DNA from: an uncultured Candidatus Saccharibacteria bacterium
Lineage (GTDB): Bacteria; Patescibacteriota; Minisyncoccia; JACPXH01
Reading direction: 5' to 3'
Length of the DNA: 64,000 nt
NCBI GenBank assembly: GCA_964409225.1
Contig: CAYPCM010000002.1
Coordinates: 413 to 64,412 of the forward strand
Positions 1 through 64,000 of this stretch are shown one piece after another; position 1 is the stretch's first letter, and each line of letters starts with the position of its first letter. The position numbers and the translations under genes were made by a program. The notes under the pieces were generated by a model. That model was given only the letters and a program-made list of their open reading frames with translations. It was not told the origin of the DNA and did no database searches.

Positions 1-148
1 AAATTTTCGCGTGGGGGTGAAGCGCACCGCGAAGCACTTGACGAGTATGGTAGTGCCGTGCTACTGTTTTTTTGTTCTTTCCCCGCATGGTTTGCCGCTT
101 AGGCGCGGTAGTGGACGTGGCAGCGCAACGCGCAGAAGGGAGGATGCG

Positions 149-466
149 ATGATCGTGATACAGGTGCTTGGGATCTCGGACGCTTCCACCGAGGAAGAGC
201 TTCAGGCGATCACGAGAGATCTACACGATTTCTGCCAGACGGCGGGATACAACAAGTATTACGTCGCCTTCACGAGCGATCAGATGAAGATGGATCTCGG
301 AGTAGAGATTGTTGCGCTCGTCTCCGGCGTGCCGCTCGATGCCAACGGCGATGCCCTCGGCATCCGCGTTCACAATGTGCTTAAGGCGCACTTCCCGGCA
401 GGAACGCTTATAGGCGTTCAGCTGATCGAGGCGAGAACGGTGATCGATCTCATCGAGAAATCATGA
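149..466 (+). CDS. hypothetical protein (N-terminus of the longer ORF 11..466 looks like non-coding extension; start at internal Met MIVIQVLG)
   Basis: ORF track; no recognisable motifs; start choice by composition change. Confidence 0.4.
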   Translation: MIVIQVLGISDASTEEELQAITRDLHDFCQTAGYNKYYVAFTSDQMKMDLGVEIVALVSGVPLDANGDALGIRVHNVLKAHFPAGTLIGVQLIEARTVIDLIEKS

Positions 467-479
467 GGGGAAGGATGGC

Positions 480-764
480 ATGGCGGTGACATTTCGGTTG
501 GCAGCGCACCGGGTCAAACCCGATATTCAGATCGTTGAAGTGCTCATTGATGGGGTGGTGGGCGGGGTCATCTATCCAGCGGGTGAACGCGAGATCATAT
601 TGGCGAGCGCCCACGTGAGCGAGAAGCGTCTTGAGGAGGGGTTTGTCGGCGAGGTCCGAGAGGACGAGAGAGGGCTCTGGCCGCCGATCCCGGCTTGGTT
701 CGTTCGGTTCGATCCGTCGCCCTACGAAATCCGCGGGGGCAAGGTGGTTAAGCTTTCGCGGTAA
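480..764 (+). CDS. hypothetical protein
   Basis: ORF preceded by GGGGAAGG Shine-Dalgarno; followed by intrinsic terminator. Confidence 0.45.
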   Translation: MAVTFRLAAHRVKPDIQIVEVLIDGVVGGVIYPAGEREIILASAHVSEKRLEEGFVGEVREDERGLWPPIPAWFVRFDPSPYEIRGGKVVKLSR

Positions 765-766
765 GA

Positions 767-803
767 CGCAGGCCGCAGCCATTGGCTGCGGCCTGTTTTC
801 GTG
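767..803 (+). terminator. Rho-independent terminator (11-bp GC stem gcaggccgcag..ctgcggcctg + TTTTCGTGG)
   Basis: perfect stem-loop followed by T-tract immediately after stop of 480..764. Confidence 0.5.
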
Positions 804-935
804 GTCGTGCCTTGCGGCGGCGCATAGCTCGTCTTGAAACCAAGATACGGAAAGCTCTAGCTACTCATGAGAAAAAAGTGCGCCCCCGAACACGGTCGGG
901 GGGCGATGATAAACAAAAGGAACAGGCGCGGCGCT

Positions 936-1310
936 TTAGCGCCGCGCCTGCGTAACCGTATCCACACGCTGAGGACGTTGCCGCCGTGCAAATGGCACCA
1001 CCGTTCTGTGCCGCCGGATAGCAAGCTGTGCTTCCAGCACGCGAATACGACCCTCCAGCTCGCGAATCCGACGGCCGAGCGCATCGTTTGCTTCGATGCT
1101 ACTGTGAAGAAACGCTTCAGCCGTAGAAAGTGTTGAGGCCGTGGCGACGAGCACCGCGCCGTAATCGGCAGCGGCGAACTCGTAGGTCCGAACCGTGCGC
1201 TCGACCCACACGAGCACCTCATCTGCAATCCCGCGGCGCTGCGCTTCGAAAACCTTCGCCGCGATGCGCGCCCGCACCTTGGCAGTAAGGAGTTTACTGC
1301 GCGCAGCCAT
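936..1310 (-). CDS. hypothetical coiled-coil protein
   Basis: ORF with GGGAGAG SD; stop codon lies in loop of hairpin aggcgcggcgc-ttta-gcgccgcgcct followed (minus strand) by U-tract. Confidence 0.5.
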   Translation of the reverse strand: MAARSKLLTAKVRARIAAKVFEAQRRGIADEVLVWVERTVRTYEFAAADYGAVLVATASTLSTAEAFLHSSIEANDALGRRIRELEGRIRVLEAQLAIRRHRTVVPFARRQRPQRVDTVTQARR

Positions 1311-1313
1311 CGG

Positions 1314-1505
1314 TCAACTCTCCCAGAATTCGATCCCAACCGACTCGTCGGGATCCGCGCCGCACGGCCTCTGCTCGTCCGCCGGTTTGAGGGCCGGCGT
1401 TGTGGTGAGTACCGCAAGTACGACTGCTTGTTCGTCGGGAGGAACTCGTTGCCGGCTGATCGCGTCCACCACTTCCCCCTTGTCGTTGCGCGTATAAAGG
1501 GACAT
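1314..1505 (-). CDS. hypothetical small protein (63 aa), translationally coupled upstream of 936..1310
   Basis: strong SD AAAGGAGGGG before ATG; 3-nt gap to downstream gene. Confidence 0.45.
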   Translation of the reverse strand: MSLYTRNDKGEVVDAISRQRVPPDEQAVVLAVLTTTPALKPADEQRPCGADPDESVGIEFWES

Positions 1506-1563
1506 GCCCCCTCCTTTCTGCGCGACTGCGCGTGACCACTGCTAGTCTAGCTTTACTATGCCG

Positions 1564-2424
1564 TCATCCCAACGTCAACGCCGCCGCGCCAACCGCACCC
1601 GCATAATCTCCAAACGTCGCAAGTCGGATCGGCGTCTCGCGCGCTTCAGGCGAGATGACCACGCGATTGATGGCTTCGCGGGCATACAGCTCGAAGTGAG
1701 GCCACAGATTCGCCATGCCGCCCCCCAACACGATGCACGCAGGATCGAGGATGTTCATGATGTCCCCGATGTCGACCCCGAGCGCAGCGCCGATCTGCTT
1801 GGCGATTTCGGCCGCGCGCTCGTCGCCTGATGCAAGCGCGGCGGCGAGCGCCTTGCCGGTGGGAAACGGTGTACCGGCGAGCGCTTGCTGCGATGCGAGC
1901 TGTTCGAATGTTTGGTTGCCGCCGATAACGATCTGCCCGATTTCTCCGGCGCTCCCGTGCGCGCCTCGAAACACTCTGCCCTCCAGTACGATCGCGCCCC
2001 CGATGCCGCTACCGATCGCGATGAACACGAACGAATTGCCCGCTTTTCCAGATCGTAATTCGCCGAGTGCGGCGGCGCGCACGTCGTTGTCTATAACAAC
2101 CGGAAGGTTCAGTCGTTCTGTGAGCAACCGCGGCAGCTCGATGCCGTTGAGCGCGGAGAGATTCGACGCCACTTCCACCCGCGAGCGATCAAGCGAAAGA
2201 ACCCCGGGCACGCCCACGCCAACCGATTTGAACTCGCCGGGCCGCTGCGCCATGAGCGTTTCGGCCATCTCTGCCGCAAGCGCAACAATTGTTTCGGTAT
2301 CGGCGTCAGTCGGCAGCGGCCGGCGCTCCTGCGCAAGAATCTCGCGGCCGTCGAACACAACGCCGGCGATTTTCGATGCGCCGATGTCGAGACCGCAGAG
2401 CACGGGGTGGGACGTCCGGTGCAT
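1564..2424 (-). CDS. ROK family sugar kinase / regulator-like protein (glucokinase-like)
   Basis: N-terminal ATPase fold CGLDIGASKIAGV, ROK signature region GIGGAIVLEGRVFRGAHGSAGEIG. Confidence 0.85.
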   Translation of the reverse strand: MHRTSHPVLCGLDIGASKIAGVVFDGREILAQERRPLPTDADTETIVALAAEMAETLMAQRPGEFKSVGVGVPGVLSLDRSRVEVASNLSALNGIELPRLLTERLNLPVVIDNDVRAAALGELRSGKAGNSFVFIAIGSGIGGAIVLEGRVFRGAHGSAGEIGQIVIGGNQTFEQLASQQALAGTPFPTGKALAAALASGDERAAEIAKQIGAALGVDIGDIMNILDPACIVLGGGMANLWPHFELYAREAINRVVISPEARETPIRLATFGDYAGAVGAAALTLG

Positions 2425-2505
2425 ATAGTATGTTCAGTATACGACGTCTTGAGACATGACAAAAGATATGCTACAAAAGAGGAAACGCTTACAAAGGAGG
2501 GTGCG

Positions 2506-3231
2506 ATGGCAAAGCGTCAACCCGAGGCCTCTCCGCTGCGACAGCTGCTCGAACAGTTCCTTGACACCGAACAGCTTCGTTCCGTAGACCAGATCCTCAT
2601 TCCCTGGCGGCAGGCAGCCCGACGCCGACGCTATCCGTTGCCGGCCCCCAGTACGGTGAACACCGGTGCCGTGTGCGCGGCGATCACCAGAGCAACGGGG
2701 GAGCGAGCCGAGCGCATCACCGCCTTCTCGGTCAACCGCGCACTTCGGGAGACCTCTGTACTCACTTGGAAGTGCTACCGCTGGCTGAAAGGCCGCCAGG
2801 GCGACACCAATACCCTGCCCTTCTGGGATCTCGTTGACCTGCAGCTGATGGGCCTTGGCGCAGGCGCGACGGATGGTCTCGACGAGGAAACGTTCGATGC
2901 GCTGGTTGAACGCGTGCTCGAGAGCGGCGGCAATGAGATTTACGAGGCACTGATGGATTTTGCCGACCGCCTCTCGGTGCGTTTTGGCGAGCGTGCGTGG
3001 GAGGGCGGCCGTGGGGTCCTCACGATGCCGGAACTGGAGATTGACGATGCGCCCGTCGCGGACCTCGAGGCGATCCCAGCGGAACTACTGCGCAGGTACC
3101 TCGGTTTTCGCATGAGCGGCGCTCGAGATCTCGCGCTCCGGCTTGAACCAACCGTCCGCATGCTCCCCTACTACCTGCCGCTCTACGAGCAGCACGGAGA
3201 ACCGGGCAACTGGGTGGTGTTGACGGCATGA
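2506..3231 (+). CDS. hypothetical protein
   Basis: ORF with AAAGGAGGGTG SD upstream of ATG at 2506 (track ORF 2407.. trimmed). Confidence 0.5.
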   Translation: MAKRQPEASPLRQLLEQFLDTEQLRSVDQILIPWRQAARRRRYPLPAPSTVNTGAVCAAITRATGERAERITAFSVNRALRETSVLTWKCYRWLKGRQGDTNTLPFWDLVDLQLMGLGAGATDGLDEETFDALVERVLESGGNEIYEALMDFADRLSVRFGERAWEGGRGVLTMPELEIDDAPVADLEAIPAELLRRYLGFRMSGARDLALRLEPTVRMLPYYLPLYEQHGEPGNWVVLTA

Positions 3232-3424
3232 ACGGAACGGCGTCATCGTGAGCTCGCAGCGGTGGTTCGGCTCGCCACGCTCGGCCTAGATTGCGCCAGA
3301 CTCATTGCCGTCGCCTCGCCGTTTACCGGCGACTGACGACCTCAACGACCTGACGGGTTCCATCCTAACCCGTCAGGTCTTCTTATTGACGGAATTCCCG
3401 AGTACGCCTGAGAATGAAACCGAT

Positions 3425-3997
3425 ATGCTCACCCTTGCCCGAATCCGTCCCGGCGCAACGTTCCTCGAAGACGGGGATCCGTACGTTGTGCTCGAAGCCC
3501 AGCATGTACAGCTGGGTCGGGGCGGCGCGATTTTGAACACACGCATCCGGAACCTGCGGACCGGCGCCACCACCAAACGCGCCTTCAAAGGAAACGATGC
3601 GGTGGCGGAAGCTGAGGTTAAGAAACAAGCCAGCCGATTCATATACGCACACCGCGGCGAATATTGGTTTGAGAATCCGGCGAATCCCAAGGAACGATTT
3701 GCGCTTTCGGCAGGTCAATTGGGCGATAATGCGCAATGGCTGATGCCAAAACTGGAGGTTTCCGCCCTCGTATTTGAGGATCAGGTACTTGCGGTGGAAT
3801 TGCCGATTAAGGTTGACTATCGAGTCACCGATGCTCCGCCCGGCCTACGCGGCAACACTGCCCAAGGCGGCACGAAATCAGTAACTCTCGAAACCGGTGC
3901 CGTCATCCAAGCCCCTCTCTTCATCGAAGCCGGCGCAGTGGTGCGCGTGAACACTAGAACCGGTGAGTACGTCGAGCGCGTTACGACGCAACACTGA
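3425..3997 (+). CDS. efp: translation elongation factor P
   Basis: EF-P hallmark C-terminal KVDYRVTDAPPGLRGNTAQGGTKSVTLETGAVIQAPLFIE; length ~190 aa from internal Met; track ORF 3305.. has non-homologous N-extension. Confidence 0.9.
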   Translation: MLTLARIRPGATFLEDGDPYVVLEAQHVQLGRGGAILNTRIRNLRTGATTKRAFKGNDAVAEAEVKKQASRFIYAHRGEYWFENPANPKERFALSAGQLGDNAQWLMPKLEVSALVFEDQVLAVELPIKVDYRVTDAPPGLRGNTAQGGTKSVTLETGAVIQAPLFIEAGAVVRVNTRTGEYVERVTTQH

Positions 3998-4151
3998 TCT
4001 CGTTACAATGGTTCCACCGTCGCGTTACACGCTCTGTAACACTTGTGGATAAGTCGCGTCTCTGATAGTGTAAACAAAGAGACGGTTTTAAAACTGCAAA
4101 TCGGAATGCTGGTAAGGTGTTGCCGGGTCATGCATTGTCGCACAGGCGACT

Positions 4152-4808
4152 GTGCGGCGGCGTATGCCTCGACGCGTCCTCAATCGTTTCTCCACCGACT
4201 TTGCCCCATTGGTGGGGCAGATAACGCCGGAAAAAACGGCGCCGCGCGGCGCAGTAGTTATTGACGCCAATAACGATAAAAGAACACCGGCTGAACCCCA
4301 ACACGAATTCCTGGAGGCCTACGACTCTTATCTCGAAAAAATATATCGCTACATCCTTTCACGCATCCGCGTAAGGGAGGTAGCTCAAGATTTAACCAGC
4401 GACGTGTTCACTCGCGCCTGGGCATTCCTGAAAAAGGGCGCGGCGGTAAAACACTGGGGCGCGTTTCTCTATACCCTCGCCACGAATGCGTTAAGGGATT
4501 TTGGGCGCTCGCGAGGGCGCCGCGAGCGTGTATTTTCTTCCATCGCACCGCACGCGCTCGAAAATAACGACCGCGTGCGGGTTGAGCCAGATTCAGATCG
4601 CGAGCTCGACCGGCGGCGAGAGTATGAAGTTGCGCTCGTGAACCTAAACAACCTCAAACCTACATACCGACAAGTCGTATTCCTGCGGTATGTTGAGGGC
4701 TACAGAACTTGCGAAATCGCTACAATCATGAACCGTTCTAGTACGTGGGTGCGCGTGACGCTTCACCGCGCTTTAAAGCGCCTGCGGAGCGGCATTAGGC
4801 GGGTGTAA
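4152..4808 (+). CDS. RNA polymerase sigma-70 factor, ECF subfamily
   Basis: region 2 (YLEKIYRYILSRI...DVFTRAW) and region 4 HTH (YRQVVFLRYVEGYRTCEIATIMNRSSTWVRVTLHRALKRLR). Confidence 0.85.
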   Translation: MRRRMPRRVLNRFSTDFAPLVGQITPEKTAPRGAVVIDANNDKRTPAEPQHEFLEAYDSYLEKIYRYILSRIRVREVAQDLTSDVFTRAWAFLKKGAAVKHWGAFLYTLATNALRDFGRSRGRRERVFSSIAPHALENNDRVRVEPDSDRELDRRREYEVALVNLNNLKPTYRQVVFLRYVEGYRTCEIATIMNRSSTWVRVTLHRALKRLRSGIRRV

Positions 4809-4850
4809 CGCCGAGTTGCGTCGAGCGTCCTTACCTCAACGCGCCTGCTT

Positions 4851-5042
4851 ATGCTGACTCCCGATCTTGCGGCGTTTTGTGCCGAGCTTCGTCAAATCAA
4901 GCCGAGTTCCCGCTGGCAAACGTCATTGCGCAAACGTCTATGCGGGCAGCTTGAGGACGAAGCACAAACCACGCCCGTAACAACGCCGGCGCTCATTCGT
5001 CTTTTCTTATGGAAAGGTCGAACGTGGCACCTTCGCAACTGA
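4851..5042 (+). CDS. hypothetical small protein downstream of ECF sigma (possible anti-sigma; weak)
   Basis: position only; no SD. Confidence 0.2.
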   Translation: MLTPDLAAFCAELRQIKPSSRWQTSLRKRLCGQLEDEAQTTPVTTPALIRLFLWKGRTWHLRN

Positions 5043-5244
5043 ATATCTCTCGGCGTCACCCCCGTTCCCCGAGAACGAGGTTCAAGTCCCTTCTTTACGG
5101 GCAAGCACTATCAGTATACTTAGCGACAAAACGGTGCCAACATATCCTATAGTGTGAGTCCCCTTCTTCGAACAATCGAAGAAGGGGACTTGAGTTTTTA
5201 TAGTTGGGGTAAGACCGGCAGTGCTTTTGTAAACGTTGAGTATT

Positions 5245-6972
5245 TTAGGGCTCGAATCGTATCCGTTCTCCGGGTCTAAGTGGTTGCGCCTGACGCTTCT
5301 CCGGCTGCTTCGGATGAGTCGCGGCGCGACTGGCGCCCGGTGATGACTGCGCACGCTTAGACGCGGCCATGGTCTCGCCCAAGAGCTCACGGAGTCCGGC
5401 GAGATCCGGGCCGCGACGTTCACGCATCTGGACACGGTCCGGCTCAACGCCCTCGGCGCGCGGCGGCGATTTCTTAACGGCTTCGCCCAGCGAAATCGGC
5501 GCGCCAGTCGGTCTGGGCACGGCCTGCGATTCGCGCAGAGGTAAGGGCGAGGTTCTGACTGGACGTTCAACACCATCAGGGATGCGCGGCTCACGGCGGT
5601 GAGGCCTATGAAGTCGCGGCTGCGGCATGACCGACTGCACCCTTTCCGTGACCTCCTCCTCGGGATCCTCAAGCATGCCCGTCCATTTGGCGATTTTCGC
5701 CTCCACCTCGGCCCGATCAGTGGCATAGCGCTCGCGAGAGATGCGAACAATCTTATCGCGGTGCGATGTTTCTGGATGCGGATACTTATCCAAGGTCGTA
5801 GCCGAAAAGGCCCGTGAGGCCACCCCGTCAATCATAAGCTTTAAATAGATGTAGCGGTTTTTGAGATTGACCAAATCATTCATGGTAAAGTCGGGCTCAA
5901 ACTCCTTTTCGAGGAACTCGGCGTCTGTCGCACCGACCCTGAAGGAGATAAGCGTGCCTACGTTGCCGAAAACCGCCGCCGCCACCTCCTCCGGCAGCTG
6001 TTCTACGTATTGATGCGCCAAAATAAGTGCGAGACGATATTTGCGCGCCTCGGACAGGATATTCGTAAACGATTGCGTCGCAAAGTTCTGAAACTCGTCA
6101 ACATAGAGATAAAAATCTTTCCGCTCAAATTCGGGGATGTCCACCCTGCTCATCGCAGCAAGTTGCAACTTAGTAATGAGGAGCGCTCCAAGTAGTTGCG
6201 AATTGTCTTCGCCCACCCGTCCCTTTGAGAGATTCAAGATAAGAATCTTCTGCCCATCCATGACTTCCCGCATGTTGATGGCCGACTTGGTCTGGCCCAC
6301 GATGTTGCGGATAAGGGGGCTGGTGAGGAACTGGCCGACTTTGTTTTGAATCGGGTTTATTGCTTCGGCCTGAAACCGATCCGGATATTTGGAATACTCG
6401 TCCACCCAAAACGAGCGCACAATGGGATCGGAAATTTTGTCCACCACTTTCTTGCGATACTCCTTGTCAATTAGCATGCGCATAATGCCAAGAAGTGTGG
6501 AGCCAGGGTATTCAAGCAACGCAAGTATGGCATTGCGCAGCACGTATTCAAGCCGCGGCCCCCATGTATCTGCCCACAGTTTTTTGAACACGCCGATCAC
6601 GCCCGAAGCCACCAGGTGGCGGTGCTCGGGCGCGACTTTCTCGAGCACGTTAAACGCAATCGGATGGTTTAAGTCCGCCGGGTTGAGGTAAACAACGTCA
6701 TTGACACGGCTCGAAGGCACGAAATCCAACATCTCTTCGGCAAACTCGCCGTGCGGATCTACCACGCCTACGCCCTTGCCCGAAAGAATATCGGCAATCA
6801 CCATGTTTGTGATCATGGAGGTCTTGCCGGTGCCGGTCTTGCCGATCACGTACATGTGCCGGCGCCGGTCGTCGGTTTTGATGCCAAACCGCCGACGCTC
6901 GTTGCGGAAGTTTGTTTCCGCAAAGAGAGTAATTTCACTCTGACCATTCTTCAACGTGAATCCTTCAGGCAT
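5245..6972 (-). CDS. TraD/VirD4/TraG-like type IV coupling protein ATPase (HerA/FtsK-like P-loop)
   Basis: Walker A HMYVIGKTGTGKTS, Walker B FYLYVDEFQN, typical TraD-like C-terminal low-complexity tail. Confidence 0.8.
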   Translation of the reverse strand: MPEGFTLKNGQSEITLFAETNFRNERRRFGIKTDDRRRHMYVIGKTGTGKTSMITNMVIADILSGKGVGVVDPHGEFAEEMLDFVPSSRVNDVVYLNPADLNHPIAFNVLEKVAPEHRHLVASGVIGVFKKLWADTWGPRLEYVLRNAILALLEYPGSTLLGIMRMLIDKEYRKKVVDKISDPIVRSFWVDEYSKYPDRFQAEAINPIQNKVGQFLTSPLIRNIVGQTKSAINMREVMDGQKILILNLSKGRVGEDNSQLLGALLITKLQLAAMSRVDIPEFERKDFYLYVDEFQNFATQSFTNILSEARKYRLALILAHQYVEQLPEEVAAAVFGNVGTLISFRVGATDAEFLEKEFEPDFTMNDLVNLKNRYIYLKLMIDGVASRAFSATTLDKYPHPETSHRDKIVRISRERYATDRAEVEAKIAKWTGMLEDPEEEVTERVQSVMPQPRLHRPHRREPRIPDGVERPVRTSPLPLRESQAVPRPTGAPISLGEAVKKSPPRAEGVEPDRVQMRERRGPDLAGLRELLGETMAASKRAQSSPGASRAATHPKQPEKRQAQPLRPGERIRFEP

Positions 6973-7005
6973 GGATTTGAATCGGGGAAAGACCTCAATT
7001 ATTTA

Positions 7006-7170
7006 TCGAATGTCTAATGCCAAAATCTAAATGTCAAATTCTCGACGCGCTCGCGCGGCTCGCTTGCTCGAATACTAAAATTATTCTTCGAGCGAGTCCC
7101 GAGCCGCCAGCCGGCGGAGAGGGACGAGTCGAGAAGTTGTCATTTGAACTTTGACATTTGTCATTCGTCA
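7006..7170. repeat. AT-rich intergenic segment with imperfect inverted repeats (aatgtcaaattctcgac ... gtcgagaagttgtcatttgaactttgacattt) and TGTCATTCG motif
   Basis: read directly; lies between the two minus-strand genes. Confidence 0.4.
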
Positions 7171-8451
7171 CACGGTCGGCAATCCCACCGGCGGCTCGCC
7201 GGCCTTGGCCTCGACATGCGGCACGAGCGGCGTGGCGACGCTCATGGCCGGGAAGTGATAGATAGTCGCAAGCTCCTCAACATTGAGCACACACGTTTTT
7301 GGCTCCAAGCCGCCGAGCAAAGAAATTTTTGTAAAGCCAGACCGATTCCGGTACGCCTTCAATATTCGCTTCTTGCGCGCCGGTTCGCGCCACTTCTTAA
7401 AGTAGTCCACGCCGGATTTTGTCGCGGCGTACGGCCTGAAACTGTTTAGATTCTGGGTGCGGTAGGGGTTAAGCGCGGCAAAGAGCGCCGGAATGGTGCT
7501 GCGCTTTGAAAACGGCTTTTTACCGACAAAAATGGTCCGGATGAGTACGTTGAATCCCAATTTTGAAACGTTCATCTCAAGCGCCTTCAGGATGTCTGAT
7601 TCGCCCGGAGTGAGGTATTGCACCTGCGAAGGACGCTCCTCTTTCTTTTCGGTTTTCGGTGCCTCCCCGCCGAAAAGCGCCTGCCAGAATTCACCGAAGA
7701 TGCCGAGCACCGTGTCGAAGACAGTTTTCTCCTCCTTCGCGGGTTTGCCGGCGAACTTCGCGATCAACTTATCACCTGCTTTTTTCCACTTGTCGTCAGC
7801 CGGAGTGAGCAAAATCTGCAGCCACATTTGTTGGCCCGGCGGGAGCTTCGCGTACCACTCCAAAAGGCCGGCCACCGGATCAATGTGCATCTCCTCATCC
7901 TTGTGCTCAAAGGAGACGTACGTACGGATGGGATACGCGTCCTCGCGCGCGAGCACAATATCATACCCCCACAGGTCGTATTCTTCATTCGGGATATCCT
8001 CTGGTACGGCCTTGGTGTAATCCTCGACCTCGGTTATTTCCGCCTGCTGGTACTGGGCGTACAGATGCGCTTCGATGAAGTTTCGGTAGTATGAGGGCGT
8101 ACGGATCAAAAAATGCGTTGTGCCCTCTATGCCGACAATTTCCAAACTCACCGCTTCCTGGAACCTGCCGTCCCAATACTTCTCGACGAGATTTTGTCGC
8201 GATTGAATCGCATGCATACCGGCGAGCGCATTCTCCATGGCCTTCGGGGTGCGGACGAAATCGCGGGGGATTTTTATCTCCAAAAGCGTCCAAGGAATTT
8301 TCTTGGCAAACTCGCCTTGGATATAGTCCATCCAGAGCCCTTTGAGGATGAGAAAAAGCGCTATGGGCGCAATCACCCACCAGAGCGGTATGACGAACCG
8401 CAATACGGCTCCGATTTCTTCAAATGGTAATTGGAACATCGGAAAGGACAC
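7168..8451 (-). CDS. hypothetical membrane protein, operon partner of TraD-like ATPase
   Basis: N-terminal TM helix (VIPLWWVIAPIALFLILKGLW); co-oriented immediately upstream of ATPase. Confidence 0.6.
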   Translation of the reverse strand: MSFPMFQLPFEEIGAVLRFVIPLWWVIAPIALFLILKGLWMDYIQGEFAKKIPWTLLEIKIPRDFVRTPKAMENALAGMHAIQSRQNLVEKYWDGRFQEAVSLEIVGIEGTTHFLIRTPSYYRNFIEAHLYAQYQQAEITEVEDYTKAVPEDIPNEEYDLWGYDIVLAREDAYPIRTYVSFEHKDEEMHIDPVAGLLEWYAKLPPGQQMWLQILLTPADDKWKKAGDKLIAKFAGKPAKEEKTVFDTVLGIFGEFWQALFGGEAPKTEKKEERPSQVQYLTPGESDILKALEMNVSKLGFNVLIRTIFVGKKPFSKRSTIPALFAALNPYRTQNLNSFRPYAATKSGVDYFKKWREPARKKRILKAYRNRSGFTKISLLGGLEPKTCVLNVEELATIYHFPAMSVATPLVPHVEAKAGEPPVGLPTV

Positions 8452-9006
8452 TGCTGCATTAGGCGCACAGAGAGCCCTGGCCGTCTTGCTCGGGTGCTGC
8501 CTCGCCCGGACCCCGCACCAACGTCGCTTCGCTCCGTGGTGCGGGGCAGGCGTGTCGCTCGACCCCTTCTGCTTTGTGATTCGGCGAGGCGCAGCCCCTC
8601 TGCGAGCGTTCGCTCGTCCAGCGACTCGCTCACTCTGTCCTCGCTGACGGGGTCGCTGCTGCGGCAGCGCCCACCATGCCCGTCAGCTGCGGATGTCGCC
8701 TCGGGGCTGCGCCTCGCCTCAGGAGCTCGGCCGGAGTTTACCCCGCCTGGTCGCCCGCAGGCGACTCGTGCGGGGCGACGCCGGTCTCGGCAGCAACCCT
8801 CACAGACCCCCCGCCCTCGCCGGCGGGGCCGCCGCGTGCCGTTCGAGCGACGTCGCGCAGCCGCGCCCGAGATAAAACTGCTCTTAAATCTGATAATCTA
8901 AGGCGCGGCGAGCGAGAGCAGCGGCCTGACAATAGCCCAATTCCAACCCGAGTCAGGCCGACTGCGGTCGCGAGACACGGCTGCGGCGGCCCCGCCACGA
9001 AAAATC
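8452..9006. other. 555-bp GC-rich non-coding gap with 10-bp hairpin (ccccgcacca..tggtgcgggg) and 16-bp long-range inverted repeat GGCGAGGCGCAGCCCC / GGGGCTGCGCCTCGCC
   Basis: only overlapping Arg-rich ORFs typical of GC-rich noise; repeats read directly. Confidence 0.3.
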
Positions 9007-10053
9007 TTACGCCGTCTTGACTGCGTACTTGCCTTCTCCGGTGCGCACGAAGAATGACCGATGCTGAAGATTCAACAGCACCGTGTTTTCTTTTACGAAC
9101 CGACGCCTCAACACTTCCGCCAGAAGCTCTTCTTTTGTCATGGGTCGGCCATTCTCGCGCAATACCGCAAGCAACACTTCCCGCACCGTGCCCGGTTGAT
9201 ACCCCCATTCAGCCAGCGCATACGTGCCCCGGCCAACGAGAACGAAACGTTTGTCCTTGATGAGTTCGTTGTGCACGGTCTGCGGATGAGCTGGTCGGCG
9301 CTTGGCAATGCTCGAATTGATATGTTCGGCCACCTCCCGGAAATGCAATGGCTTGGCCGCCCGCTTAAAAATGAGATAGGCCTTGTCCTTTACGCCGCGG
9401 GGCTTAACCTCTGGCCAGTGCGCCGGCCCCCATTCACCAAAGGGATTACGCTCGACGAGCCGAGAAGCGTCAACGTAAGAAAGCACTGTTTTGGCGGTCG
9501 CACCGCTTAGCGACTGCGCCACTCGGCCAGCTCGGTTCGCAAGTTCCTCCTCGGATATGGTGCGCCGATCATTCGTAAACGTGTCGCTTAACATCGCGAC
9601 GGCCTTTCGCGCCGCGGCCAACGCTTCTGCGCCTACGTACCACAGCGTGTAAAATTCGTCATCGTCGCGCTGACGCGCGGCTTCACCGGCAAGAGTAAGT
9701 ATCAAAGTTGCTGCCGCGCGCTCTTGCGGCGTATCTGCACCAAACATTTGAGCAATATCTACTAAAAACTGATCTTCCCGGCGCACGTTTCCATGATCAG
9801 CCAAATGCTGACTCATGGCGGTCGCGTAACTTGCAATCTTCGCCATTACTTCCGGCTTGCGGAGCACGGTGAGACCATCCGCCTCGATCTGACGAACCCG
9901 CTCGCGAGTAATGCCAAAACCGTCCCCGATTGCTTCGAGGGTTTTCCTTTTCCCGTCCTTGAGCCCGAAACGACCGGAGATAATGTCGCGCGTGCGCTTA
10001 GCCAGCGCGCCCACGATCTCTGCCGCCACCACCTGAAGAGATGAGTTTATCAT
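9007..10053 (-). CDS. sigma-70 region 4 domain protein with C-terminal HTH/winged-helix domain
   Basis: ISGRFGLKDGKRKTLEAIGDGFGITRERVRQIEADGL is a canonical sigma-70 region 4.2 HTH. Confidence 0.75.
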   Translation of the reverse strand: MINSSLQVVAAEIVGALAKRTRDIISGRFGLKDGKRKTLEAIGDGFGITRERVRQIEADGLTVLRKPEVMAKIASYATAMSQHLADHGNVRREDQFLVDIAQMFGADTPQERAAATLILTLAGEAARQRDDDEFYTLWYVGAEALAAARKAVAMLSDTFTNDRRTISEEELANRAGRVAQSLSGATAKTVLSYVDASRLVERNPFGEWGPAHWPEVKPRGVKDKAYLIFKRAAKPLHFREVAEHINSSIAKRRPAHPQTVHNELIKDKRFVLVGRGTYALAEWGYQPGTVREVLLAVLRENGRPMTKEELLAEVLRRRFVKENTVLLNLQHRSFFVRTGEGKYAVKTA

Positions 10054-10057
10054 AAGT

Positions 10058-10102
10058 ATATTGATTTATAGCATGGCCTGATTTTAGAGTCAACCCCCCC
10101 CC
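10058..10102 (-). promoter_or_regulatory. sigma-70-type promoter TTGACT-N17-TATAAA directly upstream of ATG at 10053 (near-leaderless), abutting a C9/G9 homopolymer (10094-10102)
   Basis: reverse complement of 10065-10093 reads TTGACTctaaaatcaggccatgcTATAAA. Confidence 0.45.
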
Positions 10103-10177
10103 GCACCCCTTTCCACAGACCGCTACGCTCTCTTCATACCTGACCACCTTACATCTGTCAATGGGAAAAAAGTTTCA

Positions 10178-10206
10178 GGCGCTCGCCAGTTGGCGAGCGC
10201 CTGTCC
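10178..10206 (-). terminator. Rho-independent terminator after 10209..11441 (caggcgctcgcc-agtt-ggcgagcgcctg + U-tract on minus strand)
   Basis: perfect 12-bp stem followed by AAACUUUUUU on minus strand. Confidence 0.55.
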
Positions 10207-10208
10207 GA

Positions 10209-11441
10209 TCACCTCTCGAAGATGATGCTATCGACATCCGCAAAGAACTCGCGCTCGGCCGCGCGATCCCTCAAGACCGCCTCGTAATTGTATGGGGCGA
10301 GACGCGCTTCGTATATCACATACGAAGGCGGCTTCCAATGCATCCGCCGCGGTCCGGGGTAGCGCGGGCCAAGTGGTTCTGCCGCGTAACGAACCTCAAT
10401 GTCGCGCGCGAAGGGACCCCGGTCAGAGTTTCCAAACGGCGCGAGGATGTTGCGCCTTCCGGCTAACGTCTGCCGTAACCGCTGCGTCTCGGCGGCAACC
10501 TCGTGAGTGATGCATGCCGCCCGCACGAGGAGCTCGAGCACCGCATCAGGATGTTCAAGAAGGGGCCCATACCGCCGCCGGAGATGCACCCGGCGTTCGA
10601 CACTCGTAGAATACCCGCCGCCCTTCTTGCGTCGCCGCCTCATGCGTTCATGGACAACTTCTTCAAAGCGGGGTTTGCGTGTTTGAACCTGAAGGAGCTC
10701 GAGCAACGCGGCTGGCCGGTAGAAATAGATCTGGCCGGGCCGCATGAGGAACTCACGCACCTCCCGGGGCACCGCACCGTTGAGCTGCCATCGGTACGGC
10801 TGCATAAGCGTGTGCAGCACCGAAGCGTATGCAAAGAGTCTCCGGTTGAAAGCGGGATGGCACTGGTCCAACGTGTTGAATATACCCACGAGGACCGGAT
10901 CGCCCATGTCCACGCTTACTCGCGTACCTCGCCAGGGTGCCGCAGCGAACGCGGCTTCCCGATCGTCGTCAGTCCGCACCGGGACGGCGTCCCCGTTACG
11001 GTCGAATCGCAAGACGAGTTGGCGCCGGCGGAACACACCCTTAACTTTATAGCGCTCTTCGACTCGCCGCGCGACCGCGTCGCGCAAGCATTCGATGATG
11101 GGAGGCAACACCGCCTCCCATGCCTGCGTGGGTAACGCGACTTGGGCACGGCTCCGATGCGGAGCGATGACGCCCCGTTCGTTGGTGCGTGCGCGTCCGT
11201 ACGGGCGTGTCCGACCAAGTCCAATCTCTCCGGCAACGCGGAGTTCTCGGGACGCTGCTTGGTGCAACACGGCGATCACGCTCAGTCGTGCGCCATGCCG
11301 CGGGTACTCGGCTTCTGCGCGAAACCCGTCACCCTCTCGCCAAACTCGGATAATATACCGAGCTCGCTCTTGCAGAATCTGAAGTGAGATTGTTGGGTCG
11401 GCGGCATGATGGCCGCTGACCCGTGGTCGTGCGGCCTCCAT
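10209..11441 (-). CDS. hypothetical protein (410 aa)
   Basis: long ORF with AGGAGGG SD; no recognised domain. Confidence 0.55.
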   Translation of the reverse strand: MEAARPRVSGHHAADPTISLQILQERARYIIRVWREGDGFRAEAEYPRHGARLSVIAVLHQAASRELRVAGEIGLGRTRPYGRARTNERGVIAPHRSRAQVALPTQAWEAVLPPIIECLRDAVARRVEERYKVKGVFRRRQLVLRFDRNGDAVPVRTDDDREAAFAAAPWRGTRVSVDMGDPVLVGIFNTLDQCHPAFNRRLFAYASVLHTLMQPYRWQLNGAVPREVREFLMRPGQIYFYRPAALLELLQVQTRKPRFEEVVHERMRRRRKKGGGYSTSVERRVHLRRRYGPLLEHPDAVLELLVRAACITHEVAAETQRLRQTLAGRRNILAPFGNSDRGPFARDIEVRYAAEPLGPRYPGPRRMHWKPPSYVIYEARLAPYNYEAVLRDRAAEREFFADVDSIIFER

Positions 11442-11499
11442 CGTCGCCCTCCTACCGGGTTCGAAAACCCGGTCATTTTGAGTTGATTTGGAATGAACG

Positions 11500-11800
11500 C
11501 CTCCACGCCTTCACTATGACGAGGAATGGGTACGAGAGCAACCGCCGGTTATCCCCAGATGTGATACCGAGAGGAGGTGGTGCCGCCTAACGGCGAGGCG
11601 GCTCACGCCGCCTGGTGATAAACACCTAGAAGATGGCGAAAACGGTATTCACCGTTTCAGGCGGCATAAGCCGCCTGGCGACAAACGCTGACAAGGTGGA
11701 GGAAACGCTTCAGCGTTTAGGCGGCTCCGCCGCCTGGTCATAAAGACCTGGTCATAAAGACTTAGAAGATGGCGAAAACGGTATTCACCGTTTTCGCCAT
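11500..11800. repeat. intergenic direct repeats (agaagatggcgaaaacggtattcaccgtt x2; gccgcctggYgaYaaaSRc x3) including perfect 12-bp hairpin ggcgaaaacggt-attc-accgttttcgcc
   Basis: read directly; lies between secF stop and start of upstream gene. Confidence 0.5.
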
Positions 11801-12666
11801 CTTTCCCAAATCACCAAGATTGGACTTGCTACAAAAATCGAGGAGTACGTGCCGAAAGCAATTCCCAAAATCAGCACAAGCGCAAAATACTTGGTCGTAG
11901 CACCCCCAAAAAGAAACACGGCCATAAGCGCAAACACAACCGTAAGGGACGTATTGATCGAACGCGCCACACTCTGATTGACCGAAGCATTTACCACTTC
12001 CTCAAAAGTGCCCGCGGTACCCTTGAGCAGGTTCTCGCGGGTCCGATCGAAGACGACGATCGTGTCATGCACCGAAAACCCAAGAATTGTGAGCACTGCG
12101 GCGATGGCCGCGGTATTGAACTCTACTCCCAAAAACCGACCCAAAACCGCGTATGCGCCAACGCTGATCACTACATCGTGGAAAAGCGCAATGAGGGTAG
12201 CGAGGCCATAGATCCACGACGAAACCGGCCGCACCACTTTTCTAAAAGCAAAGGCGATGTAAAGCACGATGAGCAGGAGCGCCAGCGCCACTGCTATGGC
12301 TGCCTTGCGAGCAATCTCTCGCGAGATGGTGGGTCCAATGAGCGAAAAGCGCTGGACCTTGGCCTCCCCGATTCTCTGCAAAGCAAAGAGCGTCGTGGCT
12401 TTTACGCCCTCATCACTTTGCTTGCTACGCACCAGCACCCGATCGGTGCCAATGGGTTGCAGAATAGGATCAAACCCCGCCTCCTCAATGACGCGGCGCA
12501 TGGAATCCACCGAGGGCCGAGGTGAAGAAAATGAAATCTCCACCAAGCTGCCGCCAGTAAAATCAATGCCGAGCCGGAAACCGAAAACCGCGATGGCCGC
12601 AGCGGCCGCGATAACAAAAGCAGCGGAAAGCGAGAGATAGATGCGTCGGTGCTGGATGATCCTCAT
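11785..12666 (-). CDS. secF: protein translocase subunit SecF
   Basis: SecF 6-TM pattern, conserved FDRTRENL and HDxxxxxG region. Confidence 0.9.
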   Translation of the reverse strand: MRIIQHRRIYLSLSAAFVIAAAAAIAVFGFRLGIDFTGGSLVEISFSSPRPSVDSMRRVIEEAGFDPILQPIGTDRVLVRSKQSDEGVKATTLFALQRIGEAKVQRFSLIGPTISREIARKAAIAVALALLLIVLYIAFAFRKVVRPVSSWIYGLATLIALFHDVVISVGAYAVLGRFLGVEFNTAAIAAVLTILGFSVHDTIVVFDRTRENLLKGTAGTFEEVVNASVNQSVARSINTSLTVVFALMAVFLFGGATTKYFALVLILGIAFGTYSSIFVASPILVIWERWRKR

Positions 12667-12770
12667 AACAATTTTAAATTCATAATTTCGAATTTTGAAT
12701 CAAATCCGAATGATCGAATGTTTCAAAATTGTGTCATTCAAAATTCATTCGAAATTCAAAATTTGGAATT

Positions 12771-14225
12771 CTACGAGCGAACCCCAAACAGCCACCTCGC
12801 CCTCGCCACCCTTGTATTCTCCAGCCCTCTCAACATCATCCTCGACACCATAATCGCCGTAAACATTGAAACAAGTACCCCGATTGCGAGGGTAAGCGCA
12901 AAGCCCTTCACGCTGGATTCGCCTAACCAAAACAAAATACCAGCCGTGATGAGCGATGAAATATTAGAGTCGCGTATCGAAGTCCAGGCGCGTTTGAACC
13001 CGTCGTGAATCGCGGCCGCGAGCGCTTTGCCGAGACGCAATTCTTCCTTCAAACGCTCAAAAATAAGCACGTTCGCGTCAACCGCCATGCCAATGGACAG
13101 CACAAATCCCGCGATGCCGGCCAGCGTAAGCGTAACCGGTACAAGCTTAAATACCGCCAGCACCAAGATCGAGTATATAAAAAGTGCAAGCACCGCCACT
13201 ACTCCGGGCAACCGGTACCAAACAACCATGAATAGCGCCACCGCCGCAAATCCAATGAGTGCGGCGCGAAAACTTTGCCTCAAGTATCCTGCTCCGAGCG
13301 AGGCCTCCACCGACTCTTGGCTCACGAGCTTAATCGGCACGGGCAAGGCGCCTGCGCTGAGCCGCCGCGCAAGTTCCCGGGCTTCGACGATGGTGAAGTT
13401 TCCAGAAATCGTGGCGCGGCCCTCGGGAATCTCGTTTTGCACCACCGGCGCCGACAACAGAAACTTGTCAAGGAAAATCGCGACGGGCTTCCCCACGTTG
13501 CGCTTCGTCAAATCCTGAAACAGCTTGGCACCCTCGGCGTTGAACTCGATTGCGACCTGCGGCTTATTCGTATTCGGGTCGAAATCAAGCGCGGCATTCT
13601 TGAGGTACTGGCCGGTGAGCGTTGAAGGTTCGTAGCACGGGTCACGGCCGTTTGCGCGGGTCATCAAGTCGTAGAGCGCCTGAGGATTGCCGCAGATAAA
13701 CGTTTTCGCCTGATTGATTTGATCGGCGGTAAAGTTTGAACCGCTCAAATCCTCGTTAAGCCGCTTCGTCCGTTCCTCGTCCGACAGCTCTTCTCGGAAT
13801 TCGAGAAAGGGGGTTTCGCCGATGATCTGAATCGCGCGGTCAATCTCCTTGATGCCGGCAAGTTCCACGATGAGCCGGTTTGCGCCCGGCGCCTGCTCAA
13901 GCTGCACCACCGGCTCTTGCGCACCGAACAAATTCACGCGCCGCTCCACCACGTTACGCAAGCTCTCGAGAGCGTTTGGCCTCTCGCCTGCCGGAATCTT
14001 AGACGTGTCGGCATCATAAGCAAGATGCACCCCGCCGATAAGGTCAAGCCCCAGCCGAAACGGCACTTTCGTAAAGCCGGTGATTTTAGGTAATCCGATT
14101 TTCGTATTCCAAAAATTTATCCCGCGATCCCATACTTCCGGCGCAATGAAAAAACCGGCAGCTAGTCCCATGAGCAATATGCCAGCCATGACGAAACGTA
14201 TTTTGTTGCGGCGAAAGAAGTTCAC
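12771..14225 (-). CDS. secD: protein translocase subunit SecD
   Basis: SecD periplasmic domain and C-terminal TM bundle (LGLDLIGG, GAGYLRQS...); start placed at GTG giving N-terminus MNFFRRNKIRFVMAGILLMGL; track start 14333 would leave only 11 bp to divergent relA. Confidence 0.85.
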   Translation of the reverse strand: MNFFRRNKIRFVMAGILLMGLAAGFFIAPEVWDRGINFWNTKIGLPKITGFTKVPFRLGLDLIGGVHLAYDADTSKIPAGERPNALESLRNVVERRVNLFGAQEPVVQLEQAPGANRLIVELAGIKEIDRAIQIIGETPFLEFREELSDEERTKRLNEDLSGSNFTADQINQAKTFICGNPQALYDLMTRANGRDPCYEPSTLTGQYLKNAALDFDPNTNKPQVAIEFNAEGAKLFQDLTKRNVGKPVAIFLDKFLLSAPVVQNEIPEGRATISGNFTIVEARELARRLSAGALPVPIKLVSQESVEASLGAGYLRQSFRAALIGFAAVALFMVVWYRLPGVVAVLALFIYSILVLAVFKLVPVTLTLAGIAGFVLSIGMAVDANVLIFERLKEELRLGKALAAAIHDGFKRAWTSIRDSNISSLITAGILFWLGESSVKGFALTLAIGVLVSMFTAIMVSRMMLRGLENTRVARARWLFGVRS

Positions 14226-14344
14226 TCTGAATCCAAGATTACAGATGGACGACCCATCGAAAACAGTGTAGGCCAGTACCGTGAAGTCGTCAAACCAAAG
14301 GCGCATGGCGTAAACAACCCAAGCGACATACAATCTAATTACCC

Positions 14345-15790
14345 ATGACCTTTGCAGACCTCCGGCAAAAAATCAAACAAACCTACGGCTCGAAGTTCAA
14401 CTGCGATTTGGTTGAGCGGGCGTACCGATTCGCCGAAGAGGCGCACCGCGACGAAAAACGCAAGTCCGGCGAACCGTTCATAAGCCACCCCGTGGCCGTG
14501 GCAAACTTGCTTGTGGCGAGACGCCTTGACGCCGCGACCATTGCCGCGGCTATTCTGCACGACGTTGCGGAAAGCGCGCCCTATACGAAGGCGGACATCG
14601 AACGTGCATTTGGTTCAGAGGTGGCTTCGCTGGTCGAGGGCGTCACCAAACTCAAAAACATCCGCTACACCGCTGCGCGTTTGAAAAACGAGCACATAGA
14701 AAACTTGAGGAAAATGGTATTCGCTTTTGCGAAGGACATTCGGGTCGTGCTCATCAAGCTCATGGACCGGCTGCACAATATGGAAACGATCTCCTTCCTA
14801 AAACCAGATGCCCAGCAGCGTATCGCCTTGGAGACGCTCGAAATTTATGCCCCGCTGGCAAATCGTCTCGGCATGGGCGAGCTCAAGGGTCAGCTCGAAG
14901 ACCTGTCCTTCCCCGTGGCGTACCCGGATGAGTGGCGCGAGCTCCATAGCCGCGTTACCGAACCCCTCGAGGAGCGCCGCAAGTTCATCAGCCGGCTTAT
15001 CCCGACACTTCGACAACTCCTCGAGGATAACCATATCCCCATCCTTGATATGCACGCTCGCGCGAAACACTGGTACAGCTTGTGGAAAAAGCTTGAGCGC
15101 TACGAAGGCAACCTCGAACGCGTTTACGATCTCGCGGCCGTACGGCTCATCGTGAGTTCAATTGAGCACTGTTACGCCGCACTCGGCGTTATCCATAGCG
15201 CCTGGCCGCCCCTGCCCGGACGCATCAAGGACTTTATCGCACTGCCCAAGCCAAACGGCTATCGGTCGCTTCATACGACCATCGTGGGGCCAGAGGGCAA
15301 AATCACCGAAATGCAAATCCGCACGCTGGATATGCACCACGAAGACGAAGAGGGCATCGCCGCCCACTGGACGTACAAAGAGGACCGCCACACGAAGCAT
15401 ACGCTTCAGAAAACCAAGGCCCTCACGTGGGTGAAGCAACTGCGCGATTGGATGAAACAATTCCACGACGAGCGCGAACTTTTGGAGTCACTGCGCATTG
15501 ACTTTTTCAAAGATCGGATTTTCGTATTCACTCCAAAAGGCGAGGTTATTGATCTGCCGCAGGATTCAACCCCAATTGACTTTGCCTATCACATCCATTC
15601 CGACATCGGCGATCATGCCATGGGCGCGAAGGTAAACGGAAAGATGACCGCGCTCTCAACCGACCTCCAAAACGGCGACATGGTGGAAATTCTCACCCAG
15701 AAAGCAAAGAAGCCGAGCGCAAAGTGGCTCGGCTTCGTGAAGACCTCTGTTGCCCGCAGACACATCCAGGCCGCGGTACGGAAACGTTGA
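14345..15790 (+). CDS. bifunctional (p)ppGpp synthetase/hydrolase, short RelA/SpoT homologue (HD + synthetase + TGS, no ACT)
   Basis: HD motif HPVAVANLL..ILHDVAE; synthetase YRSLHTTIVGPEGKITEMQIRT; TGS IFVFTPKGEVIDLPQDSTPIDFAYHIHSDIG. Confidence 0.9.
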   Translation: MTFADLRQKIKQTYGSKFNCDLVERAYRFAEEAHRDEKRKSGEPFISHPVAVANLLVARRLDAATIAAAILHDVAESAPYTKADIERAFGSEVASLVEGVTKLKNIRYTAARLKNEHIENLRKMVFAFAKDIRVVLIKLMDRLHNMETISFLKPDAQQRIALETLEIYAPLANRLGMGELKGQLEDLSFPVAYPDEWRELHSRVTEPLEERRKFISRLIPTLRQLLEDNHIPILDMHARAKHWYSLWKKLERYEGNLERVYDLAAVRLIVSSIEHCYAALGVIHSAWPPLPGRIKDFIALPKPNGYRSLHTTIVGPEGKITEMQIRTLDMHHEDEEGIAAHWTYKEDRHTKHTLQKTKALTWVKQLRDWMKQFHDERELLESLRIDFFKDRIFVFTPKGEVIDLPQDSTPIDFAYHIHSDIGDHAMGAKVNGKMTALSTDLQNGDMVEILTQKAKKPSAKWLGFVKTSVARRHIQAAVRKR

Positions 15791-16042
15791 ACCTCAACCT
15801 GTCCGGCGCAGCTTCCGGCCAACAGTCCCTCGCAATCCATAATACGCTTTGATCCCGCGCTGCCACTAAAGAAGTCTGGATCCTGACACAATTGTCATTC
15901 CGTGCCTACCTGCCCCGGACTTGATCCGGGGCGGAATCCACGACCGTCGTGTGGATCCTGACTTTCGTCAGGATGACATGCTTCCGTAGGCATGCCACTT
16001 TCGTCGGGATGACACGAGGAAAACTCCCAGAATAGAGCCGCG

Positions 16043-18706
16043 TTAAGCCGCGCGCACTCGGCCGAAGCATCGCTGCTTGGCGATTTCGAGGAACACGAGT
16101 TCCGCTGCGCTCACGCCGAACACAATGAGCCAATCAAACGGTTGAAGCGCGACCGTCGAAAGCACACGCTGGAACGCCGGCAGATACACGGCGAACATGA
16201 GGAGTAGAACCCCGAAGAGCCCCGCCGCAACCAGCAGCTTGTTTGAAAATATGTCTTCGCGCACGATGGGCTTGCGGATTGCCCGCACAATGAATGCAAG
16301 CACGAGCGAATCAATCGCCATGAGCGCAAATACTATAGTGCGCACCCGATCCAAATCCGGAATCTTAAGCCACAAAAGCACAAAAGTTCCGAGCGCCGCG
16401 ATTCCAGTGATGAGCGCCATGAAAGCGGCAAATTTCCGAAGCGGCCGGTGAAAAATCGGCTCAGCCGGATCGCGAGGCGGATCAGCCATAACTTCGTGTT
16501 CCTTGCCCTCAAAAGCGAGGGCAGTGCCGGGAAAGCCGTCTTCAATTACGTTAATCCATAAAATTTGCGCGGGCAGAAGCGGAATCGGCATGCCCATGGC
16601 CATGGTGCCTAAAAACAGAATGAGTTCTGAAAAGTCATCAGCCAGAAGATAGATAATGACTTTGCGAATAGTGCCGAAGGTGGTGCGGCCTTCTTCGACA
16701 GCGTCGGTAATTGTCTTGAAATTGTCGTCAAGTAAAATCATGTCCGCCGACTCTTTGGCCACATCGGTGCCTGAGCCAAGCGCCAGCCCCACGTCGGCGC
16801 GGCGAAGCGCCGGAGCGTCGTTCACTCCGTCGCCGGTCATAGCCACCACTTGCCCCATATTTTGCAGCGTCTCGACTATACGCACTTTGGTGCGCGGGAC
16901 CACCCTGGCAAAGACGCTATACGTCTGCAGTGAGTTCTGAAGCGTTTTATCCGACATCTCTTCCACTGCCTCGCCCGTAAGCACGTGTTCATCGTCGTCC
17001 TCGATCAAACCAACTTCTTTAGCCACGGCGAGGGCCGTACCCGGATGATCACCAGTTACCATGACCGGCCGGATGCCCGCGCGTCGGGCCGTAGCAATCG
17101 CGTGCTTGGCCTCAACTCTGATGGGATCTGAAAGTCCGATCAACCCGACAAAAGTGAGCTTTTTTACCAATTCGCTGACCTTTACGTAAGTCGGGCGCCT
17201 ATGGTAGCGGCGCGTCGCGCAAGCCACCACCCGAATACCTTGAGACGCAAGCCGCGCGACGTCGGCGCGAAGCGCTGCCCGCTTTTCCCGCGTGAGCGCT
17301 TCGGACGCACCGTCGGCGTGAAGTGTATCCGAGATGGCAATAAGTTGCTCCGGCTCGCCCAGCACCACCAAGAGCCAACCCTTACTGTCTTTGCGCAAGC
17401 TGGCCGCATACCCCCGGCTTGATTCGAACGATAGGTGGACTATTCTAGGATACTGACTTTCCAGTTCGTGCTTGCGAAGCCCGGAGTGCATCCCGGCCAA
17501 GACCAAAGCGCGCTCGGTTGGCCGGCCTCGCACCACCCAGTCCTTAAATGTTTCATCGGGATTTTCGATAAACGCATCGTTTGCGAGCACCGCTACTTTA
17601 AGGGCCACAATATGCGATTCAACGCCATTGTGATTAAAGTTCTCGTACGGCGGCTTATGCAGAAGTTCACGGGTGTTGGTTAAAATGTGGCTTACCTGCA
17701 TTCGTCCTTCCGTAAGCGTGCCGGTTTTGTCGGTACAGATAACGGTAATGGCGCCCAGCGTCTCCGTGGCCGCAAGGTTGCGCACAAGCCCGCGCACCCG
17801 TAAAACGCGGCGCATGCCAAGCGCGAGAACAACGGTCATAAGAGGCAATAGCCCCTCCGGGATGGCAGACACAATGAGCGCCAGCGACGCCACAAACAGC
17901 TCATCAAACGCCTTGCCGCGTGTGAGCCCCACGCCAAGCAAAACCACAACAAAAGCAACGATCCCCACGCCCAAAGCCATGGACAACCCGACGAGCCGAC
18001 GCTGCAGAGGCGTACGCACCCCAACTGTTTCGCCAAGCAGAGCGACGGTGCGGCCAAATTCTGTCGCGGCGCCAACTGCCGTAACTACGGCTTCGCCCTC
18101 GCCTTCAGCCGCCAAAGTACCGGCCCAGACCATGTTTACCCTGTTAGTTACAGCAGCATCTGCCGGTACCGCGTCTACCGATTTCATAACCGGCAGCCAT
18201 TCGCCGGTGAGAGCTGATTCTTCGGTTTTAAGATTGTCGGCCACGATAAGCCGGGCGTCGGCCGGAATGCGATCGCCCATGCGAATGGCGATGCGATCGC
18301 CCATCACAAGTTCTGCGGCGGGTATTATCCGGTCGTAGCCGCCACGCCGCACCCGCACCACTTCACGCACATAGCGCTTGAGCGCGGCCGCGGTGGCGCC
18401 GGCTTTACGTTCTTGAAAAAAACCAAGGACCGTATTGATGAGAATGACCAAGGCGATAAAGACGGCGTCAAACACATGCCCCAGCCAAATAGAAATTCCC
18501 ACCGCCACAAAAACAATGTAGATAAGCGGGGAATTAAACTGCCGCAGAAAAATTAACAGGGCCGAAGGCGGCCGCGGCAATGGAATCTCGTTGGACCCAA
18601 ACTCGCGCCGCCGGCGCTCAACCGCGGCTTTACCAAGGCCTTCAGGCGAGGGCGATAGACGCCTACAAACCTCAACAGCAGTTAACGAATGCCATGGTGT
18701 CTGCAT
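16043..18706 (-). CDS. cation-transporting P-type ATPase (type IIA, Ca2+/Mg2+-like)
   Basis: phosphorylation motif ICTDKTGTLT, hinge VAMTGDGVNDAPALRRADVGLALG; start at MQTPWHSLTAVEV (track ORF to 18913 is non-coding-looking extension). Confidence 0.9.
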   Translation of the reverse strand: MQTPWHSLTAVEVCRRLSPSPEGLGKAAVERRRREFGSNEIPLPRPPSALLIFLRQFNSPLIYIVFVAVGISIWLGHVFDAVFIALVILINTVLGFFQERKAGATAAALKRYVREVVRVRRGGYDRIIPAAELVMGDRIAIRMGDRIPADARLIVADNLKTEESALTGEWLPVMKSVDAVPADAAVTNRVNMVWAGTLAAEGEGEAVVTAVGAATEFGRTVALLGETVGVRTPLQRRLVGLSMALGVGIVAFVVVLLGVGLTRGKAFDELFVASLALIVSAIPEGLLPLMTVVLALGMRRVLRVRGLVRNLAATETLGAITVICTDKTGTLTEGRMQVSHILTNTRELLHKPPYENFNHNGVESHIVALKVAVLANDAFIENPDETFKDWVVRGRPTERALVLAGMHSGLRKHELESQYPRIVHLSFESSRGYAASLRKDSKGWLLVVLGEPEQLIAISDTLHADGASEALTREKRAALRADVARLASQGIRVVACATRRYHRRPTYVKVSELVKKLTFVGLIGLSDPIRVEAKHAIATARRAGIRPVMVTGDHPGTALAVAKEVGLIEDDDEHVLTGEAVEEMSDKTLQNSLQTYSVFARVVPRTKVRIVETLQNMGQVVAMTGDGVNDAPALRRADVGLALGSGTDVAKESADMILLDDNFKTITDAVEEGRTTFGTIRKVIIYLLADDFSELILFLGTMAMGMPIPLLPAQILWINVIEDGFPGTALAFEGKEHEVMADPPRDPAEPIFHRPLRKFAAFMALITGIAALGTFVLLWLKIPDLDRVRTIVFALMAIDSLVLAFIVRAIRKPIVREDIFSNKLLVAAGLFGVLLLMFAVYLPAFQRVLSTVALQPFDWLIVFGVSAAELVFLEIAKQRCFGRVRAA

Positions 18707-18765
18707 GTGCTTAAAGCATACCAAATTGGCGGACAAAACTTGTCCCCATACGGTCGTGCCTCCCC

Positions 18766-20331
18766 TCAACAGAACCGTGAAGCCAGCGTGTGAATATCGC
18801 CCGCACCCATTATGATCACGACGTCCACCGCCCCAAGCTCGTCGCGAATGAGGCGCTCTGTTTCCGGAAGATCGGCGCCGTACTGCGCCGGACGTCCGGT
18901 GCGCTGGAGACAACTCACAATTTCTCGGCTTGAAATTGCGATGTTTTCTTCCCGGCCCGAAACGTCAAAAATTTCGCTCACAATCACTTGATCAGCCAAC
19001 GCTAACGCCTCCACAAAACCGTCCAGGAAATGCTGCGTACGGTTTCGCTGGTGCGGCTGGAACGCCGCGAGAATCCGCCGACCCGGAAAAAACTCCCGCG
19101 CCGCGCGGATTGTTTCGCGCACCGCAGTCGGGTGATGAGCGTAATCAGAAACAATGATTTTACCCAACGCACCAGAAGGCCATCGGCTCCTGCCGGTGGA
19201 TGAATGGTTGGTGCGTCGGCCTTCGGTGCGGGGTTCCGCCCCGCCACCGAAGTACGAGGTGCCGCCGACTCCCGTCGGCGGGGCTCCACTTCGAGCCGTG
19301 TCGAGAAACTTGCCTTGTTCCGCGTCGAAGGGACGCGGGCCGTTCTGCCCACACATAATCTCAAATCGCCGCCAGGTGCCGCGGAAACTCGCGACTGCCT
19401 TTTGGATTTCCTCAACCCGAACGCCGAGAGCGTGTGCGGCGGCGATAGCCGCCAAGGCATTGAAGGCGTAAATCTCGCCCGGCAAACGCAACTGAAACTC
19501 GTACTCTTCTCGGGCTATCCGCACCCGCAATGACTGCCCGCCGTCATTGACCGCACGAGAAATCAACTGCACATCCACCGCCCCACCATCACTATCATAT
19601 ATTGATATATTATAGTGACGGGAGGCGCCGTAAGCGATTTTCTTGGCACGGCTGGTTTGGACGACTTCAACCACCGCTGGGTCATCGCGGTTATAAACCA
19701 AAATGCCTTCCGGCGTTAGTAGCGCGACGTACTCGCGGAAAGCGCTCTTGATGTCGTCGAAATCCTTAAAGTAGTCGAGGTGGTCAACTTCGATATTCGT
19801 AAGCGCTATCAGCCGCGGCCGGAGGTTGAGGAAATGCCGGCGGTACTCGCAGCCCTCGACGACGACATACTGACCACTTCCAACTCGTAGATTTGAGCCG
19901 TCGAAATTACCGACCCTGCTGCCCACAACCACAGTTGGATTAAGCCCCGACTCAACGAGAATATGGCCGAGCAAAGCAGTGGTTGTTGTTTTACCATTCG
20001 TGCCGGAAACCGCGATGCCGTACCTATTCGCCATCAAAGCGCCAAGTGCCTCGGGATATGACCGCTGCGGAATGCCGCGACGCTCTGCTTCAGCCCGTTC
20101 GGGGTTGTCGGAAGGCACCGCCGGCGAATACACCACGAGTTCGGTTTGAGTCGGTATATTCTCGGTCGCGTGGCCGATCGAGATGGCGGCACCAAGCCGC
20201 TCCAGTTCGGTTGTAATCTCGGACCGCTTCAAGTCCGATCCGCTCACCGCGCACCCACGATGTAAAAACAGCCGCGCCATGGCCGACACCCCAATCCCGC
20301 CAATGCCGATGAAGTGAGTATGTTGCGTCAC
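18766..20331 (-). CDS. murC: UDP-N-acetylmuramate--L-alanine ligase
   Basis: N-terminal HFIGIGGIGVSAMA, P-loop GTNGKTTTT, C-terminal DYAHHPTAV; contains ~60-aa low-complexity insertion. Confidence 0.9.
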   Translation of the reverse strand: MTQHTHFIGIGGIGVSAMARLFLHRGCAVSGSDLKRSEITTELERLGAAISIGHATENIPTQTELVVYSPAVPSDNPERAEAERRGIPQRSYPEALGALMANRYGIAVSGTNGKTTTTALLGHILVESGLNPTVVVGSRVGNFDGSNLRVGSGQYVVVEGCEYRRHFLNLRPRLIALTNIEVDHLDYFKDFDDIKSAFREYVALLTPEGILVYNRDDPAVVEVVQTSRAKKIAYGASRHYNISIYDSDGGAVDVQLISRAVNDGGQSLRVRIAREEYEFQLRLPGEIYAFNALAAIAAAHALGVRVEEIQKAVASFRGTWRRFEIMCGQNGPRPFDAEQGKFLDTARSGAPPTGVGGTSYFGGGAEPRTEGRRTNHSSTGRSRWPSGALGKIIVSDYAHHPTAVRETIRAAREFFPGRRILAAFQPHQRNRTQHFLDGFVEALALADQVIVSEIFDVSGREENIAISSREIVSCLQRTGRPAQYGADLPETERLIRDELGAVDVVIIMGAGDIHTLASRFC

Positions 20332-20343
20332 AAAGAGATCGCT

Positions 20344-20379
20344 TTCCTAATTATATCACGTACGTGATATAATTAGGAA
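20344..20379. promoter_or_regulatory. 36-bp perfect palindrome TTCCTAATTATATCACGTACGTGATATAATTAGGAA containing extended -10 TGATATAAT on both strands; 12 bp upstream of murC start
   Basis: read directly; identical copy at 28180-28215. Confidence 0.6.
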
Positions 20380-20442
20380 TGCCGAGAATACAACATGCTC
20401 GGTAACACAACCGGAACACGGAGCAAACGCCGGCCCAAAACG

Positions 20443-21150
20443 CTAAAAGCGCAAATAAGTATTCCAGTATTCGAACAGTTCTTTCGTGGCCATCAAATCC
20501 CCGGCGTTGTAGCGCGCGATCGCATCGAACTTCCCATCACGGAAAAGGCGTCCCACGTCGTCTCCGGTTACGCCTTCGGCCTTGGGGCTCTTGATGCCAA
20601 ATGCCCGGCACCACAGATGCAAGCTCCCTTTCCGGCGCACTGCGCCGTAGAACGTAAGCTGATCTTGCAGATCAATGTGAGCGGCGCCGCGCTGACTCGA
20701 CAAGTACCGATTCGACATAAGGTCAATCGTGGGCCGGATTTTGTGGATCGCCGAGCGGATCCCAAGAAACGGCGCATCAAACGACCGGCCCGCAAACGAA
20801 ATAAACTCGCGGTATTCCAATGCCCCCCTCCAAAACGCCGAGAGCATCTCAGCTTCGGTCATGGGCTTAAAACTGAATACCCCCTCCTCGAAAGGCTTAA
20901 TTTCTTGCCCAGCCGCATCAAAGTACACCGCGCCCTTGCCGCGGTCGGGATCATAGGCGCCGATCGCGACGATTTGGCCGGTCAATGGCGAAAACCCGAG
21001 GCCGTCTTTCAAGTCCTGCAACAGCCGCTCGTATTCGGTTTCATCGTCTGCCTCGCGCCGAATCCAACGCGTGAGCGCCTCTTGGGTGGTAGAGTCGAGT
21101 TGGTCGAAATCCTCGCCGACGGTTTCGATGTCGAAAATGAGTCGGGACAT
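20443..21150 (-). CDS. predicted 3'-5' exonuclease, RNase H-like (COG3298, PolB-exonuclease-like)
   Basis: Exo I motif LIFDIETVG at N-terminus, DEDD-type spacing. Confidence 0.7.
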   Translation of the reverse strand: MSRLIFDIETVGEDFDQLDSTTQEALTRWIRREADDETEYERLLQDLKDGLGFSPLTGQIVAIGAYDPDRGKGAVYFDAAGQEIKPFEEGVFSFKPMTEAEMLSAFWRGALEYREFISFAGRSFDAPFLGIRSAIHKIRPTIDLMSNRYLSSQRGAAHIDLQDQLTFYGAVRRKGSLHLWCRAFGIKSPKAEGVTGDDVGRLFRDGKFDAIARYNAGDLMATKELFEYWNTYLRF

Positions 21151-21159
21151 ATTTACGCA

Positions 21160-21657
21160 TCAAACCCTCTGCCACTCGGACTTCTTCCCTTGTCGTCGCT
21201 GCTCGACCAGCACAAGCTCGTCGTAAATGCCGTCGATCAGGTCGTACCGCTTCGCCTCTGCCAAACTCACCCAGACGTACTGGTCGGATTCACCCTCCTG
21301 TAACGCTACTTCTCCCGAGACATACTCTGCCGTACACGAAATAACCAACGACGGGCTGCCGTCAGAGTGCACCGTGGCGAGACTGGTAAGATACTCTATG
21401 TGCTCGATATCAATTCCCACTTCCTCGTTCACTTCTCTTCGGAGAGTGCGCTCGAGCACGTTGTACCAGTAGTGTTCGGTATCTTTGGGCAACTCCAAAT
21501 AATCCTTGGCTTCCAGTTTGCCGCCCGGCACGGTCCACATGCCCGGGAATCGTTTCTTACTCAGCGATCGTCTGATGATCAAATACTTGCCGCCTTTCAC
21601 AATAATGGCGGTAATTGCCACTTCATAAAGATACTGACCATTTGGGCTCATAGACAC
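21160..21657 (-). CDS. NUDIX hydrolase
   Basis: Nudix box GGKLEAKDYLE...TLRREVNEEVGI. Confidence 0.8.
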   Translation of the reverse strand: MSMSPNGQYLYEVAITAIIVKGGKYLIIRRSLSKKRFPGMWTVPGGKLEAKDYLELPKDTEHYWYNVLERTLRREVNEEVGIDIEHIEYLTSLATVHSDGSPSLVISCTAEYVSGEVALQEGESDQYVWVSLAEAKRYDLIDGIYDELVLVEQRRQGKKSEWQRV

Positions 21658-21786
21658 TTTTTAGCCTTCGGTTCGCTCAGGATTAAGAAGGGTTAAATCA
21701 AAAAGCTCGAACGTCCACGCGACCGCGCCTTGAAATAACTCCTCGTCTTCCCCCTACCACTTCCGCGTGGCACCAGCGTGGCGTTG

Positions 21787-22368
21787 CTAGCGCTTCACCG
21801 CAACTGCCACAATGTATCCTTTGTGCTGCCCGAGCTTTTTATAGTTCCCAAACACTTCTCGAAGGTTCCGTTTTATAAATTCTTTCAACCCAGCAATTGT
21901 AACCACAGAAAACGTGCCTCCCGGCTTCAGGTGTGCCTGCGCGTCGAACAGAAGAATGTCGAACAGCTCCCGACCTGTTTTTGCAGGTAGGTTCGAAACA
22001 ATAGCATCAAAACGGATCTCCGACACATGGCTCAACCCGTTCGACAAGTATACCTCGCAGTTGCGCAGCCCGTTCAGCTCGGCGTTTTTTTGCGCGTATT
22101 CCACCGCCACAAAATCTTTGTCTACCATGTGTACTACTCCCTGCGGAGCAAGCTTCGCCAGCAGGAGACCTATTGCGCCGTAGCCGCAGCCGATATCGAG
22201 AGCGACACCATCCGGCTGAACCGTCAGGTGCTCAATGAGCAACCGACTGCCATCGTCAACCTGAGTCGGGCTGAACAACCCCCACGTGCTGTGGAACGTC
22301 AAAGACTGCCCACGCAAACGCGCCATAAAAACTATGTCCTTTTTGAGATCTTGGATGTCTTTTTTCAC
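21787..22368 (-). CDS. class I SAM-dependent methyltransferase, small-domain (RsmC/RlmG-like) family
   Basis: motif I ALDIGCGYGAIG, motif IV-like VSNLPAK. Confidence 0.8.
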   Translation of the reverse strand: MKKDIQDLKKDIVFMARLRGQSLTFHSTWGLFSPTQVDDGSRLLIEHLTVQPDGVALDIGCGYGAIGLLLAKLAPQGVVHMVDKDFVAVEYAQKNAELNGLRNCEVYLSNGLSHVSEIRFDAIVSNLPAKTGRELFDILLFDAQAHLKPGGTFSVVTIAGLKEFIKRNLREVFGNYKKLGQHKGYIVAVAVKR

Positions 22369-22392
22369 GGAAACACCTACCGATCATTATAC

Positions 22393-22731
22393 TTACATTC
22401 GCAACCGGGCAGCATAGGCAAATTGGTCAAAATAGCGCACCAAATCTTCCAAGGAACTTTTATACTCCTTGCCCCCGGAAACTGCGTCCAGAAACACCTC
22501 TCTTGCTCTGGCGATTTCCCGTCGCCGTCCTTTCCAGCGCGAATCATCCAAGGTTAAATCAAAAAGTTCAAGCGCTCGCTCAATAGCACCAAAAAACAAC
22601 CTAGTATCTCTTTCTTTCCAGCGTAAGGCCCGCGAAACTTCGCTGCCAATATTCCCCAGCTGTTCCAGCAAAGAAAGCTGATACCAGCGCCCCGAGGCAA
22701 AAGTTTGGTGTTGGAAGACGGCCATGCTCAA
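22393..22731 (-). CDS. MazG-like nucleotide pyrophosphohydrolase domain protein (all-alpha NTP-PPase)
   Basis: LLEQLGNIGSEVSRAL resembles EExxE/D metal-binding helix of MazG family. Confidence 0.5.
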   Translation of the reverse strand: MSMAVFQHQTFASGRWYQLSLLEQLGNIGSEVSRALRWKERDTRLFFGAIERALELFDLTLDDSRWKGRRREIARAREVFLDAVSGGKEYKSSLEDLVRYFDQFAYAARLRM

Positions 22732-23078
22732 TCAACAATCAACGCGTTAACAATTTCCTTAATTTTTCCCTGCACCGCTTTATTTTCCACGCCGCGGGAA
22801 CGATTCCCAAAAGCCGGTTTGATATTAATCATCGAATCAAACTCGATCCAGTCCTCACCCGATTTTCCGGGATACAGATTAATACCCCACGTATGTTCGC
22901 GCTTCGAACCCTCCTTTTCCATTAACCACGTTTCTTCGTCTGCGTGAAGTTCGCCGCCAACAGCCATAATGCGCTGCTCAACGTCAACTACCGCTTTCAC
23001 CATGTCGCCAAATCCCTCCGCTGCGATTTCGGAAAGCGTCTGGCGCTTGATTGAGATTTTTACAATCCTAATATCCAT
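22728..23078 (-). CDS. hypothetical protein
   Basis: ORF overlapping neighbour by 4 nt (operon coupling). Confidence 0.5.
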   Translation of the reverse strand: MDIRIVKISIKRQTLSEIAAEGFGDMVKAVVDVEQRIMAVGGELHADEETWLMEKEGSKREHTWGINLYPGKSGEDWIEFDSMINIKPAFGNRSRGVENKAVQGKIKEIVNALIVD

Positions 23079-23150
23079 ACGCGCAGATTATATCACGCCG
23101 CAACTGCGCCCCATGGTACCTTATACTCTTATTACCGCACATGCAGAATC

Positions 23151-23498
23151 TCATTTTAATTCCATAACGATAAGCCCGTATTTTCTCAGTTTTTGCCGGT
23201 AGCCAGGAAAGCTATAATACATTCTTTCTAATTCAGCGGCCGTACTGCATCGAGGATGTATATCTCTGGGATCGTACTTCTTTAACATGGCCCCGACCGA
23301 ACGAAACTTCTTTACGTCATGAATGTCCTTTCGAAACTTTGATTTACCGCAGACCAAGAGCACGGTATCGCCTTTGGCAACTCGTTGATACTTCGTGCTC
23401 CCTGCGCGAGTTTCTAATTTTTTCTTACCGCTTTTTATCGCGTTGAATATGCCGCGATTAACAGCTCGAAATCTCAATATATGCTCTCTACGCCCCAT
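23151..23498 (-). CDS. ASCH (PUA-like) domain protein
   Basis: N-terminal ILRFRAVNRGIFNAIKSGKKKLETR...GDTVLL pattern typical of ASCH. Confidence 0.55.
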   Translation of the reverse strand: MGRREHILRFRAVNRGIFNAIKSGKKKLETRAGSTKYQRVAKGDTVLLVCGKSKFRKDIHDVKKFRSVGAMLKKYDPRDIHPRCSTAAELERMYYSFPGYRQKLRKYGLIVMELK

Positions 23499-23558
23499 GA
23501 CGCTTCTGTTACTTCTTCCACGGAACAGTTGCCGCTACGAAGACGGTGATTATTCAGC

Positions 23559-23807
23559 TCAATATGCCCTACTGCGATGTTTTATCCGATAAATTTTTAC
23601 CTCCTTGCTTTTGTCGTCAACCTCATACATTACACGCCAATCACCTATCCGAATGCGCCAAGCACTCTTCGAGCCTTCCAGTTTTTTGGCATTCGTTCTT
23701 GGACTATTTTCTAAGTTCAAAAGATGCGTAATGACACGATTACGCATCTTGGGCACAAGTTTATTGAGATCGCGTTCGGCTCTACGTTCAATGAAAACTT
23801 TATACAC
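23559..23807 (-). CDS. type II toxin, RelE/ParE family
   Basis: C-terminal WRIRIGDWRVMYEVDDKSKEVKIYRIKHRSRAY. Confidence 0.8.
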   Translation of the reverse strand: MYKVFIERRAERDLNKLVPKMRNRVITHLLNLENSPRTNAKKLEGSKSAWRIRIGDWRVMYEVDDKSKEVKIYRIKHRSRAY

Positions 23808-23994
23808 GTTCTCGGAGATACGCTTTCAGCTCCCGAAAGAAAGTTTTGCCCTTCTTTATCCGTTGCAGTTCTGCGAAATCCTCTTTTTCTTCCGCAGCTT
23901 CTAGCAGGCGCTCGTACTCTTTAATATCCAAGACCACGGCTTGAGGTTTGCCGTTGCGCAACACCACTTGTGGTCGTGAAGTGATTACAGACAT
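23800..23994 (-). CDS. antitoxin (Phd/YefM-like) partner of RelE
   Basis: 64-aa ORF overlapping toxin start by 8 nt; N-terminal beta-strand then acidic helix. Confidence 0.65.
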   Translation of the reverse strand: MSVITSRPQVVLRNGKPQAVVLDIKEYERLLEAAEEKEDFAELQRIKKGKTFFRELKAYLRERV

Positions 23995-24018
23995 ACGTCT
24001 TCAATATACCCCTTTGTC

Positions 24019-24258
24019 TTAAATCTCCGCGAGCGGGACACCCTTTCCCCGAGCGCGCAACGCCGCAAGAACATCGTCTCGCGTGAGACGGTATTCCCCC
24101 ATCACCTCCTCAACAGTCATACCCCCAGCAATCCCTCCAACAACCTCCACCGGTACGCGTGTACCGGTTATCACGGGTTTGCCAAACTGCACTTCAGGGT
24201 CGGCGGTGATACGCGGGAAAATTTCTTTCATATCCTCCCAGTGTAGGATGGGACACAT
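24019..24258 (-). CDS. DUF433 domain protein (antitoxin-like, orphan)
   Basis: PVITGTRVPVEVV...GMTVEEVMGEYRLTRDDVLAAL matches DUF433 consensus. Confidence 0.7.
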   Translation of the reverse strand: MCPILHWEDMKEIFPRITADPEVQFGKPVITGTRVPVEVVGGIAGGMTVEEVMGEYRLTRDDVLAALRARGKGVPLAEI

Positions 24259-24274
24259 GCGCTGTCAAACCGAA

Positions 24275-26986
24275 TTAAGCCCCATGGCATCTCTTATACT
24301 TTTTCCCGCTTCCGCACCAGCACGGATCGTTGCGGCCGATTTTTTGCCTGGTTTGAGTGGCGCTGCCTGCGGGACGTGAGGCAGATTCGCTGCCCTGCGA
24401 CGCACCTGCCAGCGCGAATTCGCGTGGCCGCTCGGCGCGGGCAGCCGCCGGCTGCGCCGAAACCTGCACGTGAAAAATCGCGTGCACAAACGTCGCTTGA
24501 ATCGCCGCTAAGAGTTCGTCAAACAGCCGCCGGCCTTCATTTTTATATTCCACCAAGGGATCCCGCTGGCCGTACGCGCGCAGGCGCACCGAATCGCGCA
24601 GGTGCTCCATGGCTTCCAAATGCTCCATCCAAAATCCGTCAATAGAACGCAGCAACAGCGCTCGCTCAACATTGCGCAGCACCTCTTTACTGACCGCCGC
24701 TTCGCGGGCATCGTGCGCCTCTAGCGCTGCCGCAGTCGCGCGCGCGGACACCGCAGCAAGGTTGGGGATTGCGGCCTCGATTTCCTGGCGCGCCGCGTCC
24801 GACACCGGAAAAAGCGCGCACAGGGCCTCGACAAGCTCGGCCTGCCGCCAGCTCGGCGCATCGCCGTCGGCGCCGTGCGCGGCCACGATCCGATGCGCTT
24901 CACCTTCAATCATCTCACGCACTTTCTCTCGGAGCGTCTCCTCTCCGCTTTCAAGCGCCTCGCGGCGCTTTTTGTAAACCACCTCGCGGTGCTTGTTCAC
25001 CACGTCGTCGTATTCCAAGACGTGCTTGCGCACATCAAAGTTGTACCCCTCAATGCGCGCTTGCGCCGCTTCAATGGCGCTGGAAACCATCTTTTGCTCA
25101 ATGGGCTGATCTTCGGGCACGCCGAGCCGCTCCATGAGATTTTTAATTTTCTCGCCGCCGAAAATGCGCATGAGGTCGTCCTCAAGTGAGACGAAAAAGC
25201 GCGTAGCGCCCGGATCGCCTTGCCGACCGGAGCGGCCTCTCAACTGATTATCAATGCGCCGCGCCTCGTGGCGCTCGGTGCCGATGACAAGCAAACCCCC
25301 GACTTCGCGCACTTTTTGCGCTTCGTCGGGCGAGGGCGGGTTGCCGCCGAGCACTATGTCCACCCCGCGGCCGGCCATGTTGGTCGCCACTGTCACTGCG
25401 CCATGCCGGCCCGCCTGCGCAATTATCGCGCCTTCACGTTCATGATTCTTAGCGTTCAACACCTCATGTCTGACGCCTTCACGGTTTAGCATTGCAGACA
25501 AACGCTCGTTTTTTTCAATGGAAATGGTGCCGACGAGGACTGGCTGCCCTCTTTCCTGCGCCGCCTTTATGGCTGAAGTAAGTGCACGCAGCTTGCCTCC
25601 TTCGGCTTTATACACGACATCGGGCAAATCCCCGCGAATCATGGGCTTATGCGTGGGGACTGAAACCACTTCGAGTTTGTAAACCTTGTGAAATTCTTCG
25701 GCCGAAGTGGCGGCCGTGCCGGTCATGCCCGCAAGCTTCCGGTACATGCGGAAGTAGTTTTGGAACGTAATCGTGGCGAGGGTCTTGGATTCCTTCTGCA
25801 CCTCAACGCCTTCTTTGGCTTCAATCGCCTGATGCAAGCCGCCCGAGTAGCGCCGCCCCGGCATAAGACGGCCAGTGAATTCATCTACAATAATCACCTC
25901 GCCTTCTTTGATCACGTAATCTCGATCACGCTGGAAGAGTATCTGCGCCTTGAGCGCTTCTTCTAGATGGTGGACAAACTGAATCGAGGCCGCGTCGTAA
26001 AGGTTGCCCATGTTGAGCATCTTTTCTACCCGCGAGATGCCGGCATCGGTGAGGGAAACCGCGCGCATTTTTTCATCCACCGTAAAATCCTCGCCGACAT
26101 TCAACTTCGGTACCACCCGGCTAAAAACCTCGTAGAGTTTAGTAGATTCGGTGTCGGGCGCGGAGATGATGAGGGGCGTACGCGCTTCGTCGATGAGAAT
26201 GGAATCCACTTCGTCCACAATCGCGAAGGTGTGCCCGCGCTGTACCATGTCAGCCATGTCATAAGCCATGTTGTCGCGCAGGTAATCGAAGCCGAATTCG
26301 TTGTTGGTTCCGTACGTGATGTCGGCCTCATACGCCTCTCGCCGCGAGACCGGACGCAAGAATTCATGGACCACCTTAAATCCACCCACTACATCCCGCT
26401 CGCGGTCCGCTTCGTCGTTTTGGGATTTTGTGCTTGTGGCTTGTCTCGGATTTCGGATTTCGGATTTCGGATTTTGAGCCGAGCGATGCTCGGCGTCATA
26501 AAGATACGCCTGCTCATGATTCAGACACCCAACACTCAACCCCAATGCGGCGTAAATCTGCCCCATCCACACCGCATCGCGCCGCGAGAGGTAATCGTTG
26601 ACCGTAACGATATGCACGCCCTTGCCTTCGAGCGCGTTTAGGTAGGCAGAGAGTGTGGCCACGAGCGTCTTGCCTTCGCCGGTCTTCATCTCGGCGATCT
26701 TGCCTTGATGCAGCGCCATCCCGCCCATAAGCTGCACGTCAAAATGCCGCTGGCCGAGCGTGCGCTTGGCTGCCTCGCGCACCGCGGCAAACGCCTCCGG
26801 CAAAAGATCATCTAACGCCTCGCCTCCCTCGAGTCGCTTCCTGAATTCGCCAGTTTTCTCTTTTAATGCAGAACCTGAAAGCCGCTCGAAGTCCGCTTCG
26901 AGCGCGTTGATTTGCTCCACGATTGGCTGGAGCTTTTTTATGTCTCGATCGTTGGAATCGCCAAAAATGCGGCCAAATAACGCCAT
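24275..26986 (-). CDS. secA: preprotein translocase ATPase SecA
   Basis: DEAD-like motor motifs, C-terminal zinc finger [14 protein letters not shown]; contains in-frame insertion with 7-mer tandem repeat. Confidence 0.95.
26427..26458. repeat. tandem heptamer (CGGATTT)x4 inside secA coding sequence
   Basis: gtctcggatttcggatttcggatttcggattttgagc read directly. Confidence 0.6.
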
Positions 26987-27150
26987 GATTGACTGTTTAG
27001 CGCTCCCAGTGTAACGTACCTCACTGGGTTTTGAAAGACCGCGAGGGTGTCATGCGGAATACCGTAGAACCTCGCTTCGCCTTAAAATGACGCGCGAGAC
27101 TCGCTCTTTACAACCGAATAACGACCAACCGTAACGGAAGGAGGACTGTC

Positions 27151-28077
27151 GTGGAGATGATCGCAACGTGGCGAGAACACGGGCTGCGGATGATGCAACG
27201 CGATGACAATACTGTCCAGGTTCTCGACGACAACGACTGGGCAATCGGCATTGTTCACGACGTAGAGCAACTGGTGGCCGTCTGCCAAAGCCGCCGCGGG
27301 CAACAAATCGCGATCGTGGACACGGTGCGCTTTGGCCGATCGCTCTGGGTGGACGGCTGGCTGCAGTTTGCGATGTTGGACGAACACCGCTACCACCAGC
27401 TGCTGGTATTGCCGGCGCTGCTCGCTCATACCAACCCGCGCCGCGTGCTGATCCTGGGCGGAGGCGACTACCTTGCCGCCTGGCGCGTGCTCATGCGCCG
27501 AGGGATCGAGCGCGTCAAGATTGCGGATTGGGACAAGACTGTCTCCACGCTCGTACTCGAACATTTCTCTGAAATCCGCGAGCTTGGCGTACACGATGAT
27601 CCGCGCGTTGACTTTTCAGAGGAACTGGACGTAACCCGGTACCTGCCGAACACCGGCGACAGCTTCGATGTAATCATCGAAGATCTCACCGAGCCGGAAA
27701 CCCTTGAGCAGCTTGTGCCGGGCGCGCTTGGGTATCTTAAGCGCATGCTAAGGCCGGGCGGCGTGCTCGTGGCCCAAGCCGGCGAGCTTTCGCTCGCTGC
27801 AAAACCGCTCGAACAACTCGCCGCTACGGTCAAGCGAGTGCGCGAGTTCTTTCCCTGCGTATGCGTGTACGGCTATCCCATCGAGTCGTTCTCCTACACG
27901 CAGGCCTTCACCGCGGCGTGGAAGGACGCGGAGGTCTCGCCGATCATCTTCGACTGGGAGATAGCGCACCGCTGCACTGCGGCGCTCGGCAGGCCCGACC
28001 GCCCCTTTTACGGACCGGAGATCCAGTTAGCCGCTTTCACGCTCGATCCTACGATCAAACAAGCGATCGGGCTATAG
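27151..28077 (+). CDS. spermidine synthase-like polyamine aminopropyltransferase
   Basis: HQLLVLPALLAHTNPRRVLILGGGDYLAAWRVL resembles SpeE HEMLxHxxL..P..VLIIGGGDG. Confidence 0.75.
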   Translation: MEMIATWREHGLRMMQRDDNTVQVLDDNDWAIGIVHDVEQLVAVCQSRRGQQIAIVDTVRFGRSLWVDGWLQFAMLDEHRYHQLLVLPALLAHTNPRRVLILGGGDYLAAWRVLMRRGIERVKIADWDKTVSTLVLEHFSEIRELGVHDDPRVDFSEELDVTRYLPNTGDSFDVIIEDLTEPETLEQLVPGALGYLKRMLRPGGVLVAQAGELSLAAKPLEQLAATVKRVREFFPCVCVYGYPIESFSYTQAFTAAWKDAEVSPIIFDWEIAHRCTAALGRPDRPFYGPEIQLAAFTLDPTIKQAIGL

Positions 28078-28179
28078 CACTAATCGCCTTGCGCAACCTC
28101 AATCCTTAAGCGGCCGACCCTTCGGGTCGGCCGCTGTCTACTTCATTCTCCTATACTTAAAAACTGCCTAGAAACCCTC

Positions 28180-28215
28180 TTCCTAATTATATCACGTACG
28201 TGATATAATTAGGAA
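28180..28215. promoter_or_regulatory. second copy of the 36-bp perfect palindrome TTCCTAATTATATCACGTACGTGATATAATTAGGAA
   Basis: identical to 20344-20379; here between convergent spermidine-synthase-like gene and hpf. Confidence 0.6.
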
Positions 28216-28387
28216 ACCATATAACGTCATTCCCCCTACGCTCTTCTTGGGCTATACGATTGTTTAGGGATTGCTTCGCCCACCTAACTCTTGGCGTCCT
28301 ATTGGCACGAGGCAATAAACCATCAAGCAGTCCGCCCTCTACTCTCGCAAAAGTTAGGCGGGCTCGCAGTGACGGCATGTGGAAGCC

Positions 28388-28807
28388 CTACCTCCTAAAC
28401 TTCTTTTTCTCGCGCTTCAACCAAGCAGCCGGTGAAAACGATTTCAAAAACTTGGCGATCCGCGCTCCACGTTCGTAAAGCGCACGGCGTTTCCCCTTGT
28501 ACTGGGCAAGCTCTTGCAACACCTCATCGCGCATCCGGTCAATCGCCGTGTATATATCGACTTCTTCTCGCACCACTCGCACCATACCTCCGGGAAAACG
28601 CAAATTCATCTCGGCTTTATACACTTCGCCTTGACGGTGGTGCCGCGTGGTCCGGCCAATTTCCACATACGCTTCTGCTTCATCGCCCCAGCGGCTAAGA
28701 ATCCTTTCCAAGCTATCCATCCGCTCGGCCACGTGAGCCGAGATTGAATCAGTAAGTTCAAGGTTTGTCGCCTTCAGCTGAAAACGCATACCAATAATAC
28801 CTACCAC
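28388..28807 (-). CDS. hpf: ribosome hibernation promoting factor (HPF/RaiA family)
   Basis: MRFQLKATNLELTDSISAHVAERM...EVYKAEMNL typical HPF; real start may be the Met at 28789. Confidence 0.8.
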   Translation of the reverse strand: MVGIIGMRFQLKATNLELTDSISAHVAERMDSLERILSRWGDEAEAYVEIGRTTRHHRQGEVYKAEMNLRFPGGMVRVVREEVDIYTAIDRMRDEVLQELAQYKGKRRALYERGARIAKFLKSFSPAAWLKREKKKFRR

Positions 28808-29329
28808 TGGAGACGTAAGAATACATCGATTGGTTTCATCTCCATGTTAGCATACGAAGCGAGCCGAGTCGAGAACTTACCACCCGGCCCAAAACAAACA
28901 ACCCGCCCGCCAGTCGCGGGTCGGGGTTGTTTTAAAGCGAGCCCGTCTCCACACCAAAAGCTGTGAAGACGGGCGAAACGCTTGATCTCAGCGGCGGCGG
29001 CGCTTGGCCGTCTTCTTCGCTGCCCGTCGTTTCTTTGCCATTGTCGTATGCCGTGACGCGCTGTTTCGCGGTCGCCCAAAAATCCAAAACCGAGAAACAC
29101 GCTGTTAGGATGTAACGAAAGTCGACCGCGCGAGCGCCGCATTCACTCATTACCGCACGCTCATCGCAAATTACTTTCGTTCGCGTACGCGAAAATTATT
29201 TTTTTAACTTTCGCGTGCAGTTATGCATTTATTATATAGAACACGCACGCAATAGAAAAGTGTGGATAACTTTCTGTGTAGAAAAAGACGAGACGACAGC
29301 AAAATTGTTACAGATAGATGCAGAAAACT

Positions 29330-29450
29330 TGTGAGAAAACATCGCTATCTCAAAACGCAAGGCGCATAACTCAAAATGCAACTTAAAACGTAAAGTTTTT
29401 CGCTTTGCGCTGTGACTTTGCGTTTTGAGCTTTGAACTTTACGCTTTCAG
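29330..29450. repeat. short tandem/inverted motifs (ctcaaaaCgcaa, ctcaaaaTgcaa, cttaaaacgtaaag, ctttgcg x3) in 630-bp AT-rich region upstream of hpf
   Basis: read directly. Confidence 0.35.
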
Positions 29451-30380
29451 ATACCGAACTTCTTCTTCCAATTCGATCCCTGTTTTTTCGTACACTCGCT
29501 GTTTGATAAGCAAAATAAGTTGCATAATGTCCCGCGCCGTCGCTGAACCAATATTCACAATAAAGTTTGCATGCTTCCGGGATACTTCCGCCCCGCCTAC
29601 CCGCACGCCCTTAAGACCACATTCGTCAATAAGCTTGCCGGCCAGCTGCTTAGCAGAAGGGTTTTTGAAAATACACCCCTCTGAACGGTCGCCGAGCGGC
29701 TGATGAGCACATCGGGCGGCCATCACTCGCTGTATTTCCGCAGTAATTGACGCTGGATCATTGTCTGTTTTGAGCTGAAAGACGCCCCGGAATATAACCG
29801 TCCCCGGCCATTCCTTAAAATTCGACCAACGGTAGCGAAATTGAACTTCCGGAGGCGCGAGAATAGTAGGGTCAGACCCTCCTATGACGCCAGCTGATCC
29901 GATCACCGTTACCTCACGAATGAACTCTCCGGTGGCGTGACCAAATGCCCCGGCATTGCCGAAGATCGCCCCGCCCACGGTCCCGGGCAGTCCCGCCGCC
30001 CACTCGAACCCCGTAAGTCCTGCTTTTGCCGCTTCCTGCACGACCCGGCCCATCGGCACGCCTGCGCCGACAGTCACGCTCCCGTCTGATTGCATCTCAA
30101 AATCAGTATTCTCGACTTTGATGACGAGCCCGGGAAACCCCTCGTCAGCCGCAAGCACATTCGTGCCTCCGCCCAATACGAACACGGGCATACTGCGTGC
30201 TTCAGCCCATGAAAGCGCCTCGGCCGCTTCTTCGCTGGAACGAACCCGCGCAAAAAACCGCGCCGGCCCGCCGACGCGGAAAGTGGTAAGGGGAACGAGA
30301 GAAATATTCTCCTGAATGTGCATGAGGAAAACGACACTCGTTACTGTTCGAGCGAGCGAAGCGAGTCGGGAACCTACCAT
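29439..30380 (-). CDS. murB: UDP-N-acetylenolpyruvoylglucosamine reductase
   Basis: FAD-binding domain LVPLTTFRVGGPARFF, C-terminal MurB domain; GGAG SD. Confidence 0.9.
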   Translation of the reverse strand: MVGSRLASLARTVTSVVFLMHIQENISLVPLTTFRVGGPARFFARVRSSEEAAEALSWAEARSMPVFVLGGGTNVLAADEGFPGLVIKVENTDFEMQSDGSVTVGAGVPMGRVVQEAAKAGLTGFEWAAGLPGTVGGAIFGNAGAFGHATGEFIREVTVIGSAGVIGGSDPTILAPPEVQFRYRWSNFKEWPGTVIFRGVFQLKTDNDPASITAEIQRVMAARCAHQPLGDRSEGCIFKNPSAKQLAGKLIDECGLKGVRVGGAEVSRKHANFIVNIGSATARDIMQLILLIKQRVYEKTGIELEEEVRYLKA

Positions 30381-30639
30381 TTACTCCACTCACCTCGAAT
30401 GAGCTTCAGTTTCTTCGCCTGGCTCCAATCTTTTAACTGTCGTTCCCGCCACCGTGCTTGATCAAAATCGTCGTACTCCTCGAGGTACACGACTTTTTGA
30501 CGCCGTGCCTGGCCGTGTATTTCGAGCCGAGCCCAGAGAGATGCTGCACCCAACGACGGTCTGGTCGCCACGTCATACCGGTGTAGTACGTCTCGTCGTT
30601 GCACTCGATAATATATATGTACCATTTCCACTGGGCCAT
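30374..30639 (-). pseudogene. GIY-YIG nuclease family gene (COG2827-like) disrupted by a frameshift (or assembly error)
   Basis: frame B gives WYIYIIECNDETYYTGMTWRPDRRWVQHLSGLGSKYTARHG, frame A continues KVVYLEEYDDFDQARWRERQLKDWSQAKKLKLI; junction ~30530-30560. Confidence 0.6.
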
Positions 30640-30709
30640 AAGGAAACTTCTCGACTCGTCTCTCTCCGCCAGCCGGCGGATCGAGACTCGCTCGAAGAAT
30701 AATGCCTCA

Positions 30710-32731
30710 TTATCGGGTAATCGCCGCGCCGGTCCGATAAAAATTACGCTCCGCCGTGTTGATGTCAAAAATCGCCTCGGCTCGCCGACCAGACGAAAAA
30801 AACTGCCCGGCCGTCATCTGAAGCCACCGCTTGCGGCCGGTTGAATCAATCTCGTAGACGCGCGTGTCGCCGACAGCGCGAATCAAGCGGCTTTCGGCGT
30901 AACGATTCAAAATATCCGCCTCAACCTCAATCACTTTTTCAAACCCGAGATGCCGATAAAACGAAAATATCTTGGCCGAAGTGATGTGCCGCCTGAAGCC
31001 GGCTTTAACGATCCACACCTTAAAGTCGCCGCGCGTCCGTATTAAAGCGCCGTCTGGAATTGTCACTATCGTTTGGGGGGCCGCCTGCGCCGGCGGTGGC
31101 GCCACCGAAACAACCGGAGGAGAGTTGGCAGAAGCAGCGTTTATGTTCACGCTGTCGGTTTTCACGACGGTCGCGCCGCTAGGACCCACAATTTCAATCG
31201 CGACGAGCCCCGAAAGCCCCGCCGGCACCGTGGCTTCAAGAGCGGTGCCTGACGTTACCACCACGCGATTTGTTTCGAGGCCGTTGAAAAACACGCGGCT
31301 GCCTGGCTGGAAGTTGCGGCCCTCAATACTAAGAATCGTCCCGGTACTGGCCTCAAAGGGCCTCACTGTAGTAATTGTCGGCAATTCAACATTGACCATC
31401 TGCGCTGTCAGCGTAAATTGCGCCTGCGGCTCTTTGTCCGTAAAACCGACTGTTTTTAACGTATCAAACGCAATCACCTGCACTGATCGCGCCGCGCTGC
31501 CAAGGTCTGGCACAATCAGAGAGCCAACTTCGTCTTTCATTCTGACGGGCTTGATGTCATACCTTCCGTCTGCTTGCTCAATCACTGCCACCACCCGGAA
31601 GAGCGATCCGGTCGGCGCCGCACCCCGAAAGGAAAGCTGCAACGCCCCGCCGCCCCCCACGAAACGGTACGTCCACGCCGCCCAGGGTGCTGTGCCCTGT
31701 GAAATCGCTGCGGTCTGGCCCGAACCAAGAGCGAAAGACGCGTTTGGCGAAATTCGCATCGCGCGCAGATCTTGCTGTTTATACGCATAACGGCCCGAAC
31801 CGGCTGAGGGGCTGTTGATAACGTTAGCGATGGCCCAGTTTTGGAACACATCGGCAAATTTTTCAGCGCTGCCAACCTGTCCGAGCGCTTCTTCTATGCT
31901 GGGAATCCCTGCTTTCGACGACGCGAGTGCGAGGCGCAAAACGCCCTCGCCGTAATGGTCGGCCAGATACTGCGCAAACATCATTACGATCCCGTAGTCC
32001 TCTGATTGATTAGCCCATTCGGTGAGCGAATCATTCGGTTTTTTCAAAAATCCCTGCACGCGCGACTGCAAGTTCGAACCCTCAAAAGGAGTGTTATAGC
32101 CCACGAGCGTCGTTGCGTATTCGCTGCGCAGTTCATTCAGCCACACCTCGTCGGCGCGGTTGAGCCGCAATTCTTTCTGATTCGAAGAAATCAAATGCTG
32201 GAATTCATGCGCGAGGAAGCTCTTCGAACGACCTATGGTTACGTGGCGCGCATTCAGGTTGATCAGTTCCCGTTCGTTCGATTCCGGATCGCGCGATCGG
32301 GAAAACAGATCATTCGGGTTAAAGTACCCGCCCGCGCTTTGGTTGAGATTTTCGAGGAGCACGTGGATGCGCGGATCTGCGTCAAGGCCGGGATTGGGCT
32401 CTGATCCGAAAAATGCGCGCTCGCGGGGCGCAATAGTGTTGTCGAACTCCTGAACCAAAGTGTTGAGCGCTTGTTGATACGTCTGCTGCTCGTTACCCGA
32501 AAGATTCATCCAGTACCGATCGTCCACCCAGAAATACACATTGTTGCCCACTGCCCGGAGCGTGGCGGTGAGGGACGTGCGCTTATCCGCATCAAAGCTC
32601 GAATCCACGCTGAAGGTCTGTGTGGCGCCGAGATCAAGAGCGAAGCCAGCGGCCGGCACCGTGAGAACAAAAAAGAGCCCGAGGGAGAGGGCCGTGCCGA
32701 TAAATACTTTCGAGCTGCGCCGTCGAAGCAT
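30710..32731 (-). CDS. secreted zinc-metallopeptidase-like protein with C-terminal IPT/TIG-like domain
   Basis: signal peptide, HExxH motif AHEFQHL, IPT-like repeat TILSIEGRNFQPGSRVFFNG...VTSGTALEATVP. Confidence 0.7.
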   Translation of the reverse strand: MLRRRSSKVFIGTALSLGLFFVLTVPAAGFALDLGATQTFSVDSSFDADKRTSLTATLRAVGNNVYFWVDDRYWMNLSGNEQQTYQQALNTLVQEFDNTIAPRERAFFGSEPNPGLDADPRIHVLLENLNQSAGGYFNPNDLFSRSRDPESNERELINLNARHVTIGRSKSFLAHEFQHLISSNQKELRLNRADEVWLNELRSEYATTLVGYNTPFEGSNLQSRVQGFLKKPNDSLTEWANQSEDYGIVMMFAQYLADHYGEGVLRLALASSKAGIPSIEEALGQVGSAEKFADVFQNWAIANVINSPSAGSGRYAYKQQDLRAMRISPNASFALGSGQTAAISQGTAPWAAWTYRFVGGGGALQLSFRGAAPTGSLFRVVAVIEQADGRYDIKPVRMKDEVGSLIVPDLGSAARSVQVIAFDTLKTVGFTDKEPQAQFTLTAQMVNVELPTITTVRPFEASTGTILSIEGRNFQPGSRVFFNGLETNRVVVTSGTALEATVPAGLSGLVAIEIVGPSGATVVKTDSVNINAASANSPPVVSVAPPPAQAAPQTIVTIPDGALIRTRGDFKVWIVKAGFRRHITSAKIFSFYRHLGFEKVIEVEADILNRYAESRLIRAVGDTRVYEIDSTGRKRWLQMTAGQFFSSGRRAEAIFDINTAERNFYRTGAAITR

Positions 32732-32777
32732 ATGTACATTCTACAAAAAATATCGCGGCTGATCAAGAAAAACAATT

Positions 32778-33957
32778 GGCGGAGACCCCGGAGGATCTCC
32801 GCCCTGTGCGGGAACACGCCCTGCCCAACTCGGCTGGACCAAATTTAGCCGAACCGGGCTGCGTTGGAGAATCGGCGGCGTTCGCCTGCAGGCGAACGCC
32901 GCCCTGCGCTGGACAACGCCTCACCTTGATATGCCGTGCGCTGCTTAACTCTAGCAAACGGCAGCATGCCGGGGAGACGATTCTGAATTTGGGATTCGGC
33001 GAGGCGCTGATCTGCGCCTCGCCCCGTGCGTAGGGAAACCTTGCGACATCCCGCGAAGCGATACTTCACGTAACAAGGCCCTGACGTGCTCCGCAAGGCG
33101 TTGCGGTGTGTATCCCAAGAAAGAACAGAATGTGATTGACGAAGCCTGTCATTGACAGGCTTCGTCCCGTGCAAAGTCCTGCTGGACTGGAGCTTACTAG
33201 GGCACACACCACTATACTGGAGTGAGCCACACGCCACAAAGCAATGGCGTGATTGTAAAACAGAGTTTTGGCAGAGAGCCCGCGGGCTCTCTGCCCCGTG
33301 CGAAAGCAAGGAGGAGCCGGCAGCGCGATACTTTGCTCGAGCGCACCACGCGATGCAGAACTCAACCCTGCCGTGGTTTGCGGGAGATGGCGGGGATTTT
33401 TACAAGAATCCCCGCCCCATGCCCAACTCTGCAAAACTGAACCCAGCTTGGCTAAGCTTTACAAGGCCTGGCCCCGCTCAGCTTGGCAAAACATATATAA
33501 CATCCACAACATAACTAGTCAAGCTCAAACAGCAAAGAAAGACGGGAGCCGAATCGGCTCCCGTCCCGTGCCCTGCGCTGCTATGTCGTACCACAGCTAG
33601 CTGGACAAAACTTCGCCCGACAGCACGGAGATGTGTGAACGATATTGATGAGTGGCGGGGACTCTTTCGAGCCCCCGCCCCGTGCAGAACTTCACTGGAG
33701 GTTGCTACAGACAGCTCTGCTGGGCTGCGCCTTGGAGTGTGAACAGCAAGGTTGTCCGTAGACAACGAAATCTCTGCTACCCAGAAAGTGTCGGCGAGGC
33801 GCAGGAGTGCGCCTCGCCCCGGGCTACGCGGTACCCCACGCGGCCTGACTCCGCCTCACCACACAAGGCGAAACCAAACCATGGTCGGAAGGCGAACTAG
33901 TGTGCCGGTACATTCACCAGAGTTGACAGGGGCGCCCGAAGGCGCCCCTGTCCCGTG
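32778..33957 (-). repeat. array A: ~10 tandem ~125-bp units, each = variable GC hairpin (10-16 bp stem; sequence differs, structure conserved) + invariant CCGTGC (plus-strand reading); on minus strand GCACGG-hairpin-U-tract terminators of small-RNA-like units
   Basis: hairpins at ~32778, 32874, 32998, 33138, 33270, 33389, 33541, 33654, 33792, 33924 each followed by CCGTGC (variants CTGTGC/CTGCGC/CCATGC/CCGGGC); internal TTGACT-N17-TATATA promoter at 33494-33522 on minus strand. Confidence 0.7.
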
Positions 33958-34042
33958 CTGGACCAAGCTGGGCCCGACTTGACCGAACCGAGCCCGACCC
34001 TAGACGACCAAGGGCTGGTTTGCCCAGGTGCGTGAAACGACA

Positions 34043-35836
34043 TCACCTCCTCCCCAAGAGTTTCAGCGTCTCCTCGACGCACTGATCGAACGTGAGCGTA
34101 CCGCGGTACGCCGGCTCGAGCCAGCCGGGCAGCGAACCGAACACAAACCGCCGGAACTGCTGCGAGATAAAGAACGTGACTCCTTTGTCCTCGGTACTGC
34201 GGATGTTGCGTCCGCGCACCTGCAACGCCTCGATCATCACCCGCCAGTTCCAGAGCTCCCAGAGCCGACGGCCGAAGCGCTTACCCTCAAAAACCGCCAT
34301 TGGGTCTTTGGGGTTGGGGAAGCCCGGCTTCAAGAAGAAAATGACCGGAGCCATCATCTTCGGCAGATCAACTCCTTCTCCGTACTGCGCCACGGTGCCC
34401 ACGAGCACCGTCCCCTCACCCTCCTTGAAGTTTGCGGCTGCCGCTTTCGCGGTCGTGCCATTGCCGTAGCTTGTCGCATGCACTCCTTCCTCGACGCAGA
34501 ACGCGAGGAACTTTTGGCGTTGCTTCTCGGAGACCACCACGACGAGCGACCGGTGGCCGGCTGCGCCGAACTTCACGCAGGCCCTCGCAATCCGCCGAAG
34601 CACCTTTGTCGGCTCGGCGCGGATGCACACCTTGGCTGCCAAGCTTGGCGTATCGATGGGCATAAAGATACGAGCGTTGTCAGCCGAAAACGTGGACGCA
34701 AGGCTGCAGACGGGAAAATCAATCCCCGTCTCGAACGCAAACACCTGCGGGTTGCCGATCGTCGCCGAATAGGCAACCGTTATGCGGCCAAAGAGTTTAC
34801 GGATGATGGGTGCGACATAGTACGCCCGGATGACGAGCTTGTGCCGAACCCTTTCGCGCTCCGTAAGCTCTTCCCGGTAGAAGGCATACGTGTAGTTGAG
34901 CGCATGACGCTCGCCGGTTGCAAGCGAGTAGCCGAGCGACCGGATGTACCGCCCAAGATCCAGCGCGAGCACCTCGAGCTTCTTCAGAGCCTCGCGGCGC
35001 TCTCGCGGATCAATTCGGCGATCCTTCACCGCCTGAGCAAGCTTCGTGCGGAGCGCATCCGGCTCAATCTTCACCAGCTCATCTAACAACTCCCGGATCT
35101 CCTCGGCCTCGAGCAGGGTCTCGGTCTTTGCCGGCTTCGCCCTAGCGATCCGAACCATCGTCTTCAAGAACTGCTCAAACGCAGCCGCCTCTCCTTCAGC
35201 ACCGATCTCCTCAAGGAGCTCGATGCATTTGCGCAGATGCCAGTCGGTAATCTCATAGCTCAAGAGGCTACGAATCGCGCGAGCGATCCGGTGCGCCTCA
35301 TCAATGATGAGCGCTGCCGGCTGGCGCCACTCTCTCGAGAACAGCTGCGTGAAGAGGTAGAAGGCGTAGGTGCAGACCACCATCGGCGCCTGCTTTGCCT
35401 CGTACTTTGCGCGTAGGTAAGGACACGATGGCGCACCCGGCTCAAACGTCTCGCCTGTCTGCTGATCCACACGAAAGCGGCAATCGATGAGGATCGAACA
35501 TGGAATCTCATCTGCCTTCAACCCCTCGCCCTCATAATAGAGACAGTCATACTCGCTTCGCCCGTAGGCGATCCGGAGATCCGGACACATGTGTCCCACT
35601 TGCTCGACGAGCGTCTTCGTCGGAGCAATGTAGAACAACGGTCCTTCATTGAGACGACGGTGCGCTCGCAACACGGTGTAGCCGATGTCGGTTTTGCCGG
35701 TGCCAGTCGGCGCTTCGAGCACGCAGGACCGGTGCTTTTCGGCAAAATCGAGACCCTGCTCTTGAACCGACCGCATATGTGGATGGATGTGCCGCGGAAA
35801 GCTTGCCTTCAAGTTCAGAGGCCGCTCTTCCTTCAT
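34043..35836 (-). CDS. DinG/XPD (Rad3)-family Fe-S helicase
   Basis: motif I VLEAPTGTGKT, four-Cys Fe-S cluster region (DCLYY..PCSILIDC..SCPY), DEAH box LIIDEAHRIA, helicase C-terminal motifs. Confidence 0.85.
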   Translation of the reverse strand: MKEERPLNLKASFPRHIHPHMRSVQEQGLDFAEKHRSCVLEAPTGTGKTDIGYTVLRAHRRLNEGPLFYIAPTKTLVEQVGHMCPDLRIAYGRSEYDCLYYEGEGLKADEIPCSILIDCRFRVDQQTGETFEPGAPSCPYLRAKYEAKQAPMVVCTYAFYLFTQLFSREWRQPAALIIDEAHRIARAIRSLLSYEITDWHLRKCIELLEEIGAEGEAAAFEQFLKTMVRIARAKPAKTETLLEAEEIRELLDELVKIEPDALRTKLAQAVKDRRIDPRERREALKKLEVLALDLGRYIRSLGYSLATGERHALNYTYAFYREELTERERVRHKLVIRAYYVAPIIRKLFGRITVAYSATIGNPQVFAFETGIDFPVCSLASTFSADNARIFMPIDTPSLAAKVCIRAEPTKVLRRIARACVKFGAAGHRSLVVVVSEKQRQKFLAFCVEEGVHATSYGNGTTAKAAAANFKEGEGTVLVGTVAQYGEGVDLPKMMAPVIFFLKPGFPNPKDPMAVFEGKRFGRRLWELWNWRVMIEALQVRGRNIRSTEDKGVTFFISQQFRRFVFGSLPGWLEPAYRGTLTFDQCVEETLKLLGRR

Positions 35837-35929
35837 CTCTCCTCCCTGCTCGCGTTACGCGAGACTGAACCAGGGTTGCGGTGATGGGAGCTTCTTCGTA
35901 GGAGCTCCCAGATGTCAAAGATCAACCGT

Positions 35930-35961
35930 TTTGATATATCAAAAACAGAAAACTTTGTCAA
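35930..35961 (-). promoter_or_regulatory. promoter for DinG-like gene: TTGACA-N17-(TGa)TATATC on minus strand, embedded in the lead of repeat unit 12
   Basis: reverse complement of 35933-35961 reads TTGACAaagttttctgtttttgaTATATC. Confidence 0.45.
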
Positions 35962-36263
35962 TGTTTCAAAAAAGAAACGGCGGGGATCCGGAAGGATCCC
36001 CGTCCCGCGCATCGCCACACTTAGCTCGACCCTGCGATAGTGAGCAACGGTGGACGGCGTAGTGGTACAAGTAGAAGGAACGATTATGGCGGCGGGGCTC
36101 ACCGCAGAAACTGGCGAGGTCGCCATTGGGCGACCTCGCCCTGTGCAACGCGACGCGATGCTTTACTCTGACCCGCCGAACGCCACCCTGCTGGACATTA
36201 CTTGACTCTGCAGAACCGCGTTGCTAAAAGAACAGACGGCAGGGAACCCTTTGGATCCCTGCC

Positions 36264-36374
36264 CCGTGCCACGCAGCGCCGAACCACGCCATAAGGTACC
36301 GGAGCTCGCCCTGAAGCGCCGCATCGAGCTCTGCTGTGGTCGGCTCTGTAAAATATCATTATCACAAGTAAAAC
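36264..36374 (-). ncRNA. example of one predicted small-RNA unit (~110-125 nt): promoter TTGACA-N15-TGtGATAAT (36368-36394) -> body with internal hairpin gagctcg..cgagctc -> GCACGG + terminator hairpin (unit 14) + UCUGUUCUUUU
   Basis: promoter, body and intrinsic terminator all readable on minus strand. Confidence 0.35.
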
Positions 36375-36899
36375 TACCTGTCAATGTTCAATGTTCAAAA
36401 AGAAGCGGCGGGGATCCTTCCGGATCCCCGCCCCGTGCCAAACTCTACAGAACTGAACTCAGCCTAGGCCGACTCCACTCTGAGCGGCACCGCTACGGCG
36501 AGTTAAGCTCCGCGGCCTTAGGGTAAATTTGCGAGAGCCCTGATGGGAGCTCCCGCCCGTGCTGGGCCTTAGACTACGCGACCCTGCTAAGCACCGGACA
36601 ACTCCGCAATGCGCGACCGCACTAAGAGGATATTCTACAGAAGCGATGATGGAACCCTCCAGTGGAGGGTTCCATCCCATGCGAGACCAGACGCTACTGC
36701 GCTGCACCAGACGGTAACTGGGTTAGCGTAGCAAGGCCGGGCCGCACCGGGCGGCTCCGAGAAAAGGCGGGGATCCAAACCGCGGATCCCCGCCCCATGC
36801 GCTGCTCTGCGCTGCTGAACTGGACCAAACGAAGACGAGTCACGCTGCGCCGAACCGAGTAGCCTAAACGCCGTAAGCCCCAAGGAAGAGAGCCTTGCC

Positions 36900-37607
36900 C
36901 TATGACGCCACCGCGGCCTTCGCGCGCCTGCCCTTCGCTGGCTTCTCGGTCGTGACCTCCGGTCCGCCCTCCCCGTCCTCGCCCTCACCCGTCTCGACGC
37001 CGGACTCGTCGGTGCTCTCGGCCGCGGCCTTCGGGGATTTGGTCCGCTCGAGCACCTCCCAGGTCTTGATGCGGAAGCGCCCGAAGTTGCCCTTGGTCCG
37101 GAAACTGCACAACCCGAAGCACCGTCCGGCCTCGACGAAGAGCTGCTTGGCCGACTTCTCGGACAGCAGATCCTCCTCGATCCGAATGACCACCTCGATC
37201 TCCCACTGGTTGAACTTGGGCCGGACGATCCGGCAGGCGGTGCCGTCCAAGTTGTCGCCCTTGCGCTTGTCCACAACCCAGCCAGAACCGTGGTTGATCG
37301 GGAAGAACTCCTGCTCGAGCGTGACGAGCGCGGGCAAGAACGTGAGCTTGCCGCTCGAGACCTTCCGCTTGTCGCGGAACGGGATGAACACGCCGCCCTC
37401 ACGCAGACACGCGAACAGGTTGTCCCCGGGGATGCCGAGCTGCCCTTCGGCGTTGAGGTAAAGTTTGCCCGCGGCGATCTCCTTGACCGGTCGGTCCTTA
37501 CGCACCGGCAACTTCACGCCGGTCCCGATGGAGTCCAGCACCTCCTCGGACATCGGGTCCATGAGCAGCGGCCTCGTACCCTCCAACACCACCCTGACTC
37601 GAATCAC
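36900..37607 (-). CDS. RAMP-superfamily protein, Cas7-like (Csm3/Cmr4/Csf2-like) with acidic C-terminal tail
   Basis: N-terminal beta-strand IRVRVVLEGTRPLLM, LPVRKDRP...LGIPGDNLFACLREGG (cf. Cas7 PV.RD..IPGSSLKGxLR), C-terminal glycine-rich loop FGLCSFRTKGNFGRFRI. Confidence 0.5.
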   Translation of the reverse strand: MIRVRVVLEGTRPLLMDPMSEEVLDSIGTGVKLPVRKDRPVKEIAAGKLYLNAEGQLGIPGDNLFACLREGGVFIPFRDKRKVSSGKLTFLPALVTLEQEFFPINHGSGWVVDKRKGDNLDGTACRIVRPKFNQWEIEVVIRIEEDLLSEKSAKQLFVEAGRCFGLCSFRTKGNFGRFRIKTWEVLERTKSPKAAAESTDESGVETGEGEDGEGGPEVTTEKPAKGRRAKAAVAS

Positions 37608-37639
37608 GGCTTACCTCCTGGGCTTTCTGCCCGTGAGAG

Positions 37640-38340
37640 AGTGAAAAGAACGAGCGGGAAGAGCATTCTCCCCGCCCTCCTCTGATATGATCCACATATC
37701 ATACGTTGATATACATGTCAAGAGCTTGTACAAGAAATAAAACGACGGGGACCCTAGAGGGTCCCCGTCCCGTGCGAAACAAGGATGGGCACTGCGGCGC
37801 GAAGCATTACAGCACGACACGTTACGAGGCTTCGCCGTGCGCTGTGCTCTACCCGTTACCGCCTTTTCGCTTCCCTCCGAAAAAGTTCTGACACCGACCC
37901 GTACATCACCCCCCCCCCCCGATCGTACCGGCCGTTCCCGCTCGGCTTGCACGAGAGCTCCGATGATCCGCTTGTGCTTGCCGTGCCTCGCAAACGCCTT
38001 GCTCTTGTTCCAGATTTTCTGGACCATCTTCCTACCCCCGGCGTCGGTAATGGGGATCGGCAGGTGTCCGTTCGCGAACGGACACCTGCCCCGTGCCGGA
38101 GATTGATGGGCCGGACCGGACCCTGCTGCGCTTGACTGGACCGCGGGCAACGTTGCTATGCCCGGCTTGGCATTAAGTTTACTAGCACATACGGCTTGCA
38201 CTGTCAAACGCAGATTTTTACTCCGTGGAATTAACGCATTTGCGAGCAGAGACGTCCACACAATCAAACAAGCCCGGACGCATGCGTCCGAGTTGTGATT
38301 TGACGTGCGCCGAGCTTGTATGATCCCCGTGCCGTCCCAG
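37640..38340 (-). repeat. array C: 3-4 further hairpin+CCGTGC units (gacggggaccct-aga-gggtccccgtc ~37744; 16-bp palindrome ggcaggtgtccgttcgcgaacggacacctgcc ~38059) with minus-strand promoter TTGACA-N17-TGcTAGTAA near 38205
   Basis: read directly. Confidence 0.5.
37690..37722 (-). promoter_or_regulatory. promoter for RAMP-like gene: TTGACA-N17-(TGa)TATGTG on minus strand, embedded in lead of repeat unit 21
   Basis: reverse complement of ~37693-37721. Confidence 0.4.
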
Positions 38341-38446
38341 TCGGACGGTGGCGCGGGGCGTTGAATGAAGACGGATGAAACGCGCCGGTGTTACATTTCC
38401 CTTCTCGACTTCGGGACGCTAAGCGTCCCTTCGCTCGAAGGATATG

Positions 38447-39295
38447 CTATCCACCAACCGTTTCGGCAATTTTTTGGATGACGGAGAGATTTCGCAGGTC
38501 GTCTTCGTCCGAGTCCTTCGGCGTTTCCAAAATCCAATTGACTTTACGCAGTTCAGAAAAACCCAAAAGCGCCCGAAAGCCAGCTTCCCCTATTTCGCCT
38601 TTGCCGATGTCGGCATGGCGATCTCTGTGCGAACCAAGCCCAAAAACAGAATCATTCGCGTGGACAATTTTGAGTCGCTCAAGCCCGAGATGCCGATCAA
38701 AATCCGCAAGCATGGCCTTGACCGCAGCGGGAGTGCGCACGTCGTAGCCGGAAGCGAACATATGACAGGTGTCGAGACAAACGCCGAAATCATGGCCGGA
38801 TTTCGCCATGATGTCGCCCACCTCCTCGAACGTATCGCCAATGATCGCACCCGTTCCGGCAGAAAATTCCAACAGCAGTCGGCTCTCTCCGTTCCAGCCC
38901 CGCATAATTTCGGCAAGCGACGCGGCCGCGTTCTTTCGCCCCTCGGTCTCCGGCCGATCCATGGCGCTGCCCAAATGCGTTACCACATACCCGATGCCAA
39001 GAACGTCTGCCCGCTCGAGCTCCTCGCGCACAATCCGAACTGAATTTTTCTGGATGCGCCGATTCGGGGATGCCAAGTTAATATAGTAAGGCGCGTGGAT
39101 GACGATATCTTCAGCCGCATATCCGAACTCGCGGCAACCCCGCCGAAACCCTTGAATCATCTCGTCGGTGAGTGCTTGCCGTCCCCCGCGCGGCGAACGG
39201 CTGAACAACTGAAAACACGCGCACCCCAAACGGTGCGCGTGTTCCGGGACATGCTGAATTCCGCCTGCGGCTGAAACGTGAACGCCGAACTTCAT
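38447..39295 (-). CDS. nfo: deoxyribonuclease IV (endonuclease IV, AP endonuclease family 2)
   Basis: MKFGVHVSAAGG..., HAPYYINLASPN, zinc-ligand residues of Nfo/xylose-isomerase-like TIM barrel; track N-extension to 39469 looks non-coding. Confidence 0.85.
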   Translation of the reverse strand: MKFGVHVSAAGGIQHVPEHAHRLGCACFQLFSRSPRGGRQALTDEMIQGFRRGCREFGYAAEDIVIHAPYYINLASPNRRIQKNSVRIVREELERADVLGIGYVVTHLGSAMDRPETEGRKNAAASLAEIMRGWNGESRLLLEFSAGTGAIIGDTFEEVGDIMAKSGHDFGVCLDTCHMFASGYDVRTPAAVKAMLADFDRHLGLERLKIVHANDSVFGLGSHRDRHADIGKGEIGEAGFRALLGFSELRKVNWILETPKDSDEDDLRNLSVIQKIAETVGG

Positions 39296-39557
39296 GCGCG
39301 TAACGCGTTCAGCTCTTTCGGCGTGAGCTCGACATCGCGAAGAATTTTTCGAAGCAGCCCCCTGCTTCTCTGCCGGAAAGGATCGGGAAACGCGCCATAC
39401 GCGCGATGAACCTCCGCGCTGCAAGCAGCGCGGTATCAAAGGAGACTTCTCGACTCCCCCGATGGACATCGGGGTCGCTCGAAGAATATTTATTGTTCGA
39501 GCTTATCGAGAACATTCCTATGGTAACCGCGCAGCAAGACTGCGCGGAATTATCAAG

Positions 39558-39794
39558 TTAAAGCGTAATCGTATGCAGGCTTAACTCCTCGGGATGATAT
39601 GCCCGCAGGATTTCCCTCGATGCTTCTTCTTGAAGCACCAGCGCGAGGACTTCGCGAATGTTGTACAATGCTTCATCAATTGTCTTCCCTTGGCTGTAGC
39701 ACCCTTCGAATAACGGGCACTCGGCAACGTAAAACCCATCCTCATCTTTCTCGATGAGGAGCGGCAGGGAGGATTTACGATACTTCGTCTTCAT
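39558..39794 (-). CDS. HicB-family antitoxin-like protein (UPF0150), no adjacent HicA
   Basis: DGFYVAECPLFEGCYSQGKTIDEALYNIREVLAL is the classic HicB N-terminal domain. Confidence 0.7.
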   Translation of the reverse strand: MKTKYRKSSLPLLIEKDEDGFYVAECPLFEGCYSQGKTIDEALYNIREVLALVLQEEASREILRAYHPEELSLHTITL

Positions 39795-39823
39795 AGCCGT
39801 ATCGGCGCGAATGACTATTGCTG

Positions 39824-40411
39824 CTACCCAGAAATATGTTCAAACCACTGGTTCACCTTCTCCCAATCCACCGCCGCGAGGAATGCCTGGATGTAGGCCT
39901 TGCGGTCCGAACCGTGATCAATGAAGTACGAATGTTCATACACGTCCATGGCGAGCAATGGCTGGCAGCCCCACACCCCGCCTTGGTTCTGTTGGTCTGC
40001 GGCGTAAATGTGCAGCTCTCGGTCTGACCAGTCAAAGGCGAGAATCGCCCAGCCGCGCGCCGCCATGCCGGTTGCGGTAAATTCGGTTGCGAATTTTTCC
40101 CACGAACCCCAACGCGCTTCAATCGCGTCTTTGATTTTGCCCATCGGCGTGCCGTCGCCGCCCAACACCGCAAAATAGTACTCGTGCAAAATCTGGCCGT
40201 TAGCTGCAAAGGTCTCTTCGTGCTTGAGTCCGCGAACGTCCGAGTAGATTTGGTTCGCGGTCGAAAAATCAACGGCCTGCAACTTCTCTTCAATCTCATT
40301 TCGTTTGTTGACATACCCGGCGTAAAGCTTGCCGTGGTGGATCTCAAGGGTCTTTGCGGAGATACCCGGCACTTCTTTTACTTCGAGAGGTTTTTGAACG
40401 TGTTTGGCCAT
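39824..40411 (-). CDS. sodA: superoxide dismutase [Fe/Mn]
   Basis: Fe/Mn-SOD N-terminal (LEIHHGKLYAGYVNKRN, metal-ligand His), C-terminal DVYEHSYFID. Confidence 0.9.
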   Translation of the reverse strand: MAKHVQKPLEVKEVPGISAKTLEIHHGKLYAGYVNKRNEIEEKLQAVDFSTANQIYSDVRGLKHEETFAANGQILHEYYFAVLGGDGTPMGKIKDAIEARWGSWEKFATEFTATGMAARGWAILAFDWSDRELHIYAADQQNQGGVWGCQPLLAMDVYEHSYFIDHGSDRKAYIQAFLAAVDWEKVNQWFEHISG

Positions 40412-40663
40412 AAGAAAGAAATGATTAATTGCGAATTGCCGAAGGAATGTCTAATGTCGAATTGTCTAGAGCCCATCTTAAAAATGTCATTGCGAGGAGC
40501 GAAACGATGAAGCAATCCGAGGCGAAACCTCGTCCCGAGCGCAGCGAGGGATCCCGGGTATATGGGGCGAGATCCTTCGCTTCGCTCAGGATGACACTGC
40601 GGTGTCAGATCGCCACGCCCCCTTCGGGGGCTCGCGATGACGGACTGAAGCTTTGAGCTTTAT

Positions 40664-41167
40664 CTACGTGTGCTTGTCCGCCACGACGAACGCACCGTAC
40701 CCTTCTGGCTTGATTCGTACCGCAAAGCCGTTGCCGCGAATCATGCCCACAACTTCCTTGATCATCTCACGCGTGGGGCCGTTCTCGCCCACATCCACAT
40801 GAATTTCAAAATCGTACGAATCCTCAGCACCTGGTGCAAGCTGCTCCTTGAGTGCTCCGGTAAGCTCTTGGGCTAGAGTCAACGAATAGAGCGCCTCTTC
40901 GTAAATCTTATCCCGGAGTTGATGGTAGATCTTGCCGTTGCGGAAGCGCCGCCAGTAGTACCGCCCGCCTTTGCCCTGCCGGTGCACGACCACGACCGAA
41001 ACGAAATCAACGCCCTGTCGATCCTGGGAATCAGTGCCCACGACTACCTGATAGCGGCTGGCGCGGTCAGCGTCCATGTAGCCCACCACATCCGCCACCA
41101 CCTCCACAAAACTCATGGGCCCCCGCGAGGGGCTTTGGAATATTTGGTTGCGGAATTCAGCGGTCAT
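40664..41167 (-). CDS. hypothetical protein (possibly YkuK/DUF458 RNase H-like); N-terminus of track ORF (to 41323) is excluded because it spans an intrinsic terminator
   Basis: start set to MTAEFRNQIF; alternative Met at 41116. Confidence 0.45.
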   Translation of the reverse strand: MTAEFRNQIFQSPSRGPMSFVEVVADVVGYMDADRASRYQVVVGTDSQDRQGVDFVSVVVVHRQGKGGRYYWRRFRNGKIYHQLRDKIYEEALYSLTLAQELTGALKEQLAPGAEDSYDFEIHVDVGENGPTREMIKEVVGMIRGNGFAVRIKPEGYGAFVVADKHT

Positions 41168-41244
41168 CGTTCTGTTTGGGTTTGATTCGTACTGGGAGTG
41201 TACCAAACGAAACGAAGAAAGTCCACCGAATTCCCTGAACCGAA

Positions 41245-41290
41245 AAGAAGCGGGCCCCGCGGCAAGCCGCGGGGCCCTGGTACCCAACAA
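41245..41290 (-). terminator. Rho-independent terminator on minus strand (gggccccgcgg-cttg-ccgcggggccc + GCUUCUUUUCGG)
   Basis: read directly. Confidence 0.5.
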
Positions 41291-41850
41291 CGTATCTCGG
41301 TTCGCGACTCTCACTGGCCACACAGAATGGCAGCTTCACAGGCCGCCCTCTGCGCGAACCGCGAGCAGGGCACGCGACCGCCCACAAGCGCGCCCGGCAG
41401 CCCGGACTGCGCTTGCTCGACGAACGACCTTTTCCGGAGGACTACCGCGCGGGTGGATCAGCCGCCAATAATCTCCATTGCGGAGTTTACCGGTGAAGGC
41501 TGCGTCCCCGTGCGCGGCTCGCCCACAAGATCGGGCCGTCCAGCTGAGACCGAGATTTGTTGAGGGGTACCGCGTGGTCCGACTGACAACGGTGGGCGTT
41601 GTTTCCCCCGAAGGGCCGAGCCGTACGGGTTGCAGCTCCGCGAACCACTTCCGTTTCGGATCCGCCTGAAGCCCATCGCACAACCGTACGCTGATCAATC
41701 GGTGGACCCCACCAAATGTCAGTCTGGACCAGTATGCCAAGTGTACTCGCTCCAAAAATCCTGTCAATGGGGTGTATGCTCCCACGACAATAAGCCAAAA
41801 TTTATTTCATCTGTTGGTACGCCGGGGATAACGTGGGGAAAAGATGTGTA
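41291..41850 (-). ncRNA. candidate ~560-nt structured non-coding RNA / long leader, bracketed by two minus-strand terminators; contains AGUCCGGGCUGCC (RNase P P4-like) and GGGGGAAACAACGCCCACCG motifs
   Basis: no plausible ORF; GC-rich with many local stems. Confidence 0.25.
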
Positions 41851-41852
41851 AA

Positions 41853-41885
41853 AAGAGAACGCCCGTCCGCGCAAAACGCGGACGG
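41853..41885 (-). terminator. Rho-independent terminator of ABC-transporter operon (cgcccgtccgcg-caaaa-cgcggacgggcg + UUCUCUUUUUAC on minus strand)
   Basis: perfect 12-bp stem. Confidence 0.6.
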
Positions 41886-41896
41886 GCGCATGGTCC

Positions 41897-42781
41897 CTAC
41901 GACGTGGACACATGGAAGGAGTTCCTACTTCGAAGGTTGAACTCCTCAATTCGCTGAAGATGCGTGGGGTCGAAGCCCTCACGCCGGATCTCCGCTATGA
42001 ACTCCCCGAACTGGGCAGAGGCCTTGACTGCCGTCCCGGTGGCCCTCCGTCCCCACGGGCTCGGGTAGTCAGCCACGATCTTGGAACCGTGATCCGTGCC
42101 CCCGCCCTCTCCATCTTGATAGAAGGGCGAGAGCACCAGAATCCGCGTCCCAAGGTACACAGCCTCCACAAGGTCGTGGGTCACGAAAAAGAGCGTCATC
42201 CCGGACTGCTCCCAAAGCTCGAGCAGAAACACCTGCATGTGCTCGCGGGTGCTCGGATCGAGCGCGCCGAACGGCTCATCCATGAGCAAGATCTTGGGCT
42301 TCACGATGAGCGCCTGTGCAATCGCCACTCGCTGCTGCATCCCGCCCGAGAGCTCGTGGGGGTACTTGTCCTTGTGCTCGACAAGCTCCACGCGCTCAAG
42401 GTGATACATCGCCTCATCTCGCAGCTCGCGGCGCCGACGAATGCGCTCAAACAGATTGAGCCCGAGACGTCTGCCGAGGTACACGTTCTCGAAGACGGTC
42501 AGGTGCGGGTAGAGCGAGTAGCGCTGGAAGACAATCCCCCGGTTTTCGTCAGGCAGTCCCACCGGGCACTCATCGATGAGCATGACCCCGCTGCTGGATC
42601 GCTCCTGGCCCAAGATGAGCCGCAGCAGCGTTGACTTGCCGCACCCAGAGGGCCCCACCACGGTGCAGAATTCCCCTCGATCAACGGCAAGATCAATGCC
42701 GTTGAGCACCATCTTACTGCCGTACCGTTTCTCCACCCCCTCCAGATAGAGGAGTTCTTTTCGCAGTTCGCCCTGGTCCAT
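41897..42781 (-). CDS. ABC transporter ATP-binding protein (NitT/TauT nitrate/sulfonate/bicarbonate family)
   Basis: Walker A GPSGCGKST, signature LSGGMQQRVAIA, Walker B ILLMDEPFGALD; start at MDQGEL with AAAGGAGGT SD. Confidence 0.9.
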   Translation of the reverse strand: MDQGELRKELLYLEGVEKRYGSKMVLNGIDLAVDRGEFCTVVGPSGCGKSTLLRLILGQERSSSGVMLIDECPVGLPDENRGIVFQRYSLYPHLTVFENVYLGRRLGLNLFERIRRRRELRDEAMYHLERVELVEHKDKYPHELSGGMQQRVAIAQALIVKPKILLMDEPFGALDPSTREHMQVFLLELWEQSGMTLFFVTHDLVEAVYLGTRILVLSPFYQDGEGGGTDHGSKIVADYPSPWGRRATGTAVKASAQFGEFIAEIRREGFDPTHLQRIEEFNLRSRNSFHVSTS

Positions 42782-42800
42782 CCGAACCTCCTTTCGTCCG

Positions 42801-43643
42801 CTAGTCCTGTTTCGTTGCGCGGTACCAGGGGAATTGCCACGCGACGAACTTCCCCAACAGACGGTCAATGGCGATACTGATGAGCGTCACCCACAAAACG
42901 TATGGGATGATCCCGTCCATGGCGAGATACCGACGCATGAGGAACGTCCGGTACCCGAGCCCCTCGGTCGCCGCCACCATCTCCGCCGCGATAAGGAAGA
43001 GCCACGCCGCACCAAACGCAACGCGCATCGTGTCGATCCAGTACGGCACGATCTGCGGGAGCACCACGAAGTACACGACCTGCAGCTGGGAGGCGCCGAG
43101 TGTGAGAGACTTTACGACCTGCTCGCGGGAAATCATCCGACGCACCGCGAGGTCAATGCCCCGTCCGATCGCCGGCGCAGTGCCGATGAATATGATCGCG
43201 ATCTTCGAAAACTCGAAGACCCCGAAGAAGATAAACAGAATCGGCAATAGCAACAGCGACGGGATGATGGAGAAGAACGCAAGGGATGCGTCGAAGATGG
43301 CCTGCATGCCCGGGAAGAGCCCCAAGTTAATGCCGAGGATCAACCCGAACAGCCCCGCAAGCCCAACTCCAAGGCATACCCGTCGGAGACTGGCGAGCGT
43401 GTCTTCGAGCATGAGATACCTGCCCGTGTTCTTGTCCGGCGTGAATGCCAGCGTCCCGACGGTCTCTGCCATCTGCGTGACCGACGGCATGAACCGATCC
43501 TCCGGGTTCTCCCGCAGCCGCAGATGGGATGCGATGAGGTACCCGGCGATGAGTACGACGAACGGCAACAGCGGCAGAAAGCGGAACATCGCTGAAGTCG
43601 GCTCTGCATGCAGGCCGAAGAACCGTGGAACCCGAAACTCCAT
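42801..43643 (-). CDS. ABC transporter permease (NitT/TauT family)
   Basis: 6 TM segments, EAA-like loop; start MEFRVPRFF with AAGGAGAAT SD. Confidence 0.85.
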   Translation of the reverse strand: MEFRVPRFFGLHAEPTSAMFRFLPLLPFVVLIAGYLIASHLRLRENPEDRFMPSVTQMAETVGTLAFTPDKNTGRYLMLEDTLASLRRVCLGVGLAGLFGLILGINLGLFPGMQAIFDASLAFFSIIPSLLLLPILFIFFGVFEFSKIAIIFIGTAPAIGRGIDLAVRRMISREQVVKSLTLGASQLQVVYFVVLPQIVPYWIDTMRVAFGAAWLFLIAAEMVAATEGLGYRTFLMRRYLAMDGIIPYVLWVTLISIAIDRLLGKFVAWQFPWYRATKQD

Positions 43644-43794
43644 GGTATTCTCCTTCTTGTGTAAAGGTTCATTCCGCAATACGCGCAACTTAACTCTACA
43701 CCACAAAGTAGATCGTGTCAACTAAAAAGCGAAACCCGGTTGGCCGACCGGCCAACCGGGTTGTAGTACGAGAAAGAGCTCGGAAGGTACTGCG

Positions 43795-44865
43795 TTACAG
43801 CTTGCCCTCCGCTGCAAGCTTCATGAAGGTCGCGTCGAAGCGTAGCTTCACGCGCTTCGGGTTACCGAGAGTTGTTCCGTCCGGGAACGAAATCCCGACG
43901 TGGTCAGCCGACTTGACCTTGCCCATGAGTCCGGCCCCGAAGGAAAACCGACGGACGAGCTCCATCGTTTTCTTCAAGTCCGGCCCGCTGGTAAAGGCCG
44001 CGGCCTCGTTCGAGTCGTAGAACATGCGGGTCGTCCCGAGCTGGGCCCGAAACTCCCCGACGGTAGCCTTTGATGCGTTCGCCATGAAGGCGATCGCGTC
44101 CTCTGCCGGCTTGCCCGGCGCGGACATGACTTGCATAGTCTCATACCAGGCGCCCGTTAACGCCTTCTTGAGCGCATCGGGCGCTTTGGTATGGACCACC
44201 ATCATGTCAATGATCTCGCCGGGAATCTGCGAGGAGTCGAACGCCAGGGTCACGCCCTTCGCGTTCCGGACCCGCATGAGCATCGGGTTCCAGGTAACGA
44301 CGGCGGCCATGGGGCTGGAATCGTTCAGGAACACCGATTCGATCTGACTATCGCCGGTGTTGACCAGCGTGACGTTCGTGTCGCGCTGCTTGATCCCGTT
44401 CATCTCGAGGGCCCGAGCCAACATATACTGCGAAACCGAACCCTCCACGATGTAGACGCGCCGACCCTTGATGTCAGCTACGCCCTTGCCATTGCGCAGC
44501 ACTAACCCATCGTTCCCGTTCGAGAAGTCGCCGACGATCAACGCCGTCGAATCCACACCGCTCGAGGCTGGAATGTTGAGCGCATCCATGTTGGTCATGG
44601 CGCACCCAACAAAGGTCTTGCCCGTGTACTGGTTGATCGACTCGACATAGTCGTCAACGTACACGAGCTCAATCTCGATGCTGTACTTCTTCGCCCACTT
44701 CTTCAAGATCCCGGCCGAGTCCATGTAGCCCCACGGCTCCCAGCCGACGTAACGGGACCAACAGACGCGGTGCTTGGCCGCGGCTTCGGCCTGCGGCGCG
44801 AAGATGGTGGCGAACGAGATGAACGCTGCCAGTACTCCCACACCGATCCGCTTAATGGTCTTCAC
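43795..44865 (-). CDS. ABC transporter substrate-binding protein (NMT1/THI5-like, NitT/TauT family)
   Basis: signal peptide MKTIKRIGVGVLAAFISFATIFAPQAEA; GTG start with GAGGAG SD. Confidence 0.85.
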   Translation of the reverse strand: MKTIKRIGVGVLAAFISFATIFAPQAEAAAKHRVCWSRYVGWEPWGYMDSAGILKKWAKKYSIEIELVYVDDYVESINQYTGKTFVGCAMTNMDALNIPASSGVDSTALIVGDFSNGNDGLVLRNGKGVADIKGRRVYIVEGSVSQYMLARALEMNGIKQRDTNVTLVNTGDSQIESVFLNDSSPMAAVVTWNPMLMRVRNAKGVTLAFDSSQIPGEIIDMMVVHTKAPDALKKALTGAWYETMQVMSAPGKPAEDAIAFMANASKATVGEFRAQLGTTRMFYDSNEAAAFTSGPDLKKTMELVRRFSFGAGLMGKVKSADHVGISFPDGTTLGNPKRVKLRFDATFMKLAAEGKL

Positions 44866-44948
44866 GTCGCACTCCTCTCTTGAGGGTTTTGTGCCCTCGG
44901 TTGGAGTGTTCGGGAGATTGCGGCGAATGCCGCAATCTCCCGAACTGG

Positions 44949-46145
44949 TTAGACCGCCTCTCCCGCTTCAATTGCGAGCCGCGGCCGCATCTTGTCGCCG
45001 CGTTCCATCCTGGCGATCTTCTCCTCGGCCTCGATGGTGAGTTGATCCAGCTCTTGAATCGTCTGGGCCATCTTGGGGAGCGCTTCAGACCGGTACCGCG
45101 CAATGTCGTCCATGGCCTGATGGATGTCTCGGAACGCGGCCTTGAGCTTGTCCATATCAAGCATGGCGCCCGCGGCCTGCTTGTGGATCGCCGTGCCTTG
45201 CGTCTTCAAAAGCTCGGCGTTCTCGGCGATCAGGTTGGATGTCGTCCGGTTAATCGCCTCGATCTTCTCGAGCACGATGCGCTGATGCGTGAGGGCAAAG
45301 GAGACGACCACCGCCACCTGCAGCGCGCTAATCGTCACGCGTTCAGCCCGATCCACGCCGCGAACCAACTCGCGGTTGTTACGCATGATGATCTCGAGCG
45401 CAAGCACCTCCTGCTGACGCACCGCCAGCTCCTGCTGGACGTCCATGGTGCGCTTCCGGACCGTGAAGAGGAGCTCCTGCTCCACGAACTGATAGCGTTC
45501 GTCGTCCTGCGGGATCTCCGTCCCCAGCTTGGCAGAAAGCTCCTGGTCAATGAGCATGAGGAGCCTGACCAGCTGCTCGAGCTTGAGCGTGAGCGCACGC
45601 GCTTCGGCCTGATCATCGAGAAGTATCCCGTTATCCCGCTCGAGCTGGGCCCGTCCCTTTTCGAGCGAAACCACGATGTCGGCGATGACCGACTCGGCGG
45701 CCTGATACTGCGTGAAGTAACGCGTGAGTTTGCGGCCGAGCGGCCAGAACCAACGAGGTGTGAAATCCCACTTGTGTGGATCGAGCCCCTCAACCGTTTC
45801 CTTGAGATCGACCAGTGCATTCGCCACCGGCCCCCCGTTCTCGCCGCGTTGGGCGAGCGTTCGGATGGGCTCGTGGAGCATCCGGCTCATCTTGAGCGAC
45901 TCGCGCGAGAGGTTCGCTCCGGCGCGCTCGACCGCGGTCTTGGTGTCGGCGCGAGCGCGCACGTCCTTGGGATCGAGCTCGAGCAGACGCTTGGTGTAAT
46001 CCCGAGCCTGCGCTACGAGCTGCGGATTCTCTCCTTTCTCCTTGGGCCGGAGTGCCTTCGGATCAACGAGGGCGAGCTCTTCACGAACCTTCAGCGCGTC
46101 GGGAACCACGAGCGGCCGTTCGGCGACCGCAACCTCCGTTGCCAT
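44949..46145 (-). CDS. toxic anion resistance protein (TelA family)
   Basis: length and coiled-coil pattern typical of TelA/KlaA. Confidence 0.8.
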   Translation of the reverse strand: MATEVAVAERPLVVPDALKVREELALVDPKALRPKEKGENPQLVAQARDYTKRLLELDPKDVRARADTKTAVERAGANLSRESLKMSRMLHEPIRTLAQRGENGGPVANALVDLKETVEGLDPHKWDFTPRWFWPLGRKLTRYFTQYQAAESVIADIVVSLEKGRAQLERDNGILLDDQAEARALTLKLEQLVRLLMLIDQELSAKLGTEIPQDDERYQFVEQELLFTVRKRTMDVQQELAVRQQEVLALEIIMRNNRELVRGVDRAERVTISALQVAVVVSFALTHQRIVLEKIEAINRTTSNLIAENAELLKTQGTAIHKQAAGAMLDMDKLKAAFRDIHQAMDDIARYRSEALPKMAQTIQELDQLTIEAEEKIARMERGDKMRPRLAIEAGEAV

Positions 46146-46147
46146 TC

Positions 46148-47032
46148 CTATACCCTCCCTGCCAGATCATCTGGCGGTTGAACGGAAAACTGCTTTGTTC
46201 GCTGCACCAACTCCTCGAGGTACTTCCGTGCGCTCTCGAGGTCCGTGCCTGCCTCCCCGCGTACGGTCTTCATCTCCGCCAAGGCGACCGCGGCCTTATC
46301 GAGTTCGGTCAATGCCTCTTCGTTCTGCCGGAGAATACCCCGCACCTTCTCAAGTTGCGCTTCGTGTAGCCGCCTCCTTTCTTCAAGTGTGCCGACTTCC
46401 TGCGCGTCTTCGGCCGTGGGCTTGCGCCCCCGACGCTTCAGATCGCCGAGTCGCTCGGAGATGTAATCTGCGTCATCCGAGAGACTCATGAGCAGGTGCG
46501 CCATTCGCTGCAGGTTATCCAGTACCGCGAGCGAAACTTGTTCGGTGGTTCCGGCGAAACGCCCGAAGGCGAGTTCCGTCGGGTCGAGCTTTTGGGACAG
46601 GATGTCGCGAATCTTCCCGATCCGTTCGTGGACTTGGTTGCACTGCGCCACACCCTGCTCAATCAACTCCTCAATGCCGCGCAGGCGCCTGCCGCACTCC
46701 TTCAAAGCCTGCTGCAGCTCCTCTGCCTGCGCCTCGCGCCGTTGCATCAAGGCCTCATTCATCGCCTGGATATAGCGGCTTGCGTGCGTATCGCCAACCA
46801 GGAAATAGTTGGCGGCTGCGCTCGCCGCACCCACGGCAAAACCACCGACGGCGATGATCGTCGCGACCAATGACGGACCGAGCAACAGTGCCCAGGCACC
46901 CGCGAGCGCGCCCGCCCCGAGCGGGGCGAGCGTTCCCCAATTGTCATAGGTCGCCCGCAGTACCGCGCGCTTTGTGGCGGCAAACGAAAGGTCGACCTTC
47001 GGCGGATCCGGCCCTTTCCGTCTTTCCTTCAT
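46148..47032 (-). CDS. XpaC-like (5-bromo-4-chloroindolyl phosphate hydrolysis protein family) membrane/coiled-coil protein, TelA-associated
   Basis: two N-terminal TM helices then long coiled coil; immediately downstream of TelA as in Bacillus yaaN/xpaC-type loci. Confidence 0.5.
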   Translation of the reverse strand: MKERRKGPDPPKVDLSFAATKRAVLRATYDNWGTLAPLGAGALAGAWALLLGPSLVATIIAVGGFAVGAASAAANYFLVGDTHASRYIQAMNEALMQRREAQAEELQQALKECGRRLRGIEELIEQGVAQCNQVHERIGKIRDILSQKLDPTELAFGRFAGTTEQVSLAVLDNLQRMAHLLMSLSDDADYISERLGDLKRRGRKPTAEDAQEVGTLEERRRLHEAQLEKVRGILRQNEEALTELDKAAVALAEMKTVRGEAGTDLESARKYLEELVQRTKQFSVQPPDDLAGRV

Positions 47033-47051
47033 CCTTCCTCCCTGCGAGATG

Positions 47052-48611
47052 TCAATACACCTCGCTCACCAAGGAAATCTCCACTCGCCGCAACCGGAAT
47101 TCGTGGGCGCCGTCCGACTCATTGGGTAGTCGTGGGAGCGGCTCCTTCGATCCAATGCCGACCGCGCGCACGCGGTTTGCATCAATGGAGTAGGTTACTC
47201 CAAAGTACCGCGCCACGCTTTCTGCACGCTCTTGGGAGAGTTGCAGATTGGCTTCGGGATCCCCGCTCAAGGCCGTGTGGCCCCTCACGAGGACCCGGAA
47301 ATTCGGATAATGCTTGAGTTTCTCGACCACGCGGTCGAGCTCCTCTTTCCCATCGATCTGCAGATCGGCGGTGCCACTTCGGAAGGTGATGGGTTCAATC
47401 TTGAGCGAACCCACCACCCTGAGCGCCTTCCAGCCAGCTTCATCGAGCTGCGGGAACGCAGCGCTCAAAGAATCGGCGTTCTTCGGCTGGTTTGCGCCAG
47501 CCACGGTAAAGCCAACCGGCCCCTTGGCATACAGCTCTTCGAGGAACCGCCCCCAGACAATCCGGCTGGGATCGCCGTCGGGCAGGGGATTCTTCGTGAA
47601 GTCTCCAACCCTCCGATTCGTCAAAATCGAAACGGTCGAGTCGATCGTCTCCACGAGTCCACGGCTAATCGAACCGATGCCAAACCACTGCTCGCAGTTG
47701 TCGCTGAATGTGGCCCAGGCGACACCCTTGAGCATGGTACGTACCGCTTCACCCGAAAGCCGCGTGGCGGCCATCACTTCCTTCTCAAGTCGCTCGGGAT
47801 TATCCCGGTAGACCTTGAGGGTTCGGAAGTATGCCTGCAGCACGGTCTTGACCGTTCCCACGTTCGCCGCCGCGTACTCGCGGTTCACCAGCAGGATATC
47901 GACAATGAACTGACGGGTGCTCTCGGTGCCGAGGATCTTGACGATCCCCTTATTCGCGAGTGCCCGCGAAACATCGGGTTCCCACAGAACCGCGACGTCC
48001 GCTTGCCGGCCGACGAGCTTCTCGAGCGCCTTGGACGAGCCGTCGGTTTCAATCCGGAGCGGTCCTTTCTGCGGAAGCAACTCTGGCACATCGAAGTGAT
48101 CCACCATCCCTTTAAGAAGGTGGTGGCTCGGCGAGTCGGGCGTGAATGCGACGCGCAATCCCGTCCGCCCTTTGAGAGAATTAATGTTGGTCGCCACGCT
48201 CTCTTGCGCAAGGATGGCGTCTCCGCCTTTCGATTCGTCAATGACCGCAACGATCACAGCCGGAAATCCAACCTTCGCGGCGTTGAGGATATACGAATCC
48301 ACGGTTGCAACCGCGAAGTTGAACTCACGCGCCTTGAGCCCAGCCATGCGTTTCGCGTACGCGGCGCTGTCGTCGAGACACGAAAACAGGTACCCCTCTG
48401 CGAGCATCCGATTTTTCATCTCGGAGCTGCACAAAGGGAAATACCCGATCCAGTTGTCCATAGCGATCGTGATCTTACCCTTGGTTGCGGCAGAATCGCT
48501 TGTCTTGCGCTGCCGCCAATCCTGGATGAACGGGCTCGCAAGCCGATAACCGGCCATGAGACCCGCTCCAAGGATCACCAGCACTCCCACCGTAACCAGC
48601 TTCCTAGACAT
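47052..48611 (-). CDS. periplasmic substrate-binding-like domain fused to C-terminal OmpA/MotB peptidoglycan-binding domain
   Basis: N-terminal TM/signal, NMT1-like SBP region, C-terminal OmpA motif RVLVRGHTALSGDPEANLQLSQERAESVARYF...NRRVEI; start at ATG 48611 with AAGGAGGAGGG SD. Confidence 0.7.
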   Translation of the reverse strand: MSRKLVTVGVLVILGAGLMAGYRLASPFIQDWRQRKTSDSAATKGKITIAMDNWIGYFPLCSSEMKNRMLAEGYLFSCLDDSAAYAKRMAGLKAREFNFAVATVDSYILNAAKVGFPAVIVAVIDESKGGDAILAQESVATNINSLKGRTGLRVAFTPDSPSHHLLKGMVDHFDVPELLPQKGPLRIETDGSSKALEKLVGRQADVAVLWEPDVSRALANKGIVKILGTESTRQFIVDILLVNREYAAANVGTVKTVLQAYFRTLKVYRDNPERLEKEVMAATRLSGEAVRTMLKGVAWATFSDNCEQWFGIGSISRGLVETIDSTVSILTNRRVGDFTKNPLPDGDPSRIVWGRFLEELYAKGPVGFTVAGANQPKNADSLSAAFPQLDEAGWKALRVVGSLKIEPITFRSGTADLQIDGKEELDRVVEKLKHYPNFRVLVRGHTALSGDPEANLQLSQERAESVARYFGVTYSIDANRVRAVGIGSKEPLPRLPNESDGAHEFRLRRVEISLVSEVY

Positions 48612-48660
48612 GTGTCCCTCCTCCTTCTTACGCGGCTTCTGCCGCAACGGGGTTGACTTT

Positions 48661-48679
48661 ACTGGTAATGATTACCAGT
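48661..48679. promoter_or_regulatory. 19-bp palindrome ACTGGTAATGATTACCAGT (putative operator) overlapping predicted -10 of the 47052..48611 gene
   Basis: read directly; TTTACA-N17-TGGTAAT on minus strand. Confidence 0.4.
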
Positions 48680-48832
48680 GTTGACTGTTCATATTGTAAA
48701 GGGACCCAACCGAAAAAAGTATTGCATTATGTTTTCTGTTTGTCAAGACACACTATGCTCGGACATTATGCGTGAAAAGCGAACAGGGAGCCCCGTGTGG
48801 GACTCCCTGTGTGGCATACGGAAAGAGCGAAA

Positions 48833-49615
48833 CTACTTCCGAAACTCGGCTACATCGAAGGTCGGCGCCTCGGCGAGCACTTCCTGAAAGCCTCGGCGAA
48901 GCGACGGGAGGTCTCGTGCCTCGACGTAGACGGTGAGTCCGGGACGGTTCAACGAATGCTTCTCGCCGATGCAAAACCCAAGGGTTTTCACTCCGACCGA
49001 CGAGAAACTTGTAATGTGCTCGACGATCCCGCCCGGATCTTGACCGGCATTCGCTTCGCCGTCGGTGACGACGACGAGCGTATATAGGCCGTAGCCGAGC
49101 TGACGATGGGCTTGGGCCATAAGCTGACGGTAGCCGCGCGTGACTGCATCGTGCAGCGGCGTCCCATTGCCGGTGCGGATCTTCTGAATGGTGCTCACGA
49201 CCCGGGTTTTGTGTGCGGCCCCAAAGCCGAGTGGGACCCGCTCGGAGACTCCGCTGCCGTCGAAGACGAGGAGCCCGATGTTGTCATCGTCCCGCAGCGC
49301 CCCCACGAACTCGACGGTTGCGGTCTTCGCCACACTAATCTTATTGCCACTACCTCCGCAGGCTCGTTCGTCCATACTTGAGGAGGCATCAAGCACGACA
49401 TAGTAGTTGCGGGCAAGGATGTTGTCGGCGAGCTGGATACTCTCTTGCCCCTGCTTCTCTCCCGATTCAATCGGCGGCCAGCTCATGCGGTGCGCGAGCT
49501 GGACGGGAGATCCCCCCGACGCCTGCGACACAGGCGGTTGCGGCATCGGCTCTTCTGAGCACCCATTGAGCGAGAGCGCCGCGAGCACGAGGACTGCCCA
49601 AAAGCTGGTCTGCAT
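48833..49615 (-). CDS. von Willebrand factor type A domain lipoprotein
   Basis: lipobox LSLNGC, MIDAS-like DASSSM...GNGTPL...TDGE; GAGGAGGG SD. Confidence 0.75.
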   Translation of the reverse strand: MQTSFWAVLVLAALSLNGCSEEPMPQPPVSQASGGSPVQLAHRMSWPPIESGEKQGQESIQLADNILARNYYVVLDASSSMDERACGGSGNKISVAKTATVEFVGALRDDDNIGLLVFDGSGVSERVPLGFGAAHKTRVVSTIQKIRTGNGTPLHDAVTRGYRQLMAQAHRQLGYGLYTLVVVTDGEANAGQDPGGIVEHITSFSSVGVKTLGFCIGEKHSLNRPGLTVYVEARDLPSLRRGFQEVLAEAPTFDVAEFRK

Positions 49616-49626
49616 GGCGCCCTCCT

Positions 49627-51363
49627 CTACTTGCTGACCGGGGCGAAAACCGCTGCCTCGGCCTCCACCCGGATAATCCGGAATTCGACGCGCATATTCG
49701 CACGCCATTCCTGCTCGGTTCTCGGAGCGCAAGGGTCCGCGCCACAGAGACCATTCTTCGGCCGCATGACGCCGTGGCCGATAACGGTAAACTGATTGGC
49801 ATCGATCGAGATGCCACGCCCCTTCGCGTAGCTGATCAAGCTCTGCCGCACGCCGTTCGCCCTCGTGTAGGAGAGGTTCTTCGCGGCTTGCGCGACCTCG
49901 GTGAGCTCGCGCTCGGTGGCTTGCTTTGACTTTCGCTGCAGATAGTTGAGAGGGTCCGCGTGTCCCTCGACGGTGATGACGGCGCCGCCGTACGTCGAGG
50001 CAAGTTCCGCGACTCGCTTGAAGGCCTCGGCGTACTGCTCAACGGGGAACGTGTTCTGGTTCGGCTGGAAGTAAACCTCGAAGGAGGGAAAGAGCTCACC
50101 CTCCGCGAGCGTCCCCTGCTTCTGCCTTGTGTCGACGACCTTCGCGACCTCCTTGGGGTCAAACCGCGGGACCTCAACGCCCGTGGTGTCGGCGAGGCCG
50201 GCGGCGAGTTGCTTGTAATCGAGCTGTGCGGCCTGAATCGGGACCTTCTTGGTAATGAGGCCCATGGTGATGAACGCCGACTGCACTTCGCCGATGACTC
50301 GCTGGAGGTTCCGCGGGTTCGTCGAACTCGTGAAGAAGGCGACGTTGCCGCGGTACCCGACAAGATCAGCGTCGGCATACATCCCTTCGGCCTCGGCAAT
50401 TTCCGGCTTGTCGAGGAGAATCATGGCACCGGCAGTCATAAACGTCTTGTAGGCCGCGGCTTGCCTTGCCTTCTCGGCGATAAGGTTTCGCGCGCCTTCG
50501 TGGGCGAGCATGAGGCCGTGCACGAACTTCTCGATTTCGCCCCGGTTCGCCTCGTAGAAGTCGCGACGGACCGCGTAGACATCGGCGATGATGTGATCCG
50601 CGCTCTTGGTACTGAGCAGGATCTTCGCCCCCTTCACCGATCTCTCACCGCCGGAACCAACTGTCCCTTGGGAGGTGAGTTCCATAGCGTCCGGACTGAT
50701 CACGGCCGCGGCCCGCACAGTGGGATCCTTACGGAGAGCTGTTCCCGGATCCTGGTCTGACTTGGTGAGGTCTCTCGTCCACTTGACGGTAACATCCTTT
50801 GGCGAGAGGCCAGCATCGGCCAGCACCTTAAAGAGGAACTCGACCTGCGGCGCGTAGGCCTGAACCGCGATGATCTTCCCCTTCAGATCCTTCGAGGTCT
50901 TGATATCATCTTTGACGACGATGACATCTCCCCCGCGGGACCAGCTTCGCTGCTCGATAATGACGAGCTCGGTCCGCGGATCGCGCGCCGCGATCTCCGC
51001 CGCCATCGCGATCTGACCTACTGTCCCGCGGAGGAACGGCGTATCGCCGGCGAGGTACATACGAAGTTGCTTCGTGAAGTCGTCCTCCCGGAAGAGCACG
51101 AGGCTGAGGCCTTCCCGGTCGAAGATGCTCCCCTTGGCTGTGGTCTTGCTGTTGCCGTTCGCGTAGATCGCCTCGAGGTCCGCTCCCCAGGTAATGACTC
51201 CGACTTTCCTTGGTCCCGGCTTCACGGTGCCGACGACCGGCGGAGGACTCATCTGAATGAGCGGCGGCGCCTGGACGAACGGTACGGGCTGCGCATAGGA
51301 CGGCTGCGCCGCGGCAACCGACGCCACGCACAGAGCCACGACTACTCCGAGCACTCGCTTCAT
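49627..51363 (-). CDS. secreted substrate-binding-like domain fused to C-terminal OmpA-like domain (paralogue of 47052..48611)
   Basis: signal peptide, NMT1-like region, OmpA motif ITVEGHADPLNYLQRKSKQATERELTEVAQAAKNL...NMRVEFRI. Confidence 0.7.
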   Translation of the reverse strand: MKRVLGVVVALCVASVAAAQPSYAQPVPFVQAPPLIQMSPPPVVGTVKPGPRKVGVITWGADLEAIYANGNSKTTAKGSIFDREGLSLVLFREDDFTKQLRMYLAGDTPFLRGTVGQIAMAAEIAARDPRTELVIIEQRSWSRGGDVIVVKDDIKTSKDLKGKIIAVQAYAPQVEFLFKVLADAGLSPKDVTVKWTRDLTKSDQDPGTALRKDPTVRAAAVISPDAMELTSQGTVGSGGERSVKGAKILLSTKSADHIIADVYAVRRDFYEANRGEIEKFVHGLMLAHEGARNLIAEKARQAAAYKTFMTAGAMILLDKPEIAEAEGMYADADLVGYRGNVAFFTSSTNPRNLQRVIGEVQSAFITMGLITKKVPIQAAQLDYKQLAAGLADTTGVEVPRFDPKEVAKVVDTRQKQGTLAEGELFPSFEVYFQPNQNTFPVEQYAEAFKRVAELASTYGGAVITVEGHADPLNYLQRKSKQATERELTEVAQAAKNLSYTRANGVRQSLISYAKGRGISIDANQFTVIGHGVMRPKNGLCGADPCAPRTEQEWRANMRVEFRIIRVEAEAAVFAPVSK

Positions 51364-51488
51364 CGTCGTTCTCCCTTCTCCCTAGTAGGTTTACGGCTTT
51401 CCGGCACACGTCCAAGAACGAGCGTTGACTCCACCACCTCCTCTCGACTGTCTTATTTGCATTTACGGAATAGAAATGTGAACGAACA

Positions 51489-51521
51489 ACACGAAAAATA
51501 TAGTATAGAAACCACCTATAG
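51489..51521 (-). promoter_or_regulatory. sigma-70-like promoter TTGACA-N16-TATACT on minus strand, ~115 nt upstream of 49627..51363
   Basis: reverse complement reads TTGACAacctataggtggtttcTATACT. Confidence 0.45.
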
Positions 51522-51783
51522 GTTGTCAAGTCTGTTTGCTTTTCACCCGACAACGAATTCACCCGAATCACAATATTGAAAGCCCCGACGCGTGAGAGCG
51601 CCGGAGCTTGTTTGCGGCCATACTTACGGGCTGGCGCGCATGCCCGGCGGGACGCCTCTCTGCTGCAAGGCGCTTCACTTTGGGGACCCGCTCCCCGGCG
51701 CTACGGATTACCCATGCGCTCAGAGCCTGGCGAGGGCTCGTGTTCCGCGTGGATTTCCGCTTTCACGCGCGCTGCGCGGGCCG

Positions 51784-52203
51784 CTACCCGAGTTGCTCTT
51801 TAAGAGCCCTCAAGGCACGCTCCCAGTTTTTCGTTTCTGCTTCCGCGTGGCGGTCACGGGAAGCATCCACGATCTCCGGGAACTTCAGCGTCCGCACCAA
51901 CCGCGTGATCCACTCGTACTTGTCGCCGTGATGGTAACCGGCGGTGTTAAGTACGCAGGGGATCTTGCGTTCGGTGCAGGCGATGAGCACGGCAACCCCG
52001 AACGCCTCGGTAGATCGATACAGATCCGAGGCGGGAAAGTAGACGTCCGAGATAACTCCGTCCACTTTCTCCCGATCGAGGTACTGCCATGCCTCCTCGA
52101 GGTTCCTCGCGTAGCAGACGACCTTCACGCCCACCTGCGATGCGAAAAACTTCTCCGCATCCGCCAGGTGCTTGGCGTCGTCCTCCACGACGAGAATCCG
52201 CAT
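51784..52203 (-). CDS. stand-alone response regulator receiver (CheY-like) domain protein
   Basis: MRILVVEDD...DGVISDVYFP receiver signature; AAGGGAGGTG SD. Confidence 0.75.
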   Translation of the reverse strand: MRILVVEDDAKHLADAEKFFASQVGVKVVCYARNLEEAWQYLDREKVDGVISDVYFPASDLYRSTEAFGVAVLIACTERKIPCVLNTAGYHHGDKYEWITRLVRTLKFPEIVDASRDRHAEAETKNWERALRALKEQLG

Positions 52204-52272
52204 CCGATCACCTCCCTTCGTTCTCTCGGTTGCCACCCGAGAGGTTATTCTGGGTTTCCGTCTCGACCGCCG

Positions 52273-52539
52273 CTACCGCTCGCTGTTCTGGACCTCCATC
52301 CCGAGCTTGAAGACGTACGTCAGGAACCGGTCGAAGTCCTCGGTGAACTCGGCGAGGTGGAACAGTCCCTCGAGGACGACGGATGCGTTGTTCTCGGGAA
52401 TCGGCAGGAAGGCGATGACGGAATCAGACACGCCGCCTTCCTTCAGCCACTCCTGAACCTCATCGCGGCCGTCGCAGTTGGTCAATGCCGCGTAGACCGT
52501 GCCGAACTCATCTCGCGCCGCGAACACGCTCAAGCCCAT
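52273..52539 (-). CDS. hypothetical protein (88 aa)
   Basis: ORF in operon with receiver gene. Confidence 0.45.
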   Translation of the reverse strand: MGLSVFAARDEFGTVYAALTNCDGRDEVQEWLKEGGVSDSVIAFLPIPENNASVVLEGLFHLAEFTEDFDRFLTYVFKLGMEVQNSER

Positions 52540-52606
52540 ACCGCACCTTCCTTTCTTCGCCTCGCGCTCGAGGCGATTTGGAGTTTCGCTTCAGGCTCAC
52601 TCAACT

Positions 52607-52894
52607 TCACTCAACGCGGCGAAGCACCCAAATCCCGTGCGGCGCCTCGTCGATGTCCGTGGTGCCATCGAACCGATGGCCGAGCCGCTCCAGAACGTCC
52701 AGAATCGCGACCAACGCCTCAGCCTCAGTATTAACACAGCGAATCTTGTCATCGCGGAACGATCCGTCCGCGTGCCATCCACGAATCACATCGTGGTTGC
52801 GATCCCACAACCTGATCGTGCCGTGGGCGGTATCGAAGTGAATCTCGTATAGGTCATCTACCGACGCCGGAAGCGAGCGATCCGCGAGCGCCAT
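52607..52894 (-). CDS. hypothetical protein (95 aa)
   Basis: ORF; first gene of minus-strand operon. Confidence 0.45.
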   Translation of the reverse strand: MALADRSLPASVDDLYEIHFDTAHGTIRLWDRNHDVIRGWHADGSFRDDKIRCVNTEAEALVAILDVLERLGHRFDGTTDIDEAPHGIWVLRRVE

Positions 52895-53127
52895 GGGGAC
52901 TCCTCCCGAGGCATTGCGCCTCTCCAGTGAATTAAAGAACCACGAGCAAACCCTGCCCGCAATGAACAGGTGCTTCGCTCTCCTTAATCTTCAACCCGAG
53001 AAAAGTATTACTTATCTGCTATAGCAAGTAAGTATTACTTTCTATTTTTAGTCGCTTTGATCACGTTGAAAACTTGGGAGAGCGACGAAGCCATTCCGCT
53101 TCGCCGTTACGCGCAATCACCTCCTTT

Positions 53128-53298
53128 CTAATCCGGAATCTTGGCCAGAAGGGCGTTGAGCTCGCGGTACGACTCCGCCACGAGTCCATACGCCTCGCGG
53201 ATGTCGGCCGATTCGAGCATCGTCCGACACTCCATCAGCACCTTCGCCGCCGCCAACTTCACGCAGATCGCCGCGAGCACCGTCTGGTCAATCTCCAC
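53128..53298 (-). CDS. small hypothetical protein (56 aa), GTG start with AAGGAGG SD
   Basis: below ORF-track threshold; translated manually: (M)EIDQTVLAAICVKLAAAKVLMECRTMLESADIREAYGLVAESYRELNALLAKIPD. Confidence 0.3.
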   Translation of the reverse strand: MEIDQTVLAAICVKLAAAKVLMECRTMLESADIREAYGLVAESYRELNALLAKIPD

Positions 53299-53791
53299 CG
53301 TTTCCTCCTTGGCACCGCGCGCCTCTGAAGACCGACTGAAAAGAACCCGAGCGAACCTCTGCCTGTGCCGCCGCTCCGGCGGCAGGCATTTCGCTCTTCT
53401 AAACGTTCACCCACTACAATGTAATGATACATTGTAGTGGAACCAGCGCTCGGAAGAACGGGCGAGGCCAGGAGACCTCGCCGAATTATTGAAGAGGGTT
53501 TGAGCGGTCGTCCGCATTTGTTTCGCCCCATGGGGGAGCCCCGAACGGGGATGCGGACCAATGCACGCTCTGACATTGTACCCTCGGACAACGCCGCCGG
53601 TTGGCAGCCGACGGTGGGATTTGGCCTCTGCCGCGGAGCCGTTGTAGTACGCGCGCCCAAAACTCGCGAGCGCGCCGGCTCTCCCCGCATACGTTTTGCA
53701 TCTCCGAGGTGCCAACTCTCGGATGCAACCCGCATTGCGGGGTGGCAGTGCCTGACGAGGAACCCATCAGACCCCGGAAAAAGAACAGAAA

Positions 53792-54013
53792 CTAGTCGTA
53801 AGGGGAAGGAGGGCCGCCGCAGCCGTGATCGCACCGCGCTCCGAGCGCCTTGCCTTGGCGCCGGAGCAGCCGCTTGATGCGCATCACGTCGCGGCGGGTG
53901 AGGCGAAGCGGCTTGCCCTGCGTGACCGAGGACGACATGTAGGAATCATACCGGAACATGACTTCAACCACGCGGCCGCGGTAGCGAACAGACTCTGCGC
54001 AATACCAAGCCAT
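53792..54013 (-). CDS. small hypothetical protein (73 aa)
   Basis: strong SD GGAGAGGAGGTGAGG before ATG. Confidence 0.4.
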   Translation of the reverse strand: MAWYCAESVRYRGRVVEVMFRYDSYMSSSVTQGKPLRLTRRDVMRIKRLLRRQGKALGARCDHGCGGPPSPYD

Positions 54014-54017
54014 CGCC

Positions 54018-54227
54018 TCACCTCCTCTCCGTGTTAAGTGAAAGGAGCGTTATCTCCATCACAATCTGCAAATGGATTGCAAACTCTGATCGATAGGCGA
54101 AGGGTTGAACTTCGCCTTGGCAGTCGCCCCGGCGGTCGCGCTCCTCGAGCCGCTCGATCAGCTCTTGGAGTTTCGCCACCACCGCCGACGGCAACCGCAT
54201 ATACAAAGGAACGTACCACACCGTCAT
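54018..54227 (-). CDS. small hypothetical protein (~70 aa; MTVWYVPLYMRLPSAVVAKLQELIERLEER...)
   Basis: AAGGGAGGG SD before internal Met of track ORF 54018..54374. Confidence 0.4.
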   Translation of the reverse strand: MTVWYVPLYMRLPSAVVAKLQELIERLEERDRRGDCQGEVQPFAYRSEFAIHLQIVMEITLLSLNTERR

Positions 54228-54462
54228 CCCTCCCTTCGCGCCTGCCGCTCCACGCGGTGGCTTTCGGAACGGTTGTGCAAAGGAACTCCCGCAGCGGTGC
54301 GCTCGGCCTCGCGTCCCTCTCCGCTGGCTGGCGGATCGAGACAAGCTCGGCCGGCACCGCTGGTTCAGCGCCAAGCAGTTGGCGCCTCACCCTTTCTTCG
54401 ACGTGTGCGCCTTGCCGGGCGGCGCCGTCGGAACCCGGAAAGGGATGCGGAACTTCTTGCCA

Positions 54463-54618
54463 TCATTCATAAGCATCCTCCTCGTCGTCATCCACCCCAT
54501 CCAAATAATCTGAGGAGTAGCCACACTCGCAGACCCACACCACCCCGTTCTTGTACGGAAAACCCATGATCCCGATCGAGCCACACACCGGGCAGGACTC
54601 GACGCGCTCCTCGTACAT
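54463..54618 (-). CDS. small zinc-ribbon protein (CPVCG...CECG)
   Basis: two CxxC pairs; AAGGAGGG SD before MYEERVESCPVCGS. Confidence 0.5.
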   Translation of the reverse strand: MYEERVESCPVCGSIGIMGFPYKNGVVWVCECGYSSDYLDGVDDDEEDAYE

Positions 54619-54689
54619 TTGACCCTCCTTATTTTTAGCTTGTCCGTTTTCGGACAAACAAAAAGGGCATACAACGCCCCTCCTCTACC

Positions 54690-54760
54690 TCCTGCCAAAA
54701 GATTCAAGAATGTCTTAAAACCTTTGGTAGAGCGTCGAGCTCGCGCTCAACGCGAAAGGA
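54690..54760. repeat. structured repeat family copy h (ccaaaa..tcaagaatgtctt..cctttggtagagcgtcgagc..cgctcaacgc)
   Basis: shares ends with copies at 57880 and inner hairpin with copy at 58330. Confidence 0.45.
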
Positions 54761-54995
54761 CAAATGGTAGGAGAGCTTGCCCCTTAGTTGGCGGAGGGCA
54801 GACGAACTGCCCACGGAATTTTCACTATGCGGGTGTCACACCCACCGCGCATAGAACCGCGTGCGATTCCGCGCATTCAGAGTTTCTAGCCGGCCTTTTG
54901 GCGGCCCTCACCGGCGGGGCTCTCCTCCCCGGATGGATCGACCACGTCAATCCCTCTGGGGGAGAGTCGAGCGTGCGACTCGACTCAAAACTCCT

Positions 54996-55352
54996 TTAGC
55001 TTGCCGGCCGCACGTCCGGGTCGCGGCCTTGATCCAAGCTCTGACGCAACGCAAAGTGCTTGCGCTCGCACTCGTCACACCAGAGCAAGTGGATACGCAA
55101 CGCCTCGAACTGCTGCGGGCCGAATGCCTCGCGGCACGCCAGTGCCCGAATTTCGTCCTCCGTCGGGCACGACCCGGCCAGCACCCGCCGCCGCTCCGGC
55201 GTCAGGGTCGCGCCGAACTCGCGCAACCCGTCAATCACCTCCCACTCCGCGGCGCACTCCTCGCACGCGAGAAGGTGCGCCTTGAAATCGGCCGCCTGAA
55301 CCTCCTCTGCCGCCCCGCGCTCCATCGCAGCGCGGGCCTGAACGCAATCCAT
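54996..55352 (-). CDS. putative zinc-finger (zf-HC2, anti-sigma-factor-like) protein
   Basis: two H-x3-C-x2-C motifs (HLLACEECAAEW, HLLWCDECERKH); start at MDCVQ with GGAGGAGGTGAGG SD that is part of repeat copy a. Confidence 0.55.
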   Translation of the reverse strand: MDCVQARAAMERGAAEEVQAADFKAHLLACEECAAEWEVIDGLREFGATLTPERRRVLAGSCPTEDEIRALACREAFGPQQFEALRIHLLWCDECERKHFALRQSLDQGRDPDVRPAS

Positions 55353-55376
55353 CCGCCTCACCTCCTTCCTCCACCA

Positions 55377-55450
55377 AAACCTCTCCATTTTACCTCGAGC
55401 GAAATCGGGGGGCTTTGGTGGAGGGGCGACGATGGTGGTCGCCCATTCCA
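55377..55450. repeat. structured repeat family copy a (cctccaccaaaacc...ctttggtggaggggcgacgatggtggtcgccc)
   Basis: read directly; forms 5' UTR of zf-HC2 gene on minus strand with anti-SD/SD pairing. Confidence 0.5.
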
Positions 55451-55501
55451 CTTTCACAGATACTTGCTCGACTGCATACATTTACGTATGATGAATCCAG
55501 T

Positions 55502-55666
55502 ATGGCAAACGGAACTAACACGAAACTGAAATCCAGAATCTACCCGCTGTTGCGTACGCGAGAGCGCAAACTTGTGTGGGAAAAAGCGCGAGGGATGTGG
55601 CGACGGAAGAAACCCGAACCGATTCGCGAACTTGAGAAGATGCGCCGCGAGTGGGAACGTAATTAG
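55502..55666 (+). CDS. hypothetical small protein upstream of PIN gene (possible antitoxin)
   Basis: position; MANGTNTKLKSRIYPLLRTRERKLVWEKARGMWRRKKPEPIRELEKMRREWERN. Confidence 0.3.
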   Translation: MANGTNTKLKSRIYPLLRTRERKLVWEKARGMWRRKKPEPIRELEKMRREWERN

Positions 55667-55687
55667 GTTTGCCGCATCTCGCAACAC

Positions 55688-56057
55688 CGTGTACACGCTC
55701 GACACGAACGCCATCATCTATTACCTGAAAGATGACTCGTCGGCGGTAGCGACACTGCGCGAAATATTCGCCGAGCCCATCACGCTTTACGTCTCTGCCA
55801 TCACGGAGGTTGAACTGTTCGGCTTTCCGAACCTCACCACTTCAGAAGCCACGCGCATTGAGGAGATACTGCAGACGGTATCAGTGATAGCGCTCGACTC
55901 CCACGTGGCGCGTATTGCCGGCTCGCTCCGCCGCCTCTACGTCTAAAGATTGCCGACGGTGTCGTTGCGGCAACGGCGCTCTTTACCGGCACAACGATAC
56001 TCACGCGCAACGTGAATGACTTCAAGCGAGTACCGGACCTCTCCATACGGCGAATTT
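55688..56057 (+). pseudogene. PIN-domain (VapC-like) toxin gene with frameshift near 55940
   Basis: GTG start, YTLDTNAIIYYL (PIN Asp motif) ... LRRLYV* then +2 frame continues LKIADGVVAATALFTGTTILTRNVNDFKRV (PIN C-terminus). Confidence 0.6.
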
Positions 56058-56084
56058 GATACGCTGACAAGAACCCCCAACACT

Positions 56085-56180
56085 TCTCCTCTACCAAAAC
56101 CTATCCTCAATCGCAGAGGTCCTTCGCGGAGTTTACCCTCGAGCGAAACGAGGGGCTCAGGATAAACTTTGGTGGAGAGG
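56085..56180. repeat. structured repeat family copy b (ctaccaaaacctatcctcaa...ctcgagcgaaacgagggg...ctcaggataaactttggtggagagg)
   Basis: read directly. Confidence 0.5.
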
Positions 56181-56309
56181 TGGGTGCAGGATGTGCACGT
56201 TCCTGCTTTCGGAGCCGAGGGCCCCACCAGAGACCTCGCCCGGGCTGATTACCGGGACCGCGGCGTTATAGGGGGACCGAGGCCCCGCCCGCTGACTCCC
56301 GCATTTCCT

Positions 56310-56375
56310 CCACCGCAACCATCGAAACTCCTCGATGATTCTGGTGGAGGGGCGACGATAATCTGTCGCCCCGAA
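56310..56375. repeat. structured repeat family copy c (cctccaccgcaacc...ttctggtggaggggcgacgataatctgtcgcccc)
   Basis: read directly. Confidence 0.45.
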
Positions 56376-56526
56376 AGAACAATGCGGTCTCGCCCCGACT
56401 TATAGGTCTTGGCGCAACTTCGTGGCGCGCCTTCGACCACTTCGCCAGGATCCCCGCTCACGACGCCTTGGGACTTTAACCCGCAACGCCGGACTCCGAA
56501 GCCGACAGCCGGAAGACGCCTACTTT

Positions 56527-57456
56527 TTACAGCGCCTCCCCGACGACCTCGACAACCTGCTCCAGGGTCAACTCCGAACTTTTTCCTGGAGGGCTGCCGC
56601 CGATCGTGCCGGTCGCCGCACCGCCCCAGCCGGGCTCGATGACGCTGAGTCGCTCGAGCGCGGGAGTGACCACGACGCCGTCTCCGGCGACCGTGAACTT
56701 CCGCACCGGCGGGTTGCCAAAGGCCCGGTTGAACAGCACCACGACCTTGGCCCCGCGCCCGTACAGGGCGCCTGACGCGCCGAAGAACTTGCTCTCCAGC
56801 CACGCCAGCCGCAGGCCCGACTTGGTCTCGCCCCACGAGGCCTGCTCGAGGGTCTCGGCCAAGAGCCGCTTGTTCTCGGCCTTGGCCTCGGCCCACCGAG
56901 CCCACTCGCCCGTGAGTTCCCCCACGAGGAGAAGCCCCTCGGGATCGGCCGGCCCCTGCACGAGCCAATCGCGCAGGAGCACCACGCCCTTACGAACCTG
57001 CTCGGCCTGGTCACGCTCGGTGAGAAGCATGCCAGAGAACAGATCCGAAAGAGACGCCGTTCCCTTCGGCTTGGGCCCGAGGGCCTTTAGCCCCTCCGTG
57101 TCCAGATGGTTGATATACTTCACCAGCTGGCTGAGGGCCCCGCCCTCGAACATCACGTCCCCCGCAAAGTACGCCTGGGACGTGGCCGAGTTGGCCGGCC
57201 CTCCGGCCTCGTGGTGGTCGAAGCACTCCGCGACGACCCGACCCGACCCGCCGCACTCAACGCAGAGCACGTTCGGATCTGCCAGATCAACCTCGGAAGC
57301 CCGACCAGACCGGGCGATCTCGACTGGCGGGATCATCTCCCGCAGCGCTTGCGCACTTGGGAGCTTCCCGCCGGTGAGCCGGAAAAATACCGTCCCGCAA
57401 GTGTCGAGGTCAACCTTGGGGCCGACCACGACCTTGCGGAACTTTCCTATGGCCAT
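56527..57456 (-). CDS. hypothetical protein (possible DHH-like phosphoesterase motifs DLDT / CFDHHE; weak)
   Basis: ATG with AAAGGAGGTG SD (track start 57462 is TTG two codons upstream). Confidence 0.55.
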   Translation of the reverse strand: MAIGKFRKVVVGPKVDLDTCGTVFFRLTGGKLPSAQALREMIPPVEIARSGRASEVDLADPNVLCVECGGSGRVVAECFDHHEAGGPANSATSQAYFAGDVMFEGGALSQLVKYINHLDTEGLKALGPKPKGTASLSDLFSGMLLTERDQAEQVRKGVVLLRDWLVQGPADPEGLLLVGELTGEWARWAEAKAENKRLLAETLEQASWGETKSGLRLAWLESKFFGASGALYGRGAKVVVLFNRAFGNPPVRKFTVAGDGVVVTPALERLSVIEPGWGGAATGTIGGSPPGKSSELTLEQVVEVVGEAL

Positions 57457-57529
57457 ATCCAATCACCTCCTTTCCTATCACCTTACCGGCCACTCGGTAA
57501 AGCGAGGTATTTGGTAAAAGAACTCCCCC

Positions 57530-57595
57530 GCCAAAATCCTGAATTTTGATCAGGGCTTTGGTGGGAGGACGACTTCAGGGTCGTCCCACTGGGTG
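57530..57595. repeat. structured repeat family copy d (cccgccaaaatcc...ggctttggtgggaggacgacttcagggtcgtccc)
   Basis: read directly. Confidence 0.45.
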
Positions 57596-57879
57596 AGGTG
57601 CGCGCTCTTGCGGCTGGGCCGATTGGCAGACCGTCCGCTTATTGCCCGGGCCATGAGCTTGGCCCGCGTGGTCCAAACGGGTACTACCAATACCCTCCCA
57701 CTCCCGGAGACGAACTACTTCTTCGTCTTCTTGTCGGCCTCGGAGGATTTCGCCTCCTGCGCCGCCGGGCGGGTGGCATACACCACCCCCGCTACCACGT
57801 AGTAGCGGACTACCATGCGCCTCACCCCCTTTCACCTAAATTTTAAGTTACGGAAACTTGGACGGACCATCCGCCCACC

Positions 57880-57965
57880 AAAACCTATCCTTGAGATCCT
57901 TCGCTGCGCTCAGGACAAGCTTTGGTAGGGCGTCGAGCGAGTGCGTCCGTCGCTCAACGCACGAT
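57880..57965. repeat. structured repeat family copy e, inverted orientation (cccaccaaaacctatccttgag...ctcaggacaagctttggtagggcgtcgagc...cgctcaacgc)
   Basis: read directly. Confidence 0.5.
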
Positions 57966-58301
57966 GAGCCGCATCGCCTCCTTCCCGTAGATCGCGCCGA
58001 TGCCAGGCGCGACCACGACGACCGCGATCCCGATCGCGGTCTGCCAAGGCCAGCGGGCCCAGCAAAACCGCACCAGCGCCGCGACGCCCCGGCCGATCTG
58101 ACGCGCGACGTACCAGACCGCGCGCCAGAACCAGCGCCACAGCCACGCGACCGCGGCCCGGATGCGCCGGCCGAACCACCGCCGCACGCGCCGCACACCG
58201 CGGTTCGTCCGCCTCGGGTGGAACAACATCAACCCGAAGGCGTAGAGCATGACCGCGAGGCCGGCGAACGCCGCGAACAAGTCGAACATGGCTAACCTCA
58301 T
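57954..58301 (-). CDS. hypothetical membrane protein (Trp/Arg-rich, 2 TM)
   Basis: ORF; no SD; GC-rich region so could be spurious. Confidence 0.3.
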   Translation of the reverse strand: MRLAMFDLFAAFAGLAVMLYAFGLMLFHPRRTNRGVRRVRRWFGRRIRAAVAWLWRWFWRAVWYVARQIGRGVAALVRFCWARWPWQTAIGIAVVVVAPGIGAIYGKEAMRLIVR

Positions 58302-58329
58302 GCCGCGCGGTCGCGGCGAAATTGGTTAA

Positions 58330-58395
58330 GGAACTTACCCACCAAAACCTTCAAACTGTCTTGAAGATTTTGGTGGGAGGACGACGATGGTACTT
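58330..58395. repeat. structured repeat family copy f (cccaccaaaacc-ttcaaactgtcttgaag-attttggtgggaggacgacgATGgtacttgtcgccc)
   Basis: read directly; cleanest copy. Confidence 0.55.
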
Positions 58396-58415
58396 GTCGC
58401 CCTCGAGAAGGAACG

Positions 58416-58784
58416 TTAGAACGAACAGGGGATGATCGGCGTCGGGAGCACGCTTTCGATCCCGGCGTACTGACTCCCCGTCGCCCAACTGAGCACGACT
58501 CGCTGGTAGGCCGTCACGGCACGGTTGTGCCGGGCGACCCAATATCGGTGGTCAAGTTCGCTGGGGATTTGATACTCCCCCCGAACGTTGAATCCACAGA
58601 GATGGCGCGTGGCCTCCGCATACGAGCGGAGATTACTCACCGCCGACCGTTGCACCTCTACGTCGCGCACCAACGCGACGATGGGGGCAGGCCGCGGCCG
58701 ATGTATCATATCGAGCAGCGTCGCGCCCACCATCATCCCCACCGTCGCCACAACCGTTATAAACCCCGCCAGCAGCATTCCCAT
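58416..58784 (-). CDS. hypothetical membrane protein (122 aa)
   Basis: N-terminal TM helix; AAGGAGG SD. Confidence 0.5.
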   Translation of the reverse strand: MGMLLAGFITVVATVGMMVGATLLDMIHRPRPAPIVALVRDVEVQRSAVSNLRSYAEATRHLCGFNVRGEYQIPSELDHRYWVARHNRAVTAYQRVVLSWATGSQYAGIESVLPTPIIPCSF

Positions 58785-59725
58785 TACATCCTCCTTGCGC
58801 CTTGCGCAAAAGGGTTGGGGTCAAAGAGCCATCCCGCCAGATCGAACCTCTCGTGAGATTCCCTCTGGCAGGACCCCGAGTTTGAGTATGATTATGTATG
58901 AGTGCAACTCGGGGCTGACTTACTTTTGGAAGGATCCAACCTTCGTGCCTTATATCGGGCTTGGGCTTGATCGCGTACCGGCTGCGTGATTGCAGACCGG
59001 AGGACTTCTGTGCGATCAGGTCTTCCCTCCGAACTTCGGCACGGGCGCAGGCGCGCCGGATGCGGATGGCCGAGCCTACTGCCGAGATCGAACGACCTCG
59101 AGCACCCGCCCGTCTCGCAGCAGATAGTGGAGGATCAACTTCCCTCCCTCTACCAGCTGTCCGACAAAGCGGATCAGCCCGGCCTTCTCGAGAGCTTCGA
59201 GCAGTTCCTTCATCCTCTCTTAGTACCGAGGGGCACCAGGAGAGGACGAGGGACGCTCCGCGTTTTCGAGAACTTTCCAGACACCTTTCCAAAAATGTAG
59301 GGGCCTTATCCTTGACGCTTTTCAGCGCCGAGGATCCTCGGTGTGGTGCGGATCGTCGGATTACCGACTGCCGCACCCAAGGCCCTTACGTTTCTGTCAA
59401 CGTGCTATTTTATTCTTTCATTATATCACCAACACTTCTACTTGTCAATAGTTTCTGGCATTTGTAAACCGAAAAGGCTGTTTTTTGGCTTTCCAGCTTA
59501 ACTTTATGTATTGCTCAGAAACCCATTCGCATTCTGACACCATTCGCAAAGAGACCCAGACCCCTCTTTTCCTGGGCCTCTCCACGAAAGAGAGGCCTTT
59601 GGCTTTGCCGCTATCCTTCCGGCAAAACCCATTGTGTTTGGCTTTGCATTGAGGCCAATACCGATGGTGTTGAAAGCCTATGCCAAGCCATTTTCTGTCC
59701 CGAATCGCGCCGCTTTGGCACAGTA

Positions 59726-59762
59726 AAAGCGGCAGGCCCGTTCGGGCCTCCCGCTTTTCGGG
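59726..59762. terminator. bidirectional intrinsic terminator (aaaagcggcaggcccgttcgggcctcccgctttt) inside ~520-bp AT-rich island
   Basis: stem-loop flanked by A-tract upstream and T-tract downstream. Confidence 0.5.
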
Positions 59763-60099
59763 AGTCAACTAATGTTGACGTCGCTATTATACTCGCCGAA
59801 AATATTTTGTCAAGAGGTTATGACACTTACGCAGGCACCCCTATTAATTCTTGCTTTTATAGAGCCAAAAATATGGGCATCTCACTTTGCCGAATTCTTC
59901 TAACTATTCAATTCATTTCCAAATTGTCCAATACCATTGACAACTCGTCCACAGTATGATAACATTACAGCGTTAGTTCTTCCTGCTCCGGCACATCGGG
60001 CCACGGGCTGTTACGCCCAAACAGGCCGCCGGAGCGTGCAGCGGTAGTTCCTCGCCGCAGCCAGCCGCCAGCCGACTGGCTGCATGAAAGGAGGTGAAC

Positions 60100-60228
60100 A
60101 TGATGGCTGGAGTTTTTTCGACGGTGTCAACAAGCGGAACTGCCAACGGCATCGGGGCGGGCGTCGCCCCAACGATCCGTCGGCGGTTCACGGTCCCGAG
60201 AGTTGCTCACTGCGGCCTCGGGGCCTGA
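60100..60228 (+). CDS. small ORF (42 aa, MMAGVFSTVSTSGTANGIGAGVAPTIRRRFTVPRVAHCGLGA) with strong SD GAAAGGAGGTGAAC
   Basis: manual translation; below ORF-track threshold. Confidence 0.3.
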   Translation: MMAGVFSTVSTSGTANGIGAGVAPTIRRRFTVPRVAHCGLGA

Positions 60229-60465
60229 CGCGGCCCGGGCGCACGACGGCAGGATGATCGCGCACGGATGCGCGCCCGGGCAGCGGAAAATCGACGTCCT
60301 TCGTGTTTTGGCCCGCGACCTTTCGGTCGCGGGCCACTTCTATGGTGTATACAGCAGCGTTCTGGAGGGATTGCGCCTCGCCGGCCCTACCCGCCGTCTC
60401 TGCTATTACTATGTATCGATACACAGTAACGTGCGGGGACGAACGCGCCCCACACCACTCTTAAC

Positions 60466-61197
60466 TCATGATGATAATCGATCCCACAGCGCGTTGAATA
60501 CCTGCCGAAGGCTCGTCGCCAGATCAGCTGATTCAATAATGACGCCGCTGGGTTTTTCTCTGTATGAAATCATCGCAATTTTGTCGCCGTAAACGTTAAT
60601 CTCGCCGGAAAGCGCATACCGGTCAGCCGGCAGTTCACGGTACTCGCCGCCGAGAGGCTTATTGCCTTGCTTGGACGTGTAGAGTGTGCGCACTTTCACC
60701 TTCGCGATCAAGCGGTGGCGCTCGTCATTCGCGGCAGGCGGAAGAAGCGCAAATGCTTCATCCGGCGCGCCGAACGTAACAAGTTCATCGACGCGACTCT
60801 TCACGACATCTCGCCGGACTGCCTCAATACTCTCGCGCCCCTCAAAAAACCTTACCCTTGGTTTTACGCCCGCCCGATTGAAAATCGCCTGCAATTCCGG
60901 CAGCGCCGAGACAAACTCTTTCTCTTTCGCTTTAATCTCCTCTTCCTGTAGCCGGAATAATCGCAAGAGTGCTTCGGGATTTTCTGCCGCGTAGTGCGTC
61001 TTTTTGCCCTTCTCCACCGTGCTTACGATTCCCTGTTTCATAAGGGAGTCCAAAATCACGTAGGTCGTGGCGCGGTTCACGCCGGATTTTTGCGCGATCT
61101 CCTGCACCGGCCCTTCGCCGATTTCCAAAAGCGCCACATACACTTTCGCCTCTTTATCCGAGAGGCCTAATTTTTTGAGTTCGAGTTCAAGGGCCAT
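60466..61197 (-). CDS. TrmB-family transcriptional regulator
   Basis: N-terminal HTH LKKLGLSDKEAKVYVALLEIGEGPVQEIAQKSGVNRATTYVILDSLMKQGIV. Confidence 0.8.
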   Translation of the reverse strand: MALELELKKLGLSDKEAKVYVALLEIGEGPVQEIAQKSGVNRATTYVILDSLMKQGIVSTVEKGKKTHYAAENPEALLRLFRLQEEEIKAKEKEFVSALPELQAIFNRAGVKPRVRFFEGRESIEAVRRDVVKSRVDELVTFGAPDEAFALLPPAANDERHRLIAKVKVRTLYTSKQGNKPLGGEYRELPADRYALSGEINVYGDKIAMISYREKPSGVIIESADLATSLRQVFNALWDRLSS

Positions 61198-62131
61198 AGG
61201 GTTTGCTGCGCGCGTCAATTTCCGCCTGCATTTTCTCTTGCCACTTGTCAGGGGTGTGCACGACGCGCGTGGCGCCGATCGCCAAAAGTCCGCCCTTTGT
61301 GTTTACCCTCTCGGTGATCGGCTTCCAGTGCTGCGCGATGAGGCGTTCGCGCTCACCTACGGAAACGCGCTGGCTCGGCGGCAGTTTGAACACTTCGTCT
61401 GCCTGCTCCGGGGAAACTAACCAGTCGGGAAGATCAACGAAATAAGCGGCATTGCCAACCCGCGGATTCTCGAGCGCGATGCAACGCGGGAAAAAGGCGC
61501 CACGGTAGCCGGTGAAGCCGTCTTTTGAGTTCACAAACCCGAACAGCACCTGCGGCTGACGCTCAACGAACTCGAGCCGTGCCAAATCAACTCGCGGCTG
61601 CTCCGGCTCTGCAGATCGCTCACGCTGCTCTCTCGTTGAATCTTGTTCTTTTGGAGGAACGCCGACGTCCTGCTCTGGGATAATGCCCAAATCGGTCTTG
61701 TGCCAGAAATCGAGGTTGATGCGTTCGACCGTGCGGAGAATTTCTTTCGCAATGGCCTCGCGCGCTAAACCGAGCTCGCGCGGCACTTCTCCCGACATGC
61801 GGCCGTTCTCGCCAATGCTCCAAGTGGTGTGCCGCTCTTGACCCTTGTCGCCGCGGTAAAAGACGGTGGCGTAGAGCAGCTTCGGTTCGGGCTTGTGCTC
61901 ACCGTCCTTCTCTGGCGGCGCAGTAAAAGGAATGATCGATACTGATTCAGTTGGCGCGGCGGTGCCGGAAAAATTGCCGGCTGAAACCTGATCAAACTTG
62001 CCTTGTAGCACCGAATCAAACATGCCGCGCACTTCTTGACGCTTTTTCTCCTTTTGTTGCTCCGCGGCTTGAGCCTTCAGCACACGGCCCATATCCTGAA
62101 AGTTTTTAATCTTAGGTTTTTCGAAGTCCAT
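61187..62131 (-). CDS. hypothetical protein (314 aa), overlaps trmB-like start by 11 nt
   Basis: ORF, operon coupling. Confidence 0.6.
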   Translation of the reverse strand: MDFEKPKIKNFQDMGRVLKAQAAEQQKEKKRQEVRGMFDSVLQGKFDQVSAGNFSGTAAPTESVSIIPFTAPPEKDGEHKPEPKLLYATVFYRGDKGQERHTTWSIGENGRMSGEVPRELGLAREAIAKEILRTVERINLDFWHKTDLGIIPEQDVGVPPKEQDSTREQRERSAEPEQPRVDLARLEFVERQPQVLFGFVNSKDGFTGYRGAFFPRCIALENPRVGNAAYFVDLPDWLVSPEQADEVFKLPPSQRVSVGERERLIAQHWKPITERVNTKGGLLAIGATRVVHTPDKWQEKMQAEIDARSKPYGP

Positions 62132-62286
62132 AGAAAGTTTTCTGTTTACTCGTTTTTACTCCATGATACCCACATGATACCAGATTTTGTACACGCAACG
62201 GAAACATAACGACACAAACAGAGAAGCAGACCGTCCGAAAACGCAAAATTTAGTCTTCGAGCTTGTCGAGAAGCCTAAATTTTGGC

Positions 62287-62394
62287 TTACCTATATCGGT
62301 GCTTCTCGCCTCTGCTCGAACAATAACGAGTTTTCGAACAGCCTGGGCAAGCCCTACCGCTGAACACACCTAACCACACCAGCCCAGGATTCAC
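62287..62394 (-). CDS. possible small Cys-containing peptide (35 aa, GTG start, SD GGAGGGAGGGG supplied by repeat copy g)
   Basis: manual translation (M)NPGLVWLGVFSGRACPGCSKTRYCSSRGEKHRYR. Confidence 0.2.
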   Translation of the reverse strand: MNPGLVWLGVFSGRACPGCSKTRYCSSRGEKHRYR

Positions 62395-62480
62395 AAAGAA
62401 CCCCTCCCTCCGCCAGAATCTTTGATGACTGCAATTCCCGAAAACTCTGGTGGAGGGGCGAGGAGACCTCCGCGCTCCTC
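62395..62480. repeat. structured repeat family copy g (cctccgccagaatc...aaactctggtggaggggcgaggagacctccgcgctcctcgccc)
   Basis: read directly. Confidence 0.45.
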
Positions 62481-62489
62481 GCCCATGCT

Positions 62490-62972
62490 TTAGCCGCAGT
62501 TCGGCGTCCGCTCGTGCGGCGCCATTGCGTCCGGCGCGCCGCAGTTGCACGGACGCGCCTTACTCTCCTCGGGGACAGGCACAAAATACTCCTCCCGATG
62601 GAGAATAAAAGTAACAAGGCTGCGGGCGGCCCGTTCGGCGGCCGCGTAGAACTCGGCATGGGCGTTGTGCTCTCCATTTCGCCGCCCGTTGAAATAGCCT
62701 ATTGCGATGCCGCGCAGCACGGCCTCCGCAGCCAGCTCGGAACTGAAGAAGCACCGATAAGCTCCCTCGAATGGGGGCAGTTCATCGAGCCGATAGTTTT
62801 CGGTTTTGCCGTCAAACGGGGAGGCGATGGTTATCTCCCCGGAGGAAGAAAGAGTTGTGTATGGCCACCCTTTCTCCCTAAAAAGACCTTCTTCCACCGC
62901 AATGAGTTCGCGGGTCTCAACCCTATTGGAGGAACTAAATTCCGCCTCGTAGACAACCCTTTTTTCATTCAT
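62490..62972 (-). CDS. hypothetical protein with C-terminal Cys cluster (CNCG...PNCG)
   Basis: ORF. Confidence 0.55.
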   Translation of the reverse strand: MNEKRVVYEAEFSSSNRVETRELIAVEEGLFREKGWPYTTLSSSGEITIASPFDGKTENYRLDELPPFEGAYRCFFSSELAAEAVLRGIAIGYFNGRRNGEHNAHAEFYAAAERAARSLVTFILHREEYFVPVPEESKARPCNCGAPDAMAPHERTPNCG

Positions 62973-63215
62973 GGCTGGAGTCCTCCGTCCCGTGTCCCGA
63001 TGCTATCGGGACAAAACCGAATCTTCCTCCCGGCGGCGTATGCCTTCTCCTGACGCTCGTCAGGATACCGAGATGTATTTCGCCGCACGCGGCCTTCGCA
63101 ACGCGCCACCCGGCGCGCTTCTCGTTTCAAAGAACTTCCACCTGCACGACCCGCGCCTCCCTCGCGAGCCCTGTTGGTGGGCCGAGCGTGCGAGCTCGGC
63201 CGATCATCCTCCTTT

Positions 63216-63821
63216 TTAGTTTGCGCCCGGACCGGCGATGTCCGAGACGATCTCGACGGCCCGACGGATCTTCCCCTCGATGCCCTGCTGACATCCGAGG
63301 AAGTACCACCGCGGACGCGCCCGCCAGGCCTCCCGCAGCCCATATTCCCGATTCGCGGCCTCCTCGACGCTCTCGAACCGGATGTCGTTGCCAGCCTTGC
63401 CGTACAGCTCCGGCTGACCGGTCGCGAGCGATTCGAGGTGGATCACGGCCGCATACCGCTCGTACTCCGCGGCCGGATTCACGCCGTAGCGTCGGCTGAA
63501 CTCGGCGAGCCCGCCCGGGGTATACGCTGCGCCGTCGAGCACCCCGCGATCGCACAGAAGCAGCCAGGCGCCGTTCGCCAGCGCCGTGAGCTCCCAAGCG
63601 CGCTCAAGCGACCGCTGCAGTCCGACGAGCGCTGCCTGGAACGTCTCCTGCCATTCCGGCGACCAGGGCAAGTCGCAGCCCGGCACCGGAAACCCTCCGT
63701 TGAGGAGCATGGTCGCGCCCTCCGGAACCACGAGCGCCGCTCCTGCGAACTTCTCCTTGAGCACCGCGAGCACGGTGCTCTTGCCCCCGCAGGGGCCGCC
63801 GGTGATTACGATTTTTTTCAA
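63216..63821 (-). CDS. P-loop NTPase (AAA_28-like predicted ATPase/kinase)
   Basis: Walker A ITGGPCGGKST at N-terminus, Walker B-like LLLCDRG. Confidence 0.75.
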   Translation of the reverse strand: MKKIVITGGPCGGKSTVLAVLKEKFAGAALVVPEGATMLLNGGFPVPGCDLPWSPEWQETFQAALVGLQRSLERAWELTALANGAWLLLCDRGVLDGAAYTPGGLAEFSRRYGVNPAAEYERYAAVIHLESLATGQPELYGKAGNDIRFESVEEAANREYGLREAWRARPRWYFLGCQQGIEGKIRRAVEIVSDIAGPGAN

Positions 63822-64000
63822 GGCCGCTCCCTCCTTGCGCTCACGGCTTTGCGCCGGGCGCGTTTGGGTTACTTGGCCGCGTTGGGGTTTCCCCCGTTTG
63901 TCGAAGAACTTTCAGAACCATTCGCAAGGCTTGCGACGATCTCGTCGTCACAACTCTTGCGATTGCTTCACGCTCTTTTATGGAATGCTCTCGACTCGGC

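Follow-up and report, generated by a model that had tools for sequence, protein, structure and literature searches.

A probable helicase-associated VIPR system on a Patescibacteria chromosome

Closest described systems

The VIPR (Viral Interference Programmable Repeat) systems are defined, in the accessible text of the preprints that describe them (bioRxiv 10.64898/2026.04.26.720920; 10.64898/2026.04.26.720927), by a RAMP protein, a vap gene, and RNAs in which YNNGG or related repeats (NNNGG, YNNNG, NNNNG) precede a 3' tail; the repeat criterion is at least 4 pentanucleotide units, typically 9-16. The systems characterized in that text, from Escherichia phage SUSP1 and a Pseudomonas fulva prophage, belong to type II (bioRxiv 10.64898/2026.04.26.720920; 10.64898/2026.04.26.720927; PDB 36pp). 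According to the accessible portion of the first preprint (bioRxiv 10.64898/2026.04.26.720920), 664 VIPR loci have been catalogued, about one quarter of the systems reside on prokaryotic chromosomes, and the vap genes of types III-V encode a predicted nuclease or helicase; small-RNA sequencing was the sole test applied to types III and V, and the helicase-type VIPR is uncharacterized. Neither helicases nor Patescibacteria nor type IV are mentioned in the text of its supplement.

The locus described here, found in a 64-kb stretch of DNA (hereafter, the window), is very probably a VIPR system carried on a chromosome of the CPR (Patescibacteria). Its components, namely a Vipr protein, 19 vrRNAs and an accessory helicase of the DinG/XPD type, can be shown at the level of sequence and structure prediction, and the features found are those of the VIPR definition: homology to Vipr, pentamer tracts, a structured 3' tail, and a vap gene that is not accompanied by a CRISPR array. 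The locus adds a helicase-associated member to an already described system and is not a new kind of system.

The features shared with type II VIPR include a single-RRM RAMP that is about 200 aa long, possesses both a thumb and a G-loop, and belongs to the same PHROG; guides of about 100 nt built from tandem pentamers, in which one pyrimidine and one guanine are conserved and the bases between them vary, followed by a structured 3' tail; vrRNA genes on both sides of the protein genes; the two-gene logic of vipr plus vap; and the lack of a CRISPR array or adaptation genes. The repeat, in contrast, is YNNGG in type II but YNNNG here. SUSP1, a phage, has 4 vrRNAs with a pseudoknot tail and a small DNA-binding Vap1, whereas the present locus, on a cellular CPR chromosome, has 19 vrRNAs with a simple GC hairpin of 10-14 bp and a DinG/XPD helicase of 597 aa; an extra disordered acidic C-terminal tail is present only in the protein encoded here. 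With VIPR types III-V, as outlined in the accessible text, the locus shares a helicase or nuclease as the vap product, YNNNG among the alternative repeats and the existence of chromosomal members, and it fits the description of these helicase- or nuclease-associated types.

Outside VIPR, the most similar system is type IV-A CRISPR-Cas, which also combines a Cas7-fold backbone with a DinG-family helicase and has neither a nuclease nor an adaptation module. In type IV-A, interference is helicase-assisted and involves binding and transcriptional repression, a mode of action that for this locus is proposed only. Unlike type IV-A, the present locus encompasses no CRISPR array, Csf1, Csf3/Cas5 or Cas6/Csf5, and its RNAs consist of pentamer repeats rather than spacers and repeats as in crRNAs; there is no match to the Csf2 profile, and the resemblance of the 235-aa protein to Csf2/Cas7 is structural only. 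Similarly, this protein shows 10-15% identity to Csm3, Cmr4 and Cmr6 of type III, with no profile-level match, and is smaller and simpler; the other type III subunits are absent from the locus.

Vipr and its relationship to the SUSP1 protein

The vipr gene and its upstream region are organized as follows.

36900..37607, minus strand: vipr gene, 235 aa, RAMP fold (from ORF, profile and fold searches)
37652..37721, minus strand: putative vipr leader, assigned from sequence only, with TTGACA at 37721-37716, and a tail-like GC hairpin and T-run at 37677-37652, ahead of AGGAGG

The ORF starts with GTG, with AGGAGG, the presumed ribosome-binding site, located 6 nt upstream of the start. In the NCBI record (P0001, annotated as “hypothetical protein”), the protein is 220 aa long and starts with Met16, so that beta1 is missing from the annotated protein; the GTG start is preferable. 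All sequence motifs quoted in the initial annotation, along with the acidic, Gly-rich tail, are present in the 235-aa translation. Residues 2-16, IRVRVVLEGTRPLLM, fall on beta1 (2-10) in the AlphaFold model; LPVRKDRP corresponds to residues 33-40; residues 57-72, LGIPGDNLFACLREGG, map to the junction of a strand and helix 1 (57-74); and residues 164-180, FGLCSFRTKGNFGRFRI, to the loop that precedes the last strand (165-177). The tail itself (residues 189-235) is predicted to be disordered (pLDDT < 50). The beta1, junction and G-loop motifs are retained in homologs with 33-87% identity, which indicates that vipr is a real gene.

In the AlphaFold model of Vipr, the RRM core is joined by a thumb hairpin (residues 110-132, approximately), which bears a conserved Arg, and by a loop (165-177) that aligns with the G-loop of SUSP1 Vipr. 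The core is predicted with confidence (pLDDT > 85; Foldseek E 2e-6), and the best fold matches in the PDB are all RAMPs, in agreement with the RRM/thumb fold for which the initial annotation had proposed a check of this kind. A fold search of BFVD with the same model identifies three proteins from viruses, each about 200-250 aa long, with E values from 1.7e-10 to 1e-6.

Among the libraries searched, the only match to the 235-aa protein is phrog_4652 (E 6.5e-11, full length), a family that is also matched by SUSP1 Vipr (E 7.9e-94). An hmmsearch with a profile built from 5 homologs identifies PDB entry 36pp_D, “SUSP1 Vipr protein” (E 1.8e-7, positions 4-181 vs 4-188), and hhalign detects similarity to SUSP1 Vipr with the probability of 94.9% (E 4.4e-8, 160 columns). 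The relationship is remote, with about 23% identity to the validated Vipr, such that a profile is needed for detection; a single-sequence phmmer search yields an E value of only 0.15. Membership of the protein in Cas7, Csf2, Csm3 or Cmr4, for which the initial annotation had suggested a search of Cas7-family profiles, was dismissed given that none of these matched in Pfam, NCBIfam or PADLOC at E values up to 10. The broader claim of that annotation, a small RAMP or Cas7-like protein with an RRM core and a Gly-rich loop, is borne out by the profile homology to the solved SUSP1 structure. Sequence comparison and predicted fold thus identify the product of the 235-aa ORF as a Vipr, that is, a RAMP of minimal size with a single RRM.

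The alignment with SUSP1 Vipr allows the RNA-contacting residues to be compared. In SUSP1, G2 and Y3 are contacted by R138, W178 and R179, the counterparts of which, R129, F169 and R170, respectively, are conserved here, both Arg being invariant in the alignment. The first G of GGY is read by SUSP1 Vipr via H17 and D177, whereas the protein described here has D17 and S168 instead; the position of D177 is occupied by a small residue (S, G or A) in 10/10 members of the clade. The loss of the residues that contact G1 in SUSP1 fits the relaxed fourth position of the YNNNG repeat.

vrRNA units, their transcription and their targets

The three intergenic arrays (A, B and C) contain 19 units, all on the minus strand and each about 80-130 nt long, with the helicase gene located between arrays B and C.

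38059..38175, minus strand: vrRNA unit 1, array A; 17 pentamers, GCACGG, 14-bp hairpin
37744..37844, minus strand: vrRNA unit 2, array A; 15 pentamers (14 YNNNG), 11-bp hairpin, T-run
36765..36859, minus strand: vrRNA unit 3, array B, directly past the vipr stop; 13 pentamers, hairpin
36645..36761, minus strand: vrRNA unit 4, array B; 17 pentamers, hairpin
36531..36626, minus strand: vrRNA unit 5, array B; 14 pentamers, hairpin
36405..36512, minus strand: vrRNA unit 6, array B; 16 pentamers, hairpin, T-run
36238..36348, minus strand: vrRNA unit 7, array B; 17 pentamers (3' end: clean run of YNNGG), hairpin, T-run
36113..36220, minus strand: vrRNA unit 8, array B; 16 pentamers (15 YNNNG), 12-bp hairpin
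35979..36059, minus strand: vrRNA unit 9, array B; 11 pentamers, hairpin, T-run, followed by the promoter-like site of the helicase gene
35956..35961, minus strand: promoter-like TTGACA-17-TATATC before the helicase gene (consensus match only)
34043..35836, minus strand: SF2 helicase of the DinG/XPD/Rad3 family, 597 aa, accessory (vap-like), from profile matches
33925..34042, minus strand: vrRNA unit 10, array C, directly past the helicase stop; about 14 YNNNG, 12-bp hairpin
33793..33883, minus strand: vrRNA unit 11, array C; 13/13 YNNNG pentamers, hairpin
33654..33734, minus strand: vrRNA unit 12, array C; 11 pentamers, hairpin
33540..33630, minus strand: vrRNA unit 13, array C; 13 pentamers, hairpin, T-run
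33389..33491, minus strand: vrRNA unit 14, array C; 15/15 YNNNG, hairpin, with TTGACT-17-TATATA just upstream
33270..33370, minus strand: vrRNA unit 15, array C; 11/15 YNNNG with an internal interruption, hairpin
33138..33246, minus strand: vrRNA unit 16, array C; 16 pentamers, 13-bp hairpin
32998..33118, minus strand: vrRNA unit 17, array C; 19 pentamers, hairpin
32874..32973, minus strand: vrRNA unit 18, array C; 14 pentamers, 13-bp hairpin
32778..32863, minus strand: vrRNA unit 19, last of array C; 12 pentamers, hairpin, T-run

Each unit consists of 11-21 in-phase YNNNG pentamers followed by the invariant GCAYGG and a hairpin of 10-14 bp. In the 285 pentamers of the 19 units, the first position is Y in 97% and the fifth is G in 78%, and the repeat consensus at this locus is YNNNG (YNNRG in this window). 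The number of YNNNG per 15 pentamers is 9-15 in the units, compared to 2.3 +/- 1.5 in the window background, and all 75-nt windows with at least 10 YNNNG pentamers are minus-strand ones that fall within the three intergenic blocks. The tail is a plain GC hairpin after GCAYGG, with no pseudoknot; its consensus contains 11 pairs, and compensatory changes among the 19 copies are observed at 10/11 of these. As judged from these patterns, the “hairpins” are the putative 3' tails of guide RNAs, the bodies of which are pentanucleotide repeats. The “hairpin array” of the initial annotation is real, with a periodicity far beyond chance, but the repeat bodies had been overlooked.

A search of the whole window against Rfam at the gathering score identified no family, and no tRNAs or tmRNA were found. 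Known RNA families, including hammerhead-interspersed arrays and known sRNAs, were dismissed after a permissive search of 32600-38500, which returned one chance-level match to sroE. The array region is GC-rich, and two ORFs without family matches, 37611..38267 and 32845..33309, overlap the arrays and are spurious.

Six related loci (L001-L006) were found in CPR MAGs; a pattern-based search for relatives among the IMG/VR viral contigs found none. YNNNG tracts followed by hairpins are present in 6/6 of these loci, although the tail sequences are unrelated. The long overlapping ORFs and the high GC content could be taken to suggest that the pentamers and hairpins are miniature repeat elements or decayed coding sequence, next to which the RAMP-like ORF lies by coincidence. 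The lack of family matches for these ORFs, the period of 5 nt rather than 3 nt, which is strand-specific and phased to each hairpin, the covariation of the hairpins, and the association of tracts with the protein in 6 of 6 independent loci despite unrelated tails all speak against such an origin, which is already strongly disfavored and hardly credible.

Putative transcription signals are found at several positions. The initial annotation placed a TTGACA promoter of vipr inside a repeat unit; the hexamer is present at 37721-37716, but it is located just past the terminator of a unit and not inside one, the -10 box is non-canonical, and a promoter scanner made no call. In addition to the site before the helicase gene, similar promoter-like sites were detected at 38207 (TTGACA), 36384 (TTGACA) and 33522 (TTGACT), each just past a T-run terminator. 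Taken together, the promoter-like sites suggest five transcription units. Most units lack a T-run, and some processing step would be needed to free the individual vrRNAs.

Searches for self-targets in the 64-kb window and in loci L001-L006, under rules with a skip of 0-3 nt and under NNN rules, detected none above shuffled-guide controls; the perfect scores under NN+3 and NNN+2 correspond to the guide genes themselves. Exact seeds of 18-20 specified bases from five guides of the window yielded 0 matches in IMG/VR. One 16-base seed from the window had 4 matches in viral contigs, with extension agreement at chance, and one Saccharibacteria guide had 6 matches, which represent 3 independent loci in viral contigs, with flanks at chance. 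Of two exact-seed scans of metagenomes, one gave 0 matches and the other a single 10-repeat match (L007), which was taken as a chance hit, with agreement at 1/6 flanking positions and no clear coding context. Only exact seeds were accepted in the scans, with no mismatch allowed, and CPR phages are poorly represented in the collections, from which the relevant elements may be absent, so that the negative results carry little weight.

The genes surrounding the locus are housekeeping ones (SecA, MurB, Nfo, SOD, ABC transporter), and the locus is located outside any prophage or obvious defense island. This context, the lack of a viral target in the exact-seed scans, and the relaxed fourth repeat position together with the changed G1-contact residues, which imply that the mode of recognition may differ from that of the characterized systems, are compatible with a function of the RAMP-fold protein and the repeat RNAs in host gene regulation or RNA-level targeting instead of DNA-targeting defense. 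For example, the protein might act from the chromosome to regulate genes of the CPR host or of episymbiosis, while the helicase remodels RNPs. Such a function appears quite improbable. No self-target exceeded the shuffled controls in the part of the genome covered by the window or in the related loci, and the lack of viral targets weighs little for the reasons given above. DNA is the substrate of XPD/DinG helicases. Moreover, the characterized Viprs bind dsDNA, and phages are the natural targets of several types, according to the accessible text (bioRxiv 10.64898/2026.04.26.720920).

Helicase, proposed mechanism and recognition code

The protein encoded between arrays B and C has a Walker A motif (GTGKT) and a DEAH box, its arch/FeS region includes four Cys, and it matches Helicase_C_2, DEAD, ResIII and DEAD_2 in Pfam. 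The search of PADLOC identifies typeIV_DinG (PDLC01439, “CAS-IV-A associated”) over the full length of the protein with an E value of 4.9e-50, whereas the curated Csf4 models of PADLOC produce E values of only 1e-6 to 5e-3. The NCBIfam matches are partial and involve DinG/Rad3/YoaA, along with TIGR03117, cas_csf4 (E 4e-5; 22 bits vs a cut-off of 400); the best PDB match is XPD. The helicase gene adjoins vipr in 5/5 related loci with enough flanking sequence (L001-L005), with 44-50% identity. The repeat RNAs uphold the initial annotation in linking the RAMP-like gene, at a site that is no canonical CRISPR locus, to the small-RNA units on its flanks and to a DinG helicase.

The full-length match to typeIV_DinG and the weak one to cas_csf4 raise the possibility of a degenerate or minimal type IV remnant, in which Csf2 and CasDinG (Csf4) are left, csf1, csf3, cas6 and the array have been lost, and the hairpins are unrelated terminators or REP-like elements. 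This scenario appears very improbable: the Csf4 score is far below the cut-off, no Csf2, Cas7 or RAMP profile matches the small protein at E values up to 10, and profile homology favors Vipr. No CRISPR array was found by TRF and a repeat search, and the profile-scanned flanking ORFs, which are housekeeping genes or have no match, include no other cas genes; csf1, csf3 and cas6, which the initial annotation gave as missing, are not among these ORFs. Furthermore, the gene pair recurs together with pentamer-repeat RNAs among six independent CPR loci, which implies a functional, conserved architecture and not decay. The likeness to type IV loci noted in that annotation holds only as an analogy, strengthened by the PADLOC match of the helicase, and this is not a reduced type IV locus.

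Under the VIPR assignment, a mechanism can be outlined by homology to the SUSP1 system. The five promoter-like sites would give rise to short polycistronic transcripts that contain vrRNAs, with or without the vipr or helicase gene. One Vipr protomer would bind each pentamer, with nucleation from the 3' tail, and R129 of the thumb together with F169 and R170 of the G-loop would grip the G and Y that are conserved in every repeat. The variable bases would be presented to double-stranded DNA, with which they would pair in a gapped, non-contiguous manner. The filament would then halt target transcription, the target presumably being a phage or another mobile element, and the helicase might be drawn to the bound site and unwind or clear the DNA, comparable to CasDinG in type IV-A CRISPR; the role of the helicase is assigned by pure analogy. 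Because the YNNNG repeat and the plain hairpin tail differ from those of type II, the 1-nt-skip rule is extrapolated to this locus.

The three unconstrained positions in each YNNNG repeat and the replacement of both G1-clamp residues of SUSP1 (H17 and D177) in all members of the clade form the basis for a further, rather doubtful conjecture, namely that the CPR clade of helicase-linked VIPR reads DNA by a code other than “NN paired, 1 skipped”. A stop-codon test of a contiguous-triplet (NNN) code, in which 16/19 guides are stop-free in at least one orientation vs a null expectation of 15.3, is uninformative. Should the conjecture be true, three bases would be offered per protomer, making a triplet-based or 3+1 code possible, and the clade, with a DinG helicase nearest to the type IV-A-associated model, would represent a surviving intermediate that connects VIPR with type IV CRISPR-Cas.

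VIPR was first described in 2026 and is proposed to be the ancestral machinery of RAMP-based, RNA-guided DNA recognition, before CRISPR; mechanistic dissection so far concerns only the phage-borne type II VIPR. Public annotation overlooks the system reported here, with Vipr recorded as a “hypothetical protein” with a truncated N-terminus. The locus provides a clean, large example of an uncharacterized VIPR branch, with 19 guides in three arrays on a CPR chromosome, and the relaxation of its YNNNG repeat is matched by substitutions in the pocket that binds guanine. In a defined stretch of some 5.6 kb (window coordinates 32.7-38.3 kb), it gives access to the action of a helicase on a Vipr filament, to the processing of hairpin-tailed arrays, and to the question whether the gapped code changes with the repeat consensus.

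The Vipr protein and its reading frame

The 235-aa open reading frame described in the initial annotation is present with a GTG start, and every motif quoted for it is found in the translation. It belongs to a locus with the following components:

36900..37607, minus strand: vipr gene, 235 aa
34043..35836, minus strand: helicase gene, 597 aa
units 1-2 (array A), 3-9 (array B) and 10-19 (array C), all minus strand: vrRNA units

Searches of Pfam, NCBIfam and PADLOC with the vipr product yield no match even at E-values up to 10, so that the protein lies outside the curated Cas7, Csf2, Csm3 and Cmr4 sequence families. The single full-length match in PHROGs is phrog_4652 (E 6.5e-11), whose function is annotated as unknown and to which the sequence of the solved Vipr protein of Escherichia phage SUSP1 (PDB 36pp, chain D) also belongs (E 7.9e-94). 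A phmmer search against PDB sequences detects weak similarity to this chain ('SUSP1 Vipr protein', E 0.15), centred on the FGRF motif. A profile built from five homologues aligns with it end to end (profile positions 4-181 to chain residues 4-188 of 202, E 1.8e-7), and hhalign reports similarity to SUSP1 Vipr with the probability of 94.9% (E 4.4e-8).

The AlphaFold model (mean pLDDT 72) is confident in its core and disordered at residues 194-235; it contains a beta-alpha-beta RRM core together with a beta-hairpin (residues 110-132) and a loop (residues 165-177). A Foldseek search of the PDB started with this model identifies CRISPR RAMPs only, namely Csm3 and type VII Cas7 (E 2e-6, probability 1.0), and a fold search of BFVD retrieves three viral proteins (about 200-250 aa), including one that is named a RAMP superfamily protein. 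The model core and the RAMP-only matches bear out the structural inference of the initial annotation, a RAMP/Cas7-like RRM fold; the proposed Cas7-family relationship holds at the level of the fold and not at that of sequence-profile membership. An exhaustive profile search collects 4,206 cluster representatives at E-values up to 1e-3, 262 of them at E-values up to 1e-30, with the best 150 of the 4,206 being mostly 180-280 aa long. By this measure of sequence similarity, the Vipr family is large.

The GTG start is preceded, at a distance of 6 nt, by an AGGAGG ribosome-binding site. The identical protein in NCBI (P0001, 'hypothetical protein HYW67_03330, Candidatus Parcubacteria bacterium') is 220 aa long and starts at Met16, which leaves out the first RRM beta-strand. 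Homologues keep this N-terminal strand (MIRVRVVLEGTRPLLM), and it can be aligned with the solved SUSP1 protein, so the longer reading is the correct one. Overlapping open reading frames on both strands of vipr are GC-rich shadows. The C-terminal tail (residues 189-235, window positions 36900-37040) is Glu/Gly-rich, is predicted to be disordered and has a basic patch (KGRRAKAAVAS) at its end; similar tails are found in several clade members (the homologous proteins P0002 and P0003 and those of the related loci L002 and L003) and are absent from SUSP1 Vipr. This tail might be involved in helicase contact or nucleic-acid mimicry.

The vrRNA arrays and their predicted transcription

According to the two primary reports (10.64898/2026.04.26.720920; 10.64898/2026.04.26.720927), VIPR systems consist of a minimal RAMP (Vipr), an accessory vap gene and guide RNAs (vrRNAs) in which 9-16 YNNGG repeats precede a structured 3' tail. 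There is one Vipr protomer per repeat, GGY is sequestered, NN pairs with dsDNA with every third target base skipped, and competing phages are silenced transcriptionally. The same sources distinguish seven types, some with NNNGG, YNNNG or NNNNG repeats; the vap genes of types III-V are predicted to encode a nuclease or a helicase, and about a quarter of the systems are chromosomal.

The 'hairpin array' of the initial annotation is a vrRNA array. The minus strand carries 19 GC-rich hairpins (RNAfold -18 to -30 kcal/mol), with GCAYGG ahead of each. When the sequence 5' of each hairpin is cut in fives counting from the hairpin, the resulting 285 pentamers have C or T at position 1 in 97%, G at position 5 in 78% and a purine at position 4 in 65%, and are near-random at positions 2 and 3. 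Of the last 15 pentamers of each unit, 9-15 are YNNNG, against a mean of 2.3 (sd 1.5) when the whole 64-kb sequence is taken in 75-nt windows. Windows of 75 nt with at least 10 YNNNG are confined to the intergenic blocks at 32.8-34.0, 36.0-36.9 and 37.8-38.2 kb; on the plus strand, there are only two, which overlap, contain exactly 10 and lie inside an array near 33.4 kb. The tracts comprise 11-21 pentamers and the whole units 81-133 nt, close to the SUSP1 vrRNAs (roughly 100 nt). The hairpin stems vary among the 19 copies, yet pairing is kept, with double (compensatory) changes in 10 of the 11 consensus pairs. Neither an Rfam search of the window nor a permissive search of the array region matched any family beyond a chance-level sroE hit in the latter.

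The 289-nt gap between units 1 and 2 lacks canonical repeats; within it, 12 consecutive C residues on the plus strand (37909-37920; G12 on the minus strand) may reflect an assembly artefact, a tract prone to slippage or a unit that has decayed. Near the upstream border (about 38300-38340), a GCACGGGG motif at 38332 (minus strand) is preceded by poorly phased pentamers and followed by a degenerate, non-pairing 'hairpin', and this element is probably a decayed vrRNA unit. Two minus-strand open reading frames, 37611-38267 (218 aa) and 32845-33309 (154 aa), lie wholly over the arrays, have no family matches and are near-certainly spurious; such frames could mislead gene callers.

Five TTGACA/TTGACT sites, each followed after about 17 nt by an A/T-rich box and located directly 3' of a T-run-bearing unit, suggest five putative transcription units: array A; vipr with four units; three units; the helicase gene with four units; and six units. 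The T-run is absent from most vrRNA units, which implies a processing step. The vipr leader, between TTGACA at 37721 and the ribosome-binding site, contains a terminator-like hairpin (37652-37677, minus strand; GGGCGGGGAGA-atgc-TCTTCCCGCTC) followed by a T-run, and the 5' arm of this hairpin resembles the vrRNA tail arms (GGCGGGGATCC); judging from its sequence, this element might serve as an attenuator or as a site of autoregulation bound by Vipr. A hairpin is present in the helicase leader as well (about 35882-35905).

The helicase, related loci and the comparison with type IV CRISPR

The helicase belongs to the SF2 DinG/XPD/Rad3 family according to Pfam; its matches to DinG, Rad3 and YoaA in NCBIfam are partial, and the best PDB match is XPD. 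It matches the PADLOC profile PDLC01439, 'typeIV_DinG (CAS-IV-A; associated)', over the full length (E 4.9e-50), a profile that may have been built from VIPR-linked helicases of this kind, and scores 22 bits with the curated Csf4 equivalog, for which the cut-off is 400.

A search of one genome per species identifies six loci with vipr relatives, all in CPR MAGs (Saccharibacteria, Andersenbacteria, Uhrbacteria and one unclassified). A helicase with 44-50% identity is encoded next to vipr in each of the five loci whose flanks are long enough (the sixth lies on too short a contig), and YNNNG tracts followed by hairpins are present in all six, with hairpin sequences unrelated to those in the window. 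Given this recurrence, Vipr, the helicase and the pentamer-repeat RNAs form a conserved system rather than a local accident. Between the first vipr and the helicase gene, two of the loci encode a second, divergent vipr paralogue (L004, 8992-9525; L005, 9846-10436) that shares 25-29% identity with the query. In the Saccharibacteria loci, the vrRNA arrays (L002, 4600-5640; L003, 2590-5420; each on the minus strand of its locus) are opposite in strand to vipr; the two genomes share near-identical guides (e.g., L002 5123-5182 and L003 2588-2637), a pair in which repeat position 4 takes three of the four substitutions.

The neighboring genes in the window encode SecA, MurB, endonuclease IV, HicB, SOD and ABC-transporter proteins, and the context is that of a cellular chromosome. 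The HicB-like antitoxin gene (39558-39794), which has no obvious HicA partner, is flanked by the genes for endonuclease IV and superoxide dismutase and is 2 kb away from the VIPR locus. A 63-nt tandem repeat at 11596-11737 (2.3 copies, 76% identity) has no relation to the VIPR locus.

The resemblance to type IV CRISPR put forward in the initial annotation is a fair analogy, in that a Cas7-fold backbone is combined with DinG in the absence of a nuclease and of adaptation genes, but it does not extend to membership: save for the loose helicase match, every defining feature tested is missing, and tandem-repeat and repeat searches of the window detect no CRISPR-like array. All five features of VIPR systems that are testable in silico are found.

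Proposed mechanism and significance

With the fold, homology, repeat architecture, covarying tail and conserved synteny established here, the mechanism can be modeled on that of the homologous systems. Vipr protomers would polymerise on each vrRNA, one per pentamer, from near the 3' tail, clamping the conserved G and Y and leaving the variable bases exposed; the filament would then engage in gapped pairing with matching dsDNA and block transcription, and the helicase would act on the bound target. Residue mapping by alignment supports the RNA-binding part of this scheme. In the PDB sequence, nine of the ten SUSP1 residues that the cryo-EM paper names occur where that paper places them. R138 (thumb, contacting the repeat base G2) and R179 (Y3 pocket) correspond to the invariant R129 and R170, respectively, and W178, which stacks on G2, to F169. 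In contrast, the readers of G1 are not conserved: H17 corresponds to D17 and D177 to S168, a position occupied by Ser, Gly or Ala in all 10 clade members. This pattern fits the repeat consensus, in which G2 and Y3 are kept (pentamer positions 5 and 1) while the G1 equivalent, position 4, is relaxed, being merely purine-biased in the window and unbiased in the relatives.

Guides decoded under seven rules match neither the window nor the related loci better than shuffled controls do, and exact-seed scans, seven of viral and two of metagenome contigs, return either nothing or seed hits with chance-level flanking repeats. This negative result carries little weight, as a target with a single mismatch in the seed would be missed and the collections are poor in CPR phages. 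The only exact 10-repeat match with 1-nt skips, between unit 11 and positions 1509-1537 of locus L007 (metagenome contig Ga0182024_10000354, 117 kb), was judged to be due to chance; the flanking repeats match at only one of six positions, and the site lacks a clear coding frame.

The locus is of a kind already known as of 2026 (VIPR), and the 664 loci catalogued in the VIPR paper may include it already. That it unites an altered code with a bridge to type IV CRISPR appears unlikely. Within the helicase-associated branch with YNNNG repeats, it is a new and uncharacterised member with 19 guides, an unusually large number, and gives clean access to the questions raised by helicase accessory proteins and by alternative repeat codes.

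Follow-up and report, generated by a model that had tools for sequence, protein, structure and literature searches.

The structured repeats between positions 54040 and 63205 of the analysed window (the whole 64,000-nt stretch of DNA) divide up an array of small gene cassettes, promoter-driven and often rearranged, that is peculiar to a group of Parcubacteria (CPR) and looks like an integron while lacking every part that defines one. The organism is itself a member of the Parcubacteria. Tentatively, at a probability of roughly 0.4, we read them as cassette-boundary joints that would be analogous to the attC and attI sites of integrons, though not members of that family. Each hairpin with its neighbouring box would serve as a joint for excision, insertion and swapping of cassettes. 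It would fold from the sense strand, and either a putative recombinase would bind it or, once DNA has been taken up, it would provide a short stretch of homology for anchoring. The repeats fold and covary, are restricted to one locus and one strand, and carry breakpoints at or inside them; compared across relatives, the content of the array is mosaic and horizontally exchanged.

With a covariance model built on the long hairpin, we located 12 copies of the element at 54040-63205, all of them in a single orientation (12/12) on the minus strand, which is the gene-carrying strand. The other 53 kb of the window (1-53000) held no convincing copy, and the element was absent from the ~30 other intergenic regions scanned with the same model. 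The eight copies listed in the original prediction were all present at the positions given and, together with two further ones (54917-54971 and 58826-58880), scored 39-56 bits; two weaker copies of the same architecture lay at 54048-54101 (21 bits) and 63133-63186 (19 bits). The motif CCNCCAAAACC, allowing at most one mismatch, occurred 18 times versus 5.5 expected, and none of 100 shuffles reached 18. The copy at 57880 had been described as inverted, but it matched the model at 47.4 bits on the minus strand, in the orientation of the others.

Read on the minus strand, a unit comprised a Shine-Dalgarno (SD) sequence and a small ORF, mostly without a known family, then a short G+C hairpin, a long hairpin and, often, a GTTCYTY box. 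The short hairpin (GGCGA..TCGCC or GTCGA..TCGAC) usually lay 0-13 nt past the stop codon. The long hairpin was flush with it and had a conserved base (CCTCCACCARAG / YTTYTGGYGGRGG, or a second arm type, CGCTCTTC / GAAGAGCG), arms forming inverted repeats of 11-14 nt, and interiors of 10 to ~110 nt that differed in length and sequence and were not conserved between copies. The second GC hairpin had been predicted to follow the long one; it exists, but on the minus strand it comes first, right after the upstream stop codon. Inner modules common to several copies were present as described. Among 10 copies, 85% of the cells were paired, versus 71% in shuffles, compensatory changes were seen in 12 of the 18 pairs, and a one-column shift of the partner lowered pairing to 52-62%. 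The two flush hairpins were found in ten copies, with fold z-scores of -2.7 to -7.9 and stem stabilities of -32 to -50 kcal/mol. This covariation, and the further copies in the window and in other genomes, bear out the prediction of a true structured-repeat family. In a wider set of 37 copies, which includes several orthologues, so that the counts overstate independent events, the box stood 1-5 nt beyond the long hairpin in about a third (13/37, versus ~10% at random positions), 86 G.U pairs stood against 32 A.C mismatches, which bears on the strand that folds, one G.U pair was kept in 28 copies, and a CCACC arm was combined with a GGCGG arm in 11. These mixed copies are possibly chimeric hairpins, as from recombination between the arm types inside the hairpin.

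From the highest coordinate downwards (all on the minus strand), a weak match at 63125..63205 (19.1 bits, z -2.8) followed the AAA_28 gene, with short hairpin GGCCGAGC..GCTCGGCC, long hairpin CCACCAACAGG..GCAGGTGG and box AAGTTCTTT; it was kept in the related loci L195 and L196, and its short hairpin covaries in L196. Element h (62395..62486; 51.8 bits, z -2.7) had its short hairpin 6 nt past the stop of a 160-aa ORF and the box GGTTCTTT after its long hairpin, and directly after GTTC the window and L196 diverged. Element i (58822..58915; 44.2 bits), absent from the earlier list, had divergent arms (CCTGCCAGAG / ATCTGGCGGG) and the box GGCTCTTT. Element g (58331..58405; 56.1 bits, z -7.9), after a 122-aa ORF, had a perfect 17-bp helix as its long stem, followed by the box AAGTTCCTT, which in the junction analysis formed the right-hand end of a 935-bp segment missing from L195 and L196. 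The short hairpin of element f (57867..57962; z -5.1; the 47.4-bit copy) overlapped the stop codon of a 115-aa ORF, and at its position L195 carried a different element plus the 3' end of the gene. Element e (57517..57593; 53.3 bits, z -3.4) lay upstream of a 311-aa ORF and was followed by the box AGTTCTTT; homology with L195 ended just past its 5' arm CCACCAAAG. Element d (56302..56381; 55.5 bits, z -5.4) had a GTTCTTT box ahead of its short hairpin and was present twice in L195, flanking a 243-aa gene. Element c (56064..56215; 43.0 bits) had a composite long-hairpin interior, with modules in common with f and b, and a GTTCTTG box 13 nt past the stem. Element b (55363..55447; 47.9 bits, z -4.9) was followed by element a2 (54917..54988; 39.5 bits, z -3.2), also absent from the earlier list, which started 9 nt past the stop of the zf-HC2-like gene (54996-55352), showed compensatory arm changes (CTCCCCCAGAGG / CCGGGGAGGAG) and had an orthologous copy in L195. 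Element a (54684..54760; 44.6 bits, z -4.3) lay upstream of a small zinc-ribbon ORF (54463-54620), and element z (54040..54122; 21.1 bits, z -5.5), a weak match, had divergent arms (ATCGATCAGAG / ATTGTGATGGAG) and then GCTCCTTTCACTT.

The original prediction had offered a cis-regulatory switch or thermometer, in which a portable ribosome-binding site (GGTGGAGG) is hidden by an anti-Shine-Dalgarno arm (CCTCCACC) and controls small ORFs. The 3' arm is indeed SD-like in many copies, the true SD of the zf-HC2-like gene (AAGGAGGTGA) begins directly past the stem of element b, and GGAGGGAGGGG precedes a GTG-initiated 35-codon ORF at element h. The copy ahead of the zf-HC2-like gene is element b, not the one at 54690 to which this role had been given. 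GGAGG was missing from g, f and i, from the copies of L048 and L050 and from all copies of the second arm type; in the coding direction, the SD of the following gene lay outside the stem, with the start codon 35-270 nt beyond in most copies; and the 35-codon ORF was not conserved in L196 and L195, where a different cassette followed the same element. An Rfam search with the element, which returned no match, also speaks against a switch. The supposed plus-strand ribosome-binding site (GGTGGAGGGG followed by ATGGT) runs opposite to the genes, the reading frames that it would open have 10-18 codons and are unconserved, and the ATGGT starts are simply ACCATC, a motif in the loop of the short hairpin, read on the other strand. 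As thermometers, the stems are far too stable to melt in the physiological range. Sequestration of ribosome-binding sites is thus largely refuted, and we regard it as very improbable.

The array has a recurrent platform. A trmB-like regulator gene (60466..61197, minus strand; Pfam TrmB, 5.5e-17) was, by gene context, a constant neighbour of such arrays in Parcubacteria and encoded the sole constant protein of the loci; the protein had 739 homologues, of which those with names came from CPR. Each trmB context that we fetched continued with consensus promoters, a leader rich in G+C and small ORFs on the same strand that had no Pfam hits. Promoter P2 (59420..59448, minus strand; TTGACA-17-TATAAT with 12/12 matches and an extended -10 TG) feeds the downstream part of the array. 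Its arrangement was repeated in L195, L196, L198 and L210, and L199, L202 and L048 each had one consensus promoter ahead of the array. The leader conserved in the alignment of relatives (59270..59419, minus strand) ended in GGAAAGTTC, and the leaders of four genomes aligned up to AGTTC and diverged directly beyond. A vapB / frameshifted vapC (PIN domain) module (55502..56058; Pfam PIN, 3.7e-09) lay on the plus strand, opposite to the array. Neither the window nor any of the loci fetched contained a recombinase of any known kind, be it an integrase or a transposase.

Elements were also present in relatives, with at least 13 copies in L195, four to six in L196, at least eight in L198, and others in L048, L050 and L202, always 3' of ORFs and in array orientation. 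The suggested tie to moving DNA held, in that array content beside the repeats differed between close relatives and distant genomes had cassettes in common. The AAA_28 gene of the window was replaced in L195 and L196 by unrelated 108- or 99-aa genes; homology ended at AAGTTCTT and restarted at the next short hairpin. The 935-bp segment, comprising two cassettes, had AAGTTC at both sides; L210, whose contig ends there, had the first cassette at least, plus the beginning of element i, and the first ORF had a homologue in L199. The vapBC module recurred, 73% identical, elsewhere in L195, flanked by a copy of element z on each side, with both junctions directly past GTTC. An RYYVV cassette was ~97% identical between the window and L195, versus ~79% in its flanks, and homology stopped within the long hairpin; its 3' element in L048 differed from that in the window, so that a cassette does not always retain its own element, an observation that counts against the joint reading. 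A 105-aa cassette common to L199 and L048 showed 80.6% nucleotide identity, and the TrmB proteins were only 37% identical. The arrays had a G+C content of ~55%, versus 35-45% for the hosts. Other parts of the order looked vertical: in the window, L210 and L199 the first ORF past the leader was one of 45 aa, and a pair of zinc-ribbon and 108-aa ORFs was kept in order in L198 and L199.

The breakpoint positions varied, lying after GTTC (AGTTC box), before the short hairpin or within the long hairpin. Ends of long homology blocks fell inside elements above chance (p = 0.04-0.2 per comparison), a modest enrichment. Microhomology events do happen in these arrays, because a 75-nt indel is flanked by an 8-nt direct repeat, and for the scattered breakpoints, homologous or microhomology-mediated exchange at the repeats is an explanation at least as good as a site-specific reaction.

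Could the elements instead move by themselves? A MITE-like selfish element would have the long-hairpin arms as terminal inverted repeats, be mobilised in trans by a transposase elsewhere and prefer GTTCYTT targets. The arms are inverted repeats, g and d have GTTCYTT upstream, in addition to or in place of downstream, and behind the 105-aa cassette L048 has a last element that L199 lacks, with homology ending exactly at the start of the short hairpin. MITE copies, however, have their interior in common, which these do not; the elements keep to one orientation and one locus, the window, L195 and L196 stably retain orthologous copies, and the loci lack a transposase. Looking for target-site duplications, we saw no element-only presence/absence difference with a duplication. 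The classical MITE reading is therefore weak, and we judge it improbable.

The main alternative, which we hold somewhat less likely than the joint reading, is an element that works only in the RNA and punctuates a long operon under strong transcription. Its long hairpin would mark where the transcript is processed or transcription pauses (by cleavage of the RNase III or RNase Y type, or by weak termination at GUUCUUU), its short hairpin would stay on the upstream cistron to protect the 3' end, and recombination at the repeats would be a by-product of repetition. Such a role would suit very stable, flush hairpins on the sense strand close behind stop codons, mostly with the next SD and start codon within 17-70 nt. 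The excess of G.U pairs points the same way, although it is expected equally for a hairpin of single-stranded sense-strand DNA. Heavy transcription is implied by the consensus promoters and the conserved structured leader, related CPR contigs carry RNase Y and RNase J genes, and breakpoints spread across the element are expected from repeats of whatever function. A general device for end protection or termination would, however, be expected elsewhere, and the element is confined to this locus. In L048 the last array element is followed by a separate canonical terminator, and nearby CPR genes have ordinary hairpin-plus-U-tract terminators, of which a terminator scan found none at the elements. 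RNA-level punctuation alone would also leave unexplained why the stem base is conserved among unrelated cassettes and in distant genomes, why the leader ends in AGTTC, and why cassettes are G+C-rich and horizontally shared.

Read as cassette-boundary joints, the elements can be compared with integrons (attC, attI, Pc), including sedentary chromosomal ones and CALINs, which are integrase-less attC clusters. In both, ORFs that mostly lack promoters and known families are arrayed at one locus in one orientation, and after each ORF comes an imperfect inverted repeat of 50-150 nt whose ends are conserved and whose centre varies. Both also have a strong promoter upstream, together with a conserved junction site, a reverse-oriented toxin-antitoxin module within the array, content that varies between close relatives, cassette composition unlike the host, and a short GTT-containing junction box (GTTCYTY here, GTTRRRY in integrons). 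In contrast to integrons, no IntI or other tyrosine recombinase is nearby, and RYYYAAC / GTTRRRY core sites were found in none of the 12 window copies. The box stands outside the stem and does not form its base, bulged bases or an unpaired central spacer are not evident (as in the perfect helix of element g), the better-folding strand is the coding and not the bottom strand, an extra flush short hairpin is present, and breakpoints are not limited to one position. The lack of a recombinase at the loci, a box that is not universal and the vertical-looking parts of the array all weigh against the joint reading.

Other systems share single features. REP/BIME elements can protect upstream mRNA and seed rearrangements; like the elements here, these REPs (including REPINs, with their RAYT transposases) are transcribed extragenic palindromes with a conserved stem sequence at gene 3' ends or between cistrons, but they occur genome-wide, in both orientations and with a GTAG head, unlike a single array in one orientation with two hairpins and very variable interiors. 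The RNase III sites of phage T7 early mRNA are structured, lie between cistrons and leave the upstream message with a hairpin at its 3' end; they too belong to a strongly transcribed polycistronic RNA, but are not associated with cassette turnover. Among the HUH transposases of IS91 and ISCR, IS91 uses GTTC/CTTG tetranucleotides beside hairpin-bearing ends on one strand. Several junctions here likewise lay directly past GTTC, 1-5 nt 3' of a sense-strand hairpin, but no locus had an HUH protein, and the units are single small genes rather than an insertion sequence; we regard a relationship to IS91 / ISCR as a possible lead.

For these bacteria, the hairpin-plus-box would thus be a functional analogue of attC/attI outside that family. 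Transcription of the array means that the hairpins must also punctuate its polycistronic mRNA, which may be their second function.

In the window, the motif CCNCCAAAACC, with at most one mismatch, is found 18 times, compared with an expectation of 5.5. Using a covariance model built from ten copies (R1), alongside a structure-aware script search, we detected ten strong copies of the double-hairpin element (39-56 bits) and two weaker ones of the same architecture (54048-54101 and 63133-63186), and the R1 search gave no convincing copy in positions 1-53000. On reading 54000-64000, all eight copies listed in the original prediction were present, and the covariance model recovered them and added others; the copy described there as inverted matches the minus strand, as does every other copy. 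Ten copies fold into two flush hairpins with fold z-scores of -2.7 to -7.9. In the 18-pair stem, 85% of the cells are paired (71% after shuffling), compensatory changes were found at 12 of the 18 pairs, and the pairing signal was lost once the partner column was shifted. Given this evidence of fold and covariation, the similarity between the repeats is due neither to chance nor to low-complexity sequence.

Genes in this region are encoded on the minus strand and, in that reading direction, a unit has four parts. It starts with a small ORF carrying a good Shine-Dalgarno sequence, followed by a short G+C hairpin (hp1) that mostly begins 0-13 nt past the stop codon. The 3' strand of hp1 terminates in a near-invariant TCG(C/A)C, and its second base pair covaries (GGCGA/TCGCC versus GTCGA/TCGAC). 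Without any spacer, hp1 is followed by a long hairpin (hp2) of 45-146 nt with conserved arms, the base of which reads C(C/T)YCCACCARAG ... YTTYTGGYGGRG, and with a variable interior, at its simplest a 4-nt loop and at its most complex a composite built of nested hairpins. The fourth part, a GTTC box, is found in 13 of 37 copies, at most 15 nt and mostly 1-5 nt past the stem, compared with about 10% at random positions. Relatives also carry a second arm type (CGCTCTTC ... GAAGAGCG), in which hp1 is unchanged and the box reads CGCTCG..GTTCTTTCACTT. In elements with these arms, the last 5-6 nt of the hp2 3' arm (GAGCG) can pair with the CGCTC just before the GTTCTTT box; this alternative helix, possible in the related loci L202 (7925-9650), L199 (11700-12140), L198 (5486-5560) and L195 (12029-12160), is reminiscent of an attenuator in its predicted pairing. 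A tRNA-like or CCA-tail reading of 'CCACCA' failed across copies, as did a T-loop in hp1 of element z.

The repeats had originally been proposed to hide ribosome-binding sites, possibly as thermometers. The 'GGTGGAGGGG ... ATGGT' string behind this proposal is the antisense of the hp2/hp1 junction together with the hp1 loop motif ACCATC, and the ORFs that the embedded ATGGT would open comprise 10-18 codons. The Shine-Dalgarno sequences of the downstream genes sit outside the stems, and a thermometer requires a marginally stable stem, whereas those observed here range from -32 to -50 kcal/mol. Such a switch is a poor fit, and we consider it very improbable.

At 99.8% identity, the window matches contig JACPLK010000018.1 of GCA_016186535.1. 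The array adjoins a gene for a TrmB-like protein, which is named as originating from a Candidatus Parcubacteria bacterium, and every homologue with a named source among the best 120 of 739 belongs to the CPR/Patescibacteria; the remainder of the window is ordinary chromosome (secA, secDF, murB/C, efp, relA). We compared the trmB contexts of related loci from other genomes (L195, L196, L198, L199-201, L202-204, L048 and L210), with TrmB identities from 87% to 37%. In each of them, the sequence past the trmB-like gene is first A+T-rich, with TTGACA-16/17-TATAAT promoters that are perfect or nearly so; next come a G+C-rich, ORF-less leader of 150-530 nt and a same-strand run of small ORFs without Pfam matches. 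In four genomes the conserved leaders can be aligned as far as AGTTC, with divergence immediately beyond it, and array G+C is about 55% even in hosts of 35-45% G+C. With the covariance model we found at least 13 element copies in L195, 4-6 in L196, at least 8 in L198, 2-3 in L048 and one each in L050 and L202, all on the gene strand. Searches of the array proteins against Pfam, NCBIfam and PHROGs gave only TrmB, PIN, AAA_28, a weak Lar-like zinc ribbon and weak anti-sigma matches.

Two neighbours of the array were considered as recombination enzymes and set aside. The TrmB-like protein resembles only the winged-helix part of TrmB/TrmBL2 and no HxK motif was seen on inspection by eye; we treat it as a regulator. 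The 314-aa protein encoded beside trmB was uninformative: it is missing from the arrays of L198, L199, L202 and L048, it belongs to a narrow orphan family of only 5 homologues (one from an unrelated genomic setting), no PDB sequence matches it, and its AlphaFold model (mean pLDDT 53) gave no fold match passing E = 0.1. The trmB-like gene of L196 (3282-4040) is itself mosaic relative to that of the window (60466-61218), its 5' 445 nt being ~92% identical and its 3' half having no DNA similarity, with 73-76% overall protein identity.

The neighbourhood also contains other structured or conserved transcripts. An ORF-less RNA of ~330 nt (59455-59785, minus strand), driven by a perfect TTGACA-16-TATAAT promoter at 59786-59813, is conserved in four related loci (L195, L196, L210 and L198). 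The structure predicted by RNAalifold has 89 pairs, 13 with compensatory changes, among them a 5' hairpin, GTCAAC/GTTGAC, with GCCAAC/GTTGGC as its L196 counterpart. Nothing in Rfam matches this RNA, which may be a new non-coding RNA of the CPR. A third promoter, TTGACA-17-TAACAT (region 59937-60460, plus strand), is directed at the 3' end of trmB. Its transcript contains GAAAGGAGG..ATG..TTCGACGG, conserved in L202, whereas its ORF is not (44 codons in the window versus 4 in L202), which suggests an RNA-level element or a leader peptide.

Comparison of the arrays revealed a mosaic content, with cassettes, each a small ORF with its element, that turn over and are shared horizontally between genomes. 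In one slot the window has an AAA_28 gene, whereas L195 and L196 have unrelated genes of 108 aa and 99 aa; homology ends at AAGTTCTT and returns with the following hp1. A segment of 935 bp (59270 to 58335), composed of a 45-aa ORF, element i, a 122-aa ORF and element g and bounded by AAGTTC on either side, is absent from L195 and L196, which are joined at the identical position. Since the segment's flanks in the window are closest to L196 (90-95% identity, against 72-80% for L195), this pattern implies one of two histories, a precise insertion or a pair of deletions sharing the same ends. Insertion into the window is weakened as a reading because the first ORF also occurs elsewhere: L210 carries at least the first part of the segment, from the 45-aa ORF to the beginning of element i, at which point its contig stops, and a homologue of that ORF is present in L199. 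The window has a vapBC module between elements c and b; its L195 counterpart is enclosed by two copies of element z, with both junctions directly past GTTC. In the window, the vapC toxin gene (PIN domain) of this reverse-oriented module (55680-56058, plus strand) is frameshifted near 55946, and its C-terminal third continues in another frame. A 243-aa gene of L195 has a copy of element d on either side.

For a mini-ORF of 26-36 codons (..RYYVV.GVVY..) together with its 3' region, the window and L195 agree at ~97% identity, compared with ~79% for the flanks, and this homology stops just past the 5' arm of element e, beyond which the interiors are unrelated and a 311-aa gene in the window is replaced by a 324-aa gene in L195. 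The mini-ORF (57715-57825 in the window, minus strand; L048, 3714-3794; L195, 6654-6755; L196, 5737-5838) is missed by most gene callers and is conserved across genomes with TrmB only ~40% identical. The 324-aa gene (L195, 7000-8100) has 71-75% G+C, far above the rest of the array, and its product is 31% identical to the 311-aa protein over 187 aa. L199 and L048, whose TrmB proteins are 37% identical with no DNA similarity, have a 105-aa cassette in common at 80.6% nucleotide identity, and the homology stops exactly at the start of hp1 in L048. Breakpoints are spread over positions past the box, before hp1 and within hp2, and the enrichment of homology-block ends inside elements is modest. Microhomology events also occur in these arrays, as seen from a 75-nt indel flanked by an 8-nt direct repeat, and some gene order is kept over long distances between genomes. 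Beyond the array end, the window has ~10 kb (41700-51600) with OmpA-like, VWA, TelA and ABC transporter genes up to an RNaseH_like gene, a stretch missing from the corresponding place in L195 (12700-13250). CCACC arms are joined to GGCGG arms in 11 of 37 copies, as would be expected of chimeric hairpins produced by arm-type exchange. Taken together, the fold, the confinement to a single locus and strand, the promoter/leader platform, the turnover and horizontal sharing of cassettes, and junctions at or within the elements are established. We tentatively read the elements, with a probability of roughly 0.4, as cassette-boundary joints of an integron-like, integrase-less platform, in which the hairpin and box would be the substrate of cassette excision and insertion.

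In the main rival reading, the elements would act only in RNA and punctuate a heavily transcribed operon: hp2 would serve for processing or pausing, and hp1 would be kept as the protector of the 3' end. Among 37 sense-strand copies we counted 86 G.U pairs and 32 A.C mismatches, where a strand G skew of ~0.1 would predict a ratio of only ~1.2, and one G.U pair is kept in 28 copies. This excess indicates that the coding strand is the one that folds, as RNA or as single-stranded DNA, with both of which it is equally compatible. Punctuation of the transcript accounts for the strand, the position and the G.U pairs, but leaves the restriction to one locus and the conserved junction box unexplained; as the sole function we give it a somewhat lower probability than the joint reading, and it could hold together with the joint reading, the two not being mutually exclusive. 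The terminator scan found no intrinsic terminators at elements: the GUUCUUU-like box, present in the same 13 of 37 copies, mostly stands 1-5 nt off the stem, whereas the U-run of an intrinsic terminator follows its hairpin immediately, and L048 has a separate canonical terminator after its last element.

The integron is the closest known system in organisation, having likewise a promoter and an insertion site upstream (matched here by a leader ending in AGTTC), cassettes in a single orientation and a content that varies between relatives. Like attC, an imperfect inverted repeat of ~57-141 nt with conserved ends and a variable centre, hp2 is long and variable inside. At the sequence level, however, the elements fail in core sites, bulged bases, folded strand and IntI. 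The attC core sites R'' (RYYYAAC) and R' (GTTRRRY) did not occur together in any of 12 elements (element z has a RYYYAAC-like heptamer, GTTCAAC, but no GTTRRRY), and no complementary core-site pair 55-145 nt apart exists on either strand of the array. Instead of extrahelical bases and an unpaired central spacer, copy g forms a perfect 17-bp helix and the copies have no conserved bulge, and attC folds and recombines as the bottom strand, whereas the wobble bias here favours the top (coding) strand. Phage_integrase had no match among ~50 window ORFs or in the gene tables of 10 related loci; because the contig ends ~800 nt past the window, such a gene could still lie further upstream. No recombinase was seen in any locus examined.

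REP/BIME repeats (RAYT-associated), phage T7 RNase III sites and IS91-type GTTC ends each have single features in common with the elements. REP/BIME are dispersed in both orientations, unlike the elements, which within the 64 kb examined occupy one strand only and are absent from 1-53000. The proposed MITE, a mobile element with inverted arms, fits poorly, and we judge it improbable. Such arms are present, but the interiors are not common to the copies; as a possible target-site duplication, GTTCYTT stands on both sides of copy g only (in copy d it lies upstream of hp1 only). DNA-uptake-sequence pairs were ruled out, as the window has no copies outside the array.

An exact-pattern scan of 185,579 species genomes gave 28 single matches in unrelated taxa, at chance level, and none in CPR. 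A scan of viral contigs yielded at least 120 matches, about the chance number, none of which had a further copy or scored highly with the model, so the element does not belong to phages. Among 43 matches in metagenome contigs, the only true relatives were L048 and L050/L068. No Rfam family matched at gathering score in the whole window, searches at E-value thresholds gave nothing beyond a chance miRNA match (E = 0.33) in 53500-64000, the tRNA/tmRNA search returned none, and full-text searches of the literature on integrons, cassettes or repeats in CPR/Patescibacteria found no description of the element. We place the elements with cassette arrays having structured boundary repeats; a new recombination system is the more radical possibility.

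In its fullest form, which we put forward as a model less likely than not, the locus would be a previously unrecognised Parcubacteria gene-capture platform doing the integron's job with different parts. A consensus promoter would precede a leader RNA or site ending in AGTTC, as the attI analogue, and each cassette would end in a sense-strand double hairpin plus GTTC box, as the attC analogue. Catalysis would fall to a recombinase other than IntI, possibly a single-strand nuclease of the HUH type, or an enzyme whose gene lies elsewhere in these tiny genomes. A TrwB/VirD4-type coupling protein gene lies at 5245-6972 (minus strand), 48 kb off the array, next to ORFs of 427 and 410 aa that belong to no family; a relaxase (HUH enzyme) could be among the ORFs near it.

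The element, the leader and the adjacent 330-nt RNA are all absent from Rfam, and the covariance model built here can be used for searches. If the function is confined to RNA, the elements would illustrate with unusual clarity how operons can be punctuated by conserved sequence. If the capture model is true, the locus would have solved the integrons' problem a second time and independently. For CPR bacteria, with their tiny genomes and dependence on hosts, the ways of acquiring and exchanging genes are, to our knowledge, little understood. The platform would then supply a common pool of small genes to these episymbiotic bacteria. A conserved locus gathering, expressing and swapping small genes without known family would offer a concrete, testable route of exchange between lineages; the evidence for such exchange is a cassette ~80% identical in DNA where the adjoining TrmB regulators are only ~37% identical in protein.
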